Shown: positions 1 to 64,000 of the stretch, piece by piece
Layout: each line of letters starts with the position of its first letter
Numbering within the stretch: the first letter of the stretch is position 1
From: Thermoplasmataceae archaeon
Lineage (GTDB): Archaea; Thermoplasmatota; Thermoplasmata; Thermoplasmatales; Thermoplasmataceae
DNA length: 64,000 nt
NCBI GenBank assembly: GCA_046703545.1
Contig: JBJKSX010000053.1
Span: 25,761 to 89,760 of the forward strand
Direction of reading: 5' to 3'
The notes under the pieces: model-generated
Told to the model about the DNA's origin: nothing
The model's input: only the letters and a program-made list of their open reading frames with translations
The model's database searches: none
Made by a program: the position numbers and the translations under genes

Positions 1-1
1 T

Positions 2-1114
2 GACGCCGGCTCAGATCAGGCCAGATTCATTGAGGAATTTGAGAACATCGTGATACTGGATCACCATTTTTTCCAGGAAAACTCATTCAAGGGGCTGAAC
101 ATAAACGCAAGGCAGTTTGGCATCGACGGCACGAGAGGGGCCTGTGGGGCCACAATGGGCTTTGCCATGGCACTTGCAATGGATGAGGCAAATGCGGATC
201 TCATGCCGTTCCTCTTGTCAGGCGCAATCTCCGACAAACAGGATATTGGCGGCTTTACTGGGCTCAACAAGGATCTGTTCGAGCACTATGGCAAGAAACT
301 GAAGACCGCCCACACTCTTAATCTGGAAGGGTCGACCCTTCTCGATGGAATAACATATTCAACAGACCCTTTCTTCCTGGAACTCAGTGGGAAGCCTGAG
401 AACGTCAGGGCTGCCCTGGAATCCCTTGAAATCGATCCCCAGAAGAATATTTTTGATCTCAGTGAAGATGAAAAGCAGAAAACGGCGGAATACCTCGCCT
501 CAAGGCTGCTTCAGCAGAATGCAGGATCTGAGGCGATAAAATACCTGGAAAATGATCTGACCCGGTTTGATGAACTTGGCTATACCTCCAAGGAGCTCAG
601 CACCATTGTTGACGGCAACGCCAAGGTTGGCATGAACTCGGTTCCAATCATATACTTCCTGGGAGACAAATCCCAAAAGGAAGACATGACAAACAACTGG
701 AGAATATTCAAGACAAAACTGATAGAGTACACATACAGAGCTTACAAAGAGGTTTTCGAGGAAGAAAACGTAAGGTATTTCTACGCCCCAGAATCTGAAA
801 TGGCCGGAGCAATAAGCGGAATACTCATGCTGTACCTCATGAAGCAGGACAGGCCACTGATTGGCTTTAACGCCGGTAACGACGACACGAAAGTGTCTTC
901 AAGAGGCTCAAGGAGGCAGGTCCAGAAGGGATTGAACCTTTCACTGGTAATGCGGGAGAGCGCAAAGGAAGTGGGAGGCTCAGGCGGGGGCCATGACATT
1001 GCTGCGGGAGCAGTTATTCCAAGGGGCAAAGAGAAACAGTTTGTTGAAACTGCAAACAGGATCATAGGAGAACAACTGGGCCGACACACATTGGATCCTG
1101 AGGAAAAGGTTTAA
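2..1114 (+). CDS. RecJ-like DHH/DHHA1 phosphoesterase (archaeal RecJ/GAN type), 5' end cut by window edge
   Basis: The frame is open from base 2 (DAGSDQARFIEEFENIVILDHH...), so the listed GTG at 50 is not the real start. It has the DHH motif 'ILDHH' and the C-terminal DHHA1 motif 'GGSGGGHDIAAGA'. Confidence 0.8.
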   Translation, partial: DAGSDQARFIEEFENIVILDHHFFQENSFKGLNINARQFGIDGTRGACGATMGFAMALAMDEANADLMPFLLSGAISDKQDIGGFTGLNKDLFEHYGKKLKTAHTLNLEGSTLLDGITYSTDPFFLELSGKPENVRAALESLEIDPQKNIFDLSEDEKQKTAEYLASRLLQQNAGSEAIKYLENDLTRFDELGYTSKELSTIVDGNAKVGMNSVPIIYFLGDKSQKEDMTNNWRIFKTKLIEYTYRAYKEVFEEENVRYFYAPESEMAGAISGILMLYLMKQDRPLIGFNAGNDDTKVSSRGSRRQVQKGLNLSLVMRESAKEVGGSGGGHDIAAGAVIPRGKEKQFVETANRIIGEQLGRHTLDPEEKV

Positions 1115-1137
1115 ATCCAGAGAGGATTATGAACTGA

Positions 1138-1791
1138 ATGGCTCGGATAGGAGTCTTCACATCTGATTTCAAGTTCTACCATGACGTGATTAAGCTGCTC
1201 AAAGAGTGGAATCTCCCGTTCCTGAGCGTTGAGTCTTCTGATTCAATCCCCGATGATGTCCACGTGATACTTAGCTCTTCCAAGGACGATTTCAAACTTG
1301 AGAGGCAGGTGAAGGCTAACGATTCAAAACAGGCCCTGCGGATGTCGCTTTCCAGATTGCTTCTCAAGGAGGCTTTTGAAACCCTTGTGATAGGTATAGA
1401 CCCTGGGCCCTACCCCGGACTCGCAGTGTTTGCTGATGGTGTTTTGACAGAAGCATTTGAGTGTGCATCAACGGCAGTCATGGGACAGGAAGTTGGAGAC
1501 ATTGTGTCTTCCTACAGCTTCAATGGCCTGGAAATAAAGATCGGTGACGGCGATGCCCCCAATCGCGATGCCATAATAAAGAGCCTCAGGGCAAACAATC
1601 TGCCGGTGAGGGTTGTTGACGAAAAGAACACAAGCTTCCCGCACAAAATACACGACAATGCCCTTTCTGCTGCCAGGATTGCCCAGATAGAGCACAGGTA
1701 TATGGTTTCGGAAGAGCAGCTAGACCAGAATATGAAACGAAAGCATGCCTATGAGAAAGAATTCACCACCCTCAGAAGCATTGTGGGCTGA
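1138..1791 (+). CDS. Conserved hypothetical protein with RNase H-fold (RuvC/YqgF-like) nuclease-like region
   Basis: The ATG lies 24 nt after the upstream stop. 'LVIGIDPGPYPGLAVF' resembles the first-strand 'IGIDPG' Asp motif of RuvC/YqgF. 'VRVVDEKNTS' resembles the YqgF 'vDERlT/S' motif. This is a motif-level call only. Confidence 0.45.
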   Translation: MARIGVFTSDFKFYHDVIKLLKEWNLPFLSVESSDSIPDDVHVILSSSKDDFKLERQVKANDSKQALRMSLSRLLLKEAFETLVIGIDPGPYPGLAVFADGVLTEAFECASTAVMGQEVGDIVSSYSFNGLEIKIGDGDAPNRDAIIKSLRANNLPVRVVDEKNTSFPHKIHDNALSAARIAQIEHRYMVSEEQLDQNMKRKHAYEKEFTTLRSIVG

Positions 1792-1880
1792 ATTGCATAA
1801 CCTTGAAATCGTCATTCAGCCTGCAAAAAAGAATTTGTTTTGAATTTTAAAAAATTTGGTTTTACAACAATCATGGAAGA

Positions 1881-2678
1881 TTACTTGTTCTTTCTCCACT
1901 TTGGCGGCCTCATTCCACTGGCTGGCCTCTTCCCTGCCGAGAATGCGAAGAACACCATGAATATGACCACAATTGCCGCAACATAATAGATCCAGTTGTA
2001 ATTGGGCGGTGTTCCGAAATAGAAATGGGAAGTTGCCTGGCCGCTGTTGCCGTTCACCTGAATTGCAGACGACGATGCTGTGACCTTTATTGAGTGCTCT
2101 CCGTTTGTCAGGGACTCGAATGGGTAGGTGTAGTTCACTTCAAGCACCTGGTTGGGCAGAATGGATGCGACTGTAACCTGCCCGGTGGGGAATTGTGAAT
2201 TATCCAGGTAGAAATCAATGGTGAGGTTGTGAACCGTGGAAATTCCTTTGTTCGCTATCTGTGCATGGAAGACAATGGGCTCCGATACGGAAACTGAGTA
2301 TGTCTGGCTGTTGCTGACATTCGCCCCATTGTAATCGGCTGCAGCAATGACCTTGACATATATTGTCTGAGCAATTGCTGGAGAGGTTATGTTGAACTGG
2401 AAATCAGGATCAGTCGCACTGAACTTGTGAATTGAAGACTGCAGCGATGAAGAGCCTGAGAAGTTCTCTCCCCCTATGTATGCGGTGACTGTGTAATTGC
2501 TGAAGCCATATGTTTCGTTGACATACATTGTGAAGTTCTGGTTCACGAATGAGTATGACGGGAGTGAAGCTGTCTGCGAGAACGGAGGCACGTATGTGTA
2601 ACCGCTTGAGACACCTATGGCTGCGAACGATGAAAGGAATAGTAGTGAAACAATCGTAATCAGTGCTGTCTTCTTCAT
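1881..2678 (-). CDS. Small membrane-anchored surface glycoprotein candidate (signal peptide, CARDB-like beta-sandwich, C-terminal TM and basic tail)
   Basis: N-terminal 'MKKTALITIVSLLFLSSFAAIG' looks like a signal sequence. There are many N-x-S/T sequons. 'NLTIDFYLDNSQFPTGQVTVASILPNQVLEVNYTY...GEHSIKVTA' is CARDB-like. The C-terminus is 'IYYVAAIVVIFMVFFAFSAGKRP...KWRKNK'. The start ATG overlaps the aglB stop (ATGA at 2675-2678). Confidence 0.65.
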   Translation of the reverse strand: MKKTALITIVSLLFLSSFAAIGVSSGYTYVPPFSQTASLPSYSFVNQNFTMYVNETYGFSNYTVTAYIGGENFSGSSSLQSSIHKFSATDPDFQFNITSPAIAQTIYVKVIAAADYNGANVSNSQTYSVSVSEPIVFHAQIANKGISTVHNLTIDFYLDNSQFPTGQVTVASILPNQVLEVNYTYPFESLTNGEHSIKVTASSSAIQVNGNSGQATSHFYFGTPPNYNWIYYVAAIVVIFMVFFAFSAGKRPASGMRPPKWRKNK

Positions 2679-5600
2679 TTCTTCCTGCTCCTGTAAGCTG
2701 TTGCGATGAGCCCACCGACAACCGCCACCGCAATTATGAGTATGCCATATAGCAGTGTGCCAAGTGGGGAACCTGTGTAATTGGCGATAATGTTTGCTCC
2801 CGAAGGATACGGGACAACACTTGCCGACTGCGGCGAGCTGAATGAGAGTTGCTGTGAAATGCTGAGTGTGCCATTCTGTGCTGTGGTGCTGTTTGTATTC
2901 AGAGTGAATGAGAACGGATAGACCGGCTGGGACACTGTTGCATTGAGTGAAACATATACCACCTTGCTTGTTCCGAATGGGAGGTACACAGAGTTGTTGG
3001 TCCCACTGTTCAGGATAAATGAGCCATGCCAGCCATTCAGCTGGAGCATTGTCTGGTTAAGGGACAGATAAACTGTCAGGGGTGCATTGCCCGTATTGTT
3101 CAGCAGAACTGGTATCAGAGTCATGTTGCCATTGTAGACAGGGAACCCATTCTCACTCACGGAATAATTGTAGTCTGCCTTGACGTTCACTGGAAGATTG
3201 AGCGTTGTTGAGCCACCGATGTACCCCAGCGAAACTGGAAGGTTCTCAGATCCGTATGCAAGATTTCCGTTGAGAGTGGCATTCACCGTTATGTTCGCAC
3301 TCTGGCCCGGCATGAGTGTCAGCGTGCTTGGATTGAAAGATTCAGTCCAGGTTCCTGCTGTGGAAGCCAGGAATATTGACTCATTGCTGTTTCCGGTGTT
3401 TGTGAGGTTGAAGGTGTATGTCAGGTTTCCGCCCATTCCAATTGTGGCGACTCCGGATATGAGGTTTGCCTGGAATGAATGCACCACATTCTTGCTGAGT
3501 GTAAGGGGTATGGTCATGTCGGAGTTGACCTGCACAACAGTTCCAGTGGAATATGTCACTGTCAGTATGCTGCCATCCATTGTTGTTTCAGTGGTTGATG
3601 TTGAAGACTGGAAGCCGTAGCTTCCAACTGGAAGGAATATGCTTCCTGACATTGGATCAAATGCAAACCTTGCATTTCCAGATGTTATGTTGACCGGGTT
3701 GTTGACTATCTTGCTTCCCATGTTCACGCTGGCGGTTACGTAATAGCCATTGGACATTGTAAGGTTCTTGGATATGCCTGATGAGAAAGCCGGAACGTCA
3801 ATTGCACCGAAGTAAGCAGTATTGCTCATTGTGTTCTTTGCGTATATGGTATTCTCTCCTGTGGGCACATTCATGGAATAGTATCCTGCACTGTTTGTTG
3901 TGGTCGTGTTCAGAATATCCCCTGCAGCATTGACTAGCATGACTGTTGTGTACATCGATGCGCCTCCGCCAAACGTGGCGTAGCCGGAAAGCGGAGAGAA
4001 GTACTGCTGCCCTGCAATGGACAGGTTAAGCATGGTGTTTGAGTTAAGATCAACTGCCTTTGAGCCCGTGTATGTGTAGGAGCCAGTTGCATTGGAGAAG
4101 GAATAGCGGTAAGTCACCGTGTAGGCCCCCGACGGGAGTGCGATTGAACCGCCGCTCACATTAAGAATCGATGAGCCCTTTGTAATGGTGTAAACACCAG
4201 CAGAATATGCCTGGCTGTTGGACAGGCCAAGGCTGTACGCATTGCTGTAAGTTGGGTTGATCACTGTGTTCCCCTGTATGAACTGTGTGCTCAGGCTCGC
4301 GCCTCTTGAGGAGTTGTATGAATAAACCTGGTAAGTTCCTGTTGGCAGCATTGTTTTGTCGCTGACTTCAGTCCCGTTCAGGTAGAAAACCCTGGTAACC
4401 TGGGCTGTGGAGGATGTGACATTTGAATACTCTGTCACTCCAAGGTGATACGTGCCCATGTGCGGGCTGTTCACTGCCAGGTAAGCCGGATTTGCCACTA
4501 TTAGTGAATTTGCAGAGGAGAGTGTGGCCAGGTAGAAGCCAAGTGGCACATCAACAGTCCCTGTCCCTGATGTGAGGGTAATGTTGTAGCTGCCGCTATC
4601 TGAAGTGAGGTGAAGATACTGCGTGGTAGATGCAAGTGAGGTCTGGCTCAACTCCAGAGTGAACTGCGATGTGATCTGTGTGACCGGAATGGAAGCCTGT
4701 GATCCACTGGCCGTTATTGATGGGGCAGCGCTGTAAAATGCATTTTCATATGAAAGTGACATGCTTCCGGCTGCATAGCTCGGGTAATACAACTGTGCTA
4801 TGCCCTGCGAATTGACGATTGTGAAGTAGAGCGGTGTGTTTCCAAGCTTCATGATCACGATTCCACTGTTCACTGCAGACTTTGCATTATAAGTTGAGCC
4901 GGCACCACTGTTGAAAACCAATGCCGTGTATGTGTTGTTCTGTGTCAGCGAGAGATTGAAATTGGAGTTGCCGTACACATTTATGGTCTGGAATCCCGAA
5001 TGGCTGCCGCCCGTGTATACACCTATGCCGGAGACCTCATAGGATCCCTCTGGAAGCTGTATCTGCAGATTTTTGTTGCTGTTGAATGAGTACTGGAGGT
5101 AGGTGTGTCCAGTGAGCAGTTCATACTGGCCGGAATACGTTGTGGAGCCCTTCATGTTTGATGCCAGTGTGAGATTCGCCAGGGGCGATAGTGTCACGTT
5201 GGCGTAATACGTGCTGTTGATGGTTACCGTGTTGAGGTAGCTTCCCTGAGGTGAAAGAACATATTCAGTGTATACGCCGTATGGGATGCTGCCCGAGTAT
5301 CTCCCATTGCTGTACGCAAGTGAAATTCCTGCACTCATCAGTCCATTCTTGTAAAGTGTCACATTGGCCGGGCCGCTGTAACCGTTTATTCCTATTGATA
5401 CAGTGGAGGAAAGCAACGGGGTGAGATTGCCTGTAACGTTCTGGCCCCAGGTGCTGAATCCAGCACTGGCTGGATTGGATGATAAATTGTTCCCGGACAG
5501 TGAAATGGTATAGTTTCCGGGTGTCACCCATATCTTGGCTGTGCCGGTTGAGTTGGAAAGTGTGCTTCCCGCAACATACCCTGTGCCTGTGGTTGCAACT

Positions 5601-8600
5601 GATAGCCCCTGAAGCCTGCTTCCCGAAAGGGAAACATTTGCGAAAATTGTGTCAAAGGCCACTATCATGTTGTATATCAGGTTTCCACCGTTGGAAACAT
5701 TTGCAAGCAGAAGGTTGGAATACGTGTGGCCGCCTGTTGTTATAGCCACTTCGTATGATATGGGAGGTAGGTTTGTGAATGAATAATTGCCGTTGATTAT
5801 GGGGGCTGTGTATGAAAGGTTGTAAGTGCTGTTGCTGTATGTGATGGAGCCGTCATTGATCTGAGTCTGAGTCATCTGTGTCGAAGCTGGACCCTGCCCT
5901 GGCAAATACTGCTGATACTGGAATTTGGCTGAACCAGAAATGTTTGTGTAGCCCATTCTGTAATTCTCAGTCAGGTAATAATCTGGAAGGCCGGTGGTCT
6001 TGTTGTATGAGGTTGCGATCCTGTTTCCCTGATTCTGAGATATTGTGATCTGCTTTGTCCCTATGGAGTTTGAACCTATCAGGTAGTGCTGTGCGATGGG
6101 CCCTGTGCTGTAGAACAGGCTGTCGTTTCCTGGCAGTGCAGTTATATTGTAATACCCCTGGCTGTTGGTGGTAACCACTTCATGAGGTATCCCATACTGG
6201 TCGAAAACAGTGACATGGACTCCCGGCACCGGGTCTCCGTTTGGCATGGTAATCTGTCCGTGCACAATTGCCCCGGGATAATATGCAACAATTGGGTCAG
6301 ATATGGCAACAAGGGTTGATACCGGCGGCATGAGCTCCACTGTGCCAACGCCCTGTGTCTTCAGTGTGTAAGCTTCCTGGAGAGGAACTGTTGTCCAGGC
6401 TGTGGGATGTGCCTGATAGTCCTTGTAGGGGTTGAATGGTATGTTCTCATACACGAGGAGGAAGTTGCTCATGTTCCAGGCTGGCATTGCAGTGTACTGG
6501 GTAGCACCGTAGTCAATCCCAGGAATTCCGTAAGTCTGGCCCACAGCTGAAGGCGGTATGCCAATGGTGAACCTGTAAATTGAAGTGTTGTAAAACTGTG
6601 GGGTGTACTGTATGTTGTAAGATGTTGGTATAAGCCCCGAAGGGAGGTTCTGCAGTGAAAAGGTCCCGTTTGCCGTGTTGGCGAATATGTTGTAGAATCC
6701 TGTAGGTATGACACCGCCAGCAGCGGTTGCGTAAGACGGTGTGTATGTCAGATATGCGGGTGCATAAAAGATGCCTGTGTCCGTGGCGGATATTGGCAGA
6801 AGGGGCGGAATGCTGTTGTCAGTAGGTATCTGGATATATTTTATTGAGTTTCCAGTTGCGGATATCAGGTCCTGATATGTGTTGATTATTGCTGATGTGG
6901 AGTAGGTGCTGGCAAGGTATCCTTTGATATAGGCGAAATAGACGTTCTGGGAATCTATCCCAGAAATATACTGCCCATAGACGGTTGGATTGGCCAGAAC
7001 TGCATTCTTGTACTGGTCTGGATTCTTGGAAACATTGATCAGGTTTGAATACCCTGAGGCCCCAAGATCCTGAATAAGAATCAGCGTAACGTTTGAAGAG
7101 AAATTGCCATTATTGTAATTCGCCTGTAACAGACGCCCAATGAACAGGGATATGATCTGGGAATTATTCTGCGCCAGCAGCGTCTGCCCGGCTATTGGGA
7201 TTCCCTGCTGGAAGTCGTCCGCGACAGATGGGTGCTTGCCCTGGTACAGCTGCTGGAAACCATAATCCCACCACGATACGTAGGCCGGCTTGTCCAGAAC
7301 AGGAACATTTGCGTCCTGGGTGGATAGCCAGGCTAGAGACTTGCTCAGTGGCGTTGATCCATTTGTGACTCCTCCGCTCAATCCCCCAACAAAATTGGTT
7401 GTGTTGTTTGTCTGGAGGAAAGATGGTATTGAACTTCCGATCTGTGATTCGATCTGTCCCTGCGCTGTGCTTCCATATGGAACCGCAGCAGAAACCATGA
7501 ACGTCGCGGAGGGAATGATAAGAAGCGCGGTTATGAGAACCACAAACACTGTCTGAAGTCCCTTTATGTTGCCTCTTATTGCTTTCAGCGGTGATGCAGA
7601 AGTTGAGGGCTTCTTCTTCTTTATCTCATCAAGCCTGCTGACCTTTGCAAAGAACATAAGCATTGCCGCACCCAGAATTGCGTATGCGGGGGCAGCAGTG
7701 ATGTTGAACCTTGCAGCAGCAAAGCTCATGTATATGGATACAAGTGAGAACACCAGTATATACAGAAGATGTTCTGACTTATCCTTGAAATACAAGTACA
7801 CTGTGTAGGCGAGACCAGTCAGGCCAAGCATGAACTGGGCAACACCAAAGCCTCCGATGTATGATCCAAGTTGTGGAGCGGCGGCTTCGGCAATTGTGGC
7901 ATAAACACGTGTCTTGATGAAGTATCCCTCACCACTGAGGAGCCTGTCCAGAAGTGCAGGGCTGAAAATAGCCATGCCTTCAAACGCTGCTATGACAACA
8001 ACCGCGAGAATTGGAATGATGAGAATCCAGGGCCTTCTTCCAACTATGCCGATTACGATGCCGACGAATATCATCACTATTCCTATCAGAATCTCAGCAT
8101 TGTACCAGCCGCTGGCTTCACCAAGGGCGATATAGTAGTAAGCACCCATGGCAAATCCAAGAATTACGAACAGAGCGGTGTAGAATGTAACATAACCCGT
8201 TGGCCTTTTCAGGAAGAGGTTCACAAGAAGCTGAACTGCCACGTACATGAGCAGGATGGCCTCGATGTAGGCATATCCCTGCCAGGAAAGCATCAGTCCC
8301 CCCAAGGAAGCTCCTGCAAGGAGGGCATAGATTGTCGGAATCCTGTTGGCGTTGAAGAATTCAATGATCCTGGTGTGGTAATGCCTGAAATCCCTGAGGT
8401 CCTCGATGATCCTCCCTTTCTGGCTCATCTTTATGGCCTTTACAAAGAAATATATCGCAAAGAATGCAAATATAAGCTCTGGAGTGTGCATCCTGCCGCC
8501 TGAGAGTATTCCTGCCGAAAGGTTGCTGGGCATCAATGCATAAAGCATTGCAGCAACCGCAGCTGTATTCTTGCCGAATATCTCCTTGGCTATGAGGTAT

Positions 8601-9013
8601 ACTGGTATGATTAAGAGCGCCCCGAAGACTGCGTTGAACTCTTCAAACGCATAGAAGGCGGCCTGATCCACATTCATGAATGGAGACAGGATCTCAGCTA
8701 CAAGCACGATAAACCAGTGGAAGAACGGATTCCTCGGGTTTGTCGTTCCTAGCGGATAATTGAGACTAGGATCGAAAATTAGCTGAGAGTGGTAAGTTAG
8801 TATGTGCAGAATTATCTGAAAATTGTAGTATGGATCACTTCCCCCTGAGGTAGGAAGTGCAGCCAAGCCACCGCCGAGAACCATGGTCGCTGACCAGTAG
8901 TAGTAATTGGAAATGAAAAGGTAGAAAGCGACCAGTATGCCGACGATGATAACCTCTGAATGCCTGTATATCCTAGATAACACGTTGTATCGTGGTTCGA
9001 ACTGTAATTCCAT
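2675..9013 (-). CDS. aglB: Dolichyl-(mono/di)phosphooligosaccharide-protein glycosyltransferase AglB (STT3 family) with a very long C-terminal surface-protein-like extension
   Basis: Uninterrupted 2,112-codon ORF. The N-terminal ~510 aa form a polytopic membrane domain with the first-loop motif 'GGSDPYYNF'. The catalytic 'WWDYG' is encoded at 7259-7273. The remainder is S/T/N/Y/G-rich beta-type sequence ending in the TM helix 'LLYGILIIAVAVVGGLIATAYRSRKK'. Confidence 0.85.
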   Translation of the reverse strand: MELQFEPRYNVLSRIYRHSEVIIVGILVAFYLFISNYYYWSATMVLGGGLAALPTSGGSDPYYNFQIILHILTYHSQLIFDPSLNYPLGTTNPRNPFFHWFIVLVAEILSPFMNVDQAAFYAFEEFNAVFGALLIIPVYLIAKEIFGKNTAAVAAMLYALMPSNLSAGILSGGRMHTPELIFAFFAIYFFVKAIKMSQKGRIIEDLRDFRHYHTRIIEFFNANRIPTIYALLAGASLGGLMLSWQGYAYIEAILLMYVAVQLLVNLFLKRPTGYVTFYTALFVILGFAMGAYYYIALGEASGWYNAEILIGIVMIFVGIVIGIVGRRPWILIIPILAVVVIAAFEGMAIFSPALLDRLLSGEGYFIKTRVYATIAEAAAPQLGSYIGGFGVAQFMLGLTGLAYTVYLYFKDKSEHLLYILVFSLVSIYMSFAAARFNITAAPAYAILGAAMLMFFAKVSRLDEIKKKKPSTSASPLKAIRGNIKGLQTVFVVLITALLIIPSATFMVSAAVPYGSTAQGQIESQIGSSIPSFLQTNNTTNFVGGLSGGVTNGSTPLSKSLAWLSTQDANVPVLDKPAYVSWWDYGFQQLYQGKHPSVADDFQQGIPIAGQTLLAQNNSQIISLFIGRLLQANYNNGNFSSNVTLILIQDLGASGYSNLINVSKNPDQYKNAVLANPTVYGQYISGIDSQNVYFAYIKGYLASTYSTSAIINTYQDLISATGNSIKYIQIPTDNSIPPLLPISATDTGIFYAPAYLTYTPSYATAAGGVIPTGFYNIFANTANGTFSLQNLPSGLIPTSYNIQYTPQFYNTSIYRFTIGIPPSAVGQTYGIPGIDYGATQYTAMPAWNMSNFLLVYENIPFNPYKDYQAHPTAWTTVPLQEAYTLKTQGVGTVELMPPVSTLVAISDPIVAYYPGAIVHGQITMPNGDPVPGVHVTVFDQYGIPHEVVTTNSQGYYNITALPGNDSLFYSTGPIAQHYLIGSNSIGTKQITISQNQGNRIATSYNKTTGLPDYYLTENYRMGYTNISGSAKFQYQQYLPGQGPASTQMTQTQINDGSITYSNSTYNLSYTAPIINGNYSFTNLPPISYEVAITTGGHTYSNLLLANVSNGGNLIYNMIVAFDTIFANVSLSGSRLQGLSVATTGTGYVAGSTLSNSTGTAKIWVTPGNYTISLSGNNLSSNPASAGFSTWGQNVTGNLTPLLSSTVSIGINGYSGPANVTLYKNGLMSAGISLAYSNGRYSGSIPYGVYTEYVLSPQGSYLNTVTINSTYYANVTLSPLANLTLASNMKGSTTYSGQYELLTGHTYLQYSFNSNKNLQIQLPEGSYEVSGIGVYTGGSHSGFQTINVYGNSNFNLSLTQNNTYTALVFNSGAGSTYNAKSAVNSGIVIMKLGNTPLYFTIVNSQGIAQLYYPSYAAGSMSLSYENAFYSAAPSITASGSQASIPVTQITSQFTLELSQTSLASTTQYLHLTSDSGSYNITLTSGTGTVDVPLGFYLATLSSANSLIVANPAYLAVNSPHMGTYHLGVTEYSNVTSSTAQVTRVFYLNGTEVSDKTMLPTGTYQVYSYNSSRGASLSTQFIQGNTVINPTYSNAYSLGLSNSQAYSAGVYTITKGSSILNVSGGSIALPSGAYTVTYRYSFSNATGSYTYTGSKAVDLNSNTMLNLSIAGQQYFSPLSGYATFGGGASMYTTVMLVNAAGDILNTTTTNSAGYYSMNVPTGENTIYAKNTMSNTAYFGAIDVPAFSSGISKNLTMSNGYYVTASVNMGSKIVNNPVNITSGNARFAFDPMSGSIFLPVGSYGFQSSTSTTETTMDGSILTVTYSTGTVVQVNSDMTIPLTLSKNVVHSFQANLISGVATIGMGGNLTYTFNLTNTGNSNESIFLASTAGTWTESFNPSTLTLMPGQSANITVNATLNGNLAYGSENLPVSLGYIGGSTTLNLPVNVKADYNYSVSENGFPVYNGNMTLIPVLLNNTGNAPLTVYLSLNQTMLQLNGWHGSFILNSGTNNSVYLPFGTSKVVYVSLNATVSQPVYPFSFTLNTNSTTAQNGTLSISQQLSFSSPQSASVVPYPSGANIIANYTGSPLGTLLYGILIIAVAVVGGLIATAYRSRKK

Positions 9014-9104
9014 TGTCGTCGTACCTGAGTAACTGCAATATAATCTGAATATAAAAAACTAGGCTGAATGAGCTAAAATACAATAAATAATGAATAAGTA
9101 GGTG

Positions 9105-9593
9105 TTATGGAATAAACGTCAAAATTTCTTCATCAGCGTCATAATCGATCAGCTTAGAATAACGCCCCCATGTCAGGATCAGCCTGAAAGTGGCCTCATG
9201 ATCCTCAGATGGGAAGTTGTCTGCGATGAAATCGTCAAGGTCATCCCGCTCCATCTCATTTGAGCCGGAGTTTTTGAAGCTTCTGATGAGGGACGCAAAT
9301 GGTTCCACTTTGCCAAGCAATTCCCTGAGTTTAAGCTTCCTGTCGGTCAGGTCCGCTTTGAGGAAATCTGTACCAAACGGGGTAACAGAGGCGTCGCCTT
9401 CCTCTACGTTTACCAAACCTAATGCCTCTGCATCATTGAGAAGATTGAGGAGAGTTGTTCTTTCTTCATCTAGCGAATCATCCAGAGTTGCAATGTCTAC
9501 TGGATTTCCCATATCTTCCAGTATTTCCAGCAGACCAAAAACATCTCCAATATTTTCTGTTTCCAAAAGGTGCATTTCTGATTTGTTCTCCAT
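9105..9593 (-). CDS. Stand-alone 'AAA-associated C-terminal domain' protein (the domain normally fused to NitT/TauT-type ABC ATPases)
   Basis: Acidic 162-aa protein. 'VFGLLEILEDMGNPVDIATLDDSL...LLNLLNDAEALGLVNVEEGDASVTPFG' and the terminal 'LILTWGRYSKLIDYDADEEILTF' match my recollection of the conserved '...IDWGRYAELFaYD...' signature of that domain. Confidence 0.55.
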   Translation of the reverse strand: MENKSEMHLLETENIGDVFGLLEILEDMGNPVDIATLDDSLDEERTTLLNLLNDAEALGLVNVEEGDASVTPFGTDFLKADLTDRKLKLRELLGKVEPFASLIRSFKNSGSNEMERDDLDDFIADNFPSEDHEATFRLILTWGRYSKLIDYDADEEILTFIP

Positions 9594-9708
9594 ATTTTTA
9601 TTAGCTTAAAGATTTTATGTTTGAATCGGGTGGTTTCTCGATTTTTCTCTTGAGGTCGGCCTTCATTTCAATCATGTAAAGGTTTTTCACGGTTGTACGG
9701 TTGAATGG

Positions 9709-10755
9709 GTGTTGGCAGGAAAAAAAGGTGGTGCCCGCAAGAGGGCTCTGCAAATTATTCGGGATTCTGGTTCCAGGGGAATTGGACAAAAGGATCTGGA
9801 GAAGGCTCTGGGGATTTCCAAGTCGTACTGTTCCGAAGTGGTTGCGGGGCTGAACAGTGATGGACTCATAGTGAAGGCTGGAAGGAAGGGAATTGGTTCC
9901 ACCATTTACATTCTTGAATTTTACCCGGGAAAATTGGAGGGCATCTTCAGGGCAGGGCTGCTGAAATCTTCCGAATATATTCCTTCCATGGCATTTCTCA
10001 TGGACTCTGCAGCTTCCATTGGGTCAAGGGTGGTCTTCAGGTTCTACGACAGCACAATGGAACTGATAGGGGATTTGAAAGCGGGTTCTCTGGAATTTGC
10101 CCTTGCCCCCACCAATGCTCTTATCCTTTCCGCACTGCTTTCCTCAGACTTGAAAATACATTCAGGCCTTTCCTCGGGAGGTTCAGGAATCATATATTCA
10201 AAGGAATGGCGCAAAGACGCACTCCTGAGCACAGAAGTCTCCACCATGATCTCAATGAGCATACACGCCCCGGACAGTGAAACTCCTGAGGAGATAGAGA
10301 CATTTTCTGACCCGGAGAAGGGCCTGGCAAAATTCGTTGACGAGAAGTACAGGGCCATCGCAATATGGGAACCTTACCTGAGCGCCTTCAGGAAGGATTT
10401 CTCTCCTGAAAAAGTGGTGAAATATGAAAGCATTATGGACCGGTTTCCCTGCTGTTCGCTTGTCACCACAAGGCCATTCTGGTTGCGAAACGGGGAAAGC
10501 TTTGGTCAAAGGATGCAGGATTTCTTGGACGGAACAGTAACAGGGTTTGAAAATGGCGGGTCGATTGATAAAGCTGTGGAGATAGTTTCCGAGGCCCTGA
10601 AAATGAAACCTGAACTCATAAGGGAAAGCATGGGGTCCTATGATTTTTTAAGCCGGAAGATCAGCAGAAAAATGCTGGCTTCCTTGGGAATATCTCTGTC
10701 CATGAGGCAGGAGAAACAGATATTTGCTTCAGGCCTCATCATTTATGATAGATGA
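9709..10755 (+). CDS. Winged-HTH regulator fused to an SsuA/NMT1-like (NitT/TauT-type) substrate-binding domain
   Basis: The N-terminus 'ALQIIRDSGSRGIGQKDLEKALGISKSYCSEVVAGLNSDGLIVKAGRKG' is wHTH-like. The rest resembles periplasmic-binding fold class II ('FRAGLLKSSEYIP', 'LKAGSLEFALAP', 'AIAIWEPYLSAF'). There is no signal peptide or lipobox. The start is GTG 9709 or TTG 9712. Confidence 0.55.
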   Translation: MLAGKKGGARKRALQIIRDSGSRGIGQKDLEKALGISKSYCSEVVAGLNSDGLIVKAGRKGIGSTIYILEFYPGKLEGIFRAGLLKSSEYIPSMAFLMDSAASIGSRVVFRFYDSTMELIGDLKAGSLEFALAPTNALILSALLSSDLKIHSGLSSGGSGIIYSKEWRKDALLSTEVSTMISMSIHAPDSETPEEIETFSDPEKGLAKFVDEKYRAIAIWEPYLSAFRKDFSPEKVVKYESIMDRFPCCSLVTTRPFWLRNGESFGQRMQDFLDGTVTGFENGGSIDKAVEIVSEALKMKPELIRESMGSYDFLSRKISRKMLASLGISLSMRQEKQIFASGLIIYDR

Positions 10756-12351
10756 CAGTTCGGTTATATTTATTTCAAGAAGAGAAACTGGGTTCTTGAG
10801 TTCGAATGCCTCGAGTGCAGTTGGGTGGACTTCCCCTATAATTCCAATGTCCCTTCCATTGACAAGCACATTTCCGCACCTGCCCTCAACCAGCATTTCG
10901 AGCTTTGCAGGCTTTACGTATAGATTCTGGACTCCAAGCCTTACTGTCAAGGCATCCAGGACCTGCTTTATGCCGGAATACCCTGATTTTGAGTCTGCCC
11001 TCACGATACAAAGGCTGGAATGCTGCTCCGCGTCCTTCAGTACCTCCCCTATTTCGAACAGGTTCTGAGGGAGGTTGCGCCTCTTGTTGATGCGAAGGAA
11101 GTCCAGAGCGCCTAAAGAAAGCCTGTCTCTGACCACACTGAAATCAAGGCTCTTGGGGTTCTGCACCTCAAGGCCACCTTTGTACTCAACATTCCCGAAG
11201 AATTTTCTTGATGTGACCACGTAACTCATTATTTCCTGATGCCCGAGCCCAACCATCACTTCCCTCAGCAGGTTCTGGAAAGATTTGTGTTTGACCTCAT
11301 CCCCGATCAGGTTCAATTGTGGGCGGCTTGGAACTATATTGTCATAGCCGAATCCTTTGGCAATATCCTCGATAACATCCGCTGGCCCCATAACGTCTCC
11401 CCTGTTTCCAGGGATCGCAACATTGTATGTGCCCTTTCCAACGCTGCATCCGTATCCCATTCTCTCCAGTATCGCCTTCACTTCCTTGGGAGGGATGTCT
11501 GTGCCGGTGAGTTCTCTGACGTCGTCTGACGAAATGCCCATGATCCTGCCATCGAATTTCATCGACTCTGAAAGGTCGTTGAAATTGGAAAGGGATATTT
11601 TGTAGCCCAGGTCGAAGAAGAAATATGCCAGCTGGTAAAATGAGTCCCTCAGGGCCTTCAGGTCCGTTCCGGTCACATCGATGAAGAATGAGCTGGTTTC
11701 AGGGGATACAGCCGTGGTGTTGCCGTTTATGACGGGGGGCATGGAAAGCACATGGTGCCTGTTGTCCTCAATAATTGGAACTTCATCTTCAGAGGGGATT
11801 AGATGGGCATACTGCCTCCCCTTTGGGTGTTTGGCCAGTATTGACATTGCAGTTCCACTGACTTCCCCGTCGTAGGTTGTAAATGAAACCTTGTCTGAAT
11901 CATATGCCTTATAGTGTATTGGGCCCTGCAGCCCCTTGGTGTCATGAATTCCTATGGAGACTTTCGAACGGTCTTTTCCCGTTGATGCATGAATCCTTTC
12001 CTGGTAATCGATGAGATCCCTGAAATGCTCTCCTATCTGCCTGCCCTGGCAGCAGAAGCCCACAGTGTACGGGCGAAGTTTCCTGACATCTTCATGTATT
12101 ATGAAATCTAGGCTGTTGCTTCCATATGAGAGTGGTTTCCACGAACTCTTGCCGTCATAGACTTCCATGGATTTGTGCAATGATGTGAAAGAAAAAAGAT
12201 CGGGCCTGTCTGGATTGAATTCAACTTTAACTTCCTGGCCCTCTTCTTCAAGGGTGTACCCGATTATTCCGGAATAGCGGTCAAGCCTTGAAACAAAATC
12301 ATTTCCGTAGAGTTTGGATAGCACAGACCGGGATTCCTTGATCACAACCAT
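10729..12351 (-). CDS. pheT: Phenylalanine--tRNA ligase beta subunit (archaeal type)
   Basis: 540 aa, the typical archaeal PheT length. 'EVKVEFNPDRPDLFS' and the B3/4 plus B5 domain layout fit. A TATA-like 'ctttataaaag' lies about 26 nt upstream of the ATG. Confidence 0.85.
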   Translation of the reverse strand: MVVIKESRSVLSKLYGNDFVSRLDRYSGIIGYTLEEEGQEVKVEFNPDRPDLFSFTSLHKSMEVYDGKSSWKPLSYGSNSLDFIIHEDVRKLRPYTVGFCCQGRQIGEHFRDLIDYQERIHASTGKDRSKVSIGIHDTKGLQGPIHYKAYDSDKVSFTTYDGEVSGTAMSILAKHPKGRQYAHLIPSEDEVPIIEDNRHHVLSMPPVINGNTTAVSPETSSFFIDVTGTDLKALRDSFYQLAYFFFDLGYKISLSNFNDLSESMKFDGRIMGISSDDVRELTGTDIPPKEVKAILERMGYGCSVGKGTYNVAIPGNRGDVMGPADVIEDIAKGFGYDNIVPSRPQLNLIGDEVKHKSFQNLLREVMVGLGHQEIMSYVVTSRKFFGNVEYKGGLEVQNPKSLDFSVVRDRLSLGALDFLRINKRRNLPQNLFEIGEVLKDAEQHSSLCIVRADSKSGYSGIKQVLDALTVRLGVQNLYVKPAKLEMLVEGRCGNVLVNGRDIGIIGEVHPTALEAFELKNPVSLLEINITELSSIINDEA

Positions 12352-12431
12352 TTAACCCATAATCCATGCAACTTTTATAAAGATGTTATTGGGCAGTGGC
12401 TCACTGCAGCATAAAGAACGGAACGCAGAGC

Positions 12432-12770
12432 CTATTTGGCATTCTCTTCCTTGGAGATCTCCCTGATTTCCTTGTTTATTTTGTTAAGGGTGTAATCCCG
12501 CAGGATCACGCGGATGAGATCATCCAGTGAAATCGCCGAGCCCTGGTCAAGTTCTGTTTCCAGCTCTGAAATCATCTTCTTTGGCAAAACCAGGTCAATC
12601 TTGGACGTTGGCCCTTTTCTGTAGTTCCTTTCTATGAATTCATCTATGGCCCTTCTGACTATGTCAGATACGGTCTCGTACTGGAAATTTTCCACCAGCT
12701 CCTCAAGCTGCCCCATTGTCTCCTTCGAAAGTCTTACTGTGATTCTGTATGGAACTGACAACATTTTCAC
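12432..12770 (-). CDS. Ribbon-helix-helix (CopG/Arc-like) DNA-binding protein
   Basis: The N-terminus 'YRITVRLSKETMGQLEELVENFQYETVSDIVRRAIDEFIERN' shows the beta-strand / helix / helix RHH pattern. Confidence 0.6.
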   Translation of the reverse strand: MKMLSVPYRITVRLSKETMGQLEELVENFQYETVSDIVRRAIDEFIERNYRKGPTSKIDLVLPKKMISELETELDQGSAISLDDLIRVILRDYTLNKINKEIREISKEENAK

Positions 12771-13004
12771 CTTATGAACTGGGATGAATTGACTGACATC
12801 AGACAGTACGATTCATCATACATTCGTCTGACAAATTGATGCGCAAATATAAACTTTGTTGGTTTAAATCTTCCCGAAATATTTCTCCAAACTTCACCTG
12901 AGGCCCCGTTTTGCGGAGTGTGGAACTGACTAACCATGAAAATTGCCGAACTGAAGGCGCAGCTCAATGGTCAATCTTAAATTACAGCCTATCAATTCAG
13001 GGCC

Positions 13005-13523
13005 ATGGCAATCACCGTTGGAAAGAATTGCTTCATAGCCAATACTGCAGTGCTGATTGGAAATGTGACCATTGGAGACAACGTTGCCATATTTGACCAT
13101 ACTGTGCTTAGGGGCGACATGAACAGCATAACCGTCGGAGACTACTCAAATATCCAGGATAATGTAACGGTTCATACTGACATAGATAATCCGGCCGTTA
13201 TTGGGAAAAATGTCTCAGTGGGGCACAATGCCATTGTGCATGGCGCTACCCTGGGGGACGAGATCATTGTGGGAATGGGGGCCATTGTGATGAACGGTGC
13301 CAGAATCTCGTCAGGATCTGTAGTGGCCGCAGGCACTGTAGTGACCCAGGGAACCGAAGTCCCCGAGAATTCTCTAATTGCGGGAGTGCCGGGAAAGGTC
13401 AAGAGAGAAAGCGACCCGGGCTTGAGGGAATATGCAAGGGCAAATGCGCAATCATATGGCGTTCTGAGGGAGAAGCACCTCAAGGGCGACTTTCCACGGA
13501 AAACCGGTTCAGATTTTCCCTGA
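13005..13523 (+). CDS. Gamma-class carbonic anhydrase-like / hexapeptide-repeat (LbH) protein
   Basis: Left-handed beta-helix hexapeptide repeats ('[28 protein letters not shown]...[16 protein letters not shown]') with the conserved His pattern of the YrdA/PaaY/CamH family. Confidence 0.8.
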
Positions 13524-13579
13524 GAGAAACCACCTACATAGGGCCATACAGTGTTCCATACATATTTCCTTACATCACC

Positions 13580-13588
13580 ATAAATATA
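13580..13588 (+). promoter_or_regulatory. TATA-box candidate for the archaellum operon
   Basis: 'ATAAATATA' sits about 60 nt upstream of the flaB ATG (13646). A 'GAGGTG' Shine-Dalgarno at 13636-13641 lies just before that ATG. Confidence 0.4.
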
Positions 13589-13645
13589 CTTCTATGCAAA
13601 AAAGCGATATTAGTCATTTCAGCCATCGGATGGTTGAGGTGTCTA

Positions 13646-14353
13646 ATGAATAGAACACTATATAGAGGAGTAAAAAAACTCCAGAGAGCATTCAGCCTTA
13701 AGGCCAATAAGGCTGAGACAGGAATCGGTACCCTGATTATATTTATAGCCATGGTACTGGTGGCAGCAGTTGCCGCAACTGTGCTTATACACACAGCTGG
13801 CAATCTGCAGCAGAAAGCGACTAGCACAGGAACACAGACCACACAGCAGGTCTCATCTGGCCTCTCGGTGTCATCCGTTTGGGGACTGGACCAGGCAACA
13901 CCAACAGAATCTGGAAACATAACCTGGCTCGCTATCTACGTTACACCTAACGCAGGCAGCAGCGGAATAAACCTGAACCAGACCACAGTGCAGCTTGTAT
14001 ACAATGGTGTATCTGCATCACTGACATACAACGCAACAGCTAGCGGATTCCACAAGTTGACCTCAGGAACCAGCAACGTGTTTGCTTCAGCAAACCTCGC
14101 AGGAGCTAACTCAACGAAGTTCGCAGTGCTCGACCTTAAGGACCCGTCATCATCAATGACACAGAACTACCCGGTCATAACCAACGGTGGGGAAGCAGTC
14201 ATTCTCGTTAACGTGACAGCAGTCTTTGCAGGATCCGGCATAACGCAGAACTCACAGGTTTCTGGCCAGGTCTCACCACAGGTCGGATCACCAGGAGTAA
14301 TCCAGTTCTACGCACCGTTTGCTTACACGCAGGAAGTAATGCAGCTCCAGTAA
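13646..14353 (+). CDS. flaB: Archaellin (FlaB/ArlB), single copy
   Basis: Class III signal peptide plus the conserved hydrophobic N-terminus '[27 protein letters not shown]'. Five N-x-S/T sequons. ATG 13646 is preferred over the listed TTG 13634 because of the GAGGTG SD. Confidence 0.85.
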
Positions 14354-14388
14354 GCTGCTTACTTTCTCCTATTTGAACAGTGATCACT

Positions 14389-14877
14389 ATGGGTCTCTTA
14401 GATAATATAAAGGGCTTAGGAAAAAAGAAAAAAGAGACCACAGTCAACGTACCCCAACCGAACGCACCAATTGAACCACCAATCAGCAATCAACAGTCAC
14501 AGGGAATGGACAGTAAATTCATAGATGGTGTCAATCAAAGAATCGGCGCGGTTGAAAATGAAATCAGTAAACTGAACGTGTCAATGGAGACCGCAAAGAG
14601 GAACATATCTGAAATAAAGGATGACCTTGAATCACTGAAGGAGAATGTTAAAATGGTAGTATCATTATATGAAATGGTATCGAAGAAATTCAATCCATTT
14701 ATGGACATCACCCCGGAGGAGATCAAGGAAGTCACTGACGAGCTCAGGGAGAACATAAGGAGCCTCGAGCTGCTCGTGCAATATGCAATGGGCGATCTGA
14801 GGGAACTTTATGGGACACCTGACATAGACGATGTGCTTTCAGATTTGGAACACCAGGAGGATGCAAATGATCAATGA
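14389..14877 (+). CDS. flaC: Archaellum accessory protein FlaC-like (coiled coil)
   Basis: Coiled-coil 'VENEISKLNVSMETAKRNISEIKDDLESLKENVKMVVSLYEMVSKKFNPF' is typical of the FlaC family. It is positioned directly after the archaellin gene. Confidence 0.7.
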   Translation: MGLLDNIKGLGKKKKETTVNVPQPNAPIEPPISNQQSQGMDSKFIDGVNQRIGAVENEISKLNVSMETAKRNISEIKDDLESLKENVKMVVSLYEMVSKKFNPFMDITPEEIKEVTDELRENIRSLELLVQYAMGDLRELYGTPDIDDVLSDLEHQEDANDQ

Positions 14878-15565
14878 TGCACTGAAGAGTTTTCTGCAGA
14901 CCAAAATGGACTCTGCAGATAAAACGATCCCAAAGTTTGTACTGGAAGAGCTTCGGCAGAAGATACTGAACTCACCAACGAAATTCTCAAAATCGGACAT
15001 AGAAGCCCTCTTTAACAACCTAGAACAAAGATACAGTGAAAGCAAAGAGAACTCTCTTCTGGGAAAGGTGGACAACCTTTTCAAGGAGATTTCCAACGTA
15101 GAAAAGATGCTATCCGGAGACGGATCGAAGAAGAAGAGTCCCAATGAACCAGAAGCAACGGAAACCCCGCCGGTTCAGGCAAGATACCCCTGGAAGGCCC
15201 ACAGAAAAGCCAAGCTGGAAACGCTTGGTGATGACGTAGTCTCTCTGATGGTGGCCCTGCGCTGGCTGGAATTCCTTCTGGACAACTATGGGCCTGAGAA
15301 CACCATGGATGTACTGGACTACTACGAGAGCATAGGCTGGATATCCCAGTCTGTGAAGGAGCAGATGATCAAGTTCACCAAAATGACGGGCCTGATCAGC
15401 GCAGTCCAGGAGTACAAGGTGAAACCATCTATCCAGGACCACATTGTGACCATGCTCTTCATCGAGAAACTCAACGGTGGCGAGATTACCAGAGATCTGA
15501 TCGAAGCGCTCGAGAGAGACTTCAGAATGTTGAAGAAGGGAGTCGACGAATTATATGGGATTTAG
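14861..15565 (+). CDS. flaD: Archaellum accessory protein FlaD/E-like
   Basis: The C-terminal 'VVSLMVALRWLEFLLDNYGPENTMDVLDYYESIGWISQSVKEQM' matches the FlaD/E domain. ATG 14861 is preceded by 'CAGGAGG' and overlaps the flaC stop. Confidence 0.75.
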   Translation: MQMINDALKSFLQTKMDSADKTIPKFVLEELRQKILNSPTKFSKSDIEALFNNLEQRYSESKENSLLGKVDNLFKEISNVEKMLSGDGSKKKSPNEPEATETPPVQARYPWKAHRKAKLETLGDDVVSLMVALRWLEFLLDNYGPENTMDVLDYYESIGWISQSVKEQMIKFTKMTGLISAVQEYKVKPSIQDHIVTMLFIEKLNGGEITRDLIEALERDFRMLKKGVDELYGI

Positions 15566-15977
15566 TTACGTTATAGCTGTGGCAGTATTGCTAAGCTCTT
15601 CCCTTATTTTTTTCGGAATGGTATACTCCGACTTCGTGCACGCGGATGCTCAGCTGAAAGGAGCACAGGACCAATTCAACCAGAACAATTACGATTACTT
15701 GAATTCACAGGTATCCCTTGATGGGTACAACTACACCCAGACGGGGTCCAACTTCACAGTAACGATGAACGTTACAAACACAGGGAGTGTCACCCTGGAC
15801 ATGAATGGCACAAACGTGTTGCTTAACGGTACGCTGGTTAACTTCACGTATTCCACCCAATATCTGTTCCCGCTTGGGAATGACAGCCTGACATTCAATG
15901 TCAGCGGGGCTGGAAACTACAGTGTAAACATGGTATTCGACACAGGATACCAGAAATATGCAAAGGTGACAGTATAA
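15555..15977 (+). CDS. flaF: Archaellum protein FlaF-like
   Basis: Archaellin-like hydrophobic N-terminus 'FSYVIAVAVLLSSSLIFFG' followed by a beta-rich domain. Operon position is after flaD/E, with an 11-nt overlap. Confidence 0.65.
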   Translation: MGFSYVIAVAVLLSSSLIFFGMVYSDFVHADAQLKGAQDQFNQNNYDYLNSQVSLDGYNYTQTGSNFTVTMNVTNTGSVTLDMNGTNVLLNGTLVNFTYSTQYLFPLGNDSLTFNVSGAGNYSVNMVFDTGYQKYAKVTV

Positions 15978-16424
15978 ATGGGATCATTGGCAACATCTGA
16001 AATGATATTCTTCATAGCCACACTGGTGCTCAGTGTGTCAGTAGTGGGAGTGCTGGGAGGCCAGACCGCCCACCTGACCATGGGCATGGAGAATTCCGCT
16101 AAAGGGACATCCAGCCTGATACAGACTGATTTCCAGATCATAAACGATCCGAGCCATGTCCCGTACAACAATGGATACGTGTTCTACATAAAAAACACAG
16201 GCGAGAACAGCATAGTGTTCACCAACAGTTCGGTCAGCGTCCTGATAAACGGGACTCTGATGACAGGCAGCCTGCTCAACGTCATATCTCCCGGCAATTC
16301 GGGGCAGATATTGCCAAGCCAGGTTGGTGAACTGGTTGTGAACACCACCATAGGGTCAGGCTACAACCAGATAACGGTTACCCTGTCAAATGGCCTGAGC
16401 AAGAACATGGAGTTCCAGGTTTAA
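15978..16424 (+). CDS. flaG: Archaellum protein FlaG-like
   Basis: N-terminal hydrophobic helix 'MIFFIATLVLSVSVVGVLGG'. The ATG immediately follows the flaF TAA. The order flaF-flaG is canonical. Confidence 0.65.
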   Translation: MGSLATSEMIFFIATLVLSVSVVGVLGGQTAHLTMGMENSAKGTSSLIQTDFQIINDPSHVPYNNGYVFYIKNTGENSIVFTNSSVSVLINGTLMTGSLLNVISPGNSGQILPSQVGELVVNTTIGSGYNQITVTLSNGLSKNMEFQV

Positions 16425-16434
16425 GGGAGAGAAT

Positions 16435-17106
16435 ATGTATCTGAACTTTTCCCTCGAGGGGGACGAACTGGACAGGAGAATGGGCGGCGGTCTGTACGTC
16501 GGCCAGGTGATTACCATAGAAGGAGGCAGCGGGGCAGGAAAAACACTCCTGTGTTTGAGATTAGCCTATGGTATGATAAAACATGGTACAACCATCGCCT
16601 ATGTCTCCTCCCAGTTTCCCGTTAGGGAATTCATGAATGAGGCGGAATCGCTTGGTTACCCGATGATGAACGAGATCCTCTCGGACCAGATCTCATTCAT
16701 CACTTCCGTCTTCCTGATGAGGAAAACCAAGAAGGCTAGGCTTGATGATCTGCTCAATCTGGAACAGATCAAGGAAAAGCAGGTCCTCATAATCGACTCC
16801 CTGAATCCGGAAATGTTCTCAGACTACGAGATTGGACAGTATTTCAGCAGGCTCAGGAAATTCTCTGAAAACAGGATTGTAATAGTCACTGTCAATCCTG
16901 CAGATGTCAGCAAGACAGGTCTATCCACAATCCATGAGCTCTCCACAACAATAATCGGCCTCAACACCAAGGAAGTTGCAGGCGAGAGGAAGCACATGGT
17001 TGACCTGATGAAATTCCCGATGGCACACCAGAGCTTCCAGCAGGCCATTCCTTTCAGGATAGAGCCCGGAAGGGGACTCATAGTGGAAATATCAAGCGTA
17101 TCATGA
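16435..17106 (+). CDS. flaH: Archaellum ATP-binding protein FlaH (RecA/KaiC-like)
   Basis: Walker A 'IEGGSGAGKTLLC', RecA-like layout, 223 aa, located between flaG and flaI. Confidence 0.8.
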   Translation: MYLNFSLEGDELDRRMGGGLYVGQVITIEGGSGAGKTLLCLRLAYGMIKHGTTIAYVSSQFPVREFMNEAESLGYPMMNEILSDQISFITSVFLMRKTKKARLDDLLNLEQIKEKQVLIIDSLNPEMFSDYEIGQYFSRLRKFSENRIVIVTVNPADVSKTGLSTIHELSTTIIGLNTKEVAGERKHMVDLMKFPMAHQSFQQAIPFRIEPGRGLIVEISSVS

Positions 17107-17115
17107 GGTAAAAGA

Positions 17116-18735
17116 ATGCCAGACTACATAGTATCAGACAGTCTGGAGGTAGCACTCCAGAGGAATCCGCATCTCGGAACATACCTGAGTGAATACAGGA
17201 TGCAGACCCAGAGGACGCCACAGTTCGTCCCGGTCCCTGACAACTCCCTCAGGGATATGGCATCACTAGACGTCATATACCCAGTGGGTGACCCAATCTT
17301 CATCCACATTTACAGTGACAATGGAAACCTGATCTACAAGCCAATAGAGCCTGACCTCACTCCCGAAGAGATAGGATTCATGGAGCAGATACTGACCGTG
17401 ATCCTGGGCTATGCAGCAGATTACCCTCCTCCGGAATCGGAAGAGGTGCTCGACCAGAATCTGGAAGAGATCTACAACAAGGCTGTCATACCGGGCTCCA
17501 CAAACAAGGTAAAGACGGCATCGGTGACCATTCTGCCAGACCTAAGGGACAAGATGCTCTACAACATCAAGAAGGATGTCATAGGGCTTGGACCCATAGA
17601 GCCGCTCATCAGGGATTCACACATTGAGGATATCAGCGGAATTGGGGCTACGGACATATTCATAGTTCACAAGATATTCGGCACTTTGAAGACCAGAATA
17701 AGCTTTGGGGACAACGACAGGCTTTCCATTTACAGCAAGAGGCTGAGCGAGAGAGTGGGAAGGCCGGTTTCGGACAAAACCCCAATCGTTGACGCAACCC
17801 TTCCTGATGGCTCCAGGCTTTCGATCGTGTACAGCAGTGATGTGTCCACAAGAGGGCCTAGCTTCACAATCAGGAAGTTTGCTGACATTCCCATCAGCAT
17901 TGTCCAGCTTGTAAGGTTCAACACCCTCTCCGCCGAGGAGGCCGCATACCTGTGGCTGGCTCTGGAATATGGGCAGAGCGTGTTCGTCTGCGGTGAAACT
18001 GCCAGTGGAAAGACAACTGTGGTCAATGCCATGATACCGTTCATCAGGCCGGAGTCAAAGATATTCAGTGCAGAGGATACCCCGGAAGTCAGGGCACCGC
18101 AGGATGCCTGGCAGCAGCTTGTGACAAGGGAAAGGGGTGCAGAGGACAGCCGTGTAACCCTGTTCGACCTGCTTAAGACTGCCCTGAGATCAAGGCCCAA
18201 CTACATCATTGTGGGAGAAATCAGGGGAGCTGAGGGATCGATGGCATTCCAGGCAATGCAGACGGGACATCCTGTCATTTCGACGTTTCACGCTGCCTCA
18301 GTCAAGAAGATGATACAGAGGTTCACGGGAACGCCAATCAATATACCTGTGACTTTCATGGATAACCTGAACATCGCCCTCATCCAGCAGGCAGTTTATG
18401 TCAATGGAAAATTCCTGAGGCGGACCACCAGCATCAATGAGATCGAGGGTTACTTTGAGGAACTTGGAGGAGTCTCAACAAAACAGGTCTTCCAGTGGGA
18501 TGCCACCAATGACAAGCACGTATTCAGGGGACTCAACAACAGCTACATCCTGGAGAAGAGGATTGCCCAGACAGCGGGCATGGCTGATCCAAAATCCATA
18601 TACGATGAGCTGTTCAAGCGTGCCAGAATAATTGAGTGGATGCTCCAGAACAACATAACTTCATATTACAAGGTTTTCGAACTCATAAAAACGTTCTACA
18701 TCAAGGGAGAAGCAGCAATTCCAGTATTCGGGTGA
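17116..18735 (+). CDS. flaI: Archaellum motor ATPase FlaI (type II/IV secretion ATPase superfamily)
   Basis: Walker A 'VCGETASGKTT', Walker B / Asp box 'YIIVGEIRGAEG', His box 'GHPVISTFHA'. Confidence 0.9.
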   Translation: MPDYIVSDSLEVALQRNPHLGTYLSEYRMQTQRTPQFVPVPDNSLRDMASLDVIYPVGDPIFIHIYSDNGNLIYKPIEPDLTPEEIGFMEQILTVILGYAADYPPPESEEVLDQNLEEIYNKAVIPGSTNKVKTASVTILPDLRDKMLYNIKKDVIGLGPIEPLIRDSHIEDISGIGATDIFIVHKIFGTLKTRISFGDNDRLSIYSKRLSERVGRPVSDKTPIVDATLPDGSRLSIVYSSDVSTRGPSFTIRKFADIPISIVQLVRFNTLSAEEAAYLWLALEYGQSVFVCGETASGKTTVVNAMIPFIRPESKIFSAEDTPEVRAPQDAWQQLVTRERGAEDSRVTLFDLLKTALRSRPNYIIVGEIRGAEGSMAFQAMQTGHPVISTFHAASVKKMIQRFTGTPINIPVTFMDNLNIALIQQAVYVNGKFLRRTTSINEIEGYFEELGGVSTKQVFQWDATNDKHVFRGLNNSYILEKRIAQTAGMADPKSIYDELFKRARIIEWMLQNNITSYYKVFELIKTFYIKGEAAIPVFG

Positions 18736-20396
18736 AAGCAGTGGCGGAAATAGGCTTCATAAGGACAATTTCGAAGATCGACTTCAAGAAGAGAGACCTT
18801 GTCATCTTCGGGGTATCCTTCGCCCTGATCATAGTGGGAATAGTCCTTTACAACTTCACCCACACAATTTACATGGCAGGGGCGTCAGGAGTTGGCGCAG
18901 TGCTGATCCTTTTCGTGGTCCTGAAGCCAATACTGGAGCGGGATGTGCTCAAATCAGACATAAATTCAAACATCCCGTACTTCATCACCGCATTCGCAAC
19001 TCTGGCTGTGAGTTCAGCAAACAGGATAGACATGCTTGAACTTCTTGCCAAGAAGGAGAAGCTCGGCAAGATCAGGTTCGAGATGGAAAAACTGGTGAAC
19101 CTGGTCAAGAACTGGAGAAGGGGGCTGTCAGAAGCAGCCATGTTCCTGTCGGGAATGAGCCCAAGTGAAGTCTTCGAGGATTTCCTGGCAAGATTCGGCC
19201 ACGCAATAGACAGCGGCCAGGACTTTGAGGAGTTTGTAAACAACGAGGCAGACACCGTTATGAACAACTTTGAAACCACCTACATTTCTGCCCTTTACAC
19301 CTTTGACCTCTACAAGGACCTTTATGTCTCCCTGCTCCTTTCATTCGCTTTCCTCATCACCTTCGTGATGATAATGCCCATACTCATCAGCATCAACATG
19401 ATACAGGTGCTCTCCATGAGCATGCTCACGATCATACTGGGTGAAATGATGCTAGTTTACGGCATCAAGGTTGTTCTTCCAAATGATCCCATATGGCACG
19501 ACACAGGAATCAAGACACCCCTCCAGCTGAAGATAAGGAAATACATGATCATGGCAGTGGTCAGCTGTGTTGCCCTAACCGGAATCTCGATTGGAATGCA
19601 GCTCTACAACATTCTGCCGTTCTACTTCGTGATTGCAATAGTGATCACGCCCCTTTTTGTGCCGGGTTACGTGGGCTCTAAGGCTGAGAAGATGGTTGCA
19701 AAGAAGGATGAGATGTTCGGAAGCTTCATAAGGTCCCTGGCAGGATCCGCAGCAGCCAGGGGAAACATGATCATAGAGGCCCTGAAAGCAATTGTGCTGC
19801 ACGATTTTGGAACGCTCACCAGTGATATCAGGTCGCTTTACAGGAGGCTTGCGTACAGGATCAACAACGGTGCCGCATGGAGGAATTTCAGCGCAGATAC
19901 CGGCTCACACCTTATAGAGGTCTTCTCTGAGAGTTTTGTTGAGAGCGTGGATCTGGGTGCAGATGCTGACAAGGCGGGGATGGTCGTCGCAGACAATTTT
20001 GACAAGGTCATCAGGCTCAGGAAGAGAAGGCACGCTTCGGTTTCCAGCTATGTGGGAGTCCTGTATGGTATCACCGGAGGTCTTGCGTTTTCACTGGCCA
20101 TTGCCTATGGTGTCCTGCAGATCATAAACAAGGTTTTCAGCACATTCAACGTATCCTCACTGAACTCATTCGGCATTTTCGTTGCCCAGCCAAGTTCGTC
20201 CATGTTTTTGATCGAGGCATTCGTCATTGCCATACTTATGGTTCACTCCTTCATAGCAGGGACCGCTCTCAAGGTTGCGGACGGCGGAAAAATATCCCAC
20301 AGCCTCCACCATTTCGTCACAATGGTCTGGATTGTCACAGGTGTCATGTATGGGACCCTGAAAGTGGTGAACCTTATCCTGGGCGGCCCAATCTGA
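18732..20396 (+). CDS. flaJ: Archaellum membrane platform protein FlaJ
   Basis: Polytopic membrane protein of the TadC/FlaJ type. I place the start at GTG 18732, which overlaps the flaI stop (GTGA), rather than at the listed 18636 inside flaI. Confidence 0.8.
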   Translation: MKAVAEIGFIRTISKIDFKKRDLVIFGVSFALIIVGIVLYNFTHTIYMAGASGVGAVLILFVVLKPILERDVLKSDINSNIPYFITAFATLAVSSANRIDMLELLAKKEKLGKIRFEMEKLVNLVKNWRRGLSEAAMFLSGMSPSEVFEDFLARFGHAIDSGQDFEEFVNNEADTVMNNFETTYISALYTFDLYKDLYVSLLLSFAFLITFVMIMPILISINMIQVLSMSMLTIILGEMMLVYGIKVVLPNDPIWHDTGIKTPLQLKIRKYMIMAVVSCVALTGISIGMQLYNILPFYFVIAIVITPLFVPGYVGSKAEKMVAKKDEMFGSFIRSLAGSAAARGNMIIEALKAIVLHDFGTLTSDIRSLYRRLAYRINNGAAWRNFSADTGSHLIEVFSESFVESVDLGADADKAGMVVADNFDKVIRLRKRRHASVSSYVGVLYGITGGLAFSLAIAYGVLQIINKVFSTFNVSSLNSFGIFVAQPSSSMFLIEAFVIAILMVHSFIAGTALKVADGGKISHSLHHFVTMVWIVTGVMYGTLKVVNLILGGPI

Positions 20397-20424
20397 AATC
20401 CAGCCTCCTTTCTATTGGATAAGC

Positions 20425-20432
20425 ATAATATA
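20425..20432 (+). promoter_or_regulatory. TATA-box candidate for the TPR-protein gene (leaderless spacing)
   Basis: 'ATAATATA' is centred about 26 nt upstream of ATG 20455 and is preceded by 'TTGGATAAGCAT' at 20415-20426. The listed TTG start (20437) would lie inside or next to this element. Confidence 0.4.
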
Positions 20433-20454
20433 CATTTTGCCATCTAGAGAGAAG

Positions 20455-23400
20455 ATGGCTGAAGCCATATCCATTCGGAAAGCTGTCAGGAGACTTGCTT
20501 CGTCTGCTGAGAGATTAAAGGCTGCAGATGAACAATCACTGGAGTCTGCCCTCCACGAATTTCACCTGATTCTCAAGGAAATAGAGGAAAACTGGGTACC
20601 TGGTGAACTTTCGGGAGAGGATGAGAGCATCATTGAGATATATAGGAGCCTTGAGGTACTCAGAGATGTTGATGCAAAGGCATACAGCAAGGAACTGGAC
20701 CTGGCCCTTTCATTTATCACCAATTCACCAGACATATGGGGGCTCAAGCTGAGGGAACTCAACAGTTCGGACAGGTACGAGTCGATCCTCGAGCTTCTTT
20801 CGGAAGAGAGATCCTTCACCCTGGATGAAGATGCCCTCGAAATCCTGTTCCGTGCCTCCAGGTCCCTGAACCGGTTTGAGACTGCAGCCATTTACCTGTC
20901 CGGAAGGGACATTTTCTATGAGCCCATTTTCAGGGCACTCGTGGACAGTGGGGAGACAAACAAGAAAAGCAGGATTCTGGAGAATTTCAATTCCAGCCAC
21001 AATGATGAAGCCGCCTACGCTTTCCTCAACCTTCTGAAATATGAGAAGAATGACATGTGGGCAAGGCTGAGGATCCTGGAACTGCTTGAAAAGAAGAGCC
21101 GTGGAGACCTGATCGAGGAGATTGAGAACTTCCCGTTCGACAACGTCTCCGATCTTCAGGATTTCAGGAATCTTGGCTATCTGCTGATGAGGAACCGCCT
21201 GCCGGAGACCACAGTAAAAATGGCCTCCAGCGGCCTGAAGATGTTTCCGGATGACTATGAGCTTCTGAAGATCAAGGCGGAGGCTCTGCGTGAACAGGGT
21301 GAGAAAGTTGAGTCCTACGAGATTTTCAAGCAGCTGGCGCTCAGGGACAATTCTGATCTTAGCGTCATAAAGAGTGCCATTTCCCTCTCACTTGAACAGA
21401 AACTGTTTGAGGAGTGCCACCAGCTCATAGAGACATACCCGGATTCAAAAAAGGACCCAAATGTCATGGCACAGAAAGTGGAATGCGAACTTCAGATGTC
21501 GAAATTCACGGAGGCCCTGAGAGACCTTGACCAGGCGCTCCAGGAAAGCAGCGGCCACAGCCAGCTGATTGAACTCAAGCTCAAGACCCTCATCAAGCTG
21601 AACAAGGAGAGCGAGGCATTCAACCTTGCAAGGGAAGTGATGGAAAAAGACCCTGAGAACGAGGAAGCTTCGTCATATGCCATGAACTGGCTTTACAAGC
21701 GGGGAGAATTCAACAAAATAGTGGACCTGTGCGAGGACAGTGAGATTCTGAAACACAATTTCAGGCCTTTATTTGTGGCCTGCAAGATCCTTGAGGATGA
21801 CATCAAGGATGCCAGGAAAGAGCTCCAGGAAGCTCCTGAACTCCTTAATGCGCCCAAGGTCGTGGACGCGATTTTCTACAATGTGCGTGAAGATGATGAC
21901 CTCAGCAGGTTCGATTCAATATATGCCGAACTGAAGGATAAGAAACCCTACTACAGCATAGTTTCTGCAAGAATCCGCGGAATAAGGCCCCGCCTGGAGG
22001 CCATCCCTGATGAAGTGATACAAGAGAATGAATCACAGGCAGTGGCCTATGTGATTTCACATGAGTATTACTCTTCCAGGATGCCCGAGGTTCCGGACCG
22101 CATCAGGAGCATGCTTTACCAGCCATCCTTCAAGGAGATACGTGCCCTGCTTGAATTCCTGACTTACATTTATGAGGGAAAAATATCGGAGGATGTGGTG
22201 GACTCCTCCAGATACCTGTTCCCACTGACTGAGGCGCTGATAAAACTTGAAATGCTCGACAAGGCAGAAAACCAGCTGGAAAGGAGCATACACAGGGATA
22301 ACGACCCATTTTACCGGTACAGCCTAGCCCTGATAGATTTCCACCGCGGAGATTACAACTCATCGAGGAAATATGTGGAGAATGCCATTGACGATTTGAA
22401 GAATGCAGATTTCCTCAAACTCGCCCTCAATATTGCAGTCCTCACGGATGATTCCAAGGATTTCAGGTACTACCTTGATGAGATTGTCGAGATGAAGCTC
22501 ATCGACACTTTTGATTTCTCGGAGCTGTACAACAACATCTCCTCCAATTCCCTCTGGGATATTGCATCCATACTTGTTGGGATCGAGGCCGATGCAAACA
22601 TAAGCAATCCCTGGATTGCCCGCGTGAAAAGGGATATGGCGATGCAGTCAAAGGATTACTCCCGGGCACTTGATTCCTCCTCTGTGCTTTTCTCAACAAA
22701 CCAGTATTTGGAAGCGGATGTTAAGCGCCACATTGACATCCTGGACAGGTTGGGGAAAACTCAGGAGATCATAAACTTCCTCCTGGACATAGAGACCGAC
22801 AATTCATCAACTTGGCTTGAAAAGATCATTGGAGATGCCTATTTCAGGGCGTCAAAGTACAATGACTCCCTGGAACACTACAGCAGGGCGATTGAATTGG
22901 GAAGTGATCCAATGGCCCTAGACAATTATGCGGATGCACTCATGGAGTCGGGCAGGTATGATGATGCTTCCGAACTTATAGAAAAGGCAAACAACAAACT
23001 CCTGCAGCTGAAGCTTTATGGGAAGACCTCCAACATAAGGGCCGCAATTGACCTTCTCAACAGCCTCACTTTCAAGCAGGATGAAGACCAGGACATCGTG
23101 AGGTATGCGGCAGACAATCTCTGGTACAATACCGACATCAGGGACCTGGTCATCAGCCTGTACAAGAAGGAGGGCTACACCTGGCTTGGAAAGCTGATAG
23201 CCATCAAGACATTCGAGAACAAGGACACAAAACTCTCTCTTGAAGTGGCAAAGAACCTAAACAAGAACAGCCCGGATGATCTTGAGATCGTGGGGCTTTA
23301 CTCCAACCTGCTGATCAGGGCAGGAGAGAGGGAAGACGCCATACAGCTACTTCTTGACAGCATGAAATACTGCGGAGATTTCACAAAATGCATGGATCTC

Positions 23401-24153
23401 ACGAACACCCTTCTCAGGCTCTACTATGAAGACAGGGACTATGATTCCGTCATAAAATTCTACGAAACCAACCCGAAGTTTGTTGATGAAAGAAGCCTGC
23501 AGTATGTGATCAGGAGCTACATGGAGGCGGACAACTTTGACATGGCAGAGAAACTCATGAGCAGGTATGAAGGAACCCTGCTGTCCAAGGATATACACAG
23601 TGAACTGCGCGAAGACCTGAAAACAAAGAAAGAATTCATGGAGACCATCTTCTATGTGAGCAGGCTCCTGAAAGTTGAATACAAGATCGGGAAGAAATTC
23701 GACAGGAAGGAGGCATTCTACAAGGCCGACATACCTATCGAGCAGATAGAGTCTGTTTACCAGTTCCTCAACAGCAGGGACTTCTACTTCGACGTGAACG
23801 AGGAAAAATATGAGATACTCACCAGGGATGTGATCCAGAAGGCTGTTAAGGGAGCCAACATGGAGTCCATCGGTGACCTGACCATTGCAGCCATATTCAA
23901 CAACCTTGACAGGAAGGACCCCATAATTGCCAGGAATGTGTACATCTACATCAAGGACCAGCTGGATGTTGCAAGGAGGCCGAAACTGAAGGACGATTCC
24001 CTGCTCAAACTTCTCAGAATTGCCCTGAGGGAAAACATCAAGCAGGAACCTCTGCATATTGCCTTCTACCTGAAGATCGGGATTTCAGAGGCGCTGGAAG
24101 TCATGACTCTGATGGAGTACATGTCCAAGATGAACCGTGAAGGAGATATCTGA
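20455..24153 (+). CDS. Large all-helical TPR-like repeat protein, function unknown
   Basis: 1,232 aa from ATG 20455. It contains canonical TPR hairpins (e.g. 'GDAYFRASKYNDSLEHYSRAIELGSDPMALDNYADALMESGRYDDASELIEKA'). No TM segment and no Walker A were seen. The C-terminal ~150 aa may be HTH-like. Confidence 0.7.
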   Translation: MAEAISIRKAVRRLASSAERLKAADEQSLESALHEFHLILKEIEENWVPGELSGEDESIIEIYRSLEVLRDVDAKAYSKELDLALSFITNSPDIWGLKLRELNSSDRYESILELLSEERSFTLDEDALEILFRASRSLNRFETAAIYLSGRDIFYEPIFRALVDSGETNKKSRILENFNSSHNDEAAYAFLNLLKYEKNDMWARLRILELLEKKSRGDLIEEIENFPFDNVSDLQDFRNLGYLLMRNRLPETTVKMASSGLKMFPDDYELLKIKAEALREQGEKVESYEIFKQLALRDNSDLSVIKSAISLSLEQKLFEECHQLIETYPDSKKDPNVMAQKVECELQMSKFTEALRDLDQALQESSGHSQLIELKLKTLIKLNKESEAFNLAREVMEKDPENEEASSYAMNWLYKRGEFNKIVDLCEDSEILKHNFRPLFVACKILEDDIKDARKELQEAPELLNAPKVVDAIFYNVREDDDLSRFDSIYAELKDKKPYYSIVSARIRGIRPRLEAIPDEVIQENESQAVAYVISHEYYSSRMPEVPDRIRSMLYQPSFKEIRALLEFLTYIYEGKISEDVVDSSRYLFPLTEALIKLEMLDKAENQLERSIHRDNDPFYRYSLALIDFHRGDYNSSRKYVENAIDDLKNADFLKLALNIAVLTDDSKDFRYYLDEIVEMKLIDTFDFSELYNNISSNSLWDIASILVGIEADANISNPWIARVKRDMAMQSKDYSRALDSSSVLFSTNQYLEADVKRHIDILDRLGKTQEIINFLLDIETDNSSTWLEKIIGDAYFRASKYNDSLEHYSRAIELGSDPMALDNYADALMESGRYDDASELIEKANNKLLQLKLYGKTSNIRAAIDLLNSLTFKQDEDQDIVRYAADNLWYNTDIRDLVISLYKKEGYTWLGKLIAIKTFENKDTKLSLEVAKNLNKNSPDDLEIVGLYSNLLIRAGEREDAIQLLLDSMKYCGDFTKCMDLTNTLLRLYYEDRDYDSVIKFYETNPKFVDERSLQYVIRSYMEADNFDMAEKLMSRYEGTLLSKDIHSELREDLKTKKEFMETIFYVSRLLKVEYKIGKKFDRKEAFYKADIPIEQIESVYQFLNSRDFYFDVNEEKYEILTRDVIQKAVKGANMESIGDLTIAAIFNNLDRKDPIIARNVYIYIKDQLDVARRPKLKDDSLLKLLRIALRENIKQEPLHIAFYLKIGISEALEVMTLMEYMSKMNREGDI

Positions 24154-24768
24154 TTGGCTATCTTTGGCTACAACCGCTATCTCAGGGAAATCCAGGACAT
24201 AGTAATCGCCGTTCTGGCCCTGACTTTTGCATTCACCATATCCACTCTTTCCAGACATGGCTTCAATGTTTCACCCGGATTTGCATTGTTTGTGGTTCTT
24301 CTGAGCCTGGCGGCGGTCTGTCTGGGCTTTCTGCTTCATGAGCTGGCCCACAGGCAGGTAGCAAGAAAATACGGTGGCTTTGCAGAATTCCGCGTCTGGC
24401 CCATGGGCCTTCTCGGAGGGCTCATGCTGTCGTTCCTCGGTTTCGTGCTTGCAGCTCCAGGCGCGGTGTACATGTCAGGAATCTATGGAAACGACAGGGT
24501 GGGAAAGACTGCACTCGCAGGGCCGGCCACAAATATAGTGCTGGGTGTGGTTTTCATGGCTGCGGGCTATGCTGCCCTTGGAGGATTCTGGGGTGTCGTT
24601 TTTGGTTACCTCGCACAGGTAAACCTCTACCTGGGAGCATTCAACCTTGTCCCTTTCCCGCCCCTGGATGGGCAGAAGGTCATGGCCTGGGACATGAGAA
24701 ACTTCGTGATAGTCTTCATACTGGCCATATTCCTTGCCATAATGTCCTTCATAATTTTTGGATATTAA
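24154..24768 (+). CDS. M50-family (site-2 protease-like) intramembrane zinc metalloprotease
   Basis: 'HELAHRQVARKYG' (HExxH in a TM helix) and 'LGAFNLVPFPPLDG' (NxxPxxxLDG). The TTG start abuts the upstream TGA. Confidence 0.8.
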   Translation: MAIFGYNRYLREIQDIVIAVLALTFAFTISTLSRHGFNVSPGFALFVVLLSLAAVCLGFLLHELAHRQVARKYGGFAEFRVWPMGLLGGLMLSFLGFVLAAPGAVYMSGIYGNDRVGKTALAGPATNIVLGVVFMAAGYAALGGFWGVVFGYLAQVNLYLGAFNLVPFPPLDGQKVMAWDMRNFVIVFILAIFLAIMSFIIFGY

Positions 24769-25049
24769 TGAAGGCCGGGAATATTGCCGCCGTCTGCAGG
24801 GGTCAAGAAAAATATGGTGCTCTCTCCCACCTCGATCCTGTATGGTATCGTGAAATTGAAGGACTTGCCGTCCAGTTCCATCACAGCATCCTTTGACTGC
24901 GAAAGGTGTTCCCACAGGCCAGGGGAAGGCTTTGTTATTACAGCTATGTACTGGGGATTTTCCGAAGCCAGGAACCATTTGTCAACGGGATAGCCCTTTC
25001 TTTTGCCTTCCTGGGTTGAAACAACGCTGATTGTGACCATGATAAGCAC
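24765..25049 (-). CDS. Hypothetical small protein
   Basis: ORF only; I recognise no motif. The start is GTG 25049 or ATG 25040. An AT-rich TATA-like element (25067-25076) lies about 30 nt upstream of ATG 25040. Confidence 0.35.
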   Translation of the reverse strand: MLIMVTISVVSTQEGKRKGYPVDKWFLASENPQYIAVITKPSPGLWEHLSQSKDAVMELDGKSFNFTIPYRIEVGESTIFFLTPADGGNIPGLH

Positions 25050-25145
25050 GTGATTTGGATAAGCATTATATATTTTCCAGAAATTTCGTGAAGTCTTTAT
25101 TAGGGGAAACCTTAGGGATAACTGGGATTCCCCCCGAAGAGGATA

Positions 25146-25322
25146 ATGGTAGAAATGAGATACAAGGAAAATTGCACGTCCTGTGGTATAGGACTTGTCC
25201 AGACAGGCTACTCAATATTTGAATGCCCACAGTGCGGGGACGAGCTTATCGGCCGCTGCAAGGACTGCAGAGAGCACTCCACGAAGTATGACTGCCCCAA
25301 GTGCGGGTTCCAGGGACCGTAA
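25146..25322 (+). CDS. Double zinc-ribbon protein (COG2888-like; typical neighbour of aEF-1beta)
   Basis: This ORF is below the ORF-track size cutoff. My translation is [58 protein letters not shown], with four CxxC pairs. It ends 10 nt before the aEF-1beta ATG. The start could also be ATG 25155. Confidence 0.65.
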
Positions 25323-25332
25323 AGTGGTGTAA

Positions 25333-25599
25333 ATGGGAGACGTCGCTGTATCACTGAAAATTCTTCCAACTGATGTTGAACTTGACGCCGAAGAATTGAA
25401 GAACAAGATCACGGAAGCTGTGAAACCCATCTGCGAAGTCAATAAGGTGGAACTTCATGAGATAGGGTTTGGGCTCAAGGCCATAAAGCTCCAGGTCATA
25501 GTGCCCGATGAGGAAGGGAAGATTGACAAGGTCGAGCAGACCATATCCTCAATAGAGGGCGTCGGCCAGGTCGACACAGAGGAAGTAACCCTGGTCTGA
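25333..25599 (+). CDS. Translation elongation factor aEF-1 beta
   Basis: 88 aa. 'MGDVAVSLKILPTDVE...IGFGLKAIKLQVIVPDEEG...IEGVGQVDTEEVTLV' is the characteristic aEF-1beta sequence pattern. Confidence 0.9.
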   Translation: MGDVAVSLKILPTDVELDAEELKNKITEAVKPICEVNKVELHEIGFGLKAIKLQVIVPDEEGKIDKVEQTISSIEGVGQVDTEEVTLV

Positions 25600-25601
25600 G
25601 A

Positions 25602-26684
25602 ATGTTTTTCGCTCTGTTCCACAACATTCCATTTGATTTTTTAATAGCTTTTCTCACACTGATTTTTCTTGGCCTCACATACATTGCATCGGTGAGGTCA
25701 GATAATGATGAATACGATGATTACCAGGATGCTTCTGTTCTTGTAATAGTCCCATGCAGGGGCCGCGACTACTCGCTGGAAGAAAACCTGACAAGCATTC
25801 GGAAACAGAACTATGGCAAATACAGGGTCCTTGCCGTGGTTGATTCAGAGGACGATGAAGCAATCCCTTCCATCAAAAAGGCCGGGCTAAATTACATCAT
25901 TTCCGAAAATGGCTGCAGCAGATGCAGCGGCAAAGTCAGGGCCATTGCAACTGCTTTCGAGCAGAATGGGGATCACGACATATATGTGATTGCCGATTCA
26001 GACATACTTGTGAAGGAGGACTGGCTGACAAAGCTCGTGTCACCATTCAAGTCTGAACGGATAGGCATTTCCACCACATTCCCTTACTTCAGGCCGGTTG
26101 GAGGGTTCTGGTCCAGAGTGAAGCTCGTATGGGGCTTTGTGGGCCTCGGGATGATGGAGTCCAAACTGACAAGATTTGGCTGGGGAGGTTCACTGGCATT
26201 CCGGAAGGAACTTCTCCAGGGCGAGAATTTTGAATTCTTCAAATCCTATGTTTCGGATGACATAGCACTGACAAAAACCTGCAAGAAACTGGGCTACAGC
26301 CTGGCTTACGTGCGGGAAGCCATGCCGGTCATCAATTCCCCTGATGATTTTGGCACTTTCATGGAGTGGGCAAACAGGCAAACCGCACTTTCTGTTTATG
26401 CCACAAAGAATATCCTTGCATATGGGCTCATTTTTTATGGCGCCCAGGTGCTCCTTTTCCTTTCTTCCATAGCGCTGGGCATCTTTGCAAGCCCGATTTT
26501 CTTCATCTTCCTTCTGCCAACCCTTATAAACAGCGCACGGGCTGTCTCAAGGGCAGGAAGATGGCCCATATGGTCATTCTCCATTAGTGTGATCATTCCC
26601 TTCCTTTACTTCTACAACCTGCTTAAAGCGGGAAGGATGGAGAACATAGAGTGGAGAGGGAGGGAGTATTCCCTCAAGGAATAA
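25602..26684 (+). CDS. Membrane glycosyltransferase, GT-A fold (family 2/21-like)
   Basis: N-terminal TM helix. 'VLVIVPCRGRDYSLEENLTSIRKQNY', 'VVDSEDD' and the DxD-like 'IADSDILV'. Several C-terminal TM helices. The ATG lies 2 nt after the aEF-1beta stop. Confidence 0.75.
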   Translation: MFFALFHNIPFDFLIAFLTLIFLGLTYIASVRSDNDEYDDYQDASVLVIVPCRGRDYSLEENLTSIRKQNYGKYRVLAVVDSEDDEAIPSIKKAGLNYIISENGCSRCSGKVRAIATAFEQNGDHDIYVIADSDILVKEDWLTKLVSPFKSERIGISTTFPYFRPVGGFWSRVKLVWGFVGLGMMESKLTRFGWGGSLAFRKELLQGENFEFFKSYVSDDIALTKTCKKLGYSLAYVREAMPVINSPDDFGTFMEWANRQTALSVYATKNILAYGLIFYGAQVLLFLSSIALGIFASPIFFIFLLPTLINSARAVSRAGRWPIWSFSISVIIPFLYFYNLLKAGRMENIEWRGREYSLKE

Positions 26685-26729
26685 GCTGGGTAAATTCATA
26701 TACGACCAAACAATGAAAAAACGGTAAAT

Positions 26730-28103
26730 TTGTCCACTGACAGCAAATATCCGCCAATTTTTGGCACTAACGGTATCAGGGGAGTTCCGAACGACGACCT
26801 GTCCACCGAGTTTTCACTCGAGATCGGCAAAGCCATTGGAACCTACGTTGGAAATGGCACTGTGGCCATGGCCAGAGACACAAGGGACACCGGGAGCATG
26901 ATTTTCAATGCTGTGTCCTCAGGAATAATGAGCACTGGCTGTTCCGTTGTAGATATTGGGATTCTGCCCACCCCTGCCCTTCAGTTCTATTGCAAGTCCA
27001 AAAAAATGTTTGGAGTGGTTATCACGGCTTCACACAATCCGCCAAGATTCAACGGAATCAAGTGCGTAGACCATGACGGCACTGAACTGAGGAGAGAGCA
27101 CGAAGAAAAGATTGAACGAATCTATTATGACAAAGACTACCACATAGCCGGATGGGAATCTGCAGGAACCTTGGCCAGCGACAACACTGCTGTTGACCTT
27201 TACCTGAAAGCCGTCATATCGCAGGTGGATGCTGGAAAGATCAGGGACAGAAAATACAGGGTCGTTGTTGACAGTGGCAATGGAGCATCGTACTATACTG
27301 CCCCGGCACTGCTGAGGAAACTTGGATGCAGTGTGGTGTCTCTAAATGCTTTTCCGGATGGCATGTTCACCTCCCGGACATCAGAGCCAAGGCCAGAAAA
27401 CCTGAAGGATCTCATCGCCCTGATGAAAACCGGGAGATTCAATCTGGGTATCGCTCACGATGGGGATGCTGACCGGGCTGTTTTCATTGACGAGAAGGGC
27501 AACTTCATAGACGGCGATATGACACTTTCCCTGGTTGTGAAGAGCGTCATAGGCGAGGGAGATGCAGTAGTAACGCCCTTGAGCAGTTCAGATGCAATCA
27601 CCGAAATCTGCAGGAATGCATCCGCCAACCTCATAAGGACAAGGGTCGGTGCACCAGTGGTTTCAAGGGCAATGATAGACAACAATGCCATGATCGGCGG
27701 CGAGGAGAATGGCGGCATAATATATGGCAGGCACCAGTACTGCAGGGATGGGGCAATGACCGCAGCTCTGATACTGGACCTGATGGCTGCAGATGGAAAT
27801 AGCATATCAGAGCTGATTTCCACCTTGCCCCAGTACTTCATACACAAGACCTCAGTGGAACGCAAGAAGGCATGGCCAGAACTGGCAGACAAGATCCTCG
27901 CGTATGCAGAGCCCATGGAAACAGACAGCACAGACGGCCTGAAGCTTTATTTTGAGGAGGGTTGGGTGCTCATGAGGCCTTCAGGGACTGAACCCATAAT
28001 AAGAGTGTACGGGGAATCCCATGACAGGGACAGGGCCAAGGAAATCGCTCTGGAATACCAGTCTCTGATCATGGGGCTTCAGGAAGACCCAAGTGCCCTG
28101 TAG
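26730..28103 (+). CDS. Phosphohexomutase (phosphoglucosamine / phosphomanno / phosphoglucomutase family)
   Basis: Active-site 'TASHNPPRFNGIK', metal loop 'GIAHDGDADR', sugar loop 'GGEENGG'. TTG start. Confidence 0.85.
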   Translation: MSTDSKYPPIFGTNGIRGVPNDDLSTEFSLEIGKAIGTYVGNGTVAMARDTRDTGSMIFNAVSSGIMSTGCSVVDIGILPTPALQFYCKSKKMFGVVITASHNPPRFNGIKCVDHDGTELRREHEEKIERIYYDKDYHIAGWESAGTLASDNTAVDLYLKAVISQVDAGKIRDRKYRVVVDSGNGASYYTAPALLRKLGCSVVSLNAFPDGMFTSRTSEPRPENLKDLIALMKTGRFNLGIAHDGDADRAVFIDEKGNFIDGDMTLSLVVKSVIGEGDAVVTPLSSSDAITEICRNASANLIRTRVGAPVVSRAMIDNNAMIGGEENGGIIYGRHQYCRDGAMTAALILDLMAADGNSISELISTLPQYFIHKTSVERKKAWPELADKILAYAEPMETDSTDGLKLYFEEGWVLMRPSGTEPIIRVYGESHDRDRAKEIALEYQSLIMGLQEDPSAL

Positions 28104-28693
28104 GTGTCCCGGAACCTCATGAGGGCAGTCACGTTTCCTGCCAGGGCAAACCATATGAGAAGCACGTTTATTGGTGTGATAAGAAGCCCGTGGAATGTCC
28201 AGCTGCTGTTCACAAAAAACTGGATCAGGATGAATACCATCATGAGGACAAGCCTGTCAGCGCGACCCAGGATGCCAGAGTAGTTTCTCTTGAGCCCGAG
28301 TGCCTGGGATTGAACACCAAGGTAGCTTGTAAGAAGCACTCCGATCACAGCAAGAAGCCCGACGTATGCCTGGGCATGGACACTGAAAATGAAACCCAGC
28401 ATGATGAGAATATCCGAATACCTGTCCAGCACATGATCCATCAGGTCGCCCTTCTTTGATGCAATATTCCTTAGCCGGGCTACCTTCCCGTCTATGGCGT
28501 CAAAGAGTGCCGAAAGGAGAAGTGTGAAAAAACTGAGGAGCATGAGCCACCCTCCCAGATAGAAAAACAGGCCAGTGAAGCCTGCAAGAAGAACGGAGAT
28601 TGCGGATATTGTATTCGGGTTGAACCTCATGAATGTCTTGGAAATTGGTATTAATATCTTGTCCGCTGTGGAACGGTATGAATCAAGCACCAT
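28079..28693 (-). CDS. CDP-alcohol phosphatidyltransferase (archaetidyl-inositol-phosphate/serine synthase-like)
   Basis: Perfect signature D-G-x2-A-R-x8-G-x3-D-x3-D in 'DAIDGKVARLRNIASKKGDLMDHVLDRYSD'. I chose the start at internal ATG 28693 ('MVLDSYRS') to avoid overlap with the upstream gene. Confidence 0.8.
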   Translation of the reverse strand: MVLDSYRSTADKILIPISKTFMRFNPNTISAISVLLAGFTGLFFYLGGWLMLLSFFTLLLSALFDAIDGKVARLRNIASKKGDLMDHVLDRYSDILIMLGFIFSVHAQAYVGLLAVIGVLLTSYLGVQSQALGLKRNYSGILGRADRLVLMMVFILIQFFVNSSWTFHGLLITPINVLLIWFALAGNVTALMRFRDTYRALGSS

Positions 28694-28719
28694 GACAGTG
28701 GAAAATAGACTTGTTTCTC

Positions 28720-29181
28720 TTAATCTTTGTTTTTTGACTTGAGAATGAGGTCCCTGCATTTCTCAAATGCGTCCTCGAGCTTTCCTTCATCCACATGAAT
28801 TCTGTGTATCCTTCCTGCAGGAAGCATTTCCAGGGATTCAGAGTAAATAACGTCGGATCTCAGGGCGTCCAGGTTTTCTCCAATTTTCCTTTCATTGTAG
28901 CCCCGGCTCTCCAGTTCCCTCGCAATCCCGTCTTCGGATCGTTCAAGTATTATGACTGAGCCGCATCCGAGGACATGTGAGAAATGGCTCTCTATCACAT
29001 CAGGGAGTGTTTCCCGGGAAAGGATGAATTTCAGGCATTCCGTGTCCACTTCTCCACTCTCAACGCACCGTTCAGCGCCGGGAATTTCCAGGGCATTCAG
29101 GCACTGTATCCCGCTGTTGTTCAGCCACCTGCAGATGGTGGATTTTCCTGACCCCGGTATTCCGGAAAGGCACCACATCAT
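28720..29181 (-). CDS. Fap7/AK6-like nucleoside-triphosphatase (putative adenylate kinase)
   Basis: P-loop 'LSGIPGSGKSTI', about 150 aa, archaeal COG1936-like layout. 4-nt overlap with tiaS. Confidence 0.7.
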   Translation of the reverse strand: MMWCLSGIPGSGKSTICRWLNNSGIQCLNALEIPGAERCVESGEVDTECLKFILSRETLPDVIESHFSHVLGCGSVIILERSEDGIARELESRGYNERKIGENLDALRSDVIYSESLEMLPAGRIHRIHVDEGKLEDAFEKCRDLILKSKNKD

Positions 29182-30488
29182 TCTGCCTCCGATGAAGGAT
29201 TATCCTCTCCATCCAGTTCAAATGGCCTGCTGATGTGCCTTCTCGCAATGACTGGGACATCGTATTTTCCTGGCAATAGGGCCCTCTCAATTTTCATGTA
29301 GTGTGGAAGATGCTGCCTTGAATGGCAGGAAGGGCAGCGGTAGTCCCCTTCCCCCTTGCTTTTCATTCTTGTTCCGCAATTGGCGCAAAGAGGGCTTTTC
29401 CTTGAAAAATGGCTTGAGAGTTTCAGAATTTCCATTTTCTCAACATTGATTGCCTCGTCCACAAAGGTACCGAACACCCTCACAAAATCTCCTGGAAGCA
29501 ACTGCCTGAAAATTTGCCGGAATTCTTTTGTTGGCTCAAAAGCAGCGACTTTCAGTTTCTTGTATCCTGTCCATATCTGTGAAAAGTAATGCGACCCCGT
29601 TATGGCTTCCGGCCTGATGCTAACTGTCCCCTCCACTGCGTAGGACATTCCATCTTCCAGTACTCTGCTTTCGGGCATTATGTGGTCGTCAGTGGCCTGA
29701 TTGGATTCAAAGCAAACATACCTGTCAACACTGACCCCACTGTCTTCAATCATCCGGGGCAGGCTAAGTATAAGGGGGCTTTTTTTGGTGCCACGCACCC
29801 CAAGAACCACGGGGGTTCTTTCCTTTGGAAAGATTGCTGCATACCTGTTCTTCTGATCCAGGTTATTGAAGGTCCCGGGAATTTCATCAGCATATTCCGC
29901 AATCTTCAATCTTGTGCTATGTGAAGGGTTCCTCCCGGGAGAATCCCTGTATGCAAGAAACTCAAATGTGCTCCTTTTTCCCGGCCATGAAAGGGCCGCA
30001 GCCGCCCCTATAATTCCGCGCCCATTCTTGAATTTGAGCAGTTTCCCCCCATTCTTTTCTATGAAGGACTCTGCATCTGCAATTGAGGCCTCTTCCCTGA
30101 CAGCTTTCCAGTAAAACTCCTGCGGGAAAGGTTTGCGTGAAAGCACGGCTCCAGGATTTGTGTTCGGATCATCCAGGACTGCAAGCTCGTCAATGACCTC
30201 CCTGACAAGTGAATGAAGTTCACCTTCACTTGCATCCTCCTTCAACGTTGAACGTGAAATGATCTTCTTTCCACCCATATCCCCAATAAACTGTGACTCG
30301 CCGCCTCCATGGCCCAGGTTAACCGCCAGGGCTCCGTTTCCCCTGGTCTTGTACCTGATTGCTGGATTGAGCCTCACAAGCCTGGGCAATCCTATGACAT
30401 CCAGTCCGCTTCTCCTGATTATTTCTGTGAGAAGGTAGGTTGTGCACATCCCTTCTCTTGAATCGGTGTCATCAACTGCAAGCAACAT
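29178..30488 (-). CDS. tiaS: tRNA(Ile2) 2-agmatinylcytidine synthetase
   Basis: The N-terminus 'LLAVDDTDSREGMCTTYLLTEI' is the TiaS hallmark. There is a C-terminal zinc ribbon ('CANCGTRMKSKGEGDYRCPSC'). Confidence 0.8.
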   Translation of the reverse strand: MLLAVDDTDSREGMCTTYLLTEIIRRSGLDVIGLPRLVRLNPAIRYKTRGNGALAVNLGHGGGESQFIGDMGGKKIISRSTLKEDASEGELHSLVREVIDELAVLDDPNTNPGAVLSRKPFPQEFYWKAVREEASIADAESFIEKNGGKLLKFKNGRGIIGAAAALSWPGKRSTFEFLAYRDSPGRNPSHSTRLKIAEYADEIPGTFNNLDQKNRYAAIFPKERTPVVLGVRGTKKSPLILSLPRMIEDSGVSVDRYVCFESNQATDDHIMPESRVLEDGMSYAVEGTVSIRPEAITGSHYFSQIWTGYKKLKVAAFEPTKEFRQIFRQLLPGDFVRVFGTFVDEAINVEKMEILKLSSHFSRKSPLCANCGTRMKSKGEGDYRCPSCHSRQHLPHYMKIERALLPGKYDVPVIARRHISRPFELDGEDNPSSEAE

Positions 30489-31265
30489 CTAGGAACCGTA
30501 ACGCCTCTTCCTGTTCTGGTATGAAATAATGGCTTTCAGGAAATCAGCTTTCTTCAGGTCAGGCCAGAAGACATCGGAAAAGTAGAGTTCTGAATAGGCT
30601 GACTGCCAGAGCAGGAAGTTTGAAATTCTTTCTTCCCCGCTGGTCCTCAGGATAAGATCGGGATCGGGGAGATTCTTGTCATATAGGTATTCCCTGAATT
30701 TTTCTTCGGTGAGGTCATCTATTGAGAACTTCCCCGCCTCAATCTCATGGTATATTTTCTTAATTGCGTTTATTATCTCAGCACGTCCGCCGTATCCCAG
30801 GGCGATATTGAGGCTGAACTTCTCGAATGTCTTTGTTGCCTCCTCGACTTTCGCGATGGTCTCAAGAAGAAAATCAGGAAGCACACCATGTTCGCCAATC
30901 ACCTTGACTCTTATCCTGTTTTCATAAATCCTTGTATCATCAAGAAGGTCAAGGAAAGCATCGTTAATCAGCCTGAAAAGAAATTCAACCTCTTTCTTTT
31001 CCCTGCTGAAATTCTCAGTTGAAAAACCATAGACAGTAACAACGCGCACCCCAACATCCAGGCACCACTGAAGCACTTCCTCCAGTTTCTCCTTGCCCCT
31101 GATATGGCCCTCATTCTCTGAGATTCCAACGTCATGAGCATATCGCCTATTGCCATCAGTGATAATGCCAATATGTGTAGGCACTTCACCCTGGAGGGCC
31201 TGGTTGAGCAATATTTTCTCCCGCACCTCCGATGTCAGGTTTCCGATTTGATCGGTTATTCCCAT
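30489..31265 (-). CDS. uppS: cis-Prenyltransferase (undecaprenyl/dolichyl-type diphosphate synthase)
   Basis: 'HIGIITDGNRRYA' and 'RTSGEERISNFLLWQSAYSELYF' motifs. Confidence 0.9.
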   Translation of the reverse strand: MGITDQIGNLTSEVREKILLNQALQGEVPTHIGIITDGNRRYAHDVGISENEGHIRGKEKLEEVLQWCLDVGVRVVTVYGFSTENFSREKKEVEFLFRLINDAFLDLLDDTRIYENRIRVKVIGEHGVLPDFLLETIAKVEEATKTFEKFSLNIALGYGGRAEIINAIKKIYHEIEAGKFSIDDLTEEKFREYLYDKNLPDPDLILRTSGEERISNFLLWQSAYSELYFSDVFWPDLKKADFLKAIISYQNRKRRYGS

Positions 31266-31297
31266 CCAACTGAGGAATTAAGAAATAAGCTAAATAT

Positions 31298-32257
31298 TTA
31301 TCCCCCTGAAAGGGTGGCAGTGAGCGAGTACATGCTCAGGCTTGCAGAATACCCATGAACCTCACGTTTTTTCAATATATCCAGCCCCAGGCTGTTCATT
31401 TCCGACATCCTGCCCGCGAGGCCTTCAACATCAAGGATTTCGTAGTAGTGGATCACCCCTCCCTCCTTCAGCCTTCCCCTTGCCAGCTCAAGGAAATTCC
31501 TGGATTCGTGGGGAAGATTCATGATGATCCTGTCTGCCCTGGGCAATTGGCCAATAACTTCCTCAGCCTTTCCAAGAATTGGCCTGATCGAGCCCTTGAG
31601 TGAATTGATCTCCATATTCCTCTTCATGTACCTGACTGCTTCCGGATTGCTGTCGATTGCTGATACATTCACGGCGTGCTGTTTTGCCATATTGAAAGAA
31701 AACGCGCCGATGCCAGCGAACATGTCAATAATGTACTCTCCATCCTTTGCGTCCTTGGCAACAAACATCCTCTCGGTTGCAAGCCTTGGGGAGAAGTAAA
31801 CCTTCGATACGTCCATCTCAAATACAAGCCCATTCTCCCTGTAAACAGCATTGAAATTCTCCTCGCCCCGAAGCAGTTCGAGGTCTCTGAGCCTGAATTC
31901 GCCAACTATGCCCTTGTCAAGATAGACGGACTTTATCACCGGATGTGATCTGAGAAGGTCTTCGGCAAGTTGCTCAGCCCTCAACTTGTTCCTTATTTTG
32001 GTTATGGCAATATTGCCGATCAGGTCGAAGGCTCCGCTTGAAGTCCTGGGCCTCGGCCTTGATTTTGACGCCAGAGGGTCCATCTCCACTATCTCGTATT
32101 CACCGGATGGGGCCGGAACAAAATCCCCGGCAAGAGGGACAAAGACAAATTCGCTGTCTCTCTGGATCTGGTAGTCATGGTCGATGCCTGTTCCCTCTTT
32201 CAGCTCTTTGATGATGGATTGGGCGTTTTGCTTCAGTATTCTGAGATGTCTTGTCAA
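31298..32257 (-). CDS. trm5: tRNA (guanine37-N1)-methyltransferase Trm5/Taw22-like
   Basis: 'VYFSPRLATER', SAM-binding 'IDMFAGIGAFS', catalytic 'IIMNLPH'. Confidence 0.8.
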   Translation of the reverse strand: MTRHLRILKQNAQSIIKELKEGTGIDHDYQIQRDSEFVFVPLAGDFVPAPSGEYEIVEMDPLASKSRPRPRTSSGAFDLIGNIAITKIRNKLRAEQLAEDLLRSHPVIKSVYLDKGIVGEFRLRDLELLRGEENFNAVYRENGLVFEMDVSKVYFSPRLATERMFVAKDAKDGEYIIDMFAGIGAFSFNMAKQHAVNVSAIDSNPEAVRYMKRNMEINSLKGSIRPILGKAEEVIGQLPRADRIIMNLPHESRNFLELARGRLKEGGVIHYYEILDVEGLAGRMSEMNSLGLDILKKREVHGYSASLSMYSLTATLSGG

Positions 32258-34344
32258 TGACGCCTCCTCTGGAGAAGTGTCCTTGCAAGGTCAATTGTGT
32301 CGTCGGAGAGCTTGTCGGAAAAACCCGCTATCCTGTTGAGTTCCTCCTTTTTTGCACCGGCTATTGAGTCGAGGGACTTGAAGCCTGCACCGTAAAGCCT
32401 TCTTGCCCTGACGCGGCCAATATTTGGGATCGATGTGAGCTCCCAGATATCTTCCTTTATGCCTTCCTTGATCCTGACTGTGAGCATCTCAAAATAAGGC
32501 CTTCTCTCTGGCATCTGCATTGAGGATAGCCTTGAGAGGGAGTACGCCATCCATTCGGCACTGCTCACTTTGGCCTGAATGTCGCCGGGGCCTATGTTGT
32601 ACCTGTTGATCATGTAGTCAAGCGACTTCTCGTTGATCCAGTCGCCCAATACCATGGCAGTCTTGGCGACGTTGAAAACATCCTCTGACTGGCTGTCGTC
32701 GATGTTGTTCTCTTCCAGGAAGAACAGTATGTCCTCAGTGTCATCACTTCTGGCCATGAGAGAGGGAACTTCCGGTGTCTTGCATATATAGAAGAGGGAA
32801 CGCGCATCGGTTATGTTACCTTCTTCTATGTAATTCCTCAGAATCAGCGCAGAAACCGGGTCTATGTAAAGGTCGCTCACAGTTTTTCCAAGTTTAGTGG
32901 AAACCACTTTCTGGTCCTTTTCCCTTACGAAATCATGTTCAAGCAGGAACTCCATAGCTTCCTCAAACCTCATGCTCTGCAGTGTGATGTCAGTCTGGTA
33001 ACCGAGAAGTGTCTTTTCATGGAATGCCATGATGTCCTCCACTGATTTTGCCAGCCCTGTGCTCACAAGAGCAAGTGAATTGAACCTGATCAGCGACTCC
33101 TTGCCCAAACTTGAAAATACAGGTTCTGGCTCGCTTATGAGATATTCCTGTGCGTGTTCAAATGACGATTCAGAAGCAGCGTAAATTATCCCGTAACCGG
33201 TAGTATCATACTTTGGCCTGCCAGCACGGCCCAGCATCTGATGTATCTCGGTGTTTGAAATGTACCCGACATATCCATCAGAAAACCTGGTTATGTCCCT
33301 TATGACCACCACCCTGGCCGGTAAGTTCACTCCCGCCGCCAGGGTTGGCGTTGCGACAAGCACCTTGAGCTTGCCTTCGCGAAAAAGAGTCTCAACGACA
33401 GTCCTCTGCTGCGAGGACAACCCCGCGTGATGGAAGCAAACACCCCTTGGAATAAGTTCGTTGAGTATGTTCTGGTAACGGTCTGATTCGTTGCCCCAGG
33501 GAGGCTCAAATTCAAAATCGCCAATGAGTTCTTCATTCAATTCCAGAGAGAGTTTTCTCGCCTGGTCCTCCGACCTCTTGCGTGAGTTCACAAAAATTAG
33601 CAGCTGCCCGCCCTGAGAAATATAGTGTTCCGAAATGCCAACCAATTCATTCTTTCCTTTGAACTTGACTTCGGTTCCGTCCTCAAATTCTATTTTCTTT
33701 CTGAACATTACGCCCTTTTCAAGCTCCACTGGCCTGAAATTGCTCACCACTGTCTCAGCCTCAATCCATCCAGCAACATCCTCTATGTTTGAGATGGTTG
33801 CAGAGAGGCCAAGAATCCTTGCATCAGGATTAGTGTACCTGGCTGCAGAGAGAAAAGTCTCCAGCCTGGGCCCCCTGTTTTCATCGCCTATGAGATGAAG
33901 TTCATCGGCGACAATCAGTGAGATGTCAAACATTACAGATGGGTCGTGGTGGAAAAGTGAGTCTGCCTTCTCTGAGGTGCAAACAATCACATCGTATTTC
34001 TTGACAAAATCAGGCGAGTCATCGTAGTCCCCAACTGAGATTGCGACCTTCATGCCCAGGGACCTCAGCTTCTTCATATCGTCGAATTTCTCTGAAGCAA
34101 GTGCCCTGAGAGGGACGATATACATTGATTTTCTGCCTTTCAGGAATTCCCTGTAAATCGCGATATAGGCAATCAGGCTCTTGCCGGAAGCGGTTGGAAC
34201 CGACACGATCACGTTGGACCCTCGCTCCATGGCCCTGACAGCCTCCTCCTGGTGCCGGTATAGTTCCAGATCCCTGCCTTCAAACATGTCCATGAACTGT
34301 GCAGGGAGGTCAAGATCGGAAAGTCTCATTGTTCCCGACTCCAT
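32254..34344 (-). CDS. hel308: Ski2-like DNA helicase Hel308/Hjm
   Basis: Motif I 'VPTASGKSL', motif II 'VADELHLIGD', 'ATPTLAAGVNLPAR', motif VI 'QMLGRAGRP', and a C-terminal HhH-like 'IPNIGRVRARRLYGAG'. Confidence 0.85.
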   Translation of the reverse strand: MESGTMRLSDLDLPAQFMDMFEGRDLELYRHQEEAVRAMERGSNVIVSVPTASGKSLIAYIAIYREFLKGRKSMYIVPLRALASEKFDDMKKLRSLGMKVAISVGDYDDSPDFVKKYDVIVCTSEKADSLFHHDPSVMFDISLIVADELHLIGDENRGPRLETFLSAARYTNPDARILGLSATISNIEDVAGWIEAETVVSNFRPVELEKGVMFRKKIEFEDGTEVKFKGKNELVGISEHYISQGGQLLIFVNSRKRSEDQARKLSLELNEELIGDFEFEPPWGNESDRYQNILNELIPRGVCFHHAGLSSQQRTVVETLFREGKLKVLVATPTLAAGVNLPARVVVIRDITRFSDGYVGYISNTEIHQMLGRAGRPKYDTTGYGIIYAASESSFEHAQEYLISEPEPVFSSLGKESLIRFNSLALVSTGLAKSVEDIMAFHEKTLLGYQTDITLQSMRFEEAMEFLLEHDFVREKDQKVVSTKLGKTVSDLYIDPVSALILRNYIEEGNITDARSLFYICKTPEVPSLMARSDDTEDILFFLEENNIDDSQSEDVFNVAKTAMVLGDWINEKSLDYMINRYNIGPGDIQAKVSSAEWMAYSLSRLSSMQMPERRPYFEMLTVRIKEGIKEDIWELTSIPNIGRVRARRLYGAGFKSLDSIAGAKKEELNRIAGFSDKLSDDTIDLARTLLQRRRH

Positions 34345-34445
34345 TGCGATTCAAAACTAAAACTTTGCATAAAATCCAGCCCTTATTCTGGCCAAGTATC
34401 CAGACGCGCCCTTATAAGCCTTGATTAACTTTACTTCTTGAGATC

Positions 34446-35681
34446 ATGGAAAACACAAACAAGGGATACCTAAGGCTTGGATGGGCCCGGGAAAGAATGG
34501 ATGTCTCGGCCCAGATAAGGGAACGCTTTATCAAAGAACAGCCCCTGAAGGGCGTCAAAATTTCTATGGCACTTCACGTGGAGGCAAAAACAGGCATTTT
34601 TGCACTTCTACTGCGTGAGGGGGGAGCCGATGTAAGAATGGCTTCCTGCAATCCGCTCAGCTCGGATGACAGCGTAGTTGAATCACTCAAAACCGATTAC
34701 AAGATGGACGTATACGCTAGAAAGGGAGAGACTGAGGAGGAATATTACGAATACCTTAACAAGACACTTGACCTGAAGCCCAACGTGATAGTCGATGATG
34801 GTGGGGACCTTGTCAAGATAGTAACTGAGGAAAGAACTGATCTCCTGGACAACATAATCGGCGGAAATGAGGAGACCACCACGGGAGTTGTCAGGCTCTT
34901 TGCAATGGAGAAGCAGAACGCTTTGAGATTCCCCATGTTTGACGTAAATGATGCTGAGATGAAGCACTTTTTCGACAACAGGTATGGGACTGGCCAGAGC
35001 ACCCTCGATGGCTTCATGTCCGCAACAAATGTTCTTGTGGCAGGAAAGAGAATAATTGTTGCAGGTTACGGATGGTGCGGTAAGGGCATTGCAATGAGAA
35101 TGAAGGGCCTCGGAGGCCTGGTGACGGTGACAGAAATAAATCCCGTTAAGGCTGTGGAAGCTGCAATGGACGGTTTTGAAGTTAAACCAATGAATCAGGC
35201 GATCAGGGACGCAGACATGGTGGTGACCGCAACTGGAATGAAGAACGTGGTTTCCTACGATGACCTTCTTGTTGCCAAGAAGAACATAATCATAGCCAAT
35301 TCAGGGCATTTCAACAATGAAGTCCCTGTCAAGGACCTGGAGGCAAGGGCCATTGAGAAGAAGCCCGTGAGGGAAACCATCAACAGGTACAAAATCGAGA
35401 ATGGGAACACCATAGACCTCATTGCAGACGGAAGGCTTGTAAACCTTGCCGTGGGACAGGGCCATCCAGTTGAGATCATGGACATGAGCTTTGCCATACA
35501 GGCTCTGACTGCAGAATACCTTGTGAAGAATCACGAGAAACTCGAGAATAAAGTTTACCCTGTTCCGAGAGATATTGACCTTGAAGTTGCAAACCTCAAG
35601 CTCAAAGGGCTCAACCTCACCATCGACAGCCTTTCAGAGGAGCAGAAGAAGTACGCAGAAGAGTGGAAAGAAGGCACTTAG
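34446..35681 (+). CDS. ahcY: Adenosylhomocysteinase
   Basis: 411 aa. 'NPLSSDDSVV', 'IVDDGGDL', 'EETTTGV' and the NAD-binding 'VAGYGWCGKGIAMR'. A TATA-like 'CTTATAAG' (34411-34418) lies about 31 nt upstream. Confidence 0.9.
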   Translation: MENTNKGYLRLGWARERMDVSAQIRERFIKEQPLKGVKISMALHVEAKTGIFALLLREGGADVRMASCNPLSSDDSVVESLKTDYKMDVYARKGETEEEYYEYLNKTLDLKPNVIVDDGGDLVKIVTEERTDLLDNIIGGNEETTTGVVRLFAMEKQNALRFPMFDVNDAEMKHFFDNRYGTGQSTLDGFMSATNVLVAGKRIIVAGYGWCGKGIAMRMKGLGGLVTVTEINPVKAVEAAMDGFEVKPMNQAIRDADMVVTATGMKNVVSYDDLLVAKKNIIIANSGHFNNEVPVKDLEARAIEKKPVRETINRYKIENGNTIDLIADGRLVNLAVGQGHPVEIMDMSFAIQALTAEYLVKNHEKLENKVYPVPRDIDLEVANLKLKGLNLTIDSLSEEQKKYAEEWKEGT

Positions 35682-35696
35682 GCAGGTGACAAGCCC

Positions 35697-36911
35697 TTGA
35701 AGAAGATTTTCATGCTCGTCCTGGACGGTCTGGGAGACAGGCCGAACAGCGCTCTTGGAAACAGGACTGCTCTACAGGCCGCGTACAGGCCCAACCTTAA
35801 CATGCTCACTAGAACCGGCACTGGGGGCATTATGCATCCCATCACCCCGGGATACAGGACCGGCTCCGATACATCCCACCTGAGCCTTCTCGGCTATGAT
35901 CCGGAGAAGTTCTACACGGGAAGGGGGCCTTTTGAGGCCATGGGCCTCGGAATGAAGGTCCTTGGAGGGGATGTTGCGTTCAGGGCCAACTTCGGAACGG
36001 TTGATTCCGGTGGAACAGTTGTTGACAGAAGGGCTGGCAGAATCACCGAAGGGACGTCCGACCTCGCCCGTGCCCTTTCATTGGAGATCGATGGAATTCA
36101 ATTTTTTGTTAAGGCGGGAGTGGAACACAGGGCCGCTCTTGTTATGCGTGGGGAGGGCCTTTCTGATAAGATAACAGATTCTGACCCACATGAGCCTGGC
36201 ATAAAGGTTCACAGAGTGGAGCCCCTGGGCCAGGATGGAAAAGTCACAGCAGAGGTGCTGAATAAATACCTTGCGGAAGCAAGGCGGATTCTTTCAGAAC
36301 ACAGCGTGAACAAGGAGCGCTTGAAAAAAGGGCTACCCCCGGCAAATGAACTTCTTGTCAGGGGGGCAGGGTTGGCTCCCAAACTGACGCAATTCAAGGA
36401 CATATACGGATTGAAAGGAGCCTGCATTTCAGGAATACCGATGATCACAGGAATATGCCAGCTTGTTGGGATGGACAAGATAGATGTGAAAGGTGCCACA
36501 GGCAGGCTTGACAGCGATTTTTCAGCAAAATTCAGGGCAGCATACAAGACCCTGGAAAATTATGACTTCCTTCTTATGAACATCAAGGCAACCGATGTGG
36601 CAGGCCATGATGGGGATGCGGTTGCAAAGAGGGATGCGATCCAGAGAATTGATGCCGCCATGAAGGATATATTCTCACATCTTGACGATATTGTATTCTG
36701 TGTGACCGGGGACCACTCGACACCCTGCAGCCTCAAGGACCACTCAGGGGATCCCCTGCCCATATTGTTCAACACTTCAGGAATCAGGACCGACAAAGCG
36801 AGCCTCTTCGATGAAATTTCATGCACAGCTGGGTCTTACAATGTCAACAGCGGGGATGTGATGAAGATCCTGATGCAGCTGTCAGACAGATCGGAAAAAT
36901 ATGGGGCCTGA
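35697..36911 (+). CDS. apgM: 2,3-bisphosphoglycerate-independent phosphoglycerate mutase, archaeal type
   Basis: 'LVLDGLGDRP', 'TDVAGHDGD' and 'VTGDHSTP' motifs. TTG start. Confidence 0.9.
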   Translation: MKKIFMLVLDGLGDRPNSALGNRTALQAAYRPNLNMLTRTGTGGIMHPITPGYRTGSDTSHLSLLGYDPEKFYTGRGPFEAMGLGMKVLGGDVAFRANFGTVDSGGTVVDRRAGRITEGTSDLARALSLEIDGIQFFVKAGVEHRAALVMRGEGLSDKITDSDPHEPGIKVHRVEPLGQDGKVTAEVLNKYLAEARRILSEHSVNKERLKKGLPPANELLVRGAGLAPKLTQFKDIYGLKGACISGIPMITGICQLVGMDKIDVKGATGRLDSDFSAKFRAAYKTLENYDFLLMNIKATDVAGHDGDAVAKRDAIQRIDAAMKDIFSHLDDIVFCVTGDHSTPCSLKDHSGDPLPILFNTSGIRTDKASLFDEISCTAGSYNVNSGDVMKILMQLSDRSEKYGA

Positions 36912-36922
36912 ACAAAACCCCC

Positions 36923-36929
36923 TTTTTTT
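36923..36929 (+). terminator. Oligo-T archaeal termination signal after apgM
   Basis: A T7 run ('CCCCCTTTTTTTGCTGTTTTCC') begins 12 nt after the apgM stop. Confidence 0.4.
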
Positions 36930-37000
36930 GCTGTTTTCCAGGTTATATTTTTAGCACGTTTGGGCCGATGAAAAACGTTATATATTAACCAGACAATAGC

Positions 37001-37681
37001 ATGTCAGACAAATGGATGACACGTAAGACTTTTGGATTGGGAAACTTAAGAGAGCAGCTTAAGATTCGAAGTATTCAGAAAGAATACGACAAGAAAAACA
37101 AGAAAGAGGTCTTGACATATTCACAACCAAAGGGAATATACTACACAGTTCTGTTTTCACTTCTTCTATGGTGGATCCCCATCGCAGGCCCTGCCATCGC
37201 AGGATATATCGGCGGGAGAAAATCTGGAAGCACAAGCAAGGCACTAGCATCATCACTCATAGCCACATCTGTAATCTTGATTCTTACGTTCCTACTGGCC
37301 CCATTCACAAGCGGACCTCTGTCTGGAGCCAATACTTATTTCGGAAGCGGAGTTCTGACACTTAGTCAGAGCAAATTGTTTGCCTATTCCGGATTGCTCA
37401 GCGATCTGTACACTGGTTACGGCATTTACAAGACATTTGCCATCATACTTCCTGGTTCAGTGGTCGTGCTGAATATTTTCAGTTATACCGGAGGATTCAT
37501 GACAACACTGAAAACGCAGGAGGACCACCTGAACTACAGCTACATGAACCAGAACATAGATGATCAGCTCAGATCAGTGAGATCTGCGCCAAAGGTTAAC
37601 GTCGGAAGAAGAGTGATCAAGGAATTCACAGACGGCTCAAATGATGAAGACGAGGGAATAGGCGGCTGGAGTTACCTCTGA
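37001..37681 (+). CDS. Hypothetical membrane protein
   Basis: Several predicted TM helices ('YYTVLFSLLLWWIPIAGPAIAGYIGG', 'LIATSVILILTFLLAPF', 'FAIILPGSVVVLNIFSY') and an acidic C-terminal tail. The start is uncertain (ATG 37001 or 37016). Confidence 0.5.
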   Translation: MSDKWMTRKTFGLGNLREQLKIRSIQKEYDKKNKKEVLTYSQPKGIYYTVLFSLLLWWIPIAGPAIAGYIGGRKSGSTSKALASSLIATSVILILTFLLAPFTSGPLSGANTYFGSGVLTLSQSKLFAYSGLLSDLYTGYGIYKTFAIILPGSVVVLNIFSYTGGFMTTLKTQEDHLNYSYMNQNIDDQLRSVRSAPKVNVGRRVIKEFTDGSNDEDEGIGGWSYL

Positions 37682-37730
37682 CCAGACTTTCCCTATAATT
37701 TATTAGCCCTTTTTTCTTAACTAAGAGAAA

Positions 37731-39056
37731 ATGATAGACATAAAGCTACTCAGGGAGAGCCCTGAACAGTTTTACCATTCCTGCAAATCCAGAGGTTTTG
37801 ATACGGCCCAACTGGACAAATTCTTTGATCTTGACAGGGAATGGAGGGAAAATCTGAAGCAGATCAATGAGCTAAAACACCAGAAGAATGAGTTGAGCTT
37901 GGAAGTGTCAAAGCTGGCAAAGAGTGGCCAGGATGCATCAGATATTAAATCCACTGTCAAGTCCCTTAATGCAAAAATCTCAGAAATGGAATCATCCCAG
38001 AAGGATATAGAGACTTCAAGAACAAAAATTGCAAGACTCATCCCGAATCTGATTGACAGTTCTGTTCCAATCTGCATGACTGAAGAAGAGGCAAAGGTTG
38101 TGAGGACATGGGGTACTGCGTCAGTCTATCAGGATGACCTGGAATACTTCAAAGAGGCCACGGAACCCGGCATGAAATTCAATGAGCTTGAGAAACGCCC
38201 AACAAGCCACGTTGATCTTTTGCAGCAGCTGGATATAGCAGATCTGGAGAGGGCTGCCAGAAGCTCGGGGTCAAGATTCTTCTATCTCAAGAACAGGCTT
38301 GTGAAGCTTGAACTGGCACTTGTCAACTATGCCGCTGATTTCCTGTCCGAAAGAGGTTTCCAATTGTTTCAGCCCCCATACATGCTGAATATGAAATCCA
38401 TGGAGGGCGCAACTGATATCGAGACTTTCAAGGAAACTCTCTACAAACTCGAAGGAGAGGATCTCTACCTCATTTCAACTGCTGAGCATCCCCTTGCAGC
38501 GTTCCATCAGGATGAAATCCTTGAGGAAAGCATGCTCCCGTCCAGAATGGCGGGGATTTCCCCCTGCTTCAGGAAGGAAGCAGGTTCCCACGGAAAGGAT
38601 ACAAAGGGAATATTCAGGGTTCACCAGTTCAACAAAGTTGAACAGTTCATATATTGCAGGCCCGAGGATTCATGGGATTTCTTTGATGAACTCGTGAAGA
38701 ATTCAGAGGACATTTTCAAGAGCCTGGACCTGCCATACAGGGTCGTAAACATATGCTCAGGAGATCTTGGAAACCTGGCAGCCAAGAAACTGGACATTGA
38801 AGCATGGTTCCCGTCCCAGGGGAAATTCAGGGAAGTTGTTTCGGCCTCCAACGATACGGACTACCAGGCCAGATCTTTGAACATAAGATATCGCACAAAA
38901 GATGGCAACAGGTTCGTCCACACGCTTAACAGCACAGCCATTGCAACAATGAGGACTCTGGTTGCAATTATGGAAAATTACCAGGTAAGGGACGAACTCG
39001 GGTTTGAGATACCCAAGGCGCTCATACCCTACACAGGATTTGACTTCATTTCTTGA
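37731..39056 (+). CDS. serS: Serine--tRNA ligase
   Basis: N-terminal coiled-coil arm, class II motif 2 'FRVHQFNKVEQF', 'SASNDTDYQARSLNIRY', and motif 3 region 'LNSTAIATMRTLVAIMENYQ'. Confidence 0.92.
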   Translation: MIDIKLLRESPEQFYHSCKSRGFDTAQLDKFFDLDREWRENLKQINELKHQKNELSLEVSKLAKSGQDASDIKSTVKSLNAKISEMESSQKDIETSRTKIARLIPNLIDSSVPICMTEEEAKVVRTWGTASVYQDDLEYFKEATEPGMKFNELEKRPTSHVDLLQQLDIADLERAARSSGSRFFYLKNRLVKLELALVNYAADFLSERGFQLFQPPYMLNMKSMEGATDIETFKETLYKLEGEDLYLISTAEHPLAAFHQDEILEESMLPSRMAGISPCFRKEAGSHGKDTKGIFRVHQFNKVEQFIYCRPEDSWDFFDELVKNSEDIFKSLDLPYRVVNICSGDLGNLAAKKLDIEAWFPSQGKFREVVSASNDTDYQARSLNIRYRTKDGNRFVHTLNSTAIATMRTLVAIMENYQVRDELGFEIPKALIPYTGFDFIS

Positions 39057-39058
39057 AT

Positions 39059-40513
39059 CTATCTTGATCTCTCAGCATATGCCATTTTGGCTGATGTTGA
39101 AGAGTATTTTTTCCATCTGTCAAGTATAGGCAGTTTGTCCTCAACCACATTGTCCATCACATTCAGGTAATGGAGAATCCCGTTGACTGCAAGGTCTGCG
39201 TCGCGAACAGCGCTGATGAGATCCTTTGATGGGTTGGTTGAATCTCCGCCAGAGAAGAGTCCCTTGATCGATGTCATGTTAACCTCATTAACTATGGGCT
39301 GCCCATGTGGTGTCAGCCTCAGCTGCCTGAGATAGTCATCCCCCATGAAACTGTAATCTGTTTCCTGTCCTGTGGCTTCAACTATGTAGTCCACATCTAT
39401 TTCGTGAACCTTGTCCTTGATGGGTATTGGTTTGGCTCGGCCGCCTTTTTCAGTGACCATTTCGTTCTGCCAGTACCTGAGTTTCACAGCTCTGTTGCCC
39501 TCCTTGACGTATTCAAAGGGCGTGACTTCCCAGACATAGTTTACAAATTCCTCCACTGACTCCTCCAGTTCCTCGTCGGCATTCATGCTGGGATAGCCTG
39601 GCCTGTCAACTTCTCTCCTCCTGTACATGATATTCACATTATTGGCTCCAAGCCTCATTGAGGTTCTTGATGAATCGTTTGCAGTGAAGCCGCCTCCTAT
39701 TATGACCACGTTCTTCCCTACATCAATCTGTTCGCCAAAGCTTACTCTTCTAAGGAATTCCGTTGCATGAACCACGTTCTCAGCATCACTGCCCGGTGTT
39801 CCCGTCATGCGTGGTTTCTGATTGCCCACGGACATGTAGACGGCGTCGTGAGAGTTCATAATCTCTTCAAAACTGATGTCTTTGCCGATTTCAGTATTCA
39901 GCTTCACGTCGACACCCTGCGAAATTATGAAGCCTATCTCCTTGTCGAGAACATCCTGAGGAAGCCTGTAACGTGGGATCCCGGTTTTCATGAAGCCCCC
40001 GAGTGCAGGGAGCTTTTCATACAATGTGACCTTGATTCCCTGAATGGAAAGGTAATAGGCTGCAGTCAAGCCTGATGGGCCTCCACCTATTACTGCCACA
40101 GTCTTGCCAATGAACTTCTTCCTTGGGAGGTTCAAAAGTTCACCATAATCAGCAAAACTGTCCGCGGCATATCTCTTGAGATGCCTTATTGCAATTGGAC
40201 CTCCTGAATCATACATCACACAAATATCTTCACAAAGGTGAGTGCAGACTCTGCCAATTATGGCTGGAAACGGAAGATTCTCAAACACGATCTTCACGGT
40301 CTGCCCTGGGTCACCTACCGCAGTGCTGTTAATGTATCCCCCAATATCGAGGCTTGCTGGACATGCCTGGGTGCATATATTGCAGCCAATGCATCTGCTG
40401 GCTTCTGCAACGGCATCGCTCTGGTTGTACTCTTTGACTGGCTCCAGCTCGAAGCTCTTAACCCTCTCTCGGGGGTCTTCATGTGCGATTTTGACACGCT
40501 CAAAATTAAGCAT
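39059..40513 (-). CDS. GltD/SudA-family NAD(P)H-dependent FAD oxidoreductase with N-terminal Fe-S domain
   Basis: '[12 protein letters not shown]' plus 'CTHLCEDIC' cluster motifs, and two dinucleotide folds '[17 protein letters not shown]' and '[13 protein letters not shown]'. No large glutamate-synthase subunit is adjacent. Confidence 0.8.
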
Positions 40514-40602
40514 TATTCGACCCGCCCTTAAATCCTAACATTAATTATAAACATTTTTTTGCGAAAAGAGTTAATTATACAGGCTCTCCCCAAATAACAG
40601 AT

Positions 40603-41022
40603 TTAAAGGAATCTCGGTATTACCAACATTGCAAAAAACAGATTGAAAAGAACGATCAAGCTCATTATGACATACAGCCGGTTCTTTTCCTTGATGAAGT
40701 CCAGAATTGCAATGAAAACCACAGAAATCGGAGTGAATATTAGAATCCAGAGGCCCAGCGTAACGTAATATACTCCATCCAGTGACGCAATTCCCTGTGG
40801 CAACTGTGACAGCGGAATCCTGTCGGAACCCAGAGTCTGGGAGAAGTGTGCAAGATAGGACAGGGAATAGCCCATGCCTCCATTCCTGACAAAAAGAAGA
40901 ATCACGCCCGAGACTATTAAGACAAGGCTTGCGACCACGCCTGTCCTTAGCACATAACTGGTTATTATGTCCAGGTCAACTTTGCTCTGCAACTTTACCA
41001 CCTCCTCTTCTGGTAACAACAA
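40603..41022 (-). CDS. DUF1634-like small membrane protein (usual partner of TauE/SafE)
   Basis: 'ITSYVLRTGVVASLVLIVSGVILLF' plus three further TM helices. It overlaps the 3' end of the TauE gene. The start is uncertain (TTG 41022 / GTG 41001 / TTG 40992). Confidence 0.55.
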   Translation of the reverse strand: MLLPEEEVVKLQSKVDLDIITSYVLRTGVVASLVLIVSGVILLFVRNGGMGYSLSYLAHFSQTLGSDRIPLSQLPQGIASLDGVYYVTLGLWILIFTPISVVFIAILDFIKEKNRLYVIMSLIVLFNLFFAMLVIPRFL

Positions 41023-41962
41023 AAAGGCCCACGTTCATCAGGATGGCAAACACTACCGAAACGGCAACTTCGAACATCTTTGATACATTCAGGAACCCAA
41101 CCATCTTCAGGCCAGTAAGAAGCATTTCAACTCCCAAGAACGATAGGATGGTGAAGAAAATCCATCTTACGTTCTTATTGGTTATTCTCATAAGTATCTT
41201 GGCTCCAAAAAATGATCCTATAAGGACTCCGAGAGCAGTGGCAGCAGCAATGAAAATCTGCACATACCCTTCATACCAGTAGATTGTGCTCCCGGTGGCG
41301 GCTGTGATACCGATCATGAAATTGCTTGTGGTCGTTGTGACCTTCATGGGCAGGTTCATGGCCCAGTCCATTCCAAGGACCTTCAGGGCGCCGCTTCCAA
41401 TGCCAAGGAGGCCGGATATGAGTCCCGCAAAGAACATTATGAATTCCGCAAGCCACCATCTTATGCCGGTGTAGCTGATTTTCCTGCCCAGTTTTTTGTC
41501 GAAATATGACCCTGTGAGCTGGAAGAGTTTGGTTGTCCAGTCTGGCCGCTTAAGTGGAGGTTCTTCGAATTTTCCCCTCTGTACTGTAGGAATGAGGGAG
41601 GTCAGGAGAACTGCGCCAAAAATCACATATATGACCCAGTCAAAGGAATTGTTGTAAACATAAACCGCTGTCAAAGAACCGACGATTGCACCAAGCGTGG
41701 TTGCAATCTCAAGGCCAATGCCTATTTTCACATTGGTTATCTTCTGTCTGGTGTAAGCACTTGCACTGCCGGCTGAAGTTGCAATGGTTGATACCAGGCT
41801 TGCTCCAGTGGCGAAAATGATAGGAACTCCATAAAACAGGGTTAACAATGGAACGAGGACCGTTGCTCCACCAAGTCCCGTCAGTGACCCAATAATCCCG
41901 GCTGCTATGCCGCCCACAACAATCATCAGGAATTTGAAGGCGATTAGAAAGATTCCAGTCAT
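40976..41962 (-). CDS. TauE/SafE-family anion (sulfite/sulfonate) exporter-type permease
   Basis: 328 aa, polytopic, with internal duplication and Gly-rich helices ('IAAGIIGSLTGLGGATVLVPLL', 'GLISGLLGIGSGALKV'). Confidence 0.8.
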   Translation of the reverse strand: MTGIFLIAFKFLMIVVGGIAAGIIGSLTGLGGATVLVPLLTLFYGVPIIFATGASLVSTIATSAGSASAYTRQKITNVKIGIGLEIATTLGAIVGSLTAVYVYNNSFDWVIYVIFGAVLLTSLIPTVQRGKFEEPPLKRPDWTTKLFQLTGSYFDKKLGRKISYTGIRWWLAEFIMFFAGLISGLLGIGSGALKVLGMDWAMNLPMKVTTTTSNFMIGITAATGSTIYWYEGYVQIFIAAATALGVLIGSFFGAKILMRITNKNVRWIFFTILSFLGVEMLLTGLKMVGFLNVSKMFEVAVSVVFAILMNVGLFVVTRRGGGKVAEQS

Positions 41963-42061
41963 CTATTTCAGGTATTAGATTTTACTATAAATTACTCTTT
42001 TGCCATATGCCTGATCCACTTTTTAATTGATCAGTGTGAGCTGAAGTTCTTTGTGTGGCTT

Positions 42062-43999
42062 CTAGCCCAGTTTTCCCGAATTCAGTTCAAAATTGATGGC
42101 GCCGGAATTCGGCCCGTAGTATGCAATTAGCCTGTAACTCCCATTCCAGCTTATTTCCTGCCCTGGGGCAAGTGGCATTATTTCGACTAGATAAGTCCCA
42201 TTTGGCAACTGGGTGTAGTTCGATGTTTGCCACAGATATCCGTTCATGTTTTTGTATGGGAAGTATGGGAGTATTCTGACCTGGAGTTTACCTGGGGGAT
42301 ATATTGAAGAATTTGCTGAAATCAGCAAAGACATTCCCGTAACGTTAGCCCCTTGAACTCCTGTTATCTGTGGGCTCGAGACGTCTATTCTGTTGACAGG
42401 GGAGCTGCCCGAAATCTCGTAAAGAACAGGAGCAAGCATCAGGACAACCACCACTGCAGGAATCACTGCTTTCCTGAAGTTGCTCATTTTCTTGCCCCGG
42501 GCAACATTTTCCTTAGCACTCCTGCTGGGTTCGCTTCTTTCCATAATTACCGGGATTAGAAATGCGATCATTGGCCAGTATATGACATAATTAAGCAGGA
42601 GACGGTAATTGAAAAGGAAAATCAGTATGGGAAAAGCCAGAAACGCAAATCTCAAGTTCCGGTAGTATGCAACGTATGCGATAACTGATGATACGAATAC
42701 GGCAACAACCATCAGGGAAAAGAAGGCCCTGCTCAATGGCAGCACATCAAGAAATGCAAACTGCGATGGCCCGAATCCTATTCCCACGAGTTGCTGGAGC
42801 TCAGGTGCGGTCACAGACCTCAGAAAGCCCATGGGACTTTGCAGAATGAAAAAAGAATTTATCGCCAGGAAGACTGCCAGAAGGGCAGAGATCCACTTCA
42901 ATGAGGCTTTCCCACCGGATTCTTTGAAAACGAAGATCAAAAGGAAGGGAATCAGGACCCAAGGAACTTGCTTCACTGCCGCTGCGGCTCCCATCATCAG
43001 GCCTGAAAGCCCAGGTTTCCTGTGAAAATAAACCGAAAGAAAGGTGAAGATAACCCATAGAATATCTGGATATCCCAGACTTGCCTGGTTAAGAAACGAT
43101 GGGTTTAGGAGTATAAGAAAGACGGGGATGAGAGCTAAGGATTTCAGGCTGGAATGTGTATAGGCGAAGTAGAGGAACAAAGGCACAACCACAAAGAAAG
43201 GAAGCAGGGTGAAAGAAGGGTAAATTTTGAGAAGGTTTGCAGGCACATAGGCCAGCATAGACAACGCGGGGTATGTGAGTTCGGCTACATATCCCCCCGT
43301 AGTATATGGGGTTATCAGGTTGTAGGGAAATCCCTGGACTGGAGAAGAGAGGAAAGAGAAAACCCCGGCGGTATTCATTGACACATATGGGTTGATGCCT
43401 GAGAGAAACAGGTGGGCTGAGTAGTAGTCCAAAGCAAATTCATCGGTTGGTATGCCGGGCGACCCATACCAGAAAGCAACCGTCCAAACCATGGTGACGA
43501 TTCCTATTATGAGGTAGTAGAGAATGGGGCTAACATGGTTTTGAGGCCCTCTTTTCCTGTTAAGGTAGAACAATGAAGAGATACAGGCAGCAGAAACTGC
43601 AAGGAATGCAAAAAGCACCAAGGGCGAGGGGAGTTTGAATCCAGCGGCCATGCCAATTCCGTAGGATACAAAAATGTAAGGTATCATCAAAAAGGAAAGG
43701 TATCCCCTGATGCCCGATTTGTTTTCCTCCGGAGGCTTATTATTGGATTTTCTCCCGAGTGCTGAAGCCAATACCACCATGAATTTTGGGGGAGGCTTGA
43801 CAAATGCCCCAATGAGAGTTAAAAAACCGAAAATGATCAGTAGCGTTTCAAAAGCGATTACAGGAGCTCCCCTGTACCCTAGGATTGACCAGAGAATCTG
43901 GGGAATGGTCACAAAGAAAGTGCTTAAGCCTATGGCGGTTAATCTGGCCTTTGCGAAATTAGCATTTTCGTCTTCATTCACTTCCCCATTTCCCCCCAA
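42062..43999 (-). CDS. GT-C-fold-like polytopic membrane glycosyltransferase candidate with extracytoplasmic C-terminal domain
   Basis: At least 12 predicted TM helices, then a final anchor helix, then a ~130-aa sequon-bearing soluble domain. It overlaps the upstream Dol-P-sugar synthase gene by 22 nt. The fold is assigned from topology and context only. Confidence 0.5.
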   Translation of the reverse strand: MGGNGEVNEDENANFAKARLTAIGLSTFFVTIPQILWSILGYRGAPVIAFETLLIIFGFLTLIGAFVKPPPKFMVVLASALGRKSNNKPPEENKSGIRGYLSFLMIPYIFVSYGIGMAAGFKLPSPLVLFAFLAVSAACISSLFYLNRKRGPQNHVSPILYYLIIGIVTMVWTVAFWYGSPGIPTDEFALDYYSAHLFLSGINPYVSMNTAGVFSFLSSPVQGFPYNLITPYTTGGYVAELTYPALSMLAYVPANLLKIYPSFTLLPFFVVVPLFLYFAYTHSSLKSLALIPVFLILLNPSFLNQASLGYPDILWVIFTFLSVYFHRKPGLSGLMMGAAAAVKQVPWVLIPFLLIFVFKESGGKASLKWISALLAVFLAINSFFILQSPMGFLRSVTAPELQQLVGIGFGPSQFAFLDVLPLSRAFFSLMVVAVFVSSVIAYVAYYRNLRFAFLAFPILIFLFNYRLLLNYVIYWPMIAFLIPVIMERSEPSRSAKENVARGKKMSNFRKAVIPAVVVVLMLAPVLYEISGSSPVNRIDVSSPQITGVQGANVTGMSLLISANSSIYPPGKLQVRILPYFPYKNMNGYLWQTSNYTQLPNGTYLVEIMPLAPGQEISWNGSYRLIAYYGPNSGAINFELNSGKLG

Positions 44000-45057
44000 A
44001 CGAAAAATGTTGAGGAAAGGTACGTGATGATGAATGCTGACATGATGCCTATCAAATCCGCAAGTGCGATTCCGGTCACGGTGAAGGGAAAGATGTGCCT
44101 CTTTATGAGCACATAGACTATGCCTGTGTTTGCCACTATTCCCACTATGCTGAAAAAGGTGAATTTTCCAAACCTGTAAAGGAATTTGGAATTGATAGTT
44201 GTCTTGTTCCTGAAGGTGAACTTGTTGTTGAGCACGAAGTTGGATACAACGCTTGCTTCAACAGCCAACGGTTCCGCGAGGAAATGCGTGTAGCCAAATA
44301 GAAGGCCCAGTATGAGCAGGTTTACAATAACCCCTGATGCGCCCACTATTACATATCTCAAGACATTGCCCTTCTTGAGAATAAGGGAGAGGAAACTGCC
44401 TATGTCATTTGTTTTCAGCTTACTCTTTCCTTCGTTCCTCTTGTAGAAAACAATTGGGTGCTCAGCCACTTTGAATTTAGCTCCAAGCAGCCTTCTCAGG
44501 ATGTCTATCTGGCCGGCATAAGAGGGGCTTATTGGTTCTTGTATGTTAGATTCCAGAAGGAAGTTCATGGCCCTGGCTGAATAGACCCTGAACCCACTGG
44601 TGGCGTCTTTCACCTTTGCTGAGAAGGTAGATCTGAACGCAATGTTGCCTCCAAGGCTGATGAGCCTCCTGATGAAAGTGTCTCCGTTCTTGCCACCGGG
44701 AACATATCTCGAACCCACAACAAGGTCTGCTTCAGTCCTGACAGCGGTCTTCAGTAGTTCAGGAATGTATGAGGGATCGTGTGAAAAGTCCGAATCCATA
44801 ACAATGGCATACCTGCAGTCAACGGGAAGCTTTCTGAATCCTTCCATTATTGCTGAAACAAGGCCCATTCTCCTGTGCCTCTCAACGAGGTTCACGTTGG
44901 ACCAATTGCTGCATAGCTGCTGAGTCCCGTCAGTGCTTCCATCATCTACGATGTACACCTGATATGATTCCAGCTTAGGGAGGAGTTGCTCGAGGTTTGC
45001 CCTTTCATTTAATGCAGGTATGATTATGGCAACACCATCCGTGTCAGGATCAGCCAT
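43978..45057 (-). CDS. Dolichyl-phosphate sugar synthase-like GT2 fused to a GtrA-like membrane domain
   Basis: 'VAIIIPALNERANLEQLLPKL', 'YIVDDGSTDGT' and 'IVMDSDFSHDP' (DPM1-like). The C-terminal four TM helices are of GtrA type ('NFVLNNKFTFRN'). Confidence 0.8.
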   Translation of the reverse strand: MADPDTDGVAIIIPALNERANLEQLLPKLESYQVYIVDDGSTDGTQQLCSNWSNVNLVERHRRMGLVSAIMEGFRKLPVDCRYAIVMDSDFSHDPSYIPELLKTAVRTEADLVVGSRYVPGGKNGDTFIRRLISLGGNIAFRSTFSAKVKDATSGFRVYSARAMNFLLESNIQEPISPSYAGQIDILRRLLGAKFKVAEHPIVFYKRNEGKSKLKTNDIGSFLSLILKKGNVLRYVIVGASGVIVNLLILGLLFGYTHFLAEPLAVEASVVSNFVLNNKFTFRNKTTINSKFLYRFGKFTFFSIVGIVANTGIVYVLIKRHIFPFTVTGIALADLIGIMSAFIITYLSSTFFVWGEMGK

Positions 45058-45168
45058 TAATATTCGAATGAGTTATGTTATTGCTAACTTAAATCTTTGC
45101 GCCATAGCCCAATTTGACTTTTTCCCATAATGATGTTGCAGAGTCTCCCGATTCACTCTATAAAGCTA

Positions 45169-45175
45169 TTTATAA
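45169..45175 (+). promoter_or_regulatory. TATA-box candidate for pdxS (leaderless spacing)
   Basis: 'TTTATAA' is centred about 30 nt upstream of ATG 45202, with no SD in between. Confidence 0.45.
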
Positions 45176-45201
45176 CTTATACCTATCCAATTTAGATTAA
45201 C

Positions 45202-46212
45202 ATGTCCATAGACGTCTCACAGTTAAGATACGGTGACGAACTGATAAAGAGAGGATTTGCCAAGATGACAAAGGGCGGAGTTATAATGGATGTCACCACA
45301 GCTGAGCAGGCTAAGATTGCTGAATCAGCTGGAGCAGTTGCAGTTATGGCACTGGAAAGAGTCCCGGCGGACATTAGATCCGCTGGTGGAGTGGCCAGGA
45401 TGGCTGACCCGGAAAAAATCAAGGAAATTCTTGACTCTGTTTCAATACCTGTAATGGCTAAAGTCAGGATTGGGCACATTTCCGAAGGCTACACACTTCA
45501 GGAACTGGGCGTTGACATGCTTGATGAAAGTGAAGTTCTCACTCCAGCTGACCCGTTCTTCCACCTCTACAAGAAGGATTACAAGGTCCCTGTGGTTTGT
45601 GGTTGCAGAACACTTCCGGAAGCGGTGAGAAGGATCTTTGAAGGGGCAGCAATGATCAGGACCAAGGGAGAAGCGGGTACTGGCAATATAATCGAAGCCG
45701 TGAGGCACCTCAGGATGGTGAACGAGGAAATAGCCATTGTCAAGGACCTCAGCAATGAGGAATTGAAGAAAGTTGCAGAGACCGTCACCAGATCATATGC
45801 CAAGCTCAGGCAGCTGGCCTCAGAGGACCTTTTTGGAAGCGAAGATTACCTTACAGAGTACAACCTGTATGCAGGTTTCGGAGTGGAAAAGATTGAAAAT
45901 GAGATACTTAAGGTCCTCAAGGAAGTCAAAAGAATGGGCAGGCTACCTGTTGTCAATTTTGCTGCAGGAGGAGTTGCCACACCTTCAGACGGCGCACTCA
46001 TGATGAAAATGGGGATGGATGGTGTATTCGTAGGAAGCGGAATATTCAAGTCCACTGACCCAAAGAGCATGGCGAAGGCAGTTGTTGAAGCGGTAGAGAA
46101 CTACGAAGATTACAAGATTATTGGAAAAGTCTCAACTGGCCTTGCAGGAATGCAGGGACTTGACATAGAACAGATGCCAAAGGAATCAAGACTCCAGGAA
46201 AGAGGCTGGTAA
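45202..46212 (+). CDS. pdxS: Pyridoxal 5'-phosphate synthase lyase subunit PdxS
   Basis: '[38 protein letters not shown]' and '[34 protein letters not shown]' are near-invariant PdxS blocks. Confidence 0.95.
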
Positions 46213-46248
46213 ATCATATATAATCTGGTCGACACCATCCTCATTCTT

Positions 46249-46953
46249 GTGATCCTGGCAATTTTATTTGTCTCCTCCAGGGTACTCAACATATTTGACC
46301 TGAAAGGGACTATAGCCGCCCTCATAGTGGGGCTTATAGTTGCTTTTCTCGGGTCTATTTCCTGGTTGGTGGTTCTCCTGGTATTTGCCATAACTTCTCA
46401 TCTGGCCACCAAAGCATACTTCCAGATGAAGAAACAGCACCACATACAGGAGGGCGAGGCTGGAGAAAGGCGGGTTTCAAACGTCTTTTATGCTGCCCTG
46501 ATAGGCATAGTGTTTGCGGGGCTCAATTTCACAAATTTTATGACACATTCATTTTATTTCCATTACTTCGAACTTTTCTCGGTATCGCTGGCGGTGGTGA
46601 ATTCCGACACATTTGCATCAGAGATCGGTGTGGCTGACAAGAAAGTTTACATGATCACAAACTTGAGGAAAACCACGCCCGGAACCAATGGGGGAGTTTC
46701 CCTGTACGGAGAGGCAGCAGCCCTGCTTGGGGCGTTCATTGTGGCCATAACATATGGGCTGCTGAATTCAGCAGGTTTCAGCGTTGTAAAGGTACTTACA
46801 GTGGGTTTGCTTGGTTTTCTTGGATGCCAGATAGACAGCATCCTTGGTGCAGCTTTTGAGAACAGGGGCAAGCTCAGCAAGGGAGAAGTCAATTTTCTCG
46901 CGGCATTTTCCTCTGTCCTCATAGCTGTTCCAATACTGTATTTCACTTTCTAG
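46249..46953 (+). CDS. DUF92/TMEM19-family integral membrane protein
   Basis: 'VVNSDTFASEIG', 'TPGTNGGVSLYGEAAALLGA' and 'QIDSILGAAFE' match the family's conserved blocks. GTG start. Confidence 0.7.
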   Translation: MILAILFVSSRVLNIFDLKGTIAALIVGLIVAFLGSISWLVVLLVFAITSHLATKAYFQMKKQHHIQEGEAGERRVSNVFYAALIGIVFAGLNFTNFMTHSFYFHYFELFSVSLAVVNSDTFASEIGVADKKVYMITNLRKTTPGTNGGVSLYGEAAALLGAFIVAITYGLLNSAGFSVVKVLTVGLLGFLGCQIDSILGAAFENRGKLSKGEVNFLAAFSSVLIAVPILYFTF

Positions 46954-47038
46954 ACAGCGCAGAATAATGGTGAACTTAACCGTCAATTTGTTTTCCAAAG
47001 TTGCCTTTAAAGAAAAATAAAAAGTTTGGGAAAGTCGC

Positions 47039-47674
47039 TTAGACTTTCGTGAATTGTATTGAGGCAATCGCTGAATCAGCGCCTGTTGCACCGTTGACAA
47101 CTGCAGTAAGAATCTCCCCGCTCTTCATCAGCTTTATGGCAGTGGAGTTCAGGGACAAAGTCAGGTTATAGGTGTAAGCGCCACCTGTGTATGTTACATC
47201 CTTGGAAACTGATTGGAACAGGCTGTAAGTGAGGTTCTGGTTTGCGTATAGGCTTGCAAGCCTGGTTGCGTTCTCAGCAAGGCTGGCATTAACCGTAGCA
47301 TTCAAGGTTCCCCCTGATGAGATAGTGTTGTTCACAGATTCATTGTAGATTTTGTTGTAAAAAGCAGTGAAAGTCGCATTGTATGCAGAGCTGTTCACAA
47401 TTGATGGTGCAACAACAGTGATATTCAGAGGCCCGCTGGCTGCCACAAGTGCAAAGCTGATGCTGAAGCTAACATTTGTGGTCGACTGTGTCACATTTGC
47501 AATGAATGTCTGGTTGCTGCCCTGGAAGTAACCATTGATTCCGGTGGCAGTAATGCCCTGAACCGTGGTTGCGGCATTTGAAGTCTTGAGTATGTGGGAA
47601 GTGCCAAAAGCACCGCCAATGATAATCACAGCAATGATAGCGAATCCAATCCATCCTTTCAAATTGCTTGCCAT
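47039..47674 (-). CDS. N-terminally anchored/secreted sequon-rich protein, function unknown
   Basis: 'GWIGFAIIAVIIIGGAFG' anchor or signal, then S/T/N-rich sequence with many N-x-S/T sites. It is the last gene of the Rieske/cyt b gene string. Confidence 0.55.
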   Translation of the reverse strand: MASNLKGWIGFAIIAVIIIGGAFGTSHILKTSNAATTVQGITATGINGYFQGSNQTFIANVTQSTTNVSFSISFALVAASGPLNITVVAPSIVNSSAYNATFTAFYNKIYNESVNNTISSGGTLNATVNASLAENATRLASLYANQNLTYSLFQSVSKDVTYTGGAYTYNLTLSLNSTAIKLMKSGEILTAVVNGATGADSAIASIQFTKV

Positions 47675-47681
47675 ATTAATT

Positions 47682-48359
47682 TCAGTCTCCCGTTTCCTTT
47701 GATTTTGTCAATACACTGTTCTCGCTCAGTCTGGACAGTATGGCTATGTGTTCCTCTCCAACAGCCTCCCTGACAAACCTGAGACGATTCTTTCTCCTCA
47801 ATACGAGGTTGTTGCTGCAAATCTCCTGTATCTTTGTCTTGGACAGCCCAAGGAGGTCAGAGCCAGGGAAAACATAGTCACAGTTCACATTTTCAGTTGC
47901 CCTCGAAATTTCAACGCCATTGAATTTCAGTGAAGAAAGTGAACCCCCCATAGAAAACATGTAGGATGGGTTGAATCCGAGCTTTGCCTCAGGCGAAGAA
48001 ATTATTGTGTCACAGAGAAGTGCAATTTCGTAGCCCGTGTCAATTGCATCCCCATTCACTATTGCGTTGATAGGCTTTTCCAGAGAGTAAATTACCGAAG
48101 CCAGTGCCCTGAGTGAGCTGAGAAGCTCAGTTGGGTTTTCCCAGTTCCCTATTTCCCGGCAGAAGACCTCGTTCTGCCCCGTTATTGCTATGCTCTTTAT
48201 TGAGGGGTCTATGGATGCTGTACTCAGAGCCATCACCAGCTCGTCTATTGTATTCTTCCGGATTTTCCCTTCGGACGATGAACGGATCACTATGAGCCCT
48301 ATATCCTCCTCTCTCCAGAAGGAGACATCGTCGAAGCCCTTCACTCTGATATCACTCAT
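47682..48359 (-). CDS. Divergent crotonase-fold (enoyl-CoA hydratase/isomerase superfamily-like) protein
   Basis: The pattern 'IDELVMALSTASIDPSIKSIAITGQNEVF' ... 'LEKPINAIVNGDAIDTGYEIALLCDTIISSPEAKLGF' follows the crotonase core, but the usual G-G-G segment is replaced by D-T-G. The start overlaps the cyt b stop by 8 nt. Confidence 0.5.
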   Translation of the reverse strand: MSDIRVKGFDDVSFWREEDIGLIVIRSSSEGKIRKNTIDELVMALSTASIDPSIKSIAITGQNEVFCREIGNWENPTELLSSLRALASVIYSLEKPINAIVNGDAIDTGYEIALLCDTIISSPEAKLGFNPSYMFSMGGSLSSLKFNGVEISRATENVNCDYVFPGSDLLGLSKTKIQEICSNNLVLRRKNRLRFVREAVGEEHIAILSRLSENSVLTKSKETGD

Positions 48360-50025
48360 TGTAGAACGCCGCCCTGTAAACTCTCATGATTGTTCCAGCG
48401 AGTATAAGGACAAACCCTACCCCAATTCCGAATTCAGCATTTGGAACGGCCCCTATTGGGTCCAGCTGGAATATGAGGTACGTGATTATGACAGTCCCTA
48501 CCGCCATAATTCCTGAAAGAACCATTGCTACAGTCTTGCTCATGTGGTATGTGTTCTCGCTCTCTTTCTTCTTTTCGTAATCGCTTGAGAGATTTGCAGA
48601 TTTCATTGTGCCTATGGCCCCGAAAACCATGACTCCGCCGGTGAAAATGGAGGAAACCAGGTTAAGCCCATCTGTGTGCACCAGGCTCACCGTGAAATTC
48701 TGCCCAAAGGAATACACAGCGTATATCATAATGAAGAGGAATATCAGGAAAGATGTTGTGACCTTTCCGGGAGTAACCTTGAATTTCCCCTTTTTGTACA
48801 TCCTTGACAGGAAAGTCACTCCAGCGACAACTATCACAAATGGGGGCAACAGGATTGCGATGACCTCCGAAGTGGGTATCTGGACTCCGGGAGTAAGGGC
48901 TCCCCAGGCTGAAAGAATTATCATGTAAATGATGCCCAGTATCCCGAACGAAGTAACCAGCGGCCTGGAAAGGGGATGAAGGTCATCATTTGTATCAATG
49001 AATGGTAGAAGCAGGAAGTAAACCAGTGGGACTATGCCAAACACTGCTGTGGCTGCAAGGGCTGAAAGAGGCCCAGCTGCACTGAACAGGTTGAAGTCCA
49101 CTGCTTTGTAGACGAAAAGAAGGAACCATGGTGGATAAGCAGGAACGTATGCTGCCAGAGGGCTGCTCGGGGAAACCTGCGGGAATGGGGAGAAAAGTGC
49201 AGGAACATGGGGCAGCAGTGCTATGACTGATGGTATGAGCATCAGCAAACCGAAGCTATACATTGCCAGCTGAGTCATGAACCCGAAGTTGTATGGGTAC
49301 CACTTCTTGTGCTTCTCTTCCTCTGTGTCCACTGCGGGAGCCTTGTGGTTGACGTCCTTGTGTGACGGCATTATTCCATTGGCTTCTGCAAGCCAGAAGT
49401 GGGCACCAAAGAGCAGTCCTATCATGAGAACCAGTATGACATGCCAGGCAAGCATGTGTATGAAGAGGCTTGTTGAAGTCCCATTGCCGAAGAATATGGC
49501 TTCAAGGGAGTTCCCCAGGAATGGTGTTGCCTGAGCTATTCCTCTTCCCACATCTGTGGCATCGAATGAAAGGACGTCTCCCGTCATCGAGTAACCGAAG
49601 AATCCAACACCTATTGTCACTGCAAGAAGAAGAACGCCAATTACCCACTGAAGTTGCCTTGGTTTCTTGTAAGAACCAAAGAAATAATTTCTGTACATAT
49701 GCACATAGATGAGGAATATCATTGCATATGCACCGTAAAGGTGGGTGGTTAGCATGAATGAACCAAACGGAACGGATGCGATTATTGCCTCCGTTGATGC
49801 GTAGGCTTCACTGGGGTTGTAATAAAGAAGCAGGAGCAGGCCGGTGATAATCTGGTACACGAATGCCATGCTTATGAGGGCACCTGTCCAATACCAGATG
49901 CCACCTCTCTTTCTCATGTAGTCCGGAACTTTTTTGAGTGGAAGTTCCTCAATCTTTAGTGGATCTTCACCCAATATCTCACTGGGTTTTGGTATCTTAA
50001 TTAAACTGAATTTGTCTTTAGCCAT
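48352..50025 (-). CDS. Cytochrome b (bc-complex type, long fused form)
   Basis: Two bis-His heme pairs spaced H-x13-H ('THLYGAYAMIFLIYVHMYR' and 'WHVILVLMIGLLFGAHF'). 557 aa with extra C-terminal TM helices. It sits directly downstream of the Rieske gene. Confidence 0.85.
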   Translation of the reverse strand: MAKDKFSLIKIPKPSEILGEDPLKIEELPLKKVPDYMRKRGGIWYWTGALISMAFVYQIITGLLLLLYYNPSEAYASTEAIIASVPFGSFMLTTHLYGAYAMIFLIYVHMYRNYFFGSYKKPRQLQWVIGVLLLAVTIGVGFFGYSMTGDVLSFDATDVGRGIAQATPFLGNSLEAIFFGNGTSTSLFIHMLAWHVILVLMIGLLFGAHFWLAEANGIMPSHKDVNHKAPAVDTEEEKHKKWYPYNFGFMTQLAMYSFGLLMLIPSVIALLPHVPALFSPFPQVSPSSPLAAYVPAYPPWFLLFVYKAVDFNLFSAAGPLSALAATAVFGIVPLVYFLLLPFIDTNDDLHPLSRPLVTSFGILGIIYMIILSAWGALTPGVQIPTSEVIAILLPPFVIVVAGVTFLSRMYKKGKFKVTPGKVTTSFLIFLFIMIYAVYSFGQNFTVSLVHTDGLNLVSSIFTGGVMVFGAIGTMKSANLSSDYEKKKESENTYHMSKTVAMVLSGIMAVGTVIITYLIFQLDPIGAVPNAEFGIGVGFVLILAGTIMRVYRAAFYNE

Positions 50026-50035
50026 TCAAACCACC

Positions 50036-50776
50036 TCATGCTCCTCCCGTGTCAACCGTTGTGACAGGGGTTGTAGTAGTGCCCGAAGGGAATGGTGTTC
50101 CTCCTGAGAGATCACTTGGTTTCCCATAGATTGTGGGCCCTATCATGCTCTTGACACTGTAAGTGTCTGTGGCAGGGTCGAAATCGAGAACCACGTTGGG
50201 AAGAGGCTTGGCTGTAGGTCCGGTGACAACTCCTGCACCCTTTGCAGGATCATAGGTGCTCCCGTGGCAGTTGCAGTGTATGTAACCTGTTGTAAGTTTT
50301 GGAAGTTCTGGATGGCCGGGTATGGAGACCCCGCCAACATAATAATGAATAATTGGGGGAACACAACCCAAATGCTGGCATATTGCACTGAATGAAACCA
50401 TTGAGCCATAAGGCCCTACCCCACCTGGTGATCTGAACGTTCCTCCCGTAGCAGGGACACCAACATTGTGTGAGCCTATCCTCACATCATTGTTGCTCTC
50501 GTCCCCGATCCTGATAAGGAAATTCGGGTCATTGTCAAGTGGGTAATAGAATATGTACGCCTTGGTGCTGTTCACCTTTACATCTGAGGTATGTATCGGC
50601 TGGCCGGTAACATCATCGACTAGTGTCAAAGTTGGAAAAGAACTAAGTCCAGCCGCTGGGGTTATAACATTCTGAACCACGCCCTTAAGAACACCAACGA
50701 CAGCAGCACCGGCAGAAACCACGATCATTGCCTTCAGGAAATTCCGTTTTCCCTGATCTACTGGCTCATCGTCCAT
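50036..50776 (-). CDS. Rieske [2Fe-2S] protein with Tat-like signal anchor
   Basis: Cluster boxes 'CQHLGC' and 'CNCHGSTYD'. The N-terminal 'GKRNFLKAMIVVSAGAAVV' is a KR-variant twin-arginine-like motif. Confidence 0.9.
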   Translation of the reverse strand: MDDEPVDQGKRNFLKAMIVVSAGAAVVGVLKGVVQNVITPAAGLSSFPTLTLVDDVTGQPIHTSDVKVNSTKAYIFYYPLDNDPNFLIRIGDESNNDVRIGSHNVGVPATGGTFRSPGGVGPYGSMVSFSAICQHLGCVPPIIHYYVGGVSIPGHPELPKLTTGYIHCNCHGSTYDPAKGAGVVTGPTAKPLPNVVLDFDPATDTYSVKSMIGPTIYGKPSDLSGGTPFPSGTTTTPVTTVDTGGA

Positions 50777-50932
50777 GACAGATGAATAAGACTACTGTAT
50801 AAGTTTTTTTGGAGGTATCCCTAATTTTCCAATAGTGTATTTATCCTATCCCTAACAGGTGAGGTATAACTCAATGACCAAAGAAATCAGGATATCCAGA
50901 AATCCTAATATACTGGAATCGCATATTATGTT

Positions 50933-51397
50933 ATGGCAGAATCAGAGAAGAACAAAAACAAGACAGAAGAGGAGAAGCAGAACATATCGGTAAAGGGGGT
51001 AAGGAAGGACATTTATTCAAGAGTGCTTAACTTGACACGGGAAACTGGACAGACTCTTGGAGACATAACAAATGAGGCCTACAGGACCTTTCTTTCTGGC
51101 TTGGATGGGGCAGTCCATCTCTCAAAGAACTTTTTTGAGGGGGCAACACAAAGCCACGTAAAGTATGTTGAGAACATAAAATCGCTCACTCTTGAGAAGA
51201 AAGACATTGAGGAATTCCCTGGCAAGGTTGCCTTCAGGAACATGGACACACTGGTACTGAAGGACCTGACTACTGAGGATGTCGAGAAGCACATATCATC
51301 AATATCCAACGTGAAAGTTGTCAAGATACCCAAATCTGTGAGCAAGGCCTCCATAGTCTTGAGATCATCATATATAGATGAAATCCAGGAGATGTGA
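50933..51397 (+). CDS. Hypothetical protein, possible N-terminal ribbon-helix-helix
   Basis: A Lys/Glu-rich tail is followed by 'ISVKGVRKDIYSRVLNLTRETGQTLGDITNEAYRTFL' (strand-helix-helix pattern). The remainder is unassigned. Confidence 0.45.
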   Translation: MAESEKNKNKTEEEKQNISVKGVRKDIYSRVLNLTRETGQTLGDITNEAYRTFLSGLDGAVHLSKNFFEGATQSHVKYVENIKSLTLEKKDIEEFPGKVAFRNMDTLVLKDLTTEDVEKHISSISNVKVVKIPKSVSKASIVLRSSYIDEIQEM

Positions 51398-51459
51398 GAA
51401 TACCGCAAATGCGTGAAAATAATATATCCCATGGGAATACTGAGAACTGCAACCCTGCA

Positions 51460-51532
51460 GGGCTCGTAGTCTAGTGGTTATGATACCGCCCTTACAAGGC
51501 GGTGGTCACCGGTTCAAATCCGGTCGGGCCCA
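51460..51532 (+). tRNA. tRNA-Val (anticodon UAC)
   Basis: A 73-nt cloverleaf folded by hand. Acceptor GGGCUCG/CGGGCCC (one G-U pair); anticodon stem CCGCC/GGCGG with loop CUUACAA; T arm ACCGG-UUCAAAU-CCGGU; discriminator A. No encoded CCA and no intron. Confidence 0.9.
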
Positions 51533-51602
51533 TTAACAAACCACATGGTCAGCCCCCAATGAGATACCAAGATTTTTATATTGCAATATTTTTTTATTTC
51601 CT

Positions 51603-52127
51603 ATGGAAATTATAGGGAGCATCGACAATGCTTTTCATGTTGGAATAGGGCATAATAGCGGCGTTTTTCATCTCATTTTTACAGACCACCAGTTTGTTGC
51701 GGCTCAGGTAATGACTGCCAAGGAAAGGCACAAGAGAATGAGAATTGCACAATACACTCCGCTTGAAGCCGTGAGCCCCATGCTTGGAGCTGTATCCACA
51801 TACAAGGCCGTCAAGAATGAAACAATGGCCATGCTCGAGGACGGAATGGCCAGAGGTATTGAAATAGAGAAAAACCTGGATGGATACATTGGAACTTCAC
51901 CAGCAGGCCTTCTAACCTTGGATTATGAGGCAATCGACAATGCTGAATTCAAGCAGGGCACCAATCTGAGCCTGGCCAGCCTTGAACTTTTCACCCATGG
52001 CAAGAAATGGAAATACCACCTCATCCACAACAATTTTGAAAAAAGTGGGAAACTTGATGAAGACACTCTTCAGCGTTATATGAATACGCTTCAGAATGCA
52101 TTCCAGGAGAAATTGAGCGTCAGATAA
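51603..52127 (+). CDS. Hypothetical protein
   Basis: 174-aa ORF. A TATA-like 'TTTTTATATT' (51573-51582) is centred about 26 nt upstream of the ATG. I recognise no motif. Confidence 0.5.
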   Translation: MEIIGSIDNAFHVGIGHNSGVFHLIFTDHQFVAAQVMTAKERHKRMRIAQYTPLEAVSPMLGAVSTYKAVKNETMAMLEDGMARGIEIEKNLDGYIGTSPAGLLTLDYEAIDNAEFKQGTNLSLASLELFTHGKKWKYHLIHNNFEKSGKLDEDTLQRYMNTLQNAFQEKLSVR

Positions 52128-52145
52128 TCCGAAAGCCAGATTGGC

Positions 52146-52565
52146 CTAGAAGATGCCTTTTGTCAGAACTGCCCTCTGGAATTCCACCAGATGCCTGTGA
52201 GGCCTGTTGACATTCAAAGACATCTTCCCTTTGTAAAACTGCGCTTCAGTCTCATAATCTTTGTGAAATCCAGTTACAAGAAAGGATACCGTCTCTGCAT
52301 CATCAAGGGAAAGGTCCTCGGACAATTCATTGAAGACCCCGAGATTTCCATCATCCATCCTTATTTCTGCAAATCCAAACTTCACGACGTAGCTGTTTCC
52401 TTGTGAAGAGTATTCCACTTCCCCATGTGCTTTTGCATTCTGGAATAGGATTTCTAGTATCTTTTCGGACAGGAGATTAAGTTCCTTGACAGGAGTCTCT
52501 GAGCCAATATCCTGTAAGGATTTTGCCGCATCTTTCTCAAACTTTGACAGGTCTTCTGTATTCAT
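52146..52565 (-). CDS. Hypothetical acidic protein
   Basis: ORF trimmed to ATG 52565 ('MNTEDLSKFEKD...'). I recognise no motif. Confidence 0.4.
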   Translation of the reverse strand: MNTEDLSKFEKDAAKSLQDIGSETPVKELNLLSEKILEILFQNAKAHGEVEYSSQGNSYVVKFGFAEIRMDDGNLGVFNELSEDLSLDDAETVSFLVTGFHKDYETEAQFYKGKMSLNVNRPHRHLVEFQRAVLTKGIF

Positions 52566-52699
52566 GCTCTCATAAGAAAATATGCGGGAGAGATATATAA
52601 TTACCCTTTGCCAACATAAATGATTCAACCCACACTTCATTGTATTTCTTTTTCAAATTAGAGCTCCACTACTTATACTCAGCAGTCCTAGTAAAATAC

Positions 52700-53359
52700 A
52701 TGTTCAGGGACAGGCAGGATGCCGGAAGGAAATTGGCAGCAAGACTGTCGGGGTACAGGGCAGAAAAATGCATTGTCTATGGGCTCCCAAGAGGCGGAGT
52801 GCCGGTGGCGTATGAAATTGCATTGGAACTTAAAAAACCCCTTGAAGCCCTTATTGTAAGGAAGATTGGCTTGCCCGGGCAGGAAGAAGTAGCTCTGGGC
52901 GCCATTACTGAAGGGACTCCACCTGCATTATATTTCAATTCTGACCTGATGAGCCGCTTGGGCATGACCGAAACCTCCGTGAAGGATACGGTTGACAGGA
53001 GAGTGAAGGAGATTTCAGAGATGCAGTACCTCTACCGAGAATCCGGAAAAATGAAGGTTGACGAGGAGGCTGTGGCACTGGTGGTGGATGATGGAATTGC
53101 AACAGGTGCTACAATGAGGGCTGCAGTCAACCTGCTAAAGAGTATCGGCCAGAAGAAGATCGTCATAGCTGTTCCGGTTTCACAGGTGTCGGTCTTGGAA
53201 GAAATGGTTGAGATAGTGGATGAAGTTGTCTGCCTTGAGCCGGTTCTGAACCTTTACGCTGTCGGGGAGTTCTATTATGATTTCTCCCAGGTCTCACATG
53301 AGACGGTCATACAAATGCTCAGGAACAGTGAGGAGCAGCTCATGAATTTGCCTCACTAG
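52700..53359 (+). CDS. Predicted phosphoribosyltransferase (type I PRTase fold, COG1926-like)
   Basis: 'MFRDRQDAGRKLAARL...VYGLPRGGVPVA' and the PRPP loop 'ALVVDDGIATGATMRAA'. The start is trimmed to ATG 52700. Confidence 0.8.
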   Translation: MFRDRQDAGRKLAARLSGYRAEKCIVYGLPRGGVPVAYEIALELKKPLEALIVRKIGLPGQEEVALGAITEGTPPALYFNSDLMSRLGMTETSVKDTVDRRVKEISEMQYLYRESGKMKVDEEAVALVVDDGIATGATMRAAVNLLKSIGQKKIVIAVPVSQVSVLEEMVEIVDEVVCLEPVLNLYAVGEFYYDFSQVSHETVIQMLRNSEEQLMNLPH

Positions 53360-53559
53360 TGGAGAAAAGTCACAAGGACATGCCAGCTTCATTCAAGCCG
53401 GATCCTGTCAGGTTCTTTCCGACAGCCATTCTATTAAAACTTACATTTTTGCATTGTACAGCGAATTTCAAAGTTGACAATTTTACTGGGAGGAATCTCC
53501 TTTTGTTCCGATAAAAAGAAAAATTTTCGATTATTTTAATGGGAAGGGTATTGACAGCC

Positions 53560-53787
53560 TTATGGCTTGTACCCTGGCTTTTTGTAAAGGTTGTCCCAGT
53601 TCCCCTCAATCAGGGGCTTGTAAACCTTTTCAGCCCAATCTTCTTTTTCGACTTCTTCAATGGCTACAGTAACCACTTCGGCCTTGTTTCCAAGTATTGT
53701 GGTGAAATCGTTCACAATGGCGTCAGTAAGTTCCTGTTTCTTCTCTTCAGATTTTCCCGGATATAATCTTATCACTACGTGCGGCAC
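53560..53787 (-). CDS. 4-oxalocrotonate tautomerase-family protein
   Basis: The GTG start is followed by Pro ('(M)PHVVIRLYPGKSEEKKQELTDAIV'), giving the catalytic Pro1. 'GAGGTG' SD lies about 7 nt upstream. Confidence 0.8.
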   Translation of the reverse strand: MPHVVIRLYPGKSEEKKQELTDAIVNDFTTILGNKAEVVTVAIEEVEKEDWAEKVYKPLIEGNWDNLYKKPGYKP

Positions 53788-53938
53788 TTAATTCACCTCA
53801 TTTTTCGTATCTTGGGTTCATTTGAGATGCAGACGGGCCTTATAATTTTGCTTCAAAGAGCCTGCTCAATCTGCCTTCCTATTTCGTTGACCTTGAAATT
53901 GAATCCAATGTTGCACGCAGCTTCTTCAGCCATTGGGC

Positions 53939-56602
53939 TTATCTAATGTCCTGAACTGGATTCGTTCCTTTCGGTGACCTCAAAAGATACCAGAACATCT
54001 TGCGGATTTCTATCCAGAAGGTCGACGCGAGTGAAGCCAGAATGATGAAGAACCAGTCCCAGTTGGTGAGGTAAACTGTATGCAGAATTCCCTGCAGATC
54101 CGGCACCACGGTGATCACGGCAAGTGCCAGAATAACCACTAGGGCCCAGATTGAAAGTATCCTGTTGGAAAGCAGGCCCTTGAACAGGATTGGCTGCTTC
54201 TCTGTTCTGAGGTTGTGGGCCAGGAATATCTGCGCCAGCATCCAGACTGCAAAAGCCGCGGTCTGGGCCCGCACTAATGTGGTACTGGTATAGTAGAGAT
54301 ACAGGTACACAGCTGTCACTGCAATGGATATTGCAACTGCTGCCTGGGTCGTGAAAAGCAAAGTCCCACGGTTGATGAAATTGCGGTCCCTCTTCTTTGA
54401 AGAAAGGCTGAGGAAATCCTTCTCCTCACGCTCATAGAGGAACCCTCCCATAGCCCCCAGATCCATCATCAGTTCCATGACAATGATCTGGATAGGTGAA
54501 AATGGGAAGGGAATCGAGAGGAAGAGCGGAATCGAAAGTATCATCACCAGAGCCAGCTTTATGCTGACCTCGTACACAAGGCTCTTTTTGAGCGTGTAGA
54601 GGATTTTCCTTCCTTCATATACTGCTTCGACTATTGTGGCAAAATTGTCGTCCAGCAGGATCATGTCAGATGCTTCCCTTGCAACATCTGTCCCCCTGAT
54701 TCCCATTGCTATTCCAATTTCGGCATTCTGGAGTGCGGGAGAGTCATTCACTCCATCCCCTGTGACAGCCACGATTTCGTCATTCTTCTGAAGGGTCTTG
54801 ACTATCCTGAATTTGTCTTCCGAGGTTATTCTGGCAAAGACCGAGTGCTCTTTCAATGCCTCGGAGAGTTCTGCGTCATCCATGGCCTCAAGCTGAGATC
54901 CGTTAATCACTTTCCCTGAATTTGAGATGCCAACCTTGTCTGCAATTGCCTTGGCTGTCCTGGGATGGTCCCCCGTAAGCATGATCACGTTTATTCCTGC
55001 TATCTGGCACTGCCTGATGGCTTCTGTAACCTCTGGCCTGGCCGGGTCAACGAAGCTCACCAGCCCCAGGAATGTCAATTCCCTCTCGACATCCTCCCTG
55101 ACCTCTGTGTGCCCCTCCACCTTCCTGTATGCAACAGCAATCACCCTTTCGCCCCTTGAAGTAAGCTCTTCCACCGCTCCGTACAGGGTGTCCCTTTTGG
55201 CCTGGTCAATGGGGGATGGATTCCCTCCTTTTCCCATGATTGAAATTGACCTTTCTATGACAACCTCAGGTGCACCGCCAACATAGATGCAGAATGTATT
55301 GTCTGGCCTCCCGTAAAGGTATGAGGCCAGCTTGATCCTGTTGTCAAAACTGAATTCCTCGAGCAGATCATACGAATTTCTGACGGGATCCAGATCGAGT
55401 CCAGCCTTCCTGGCATACTCATAAACAGAGACCTCCATGGGATCCCTGAAAGTTGTTGGCTCTCCGGGCTTGAGCTCCAGGGTGCCCGTTGCCAGTATTG
55501 AATGCTTCAGGAACTGGCCTCCGGATTCCATGGGGTCTTCAATGAACTCCTCTCCGAAGTACAGGCTGCCCACAGACATTTTGTTCTCTGTGAGTGTTCC
55601 TGTTTTGTCTGTTGCAATGACTGTGACGCTGCCCAGAGTCTCCGCAGCCTTCAGGTCCTTAACCACGGCCTTATGCTTTGCAAGAGTGAATGCCCCAATG
55701 GCAAGCGTTATGGAAATCAGCACGGGCAGTTCTTCAGGTATGGTCGCGAATGCCATGGAGAGGCCTGTAAGAAGCATGTCGTTGAATGTTTGCCCTTGGA
55801 AGTACCCTATGATTGGAAAGATAGCGCTAAATGCGATTGCAAGTGAGGCAAGGACCTTTGTGAGAAAGGTGACAGAGTGTTCAAGTGGAGTTTCTGCCTC
55901 CTCGGATTCCTCCACAAGCCTGGAGATCTTTCCCAGCTCAGTCCTTCCGCCAGTTGCGGTTACCAATAAGCTTGAAGTGCCCTGCACAACGAGCGTTCCC
56001 GAGAAAGCCATGTTGGTGAGGTCTGCTAGCAATCTGCCATCTGGAGGCTTGTCCGAGTCCTTGATGACGGGCAGTGATTCTCCGGTCAGTGAGGACTCAT
56101 CAATTTGAAGGTTGAATGATTCCCACAGCCTTCCATCTGCAGGCACCCTTTCTCCTGCATTTAGTTCAACGACGTCACCAGGCACTATTGCAGAAGTCTT
56201 GACCTTCACAACAGACCCATCCCTCAAAAGCAGGGCAGTCGGTTTCTGCATATCCTTGAGAGCCTCAATTGATTTCTTAGCCCTGCTGACATTTATGGTT
56301 TCTATCAGGACCACCAGGAAGACTATTCCTATAATCACGAATGAATCTGCAACATTCCCAAAAATTGTGTAAAGTACAGCAATTACAATCAGCAGGAGTA
56401 TCATTGGCTCCTTTACCTGGCTGAAAAGCACCTGCAGGATGCTGCTCTTTTCCAGAGTGCCTATCTTGTTTTCACCATATGTCTCCAGGCGCCTGGCCGC
56501 CTCTGCCGAGGAAAGGCCTGACTGCAGATCAGTTTCCAGCCCTGTCTCTAAAGCTTTGAAGTCCTGGGCCGATGCGTCTGCAGAGGAATATTCAGGAGGC
56601 AT
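53939..56602 (-). CDS. P-type cation-transporting ATPase (P2-like; ion specificity not determinable)
   Basis: 'LTGESLP', 'PADGRL', TM4 'IPEELPV', phosphorylation site 'DKTGTLT', hinge 'TGDGVNDSPAL'. About 10 TM helices. Confidence 0.9.
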   Translation of the reverse strand: MPPEYSSADASAQDFKALETGLETDLQSGLSSAEAARRLETYGENKIGTLEKSSILQVLFSQVKEPMILLLIVIAVLYTIFGNVADSFVIIGIVFLVVLIETINVSRAKKSIEALKDMQKPTALLLRDGSVVKVKTSAIVPGDVVELNAGERVPADGRLWESFNLQIDESSLTGESLPVIKDSDKPPDGRLLADLTNMAFSGTLVVQGTSSLLVTATGGRTELGKISRLVEESEEAETPLEHSVTFLTKVLASLAIAFSAIFPIIGYFQGQTFNDMLLTGLSMAFATIPEELPVLISITLAIGAFTLAKHKAVVKDLKAAETLGSVTVIATDKTGTLTENKMSVGSLYFGEEFIEDPMESGGQFLKHSILATGTLELKPGEPTTFRDPMEVSVYEYARKAGLDLDPVRNSYDLLEEFSFDNRIKLASYLYGRPDNTFCIYVGGAPEVVIERSISIMGKGGNPSPIDQAKRDTLYGAVEELTSRGERVIAVAYRKVEGHTEVREDVERELTFLGLVSFVDPARPEVTEAIRQCQIAGINVIMLTGDHPRTAKAIADKVGISNSGKVINGSQLEAMDDAELSEALKEHSVFARITSEDKFRIVKTLQKNDEIVAVTGDGVNDSPALQNAEIGIAMGIRGTDVAREASDMILLDDNFATIVEAVYEGRKILYTLKKSLVYEVSIKLALVMILSIPLFLSIPFPFSPIQIIVMELMMDLGAMGGFLYEREEKDFLSLSSKKRDRNFINRGTLLFTTQAAVAISIAVTAVYLYLYYTSTTLVRAQTAAFAVWMLAQIFLAHNLRTEKQPILFKGLLSNRILSIWALVVILALAVITVVPDLQGILHTVYLTNWDWFFIILASLASTFWIEIRKMFWYLLRSPKGTNPVQDIR

Positions 56603-56709
56603 GCATGCATAGAATGCAGTAGGTTAAAAAAAAATATTCTACTAATTTATTAAGTTGTAGTTGGATGCAACTTCAAAATCTTATTAACACTGTATTTATC
56701 TACCAACAT

Positions 56710-57222
56710 ATGGTTGAAACCAGACCTTCCTGGGATCAGTATTTTATGAGAATGGCATTTCTGGCAGCTTCGAGGGCAAACTGCACAAGGAGGAAGGTTG
56801 GGGCAGTGATCGTGAAGGACAAGAATGTGCTGGCAACCGGATACAACGGCCCCCCGTCAGGCACAGTCCATTGTGATGTCGTGGGATGCATACGCGATGA
56901 TCTGAATGTTCCATCTGGAGAGAGGCATGAATTGTGCCGTGGACTTCACGCAGAGCAGAATGCGATCATTCAGGCCGCTGTTCATGGAGTCAGCATCAAG
57001 GGTGCAAAGATCTATGTGACAACCCATCCGTGCATTGTTTGCTCAAAAATGATCATGAACTCCCAGATAAGTGAAGTTGTATTTGCCCAGGGATACCCAG
57101 ATGAACTGGCTGAACTCATGCTTCTGGAAAGCAATCTGACAAAGAGAAAATTCGAACTGCCTGAAGAGGAAGTCAGAGTAATGCTGGGGGATATCTACTC
57201 AAAGCTTCAGGGCAACGATTAG
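56710..57222 (+). CDS. dCMP deaminase (ComEB-like cytidine/deoxycytidylate deaminase)
   Basis: 'WDQYFM..A...[12 protein letters not shown]', zinc motifs 'HAEQNAI' and 'PCIVCSKMI'. The start is trimmed to ATG 56710. Confidence 0.85.
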
Positions 57223-57258
57223 CGATCTCTATAAATAACTGACCCCAATCTACCCTTA

Positions 57259-57915
57259 GTGTTGCACATCGCTCTGGCTACTGGGATATCCAATTTTGTG
57301 ATATCCGTAATACAAACTCTTGGATACCCCGGAATTTTCCTCTTGATGGTTTTGGAAGGGGCGTTGATCCCAATTCCTTCTGAAGTGATCATGGCTTTTG
57401 GAGGATACATGGTTTACAGTGGAGGACTTGTTTCCCAACTTGGGATACCTGCCTTCATAGTACTTCTAATAGCCGGCAGCGTCGGAAACATGGTTGGGGC
57501 ATATCTTGCGTATATTCTGGGTGACTATGGGGGAATACCACTCATCATTCGGTACGGCAGGTATGTGATGCTGGACAAGGGCTCCATTGAGAAGACCCAC
57601 AGCTGGTTCCTGAGATATGGGCCATCTTCAGTTTTCCTCACACGGCTTGTTCCTGTTTTCAGGACGTTCATATCCATTCCTGCGGGAATTGCAAAGATGA
57701 ACAGGGCATATTTCCTTGGCCTGACACTTGCAGGTGCATTCATCTGGGACGCCATCCTGATATACCTTGGGTTCCACCTTGGGCCCTACTGGAATTCAAT
57801 AATTGATGTGTTCAACAAGTTCACCGACGTGGCGCTGGTTGCACTGGCAGCAATAATAATAGCATGGGTGTACACAAAGCTGTCAAAAAGAAAATCTGCA
57901 GAAAAAGTGGATTAA
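57259..57915 (+). CDS. DedA-family membrane protein
   Basis: 'GYPGIFLLMVLEGALIPIPSEVIM' and 'FLTRLVPVFRTFISIPAGIAKM' are DedA/SNARE-associated signatures. Confidence 0.8.
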   Translation: MLHIALATGISNFVISVIQTLGYPGIFLLMVLEGALIPIPSEVIMAFGGYMVYSGGLVSQLGIPAFIVLLIAGSVGNMVGAYLAYILGDYGGIPLIIRYGRYVMLDKGSIEKTHSWFLRYGPSSVFLTRLVPVFRTFISIPAGIAKMNRAYFLGLTLAGAFIWDAILIYLGFHLGPYWNSIIDVFNKFTDVALVALAAIIIAWVYTKLSKRKSAEKVD

Positions 57916-57921
57916 AAAAAA

Positions 57922-58107
57922 TTATGGATTTTTCTTGGACCAGGGTGCCGCCAGAGATATCAGGTATATTATGAACCCTACAGTGGCGAAAAGCACTACG
58001 TCGGTTTCTGAAATGTTCAGAAAGTGGTAGAGCAAACCACCAATCTCTATGATCAGAAGTCCAAAGAAAAACAACGGGAATCTCATATTGCTCATGTTTC
58101 TTGCCAT
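57922..58107 (-). CDS. 61-aa two-helix membrane peptide, possible accessory subunit of the adjacent complex II
   Basis: A strong 'GAGGTGAT' SD (58113-58120, minus strand) lies 5 nt upstream of ATG 58107 and overlaps the stop codon of the upstream anchor gene. There are two hydrophobic helices ('FPLFFFGLLIIEIGGLLYHF', 'VVLFATVGFIIYLISLAA'). Confidence 0.55.
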   Translation of the reverse strand: MARNMSNMRFPLFFFGLLIIEIGGLLYHFLNISETDVVLFATVGFIIYLISLAAPWSKKNP

Positions 58108-58118
58108 TTCACATCACC

Positions 58119-58850
58119 TCAGAGGTGCAGCAGCACCAAGTTATGGAACACTCCTGCAGCTGTTGCCCTTATGTAAAGGTCAACCAGGAAGAACATTGTA
58201 AGGCTGTACCATGCCAATGCCTCGTGGTGGTTGTTTATCTTTGTCTGCCCATAGAAGAGCTTGCGTCTGGTCTGGTGCTGGCAGCTGTAGCAGTCTGTAT
58301 TTCCTCCGATAAGGTGCCTGATTGCATGGCAAGAGAACGTGTAGACTGTCACAAACACTGCATTTACTATGAGAAGAACGGCCCCGAGTGTCAGTGTGAA
58401 ACCTCCCTGGTAAACAAAAGACAGGTATATGTCATAATAGAAGAACGGGAGTATTGCAACTGCGAAATATACGAAGTACCTGTGGAAGTTCTCCAGCCTG
58501 AGCAGTACGCTGGTCTCACCGGTGTATGGCCTTCCCTTGAATTCACCCCTGAAACCAATCTCGCATGATCTGGGGTGGTTGAAGAGATGTCTGTGGTAAT
58601 CCTTCCTGTAAGCGTAGCAGGTAAGCCTGAAAAGGCCAATGAAAGGCAGAACCAGAACGGTTGGCGAGTAGAAAGGATCGGTCAGGCCTGTTGTGGAACT
58701 GTAGCCAATCGGGTACTGCATCATGAGGTATATTCCAAGCACTATGATCAGAACGAATCCCCATAGTCTCGGGTTGAGCTCAAAGAACTCTGTAGGAAGC
58801 AACTTCCTTGCTGGCTGGCTTGCGTTCTTTCCCTTTGCGTCTCCTATCAT
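58119..58850 (-). CDS. sdhC: Single five-helix membrane anchor of a three-subunit succinate dehydrogenase/fumarate reductase, with Cys/His-rich motif
   Basis: ATG 58850 lies 1 nt after the sdhB stop (the listed start 58862 would overlap). I predict five TM helices by eye. 'CHAIRH...DCYSCQH' is encoded at 58275-58331, with an additional 'CYAYRKDYHRHLFNHPRSC'. Confidence 0.6.
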   Translation of the reverse strand: MIGDAKGKNASQPARKLLPTEFFELNPRLWGFVLIIVLGIYLMMQYPIGYSSTTGLTDPFYSPTVLVLPFIGLFRLTCYAYRKDYHRHLFNHPRSCEIGFRGEFKGRPYTGETSVLLRLENFHRYFVYFAVAILPFFYYDIYLSFVYQGGFTLTLGAVLLIVNAVFVTVYTFSCHAIRHLIGGNTDCYSCQHQTRRKLFYGQTKINNHHEALAWYSLTMFFLVDLYIRATAAGVFHNLVLLHL

Positions 58851-58851
58851 C

Positions 58852-59601
58852 TTAAACCACACTCCTTTCTTTTGATTTTCTTTTCAGCAGCCTACCGATT
58901 GGGTCGTATGTCCTGTCTACTGCCCTCTCCTTCTCCTGTATAATTGCGTTGTCCGTGATGTGTATGTGCTCTGGGCATACATCCTGGCAGCATTTTGTAA
59001 TGTTGCAGTAACCCAGTCCTCCCTCCTTGTTTAGGAGAGTCGACCTGTCAATGCTGTCGATGGGGTGCATGTCCAGTGAAGCCGCCTTGACGATGTGCCT
59101 GGGCCCAAAGTATGTTGTGTTGTGCTCCCTTACTACGTGGCATACATCCATGCAGAGGAAACACTCGATGCAGGACTTGAATTCCTTGGACCTCTCTATG
59201 TCCTCCTGGTGCATGGTCCAGGGGAATTTTGCATCCTCCCTTGGAGTGAATTTTGGTATTTTCCTCAGAATATCCCAGTTTCCTGTGACATCAGTTGCAA
59301 GGTCCCTTATGAGAGGGTAAGCCCCCATTGGGGATACCGTTATGTTGTGGCCAACCTTGTCAACCCTTGTCTTGCACATCAGCCTGGGCATGCCATTTAT
59401 TTCGGCCGAGCATGAACCGCATTTTGCAGCCTTGCAGTTCCATCTTATGGCAAGCGTTGTATCGTAATGTTCCTGCACATACCTTACAGCGTCAAGAACA
59501 ACCATTCCGTCAACCAAAGGAACTTCGAATTTCTCGTAGTGTCCCTTTTCCTCAACTTCCGGGTCATGCCTGTATATATTCAGGGTTATTTTTTCCTCCA
59601 T
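58852..59601 (-). CDS. sdhB: Succinate dehydrogenase/fumarate reductase iron-sulfur subunit (paralogue 1)
   Basis: [2Fe-2S] 'CKAAKCGSCSAEINGMPRLMC', [4Fe-4S] 'CIECFLCMDVC', third cluster 'CNITKCCQDVCP'. 1-nt overlap with the sdhA stop. Confidence 0.85.
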   Translation of the reverse strand: MEEKITLNIYRHDPEVEEKGHYEKFEVPLVDGMVVLDAVRYVQEHYDTTLAIRWNCKAAKCGSCSAEINGMPRLMCKTRVDKVGHNITVSPMGAYPLIRDLATDVTGNWDILRKIPKFTPREDAKFPWTMHQEDIERSKEFKSCIECFLCMDVCHVVREHNTTYFGPRHIVKAASLDMHPIDSIDRSTLLNKEGGLGYCNITKCCQDVCPEHIHITDNAIIQEKERAVDRTYDPIGRLLKRKSKERSVV

Positions 59602-61328
59602 CAGTATACCTCCGGTTTAACATACTGCTTCAGCTCTTCGGGGATCTCTGGAACGGGTTTTGTATCGAATTTGAATTCGCCGTTTTCATTGAAGCATATT
59701 ATGTTCTTGAGCCATTCCTTGTTCTTTTTCGGGTAGTCCCTTCTTGTGTGGGCTCCCCTGCTTTCAGGCCTCATTAGGGCGGACCTGACTATGGCTTCTG
59801 TCGCAATGAGCATGTTTCCAAGTTCCAGAATGGCTAGCAGTCCATGATTGTACCTCTTCCCGCCTGGCGCGGAGACCTTCTTGTACTTCTCCTTCAGCTC
59901 CAGTATTGTTGAAAGTGCTTTCTGGAGGTGTTCTTCGTCCCTCACAATGCCGACGTTATCAGACATTGTTCCTGTGAGCTCGTCAATGAGGTCATACGCA
60001 TTAAGCCCACCTTCCTTGAGATGCCCAAGCGTCTTGCTTATTGTATCCTGAACTTCATTTTCATCTATATCCAGGAGGTCAACATTCTTGACGTATTCAG
60101 AGGCCCCTTCGCCGATCTTCTTGCCAAACACCAGGATATCGGACATGGAATTGCCTCCCAGCCTGTTGGCACCGTGCAGTCCGCATGCCACTTCTCCCGC
60201 AGCAAACAGGCCTTCAACAGTGGTCTGGCCTGTTTCAGGGACAACTCTCAGCCCACCCATCTGGTAGTGTGTTGTGGGTGCAACTTCCATCATTTCTTTT
60301 GTGATGTCGATGCCTGCAAATTCCATGAACTGCATATACATGCTTGGAAGCTTGTGCTTGACGAAATCAGCTCCCTTGTATGATATGTCTAAATAGACGC
60401 CCCCATGTTCAGTGCCCCTTCCTGCCTGTATTTCAGCGTAGTTGGCACGTGCGACAACATCTCTTGCGTCCAGCTCTTTCTTTTCAGGGGAGTACTTGAG
60501 CATGAATCTTTCCTTGTCCTTGTTGTATAGGATGCCGCCTTCCCCTCTCACTCCCTCCGTGACAAGAAGTCCCTTTACACCGGGAGGGTAGACCATTCCA
60601 GTGGGATGGAACTGTATCATCTCCATGTCCTGAAGGGTGGCCCCAGCCCTGAAGGCAAGGCCTATTCCATCGCCTGTTGATTCCCAGGAGTTGGAGGTTA
60701 CCTTGAAAACTCTCCCGCAACCGCCTGTTGCAAGCACAACTGCTTTGGCCCTGAACAGGTGGAATTCTCCCCTGTCCATTTTCATTCCAATTGCGCCAAC
60801 AACCCTGCCGTCCTTGCGGAAAAGGTCAACGATATACATTTCATCTATTATGGTCACGTTTTCCCTGTGAATTATCTGGTCCTGCAGGGTTCTGATAATT
60901 TCAAGGCCCGTCCTGTCACCAACGTGGCAAAGGCGCCTGTATGAGTGGCCTCCGAAGGCCCTCTGCAAGATCCTGCCATCAGGAGTCCTGTCAAATAGGG
61001 CGCCAAATTTCTCAAGTTCGTGGACCCTTTCAGGAGCTTCCTTGGCGAGTATCTCACCCATTTTCCAGTTCCCGATGTAAACGCCTTCTTCCACAATGTC
61101 TCCAAAATGTACCTGCCAGTTGTCCTTTGGGTCAACATTTCCCAGGGCAGCTGCCATGCCTCCCTCGGCCATAACAGTATGGGCCTTTCCAAGAAGGGAT
61201 TTAGACACAACAGTAACTTTGAGGCCAGCATCAGATGCTGCCAACGCTGCCCTCATGCCGGCCCCGCCTGCACCAATAATCAGGACGTCCGATTCTGTTT
61301 TCAAATATTGCTCAGCCATGAGAATCAC
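59601..61328 (-). CDS. sdhA: Succinate dehydrogenase/fumarate reductase flavoprotein subunit (paralogue 1)
   Basis: 'VLIIGAGGAGMRAAL' FAD fold, covalent-FAD His context 'GKAHTVMAEGG', 'HPTG', 'GLFAAGEVACGLHGANRLGGNS', 'ESRGAHTRRDYP'. The start is GTG 61328 or ATG 61319. Confidence 0.9.
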   Translation of the reverse strand: MILMAEQYLKTESDVLIIGAGGAGMRAALAASDAGLKVTVVSKSLLGKAHTVMAEGGMAAALGNVDPKDNWQVHFGDIVEEGVYIGNWKMGEILAKEAPERVHELEKFGALFDRTPDGRILQRAFGGHSYRRLCHVGDRTGLEIIRTLQDQIIHRENVTIIDEMYIVDLFRKDGRVVGAIGMKMDRGEFHLFRAKAVVLATGGCGRVFKVTSNSWESTGDGIGLAFRAGATLQDMEMIQFHPTGMVYPPGVKGLLVTEGVRGEGGILYNKDKERFMLKYSPEKKELDARDVVARANYAEIQAGRGTEHGGVYLDISYKGADFVKHKLPSMYMQFMEFAGIDITKEMMEVAPTTHYQMGGLRVVPETGQTTVEGLFAAGEVACGLHGANRLGGNSMSDILVFGKKIGEGASEYVKNVDLLDIDENEVQDTISKTLGHLKEGGLNAYDLIDELTGTMSDNVGIVRDEEHLQKALSTILELKEKYKKVSAPGGKRYNHGLLAILELGNMLIATEAIVRSALMRPESRGAHTRRDYPKKNKEWLKNIICFNENGEFKFDTKPVPEIPEELKQYVKPEVY

Positions 61329-61552
61329 TTAAATTGTAGCTAGCTTGTTTTGTTGATACGTCCGTTTATTATAAAGAATTTTATGACATATTAGCCTACA
61401 TTATAGGGCACGGTGTGAATTTTTCAGTGGCATTAGGACTCCCGGAATAATTTTGCTGCTGGATGAAAGGCAGCCTGGCCGAAGTCGGATTACATAACAT
61501 AGAGGCTAAGGTATTAGTGCAATTTTATCTGGGTCCAGCGGGTTTTCTCCAT

Positions 61553-61948
61553 TCAGGGTAGTGGCATTGAAGCCACTATCAGTGAAAGGGTTGTCCCGTA
61601 GATCACAGAGATGATGAATATGGCCGTAAACAGATAGGAGACTATTCTCCTTGACCGCTGGGAAATACCTGTCTCGAAGATTATGCCCTTGACTCCATTC
61701 AGCCCATGGTATGTCACGATCCAGACAAACACCAGGAAGAACGCAAGCCACAAGGGGTTTCTCAGGTTGGCGATCACTGTGTCAAACAGCTCTATGGGGC
61801 TCCCGCCATTTATGTGGGCAACATAGAGGTGCACACCCAGGAAGAAGATAATGAATGCCCCTGAAGCTGCCTGAAACAGCCATTGGATCGACCCTGTAGC
61901 CCTGCCTTTCCTCTCTGTGCCAGAATTCTTTGTGTTCATGGAATCCAT
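61553..61948 (-). CDS. sdhD: Succinate dehydrogenase small hydrophobic subunit (SdhD-like, paralogue 2)
   Basis: ATG 61948 lies 1 nt after the sdhC stop. There are three TM helices and a His-containing helix 'FIIFFLGVHLYVAHIN'. It is the last gene of the A-B-C-D string. Confidence 0.6.
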   Translation of the reverse strand: MDSMNTKNSGTERKGRATGSIQWLFQAASGAFIIFFLGVHLYVAHINGGSPIELFDTVIANLRNPLWLAFFLVFVWIVTYHGLNGVKGIIFETGISQRSRRIVSYLFTAIFIISVIYGTTLSLIVASMPLP

Positions 61949-61949
61949 T

Positions 61950-62354
61950 TCAAACACCACCTCCGGATAGAAGCACCTGCCATGCATAATACAGGAACAG
62001 GAGCATCATGACCATGGCCCCTCCCTCAAAAATGAAGAACATGGCCTTGTGCTGTTTCACCCCGATACCAACCTCATTGAGCATAAGGCGGATTCCATTT
62101 GCGCCATGGTAGAAGATCACAAGGGAGAGAAGGATGTCCATTATGATGAAAATGTCAAATGGCCCGTAAGTGAAGGAAGTTATGAGGCTGTTGAATGTTG
62201 CGCCCCCTCTCAGCAGATTTGAGAGGACAAAGTAATGGAGGTAGAGATAAAGCACGATGACAACACCTGAGATTCGGTGCATGGTGTATGCAAAGAAGCC
62301 GATTCCCTTGTGGAAAATTCTTGCCCAGCCAAGTATCCCGCTCTTTATCTTCAT
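61950..62354 (-). CDS. sdhC: Succinate dehydrogenase cytochrome b-type subunit (SdhC-like, paralogue 2)
   Basis: 'FFAYTMHRISGVVIVLYLYLH' contains the SdhC 'HR.SG' signature. Three TM helices. The start lies 3 nt after the sdhB stop. Confidence 0.75.
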   Translation of the reverse strand: MKIKSGILGWARIFHKGIGFFAYTMHRISGVVIVLYLYLHYFVLSNLLRGGATFNSLITSFTYGPFDIFIIMDILLSLVIFYHGANGIRLMLNEVGIGVKQHKAMFFIFEGGAMVMMLLFLYYAWQVLLSGGGV

Positions 62355-62357
62355 CGA

Positions 62358-63095
62358 TCAGCGCCTCCTGAATAAATGCTTGATCTCATGGGAAATGCCC
62401 TGCCTTCTCAGTATCTGTATTGCAAGGGATGGATCCACGTCCTTGGGACAGACCTCGCTGCATTCGCCGGCAAAGTGGCATCTTGAGGCGCCTATATCTG
62501 CACCCACAATCTCCAGCCTCTCCTCCCTGCCCATGTCCCTGTTGTCAAGGTTATGACGGACTGCGGCAGCAAGGGCGGCGGGGCCAAGGTAATCCTCATC
62601 CGAGCCTGAGATTGGGCAGGCGGCAAGGCACAAGCCGCATTTTATGCACATGGAATACTGCTCATACAACTTGAACTGGCTCGGGGTCTGCAGCAACTCC
62701 CCCTTGATTTCCTCAGGTTCGTCCCTTATTATGTAGGGCTTGACTTTCTTGTATTTGTCAAAGAATGGCTCTATGTCAACCACCAGATCCTTGATGATCT
62801 CGTAGTGGGGAAGCGGGTTCACCCTTATGACATCCTTCCCAAGGCTTTCAGCAATAGTGGAGCAGGCCATCCTTGGTTTTCCATTGATCTCCATTGAGCA
62901 ACTCCCGCAGATTTCCATCCTGCATGAGTGCCTGAATGAGAGGGTTCCGTCCAGGTTGTCGCTGATGTATTGAAGGCCTTCCAGAACTGTTGATATTTTG
63001 TTCTTGGGAACCTTGAAGTGGTCCATCCTGGACTGCCCGTCATGATTGCCTCTCCTGATCACAAATTCATAAGAATCACTCGGCACCATCATCAC
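62358..63095 (-). CDS. sdhB: Succinate dehydrogenase iron-sulfur subunit (paralogue 2)
   Basis: 'CRMEICGSCSMEINGKPRMAC', 'CIKCGLCLAACP', 'CHFAGECSEVCPK'. Confidence 0.88.
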   Translation of the reverse strand: MMMVPSDSYEFVIRRGNHDGQSRMDHFKVPKNKISTVLEGLQYISDNLDGTLSFRHSCRMEICGSCSMEINGKPRMACSTIAESLGKDVIRVNPLPHYEIIKDLVVDIEPFFDKYKKVKPYIIRDEPEEIKGELLQTPSQFKLYEQYSMCIKCGLCLAACPISGSDEDYLGPAALAAAVRHNLDNRDMGREERLEIVGADIGASRCHFAGECSEVCPKDVDPSLAIQILRRQGISHEIKHLFRRR

Positions 63096-63096
63096 C

Positions 63097-64000
63097 TCAA
63101 TATACCCTCGGCGCAGGTTTCCACTTGGTTATGGAAACCGGGCTGTAGCTGAATTCTGGGCCGTTCACAGTGTAGGTCGCAACAGTGTGCTTCAAGAAAT
63201 TCGTGTCATCCCTCTCAGGAAAATCATTCCGGTAATGCGCTCCTCTGCTCTCTTTCCTCAGAAGGGCACCCCGCGTTATGATCTCAGCCAGGTCCAGCAT
63301 GAAGCCAAGCTCCATTGCCCCCTGAAGCTGGAGGTTGAATACGTGCGACTTGTCAGTGAGTGAGATGTTCTGGTACCTTCTCTTGAGGTCCATTATGTTC
63401 CTTATCTGGGCCTCAAGCTCCTTTTCCGTCCTTAGAACGCCCACGTTCTTGTCCATGCCAACCCTGAGTTCATCCACAATGCCGGATACAGTCTCACCGC
63501 CATCTCTGTTGAGCATGTCATCCCAGATGCGGGTTTCCTCCTGCCTTGCCTTTTCCACGTCCAGTTCAGGCATGCTGTGTGCAGTGGCCCATCTGGCAGC
63601 CTTCACTCCGGCAACATTCCCGTAGGCCAAACATTCATTTGTTGAGTTCGAACCAAGCCTGTTTGCCCCATGTATGCTGATGCAGACATTCTCGCCAGCT
63701 CCGAAGATACCCGGTATGGAAGTTTCTGTCTCTACATTCACGCCGATCCCGCCCATGGTGTAATGTGTGGCTGGCCTCACCGGAATCATCTCCTCGGCGG
63801 CATCTATATTGTTGAATTTCTTTGCGATGTCGGTGATCATTGGGAGTCTCTCTTCAAGCTTGTCCGCAATGTGCCTCAAATCGAGGTGAAGATACGGGTG
63901 CTCCCCATGCTTGCCTTCCTGAATGCCCCTTCCTGCAAGGATTTCCCACATCATGGCCCTGGAGACAATGTCCCTTGGAGCTTTCTCTAACTTGGAGGGC
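63097..64000 (-). CDS. sdhA: Succinate dehydrogenase flavoprotein subunit (paralogue 2), N-terminal part beyond the window
   Basis: The frame stays open past the listed ATG to the window edge (...PSKLEKAPRDIVSRAMMWEI...). 'HYTMGGI', 'GIFGAGENVCISIHGANRLGSNS', 'ESRGAHYRNDFPERDD'. Confidence 0.9.
   Translation of the reverse strand, partial: PSKLEKAPRDIVSRAMMWEILAGRGIQEGKHGEHPYLHLDLRHIADKLEERLPMITDIAKKFNNIDAAEEMIPVRPATHYTMGGIGVNVETETSIPGIFGAGENVCISIHGANRLGSNSTNECLAYGNVAGVKAARWATAHSMPELDVEKARQEETRIWDDMLNRDGGETVSGIVDELRVGMDKNVGVLRTEKELEAQIRNIMDLKRRYQNISLTDKSHVFNLQLQGAMELGFMLDLAEIITRGALLRKESRGAHYRNDFPERDDTNFLKHTVATYTVNGPEFSYSPVSITKWKPAPRVY

Follow-up and report, generated by a model that had tools for sequence, protein, structure and literature searches.

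To our knowledge, the oligosaccharyltransferases (OSTs) of archaea and bacteria are treated as single-subunit enzymes of ~600–1,000 residues, and accessory subunits are held to be a eukaryotic innovation. In the eukaryotic OST, such subunits (ribophorin I/II, OST48/Wbp1, Swp1) are single-pass proteins with lumenal β-sandwich domains. NOMO, part of the BOS complex in the multipass translocon of the ER, forms an exoplasmic rod of ~12 transthyretin-like/CarboxypepD_reg domains, held by one C-terminal TM helix with a short cytosolic tail. In the Thermoplasmatota, a whole archaeal phylum, the AglB in use seems to be two to three times as large as stated above and to carry a second membrane anchor; in most of the lineages examined, it also seems to be co-translated with a partner.

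The locus studied here lies in a 64-kb window (the whole 64,000-nt stretch of DNA analysed) from a Thermoplasmataceae archaeon. Overall, it is probably best explained as encoding AglB, the archaeal oligosaccharyltransferase, in its Thermoplasmatota form, a giant arch with a coupled partner. What is new here is the conserved coupled CARDB partner of ~260 aa; the giant form itself is standard across the Thermoplasma lineage. The following features were assigned (window coordinates, strand):

9037..9058 (-), candidate archaeal promoter, AT-rich TATA-like TTTTTTATAT plus TTATATT, 24–45 nt upstream of the aglB ATG (read from sequence)
2675..9013 (-), aglB ORF, 2,112 codons plus stop at 2675–2677 (ORF list, translation)
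7469..9013 (-), residues 1–515, polytopic GT-C/STT3 membrane domain, ~13 TM helices (Pfam, profile, Foldseek, hydropathy, AF2)
8831..8848 (-), residues 56–61, SGGSDP, acidic motif of the first external loop with predicted catalytic Asp60 (invariant, n = 40 sequences)
7886..7897 (-), residues 373–376, TIAE, the TIXE motif of external loop 5 (T373, I374 and E376 invariant)
7259..7273 (-), residues 581–585, WWDYG catalytic motif (translation, alignment)
6299..7468 (-), residues 516–905, conserved extracellular core domain holding WWDYG (entropy, profile matches, dN/dS)
6014..6298 (-), residues 906–1000, first CarboxypepD_reg (transthyretin-like) domain (Pfam PF13620, entropy, dN/dS)
3479..6013 (-), residues 1001–1845, variable array of ~10 β-sandwich domains (AF2, Foldseek, hhalign, entropy)
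2834..3478 (-), residues 1846–2060, two related CARDB/Ig-like domains (hhalign, weak Pfam)
2678..2833 (-), residues 2061–2112, linker, NYTGSP (2078–2083), TM helix 14 (~2087–2107) and RSRKK stub (hydropathy, AF2)
1881..2678 (-), partner gene, 265 aa, its ATG overlapping the aglB stop by 4 nt (ATGA) (Pfam CARDB, translation)

Reading frame and enzyme part

As originally predicted, aglB is one unbroken ORF of 2,112 codons, read in a single frame and yielding a protein of 2,112 aa. The concern raised with that prediction, i.e., that misassembly or a frameshift had fused aglB to a separate gene for a surface protein, is effectively refuted: at least 115 full-length relatives from independent assemblies (2,045–2,161 aa) share the layout as single ORFs, among them those of T. 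acidophilum, T. volcanium and Oxyplasma, whose genomes are finished, and of the complete genome CP009479. Moreover, colinearity is kept among homologues from 87 % to 27 % identity, the GC content is even along the ORF, and the whole ORF is under purifying selection. A two-gene state can be observed in two published MAGs (E-plasma, Ferroplasma type II), where aglB is 'split' into two adjacent ORFs, but these cases are exceptions and resemble frameshifts in MAGs. A 100 % identical protein is present in public data on a contig of 154.7 kb.

The assignment of the N-terminal part to a polytopic STT3-type domain is supported by Pfam STT3 (PF02516; residues 59–457, E 1.2e-10, 42.0 bits vs a gathering cut-off of 24.5) and by a profile match to AglB-L of A. 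fulgidus (AfAglB-L, 3waj; residues 9–527, E 7.6e-16); Pfam PMT_2 also matched in this part. In the profile-HMM scan along the protein, a step proposed together with the original prediction, STT3 and CarboxypepD_reg scored above their gathering thresholds. Foldseek searches with the membrane domain retrieved 7e9s (E 2e-14), 3wak (E 5e-13), 3waj and 5gmy as best hits, ranking AfAglB-L first, followed by STT3, PglB and ArnT, and hydropathy agrees with the helices of the AF2 model. Membership in the archaeosortase A-associated AglB subfamily represented by NCBIfam archaeo_STT3 (TIGR04154) was rejected, since the match (E 9e-51) stays at 173.1 bits, short of the cut-off of 450, marking the protein as a related non-member.

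The first-loop motif, earlier read as SDPYYNF, does start at residue 59; GGSDPYY is aligned with GGNDPWY of AfAglB-L and holds the counterpart of D47 in the first DXD-type motif. Opposite the second metal-binding region of AfAglB-L (D161-x-H163) stand the letters S(D/G)GRMHTPE, the alignment register being uncertain; R174, H176, T177 and P178 are invariant there and E179 is nearly so, while residue 172 is Gly here vs Asp in ~90 % of the relatives. An identical TIAE is present in the corresponding loop of AfAglB-L, set 8 residues out of register by the HMMER alignment. The catalytic WWDYG is encoded where it had been placed (7259–7273, residues 581–585), was found in 119 of 120 homologues among the matches listed, and is aligned to the same motif in 3vgp and 3vu0, C-terminal domains of AfAglB-S. 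The DK/MI motif lines the Ser/Thr pocket of other OSTs and is degenerate across OSTs. In the DK/DKi/MI region, DAAK of AfAglB-S1 is positioned opposite IAGQ (I607...Q610) in a weak 18-bit alignment, and the consensus of the aglB relatives (AGQxLLAQNQS) contains no canonical D..K or M..I.

The core domain is well conserved (column entropy 0.8–1.7 bits, dN/dS 0.036), with a weak AglB_core-like match at residues 577–608 and PDB profile matches at 555–641. The AF2 model of the N-terminal part is weak near the active-site domain (pLDDT <50 at residues 461–615 and 722–848). By its motif and its about equal size, the domain appears to correspond to the C-terminal globular domain of AglB; past residue ~640 we only infer this fold, because AF2 confidence is low there. 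Sequence evidence identifies residues 1 to ~905 as an AglB with intact predicted catalytic motifs (loop-1 Asp in SGGSDP, TIAE and WWDYG). By analogy with other AglBs, the enzyme would transfer dolichol-linked glycans onto Asn-x-Ser/Thr of exported proteins.

The extracellular tail and its conservation

The remaining part is long, as had been noticed, yet comprises ~1,200 aa (906–2112) rather than the >1,400 first assumed, residues 516–905 having about the size of the AglB C-terminal domain. The AF2 prediction for the tail, likewise proposed at the outset, is all-β with one terminal helix (mean pLDDT 83), and Foldseek matched it only to strings of Ig/MG domains. As modelled, residues 906–2082 form ~13 β-sandwich domains: one CarboxypepD_reg domain, ~10 repeats and two CARDB-like domains.

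The carboxypeptidase-regulatory-like signature recognized earlier (NGDPVPGVHV, starting at residue 925) lies within a Pfam match above gathering score (PF13620, residues 917–962, E 1.7e-12, 47.9 bits vs 32.3); all of the 20 family tails scanned matched PF13620, with 5–7 copies in two distant relatives. The entropy of this first domain (1.2–1.7 bits) and its dN/dS (0.022) indicate conservation as strong as that of the enzyme. The variable array consists of internally duplicated CarboxypepD_reg-like repeats (hhalign repeat pairs at 95–98 % probability), with an entropy of 2.0–2.6 bits, a gap fraction ≤0.09 and dN/dS of 0.05–0.07. In case of the two following domains (hhalign of 1848–1945 vs 1951–2059, 96 % probability), the CARDB/S-layer-like signatures originally proposed (NLTYTFNLTNTG from residue 1863, GNAPLTVYLSLNQT from residue 1975) are sustained only as weak Ig-like matches (HYDIN_VesB Ig, E 4e-4, below threshold; DUF1573; fn3_5). 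The Pfam scan gave no CARDB (PF07705) match in the tail at E ≤1, while residues 1853–1930 align with the CARDB domain of the partner (hhalign 72 % probability, E 3.5e-5). S-layer families had no match in Pfam/NCBIfam scans at E ≤1, nor across 20 family tails, and no lattice-forming domain was evident in these scans.

The predicted C-terminal helix with basic tail is present: LLYGILIIAVAVVGG begins at residue 2087 and the protein ends in RSRKK. The linker from residue 2061 is of low confidence in AF2, and the helix is modelled at 2083–2111. Juxtamembrane motif, helix and R/K tail are kept in all full-length homologues, entropy dropping back to 1.56 bits. The arrangement of NYTGxP, TM helix and basic tail resembles tripartite archaeosortase-type signals, the motif being confined to Thermoplasmatales; no NCBIfam PGF-CTERM/archaeosortase model was matched.

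With membrane segments at either terminus, the protein would be anchored at both ends and its ectodomain would form an arch or loop, which does not bear out the earlier proposal of an enzyme 'tethered under' a surface glycoprotein. The chain would leave the core as ~13 extracellular domains, re-enter the membrane via TM helix 14 and end in a cytoplasmic basic stub, so that the ectodomain of ~1,570 residues may represent an arch fixed at both ends. Of the surface-protein-like character ascribed to the tail, the extracellular position, sequon richness and own anchor stand; it is, however, a transthyretin-like/Ig-like array devoid of S-layer homology.

The protein contains 56 N-x(not P)-S/T sequons, 5 before and 51 after WWDYG, compared to ~50 downstream sequons estimated previously. 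In 115 full-length homologues, 48–94 sequons follow WWDYG, corresponding to 1.5–3.1 times the shuffled expectation, an enrichment beyond that due to composition alone; z was ~4–8 in the 44 homologues for which it was computed. The variable array carries ~5 sequons per 100 aa. Besides being rich in Ser/Thr/Asn (35 %) and sequons, as had been noted, the tail is poor in charged residues (5 %), a composition typical of an acidophile exoprotein. Sequon richness was considered as a defining trait and rejected, since other exported proteins within the 64-kb window have a sequon density equal to that of the aglB tail, and marine group II and a group of 1,890-aa proteins keep the layout with few sequons, their tails being acidic or of mixed charge and not charge-depleted. 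As these tails have few sequons, the architecture is therefore older than sequon richness.

The tail is under purifying selection (dN/dS 0.05–0.07 vs 0.036 for the enzyme), its length being kept while both the sequence and the places of the sequons change; alignment gaps are nearly absent from the variable region despite rapid sequence change. The most conserved parts of the tail are those beside enzyme and membrane, namely the first CarboxypepD_reg domain and the CARDB pair together with the anchor. Acidiplasma-type proteins (1,433–1,454 aa, ~650 residues fewer) have lost the middle of the tail and retained both ends. Judging from these sequence comparisons, the ends of the tail matter more than its middle. 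The conserved ends may dock on enzyme core, membrane and partner, whereas the middle could serve as an exposed, glycan-shielded, acid-stable and length-constrained spacer. In acidophilic Thermoplasmatales, the tail would be heavily N-glycosylated, probably by its own enzyme in cis or trans, thereby contributing a glycocalyx; such self-glycosylation is plausible.

One may ask whether the tail is mainly an envelope block, i.e., a glycocalyx or pseudo-S-layer glycoprotein anchored by the AglB membrane domain and coating the wall-less cell, as the original prediction held. Its acidophile-type composition, ~55 sequons per protein with positions turning over as in glycan shields, and fast-changing sequence at fixed length agree with this, as does the absence of S-layers from most Thermoplasmatales (PMC5155288). 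In addition, the P. torridus protein annotated 'STT3 subunit PTO0786', presumably the aglB orthologue, was detected in three of three secretome replicates (PMC8345856); this is weak evidence, because the P. torridus secretome also holds cytoplasmic proteins. Several observations nevertheless make an envelope block rather unlikely: S-layer and lattice-forming families are without match, the layout is retained with few sequons in marine group II and in the 1,890-aa group, Acidiplasma-type proteins manage with ~650 residues less, sequon density does not exceed that of other exported proteins in the window, and enzymes are usually of low abundance.

Even less is to be said for a precursor cut after the enzyme domain into a separate anchored glycoprotein of ~130–150 kDa, conceivably the classical T. 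acidophilum membrane glycoprotein, which we regard as very improbable. That glycoprotein is reportedly of 152 kDa with <10 % carbohydrate, the latter fitting poorly with ~70 sequons. Neither a protease site nor a linker is recognizable in the sequence, and few stretches of the protein are as well conserved and structured as the junction (residues 880–1000). The tail's own C-terminal anchor, with which a cleaved tail could persist as an independent type-I protein, is suggestive only, and a major membrane glycoprotein of T. acidophilum has been described (Yang & Haug 1979, as cited in PMC2952790).

Partner gene and occurrence across Thermoplasmatota

The partner gene encodes a protein composed of signal peptide, CARDB domain (Pfam, E 4.4e-7, 30.5 bits vs gathering score 22.7), the motif FYFGTPPNYNWIYY (family consensus FY.G.PPNY.WIYY), TM helix and basic tail PKWRK. 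It is a predicted type-I membrane protein translationally coupled to aglB. The original prediction made no mention of this conserved coupled gene. At almost every locus where the aglB 3′ end is complete, those of Sysuiplasma and Methanomassiliicoccales among them, an ORF of 253–293 aa starts ≤5 nt from the aglB stop (mostly with a 4-nt overlap); these ORFs are homologous (E 1e-139 to 1e-12), and the dN/dS of the partner is 0.034. The overlap at nearly every locus suggests a two-subunit OST, and AglB and partner may well act as a hetero-oligomeric enzyme. A partner-like gene also follows the aglB-type gene in the 1,890-aa group, but in the one marine group II locus examined it is not adjacent; any complex would therefore not be universal.

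The giant architecture, initially considered unusual, is not so within the lineage: it is the standard AglB form throughout Thermoplasmatales and also in all remoter Thermoplasmatota groups that were recovered. The survey of length and architecture suggested previously yielded totals of 1,430–3,170 aa across the phylum, the remoter versions (1,430–3,170 aa) belonging to Sysuiplasma, Methanomassiliicoccales and marine group II/III. In one published annotation, every acid-mine-drainage 'plasma' genome has a single entry for AglB (Yelton et al. 2013, Additional file 12), which would make this form the only one there. In the literature searched, no description of a giant double-anchored AglB was found. 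Many aglB-family proteins are presently labelled 'glycosyltransferase family 39', 'carboxypeptidase regulatory-like domain-containing' or 'hypothetical'.

Possible roles and comparison with known systems

The function of the tail can be approached by inference from its layout. Tail and partner could be accessory OST modules, in analogy to the eukaryotic lumenal β-sandwich subunits or to the NOMO rod at the translocon, with nascent-chain holding, positioning relative to the Sec translocon or handling of lipid-linked glycans as candidate jobs. This is possible, albeit doubtful: the coupled partner is conserved, conservation peaks beside enzyme and membrane, and the layout persists where the tail is not sequon-rich; however, the fast evolution of the tail middle and its two-fold length variation across the phylum are unlike a precise catalytic accessory. 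Weak matches to NOMO_5th, NOMO1-like (NOMO1-like_9th) and EMC7 in distant homologues point in the same direction, but lie at or below gathering score and reflect the common transthyretin-like fold, not specific homology.

More broadly, one may tentatively speculate that N-glycosylation in Thermoplasmatota depends on a doubly anchored OST of several components, unlike that of other archaea studied and composed of AglB, a NOMO-like rod or arch in cis and a CARDB subunit. Such a machinery would have originated independently of the eukaryotic OST, and in wall-less acidophiles its arch would also be a self-glycosylated glycocalyx scaffold. If tail and partner handle substrate or build the envelope, models of archaeal N-glycosylation would change, a natural system for probing non-catalytic OST modules would be at hand, and the glycocalyx of wall-less cells at pH 0–2 might be partly explained; if the tail is only a decorated spacer, a useful annotation correction is still gained. 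Thermoplasma and Picrophilus are cultivable members of the phylum, accessible genetically and biochemically.

Returning to the giant AglB with coupled partner as the preferred reading, archaeal anchored surface glycoproteins (haloarchaeal S-layer glycoprotein, Sulfolobus SlaB) are likewise extracellular, sequon-rich and built of β-sandwiches, and at their C-terminus basic residues come after a hydrophobic anchor; unlike these, the aglB product shows neither S-layer homology nor a match to the PGF-CTERM model and appears anchored at both ends. Unlike the aglB tail, NOMO carries no fused enzyme, and the analysis gave no sign of orthology between the two. In case of the eukaryotic OST, STT3A, STT3B and yeast Stt3 come next among the structural matches (Foldseek), and its single-pass accessory subunits with exoplasmic β-sandwiches resemble partner and tail by functional analogy only, no homology to any OST accessory subunit being detected at the sequence level; these subunits are separate there, whereas the extra domains here are fused in cis. 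AfAglB-L (3WAJ, 3WAK, 5GMY, 7E9S) and other characterised AglBs likewise place an extracellular WWDYG domain after a 13-TM GT-C domain, and AfAglB-L, the best profile and structural match, also has the loop-1 Asp and TIAE (TIXE) in common with the present protein. The deposited AfAglB-L chains have 875 aa, the enzyme being described as a single subunit; by comparison, the DK motif appears non-canonical here, and the Thermoplasmataceae protein is longer by ~1,200 residues (~13 predicted β-sandwich domains), is anchored in the membrane a second time and has a partner gene coupled to its own.

Catalytic part and extent of the extension

The aglB gene forms a single frame of 2,112 codons at 2675–9013 (−), and the ORF list and translation bear out the claim of an uninterrupted ORF. 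Its proposed identity as an AglB oligosaccharyltransferase (OST) is likewise agreed upon by Pfam, NCBIfam, the 3WAJ profile, Foldseek and invariant motifs: (i) STT3 (residues 59–457) and PMT_2 are both above Pfam threshold, (ii) NCBIfam archaeo_STT3 matches residues 49–619 (E 9e-51; 173 bits, far under the subfamily cut-off of 450), and (iii) a profile of residues 1–1000 matches AglB-L of Archaeoglobus fulgidus (AfAglB-L, 3WAJ; E 7.6e-16), with 'GGSDPYY' placed opposite 'GGNDPWY', the site of the catalytic Asp of external loop 1. For residues 1–1000, the AF2 model (20-sequence alignment, mean pLDDT 61, <50 around WWDYG) is too poor for core domains or the Ser/Thr pocket and was used for fold-level matching only; with this weak model, Foldseek ranks the four AfAglB-L entries first (E 2e-14 to 2e-11), ahead of STT3 from human and yeast, PglB and ArnT.

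The strings quoted in the original prediction were all recovered at their sites in the translated ORF, together with the following stretches located by alignment:

From residue 59, (−): SDPYYNF
Residues 172–178 (8480–8500), (−): 'SGGRMHTPE' here and in the closest relatives, 'SDGRMHTPE' in ~90 % of the family
Residues 581–585 (nt 7259–7273), (−): WWDYG
Residues 607–614 (7172–7195), (−): DK/MI-position stretch 'IAGQTLLA'
From residue 925, (−): CarboxypepD_reg-like stretch
From residues 1863 and 1975, (−): two Ig-like strings

Across 40 aligned sequences, no variation is seen in SGGSDP, T373/I374/E376 of TIAE (TIXE motif) or WWDYG. Opposite the second metal-binding motif (D161-x-H163) of AfAglB-L, in an alignment of uncertain register, stands the 'S(G/D)GRMHTPE' stretch, which appears non-canonical, with Gly172 here and Asp in ~90 % of relatives. 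The DK/MI position, which in other OSTs contributes to the lining of the Ser/Thr pocket, also appears non-canonical: in a weak alignment, IAGQ stands opposite DAAK of A. fulgidus AglB-S1; G609 is invariant and Q610 is present in ≥90 % of the family. IAGQTLLA may represent a fourth pocket-motif variant. Two residues past this stretch lies a sequon (N616) that is invariant. Judged from sequence, an active OST would be the best-supported reading.

Residues 516–905 are assigned to the enzyme on account of a conservation equal to that of the membrane domain and a size near that of the AglB C-terminal globular domain. Counted in this way, the extra part comprises ~1,200 residues rather than the >1,400 first claimed. 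Its residues 900–2080 contain 35 % Ser/Thr/Asn, only 5 % Asp/Glu/Lys/Arg and no Cys. The predicted C-terminal anchor was found as a terminal helix from residue 2087, followed by RSRKK.

Immediately upstream of aglB lies one further gene, also present upstream of the aglB of the 87 %-identical relative (locus L081, 1250–1738), for which a link to glycosylation is not evident:

9105–9593, (−): AAA_assoc_C-domain protein, 162 aa

Distribution among Thermoplasmatota

Among 5.8 billion protein clusters searched, >115 full-length relatives were found (2,045–2,161 aa, 35–87 % identity, ~100 % coverage), including proteins of Thermoplasma acidophilum (CAC12262/Q9HJ37, 2,081 aa) and T. volcanium (BAB60377/Q979C6, 2,076 aa) as well as of Oxyplasma meridianum, Cuniculiplasma, Caldiplasma and Ferroplasma. 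A 100 % identical protein is present on a 154.7-kb NCBI contig. Scanning one genome per GTDB species with patterns specific to the giant AglB family gave 78 loci, which include Acidiplasma, E-plasma, Candidatus Sysuiplasma (27 % identity, full length) and a Methanomassiliicoccales MAG (28 %). GC content is level over the ORF (0.48–0.50). Colinearity with >115 homologues, the gene's presence in finished genomes, this even GC content and dN/dS rule out a chimeric or frameshifted ORF.

In an exhaustive HMMER search with the tail alone (residues 913–2112), long tail stretches were carried almost exclusively by proteins that share the architecture or look like fragments of it. According to custom HMMs for the TM domain, core and tail, these proteins (2,040–2,600 aa, tail identity 22–30 %) combine an STT3 domain, the WWDYG core, the tail and a C-terminal TM helix with basic end; matches to the few non-AglB proteins are confined to the CARDB-like repeat region. 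With the Methanomassiliicoccales query, 'marine group II/III' proteins (3,122–3,173 aa) and a ~1,890-aa group were added. Based on the tail, genome and Methanomassiliicoccales-query searches, the giant, predictedly doubly anchored AglB is present in each Thermoplasmatota lineage reached. The architecture, originally described as unusual, is ordinary within the phylum and already in databases under assorted names; several members carry the UniRef label dolichyl-phosphooligosaccharide-protein glycotransferase.

An E-plasma scaffold (L049) has two neighbouring ORFs in place of the single gene (1,233 aa, then ≥499 aa), and EQB73347 of Ferroplasma type II is a 1,395-aa fragment of a split gene. These forms match the AglB marked as 'split' in both organisms by Yelton et al. 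2013 (PMC3750248, Additional file 12), and probably represent frameshifts or assembly errors, not a natural two-gene state. The same annotation table lists one AglB per acid-mine-drainage plasma genome, by which the giant form would be the sole AglB there.

Domain array, length and sequons of the tail

The AF2 model of residues 913–2112 (20-sequence alignment, mean pLDDT 83) is all beta-strand except for one C-terminal helix (2083–2111), its strand pattern corresponding to ~13 beta-sandwich domains. Foldseek against PDB retrieves only long Ig-like/macroglobulin-type strings (hydin, alpha-2-macroglobulin, integrins, contactins, pilins), and neither an enzyme fold nor an S-layer match. The S-layer-like signature of the original prediction was not upheld, and S-layer homology is rejected: Pfam (run with the protein and with 20 tails), NCBIfam (with the protein) and a PDB search by Foldseek retrieved nothing beyond generic Ig, MG or transthyretin-like matches. 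CarboxypepD_reg was matched in all 20 tails scanned, and two distant relatives of less extreme composition contain 5–7 copies (E 1e-45 to 1e-60) and show weak matches to the beta-sandwich families of NOMO and EMC7, which belong to the same fold clan. Profile–profile self-comparison reveals mutual matches between residues 915–988, 1127–1180, 1206–1290, 1555–1617 and 1676–1768 (95–98 % probability) and a second, CARDB-like repeat pair (1848–1945 with 1951–2059, 96 %), which shows that the predicted domain array arose via internal duplication.

Column entropy amounts to 0.8–1.8 bits up to residue ~1000, 2.0–2.6 at 1001–2080 and 1.6 over the anchor, the variable stretch being nearly gapless (gap fraction ≤0.09). 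The dN/dS ratios against the 87 %-identical homologue clearly point to purifying selection on the tail, apparently relaxed just ~1.5–2-fold versus the enzyme.

dN/dS by region of the aglB ORF versus its 87 %-identical homologue (approximate, as dS is ~1–2)
Membrane domain: 0.036
Extracellular core: 0.036
First CarboxypepD_reg domain: 0.022
Variable tail: 0.053–0.067
C-terminal anchor: 0.034

Over the phylum, AglB length ranges from 1,433–1,454 aa (Acidiplasma-type) up to 3,173 aa (marine group II). The Acidiplasma-type form is without most of tail-profile positions ~295–1036, with both ends kept; it looks as if the ends of the tail were essential and the middle an adjustable spacer. Natural short forms of 1,433–1,454 aa (loci L055, L057 and L059, Acidiplasma aeolicum, and protein P0166) retain the first CarboxypepD_reg region, the last CARDB-like domain, the anchor and the overlapping downstream gene. 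The 3,173-aa protein of a marine group II MAG (L079, gene 1889–11410) has a ~340-aa N-terminal extension with extra hydrophobic helices and carries WWDYG at residue 941.

The ~50 sequons predicted downstream of WWDYG compare well with the 51 counted, out of 56 N-x(not P)-S/T in AglB. A sequon is kept in ≥90 % of sequences at only 7 alignment columns, and of the 521 columns that bear a sequon, 147 do so in a single sequence; selection hence acts on sequon density rather than positions. Other exported proteins of the window reach densities similar to that of the tail, among them the archaellin, encoded within an archaellum operon, and the product of ORF 47039–47674:

13634–20400, (+): archaellum operon, 4.6 kb from the aglB start
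13634–14353, (+): archaellin (PF01917), in this operon
14831–15565, (+): Arch_fla_DE, in this operon
47039–47674, (−): 211-aa ORF with hydrophobic N-terminus, 6 % charged and 34 % Ser/Thr/Asn residues

Sequons per 100 aa
AglB family, membrane domain: 0.66
AglB family, core: 2.8
AglB family, residues 1001–2080: 5.1 (mean 55 per protein)
CARDB partner encoded downstream of aglB: 3.0
Archaellin: 2.5
ORF 47039–47674: 6.6 (highest in the window)
Cytoplasmic proteins of the window: 0–1

ORF 47039–47674 probably encodes a further small glycoprotein of the surface. In other archaea, archaellins belong to the classical substrates of AglB. Just 41 sequons occur over the 3,173 aa of the marine group II protein of L079, whose tail is rich in Asp/Glu; a 1,890-aa protein has 18, with Asp/Glu as well as Lys in its tail. 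Comparison with these relatives, whose tails are not depleted of charge, and with the exported proteins of the window rules out sequon richness as a defining feature; it is a habitat trait, not an architecture trait.

Partner gene, topology and possible role

Directly downstream of aglB, a gene missed in the original prediction was identified:

1881–2678, (−): partner, 265 aa, its ATG overlapping the aglB stop (ATGA)

The product carries a CARDB domain, which scores above the Pfam threshold (E 4.4e-7), and a 'FYFGTPPNYNWIYY' motif, along with a signal peptide, a TM helix and the basic tail 'PKWRK'; its dN/dS is 0.034, and the CARDB domain resembles tail residues 1853–1930 (72 % probability, E 3.5e-5). 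NCBIfam was empty, and the homologue search retrieved unnamed ~260-aa relatives only. In nearly all loci with complete aglB 3' end, an ORF of 253–293 aa begins ≤5 nt from the aglB stop, in most of them with a 4-nt overlap (Sysuiplasma and Methanomassiliicoccales included); the frameshifted E-plasma locus alone deviates. Homology of these ORFs to the partner gene ranges from E 1e-139 to 1e-12, that of Methanomassiliicoccales (L078) being under the phmmer threshold and of the same layout. The 1,890-aa group has a partner-like 242-aa gene 12 nt downstream, encoding a hydrophobic N-terminus, a C-terminal TM helix and a basic tail, and at the single marine group II locus L079 a subtilase gene (Peptidase_S8) takes the place of the CARDB partner. 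No tRNA genes were found in 1–20 kb of the window.

After the STT3-type domain of ~13 TM helices come an ectodomain spanning ~1,570 residues and TM helix 14 with subsequent Arg/Lys. AglB, PglB and STT3 share an N-in/C-out topology, which together with the positive-inside rule would place the whole stretch 516–2086 outside the cell, anchored at both ends. Being held at both ends, it would form an arch or loop, not a free stalk, with a contour of ~45–50 nm if the 13 domains span ~3.5–4 nm each. On the best-supported reading, the first CarboxypepD_reg domain and the CARDB pair with the anchor would dock near enzyme, membrane and partner, leaving the variable middle as an exposed spacer under a glycan shield. 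Two primary roles may tentatively be considered for such an arch, each at low confidence and the second rated slightly higher: that of an envelope scaffold, or that of an accessory module in the manner of NOMO or of the OST subunits of eukaryotes. As far as sequence allows, the tail of acidophiles is very likely a substrate of its own AglB and contributes to the glycocalyx. The 'Oligosaccharyl transferase STT3 subunit PTO0786' of P. torridus, presumed to be the orthologue and sharing its best PDB match (3VGP_A) with the AglB studied here, is among 30 proteins detected in 3/3 secretome replicates (PMC8345856).

The finding of an AglB with a giant extension bearing its own anchor, correctly identified at the outset, is real. 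In the full-text literature open to search, no description of size, tail or partner of Thermoplasmatota AglB was found; an earlier mention is possible. As far as can be told, the combination of double anchor, a length-constrained array of ~13 duplicated beta-sandwich domains and a translationally coupled CARDB partner is uncharacterised.
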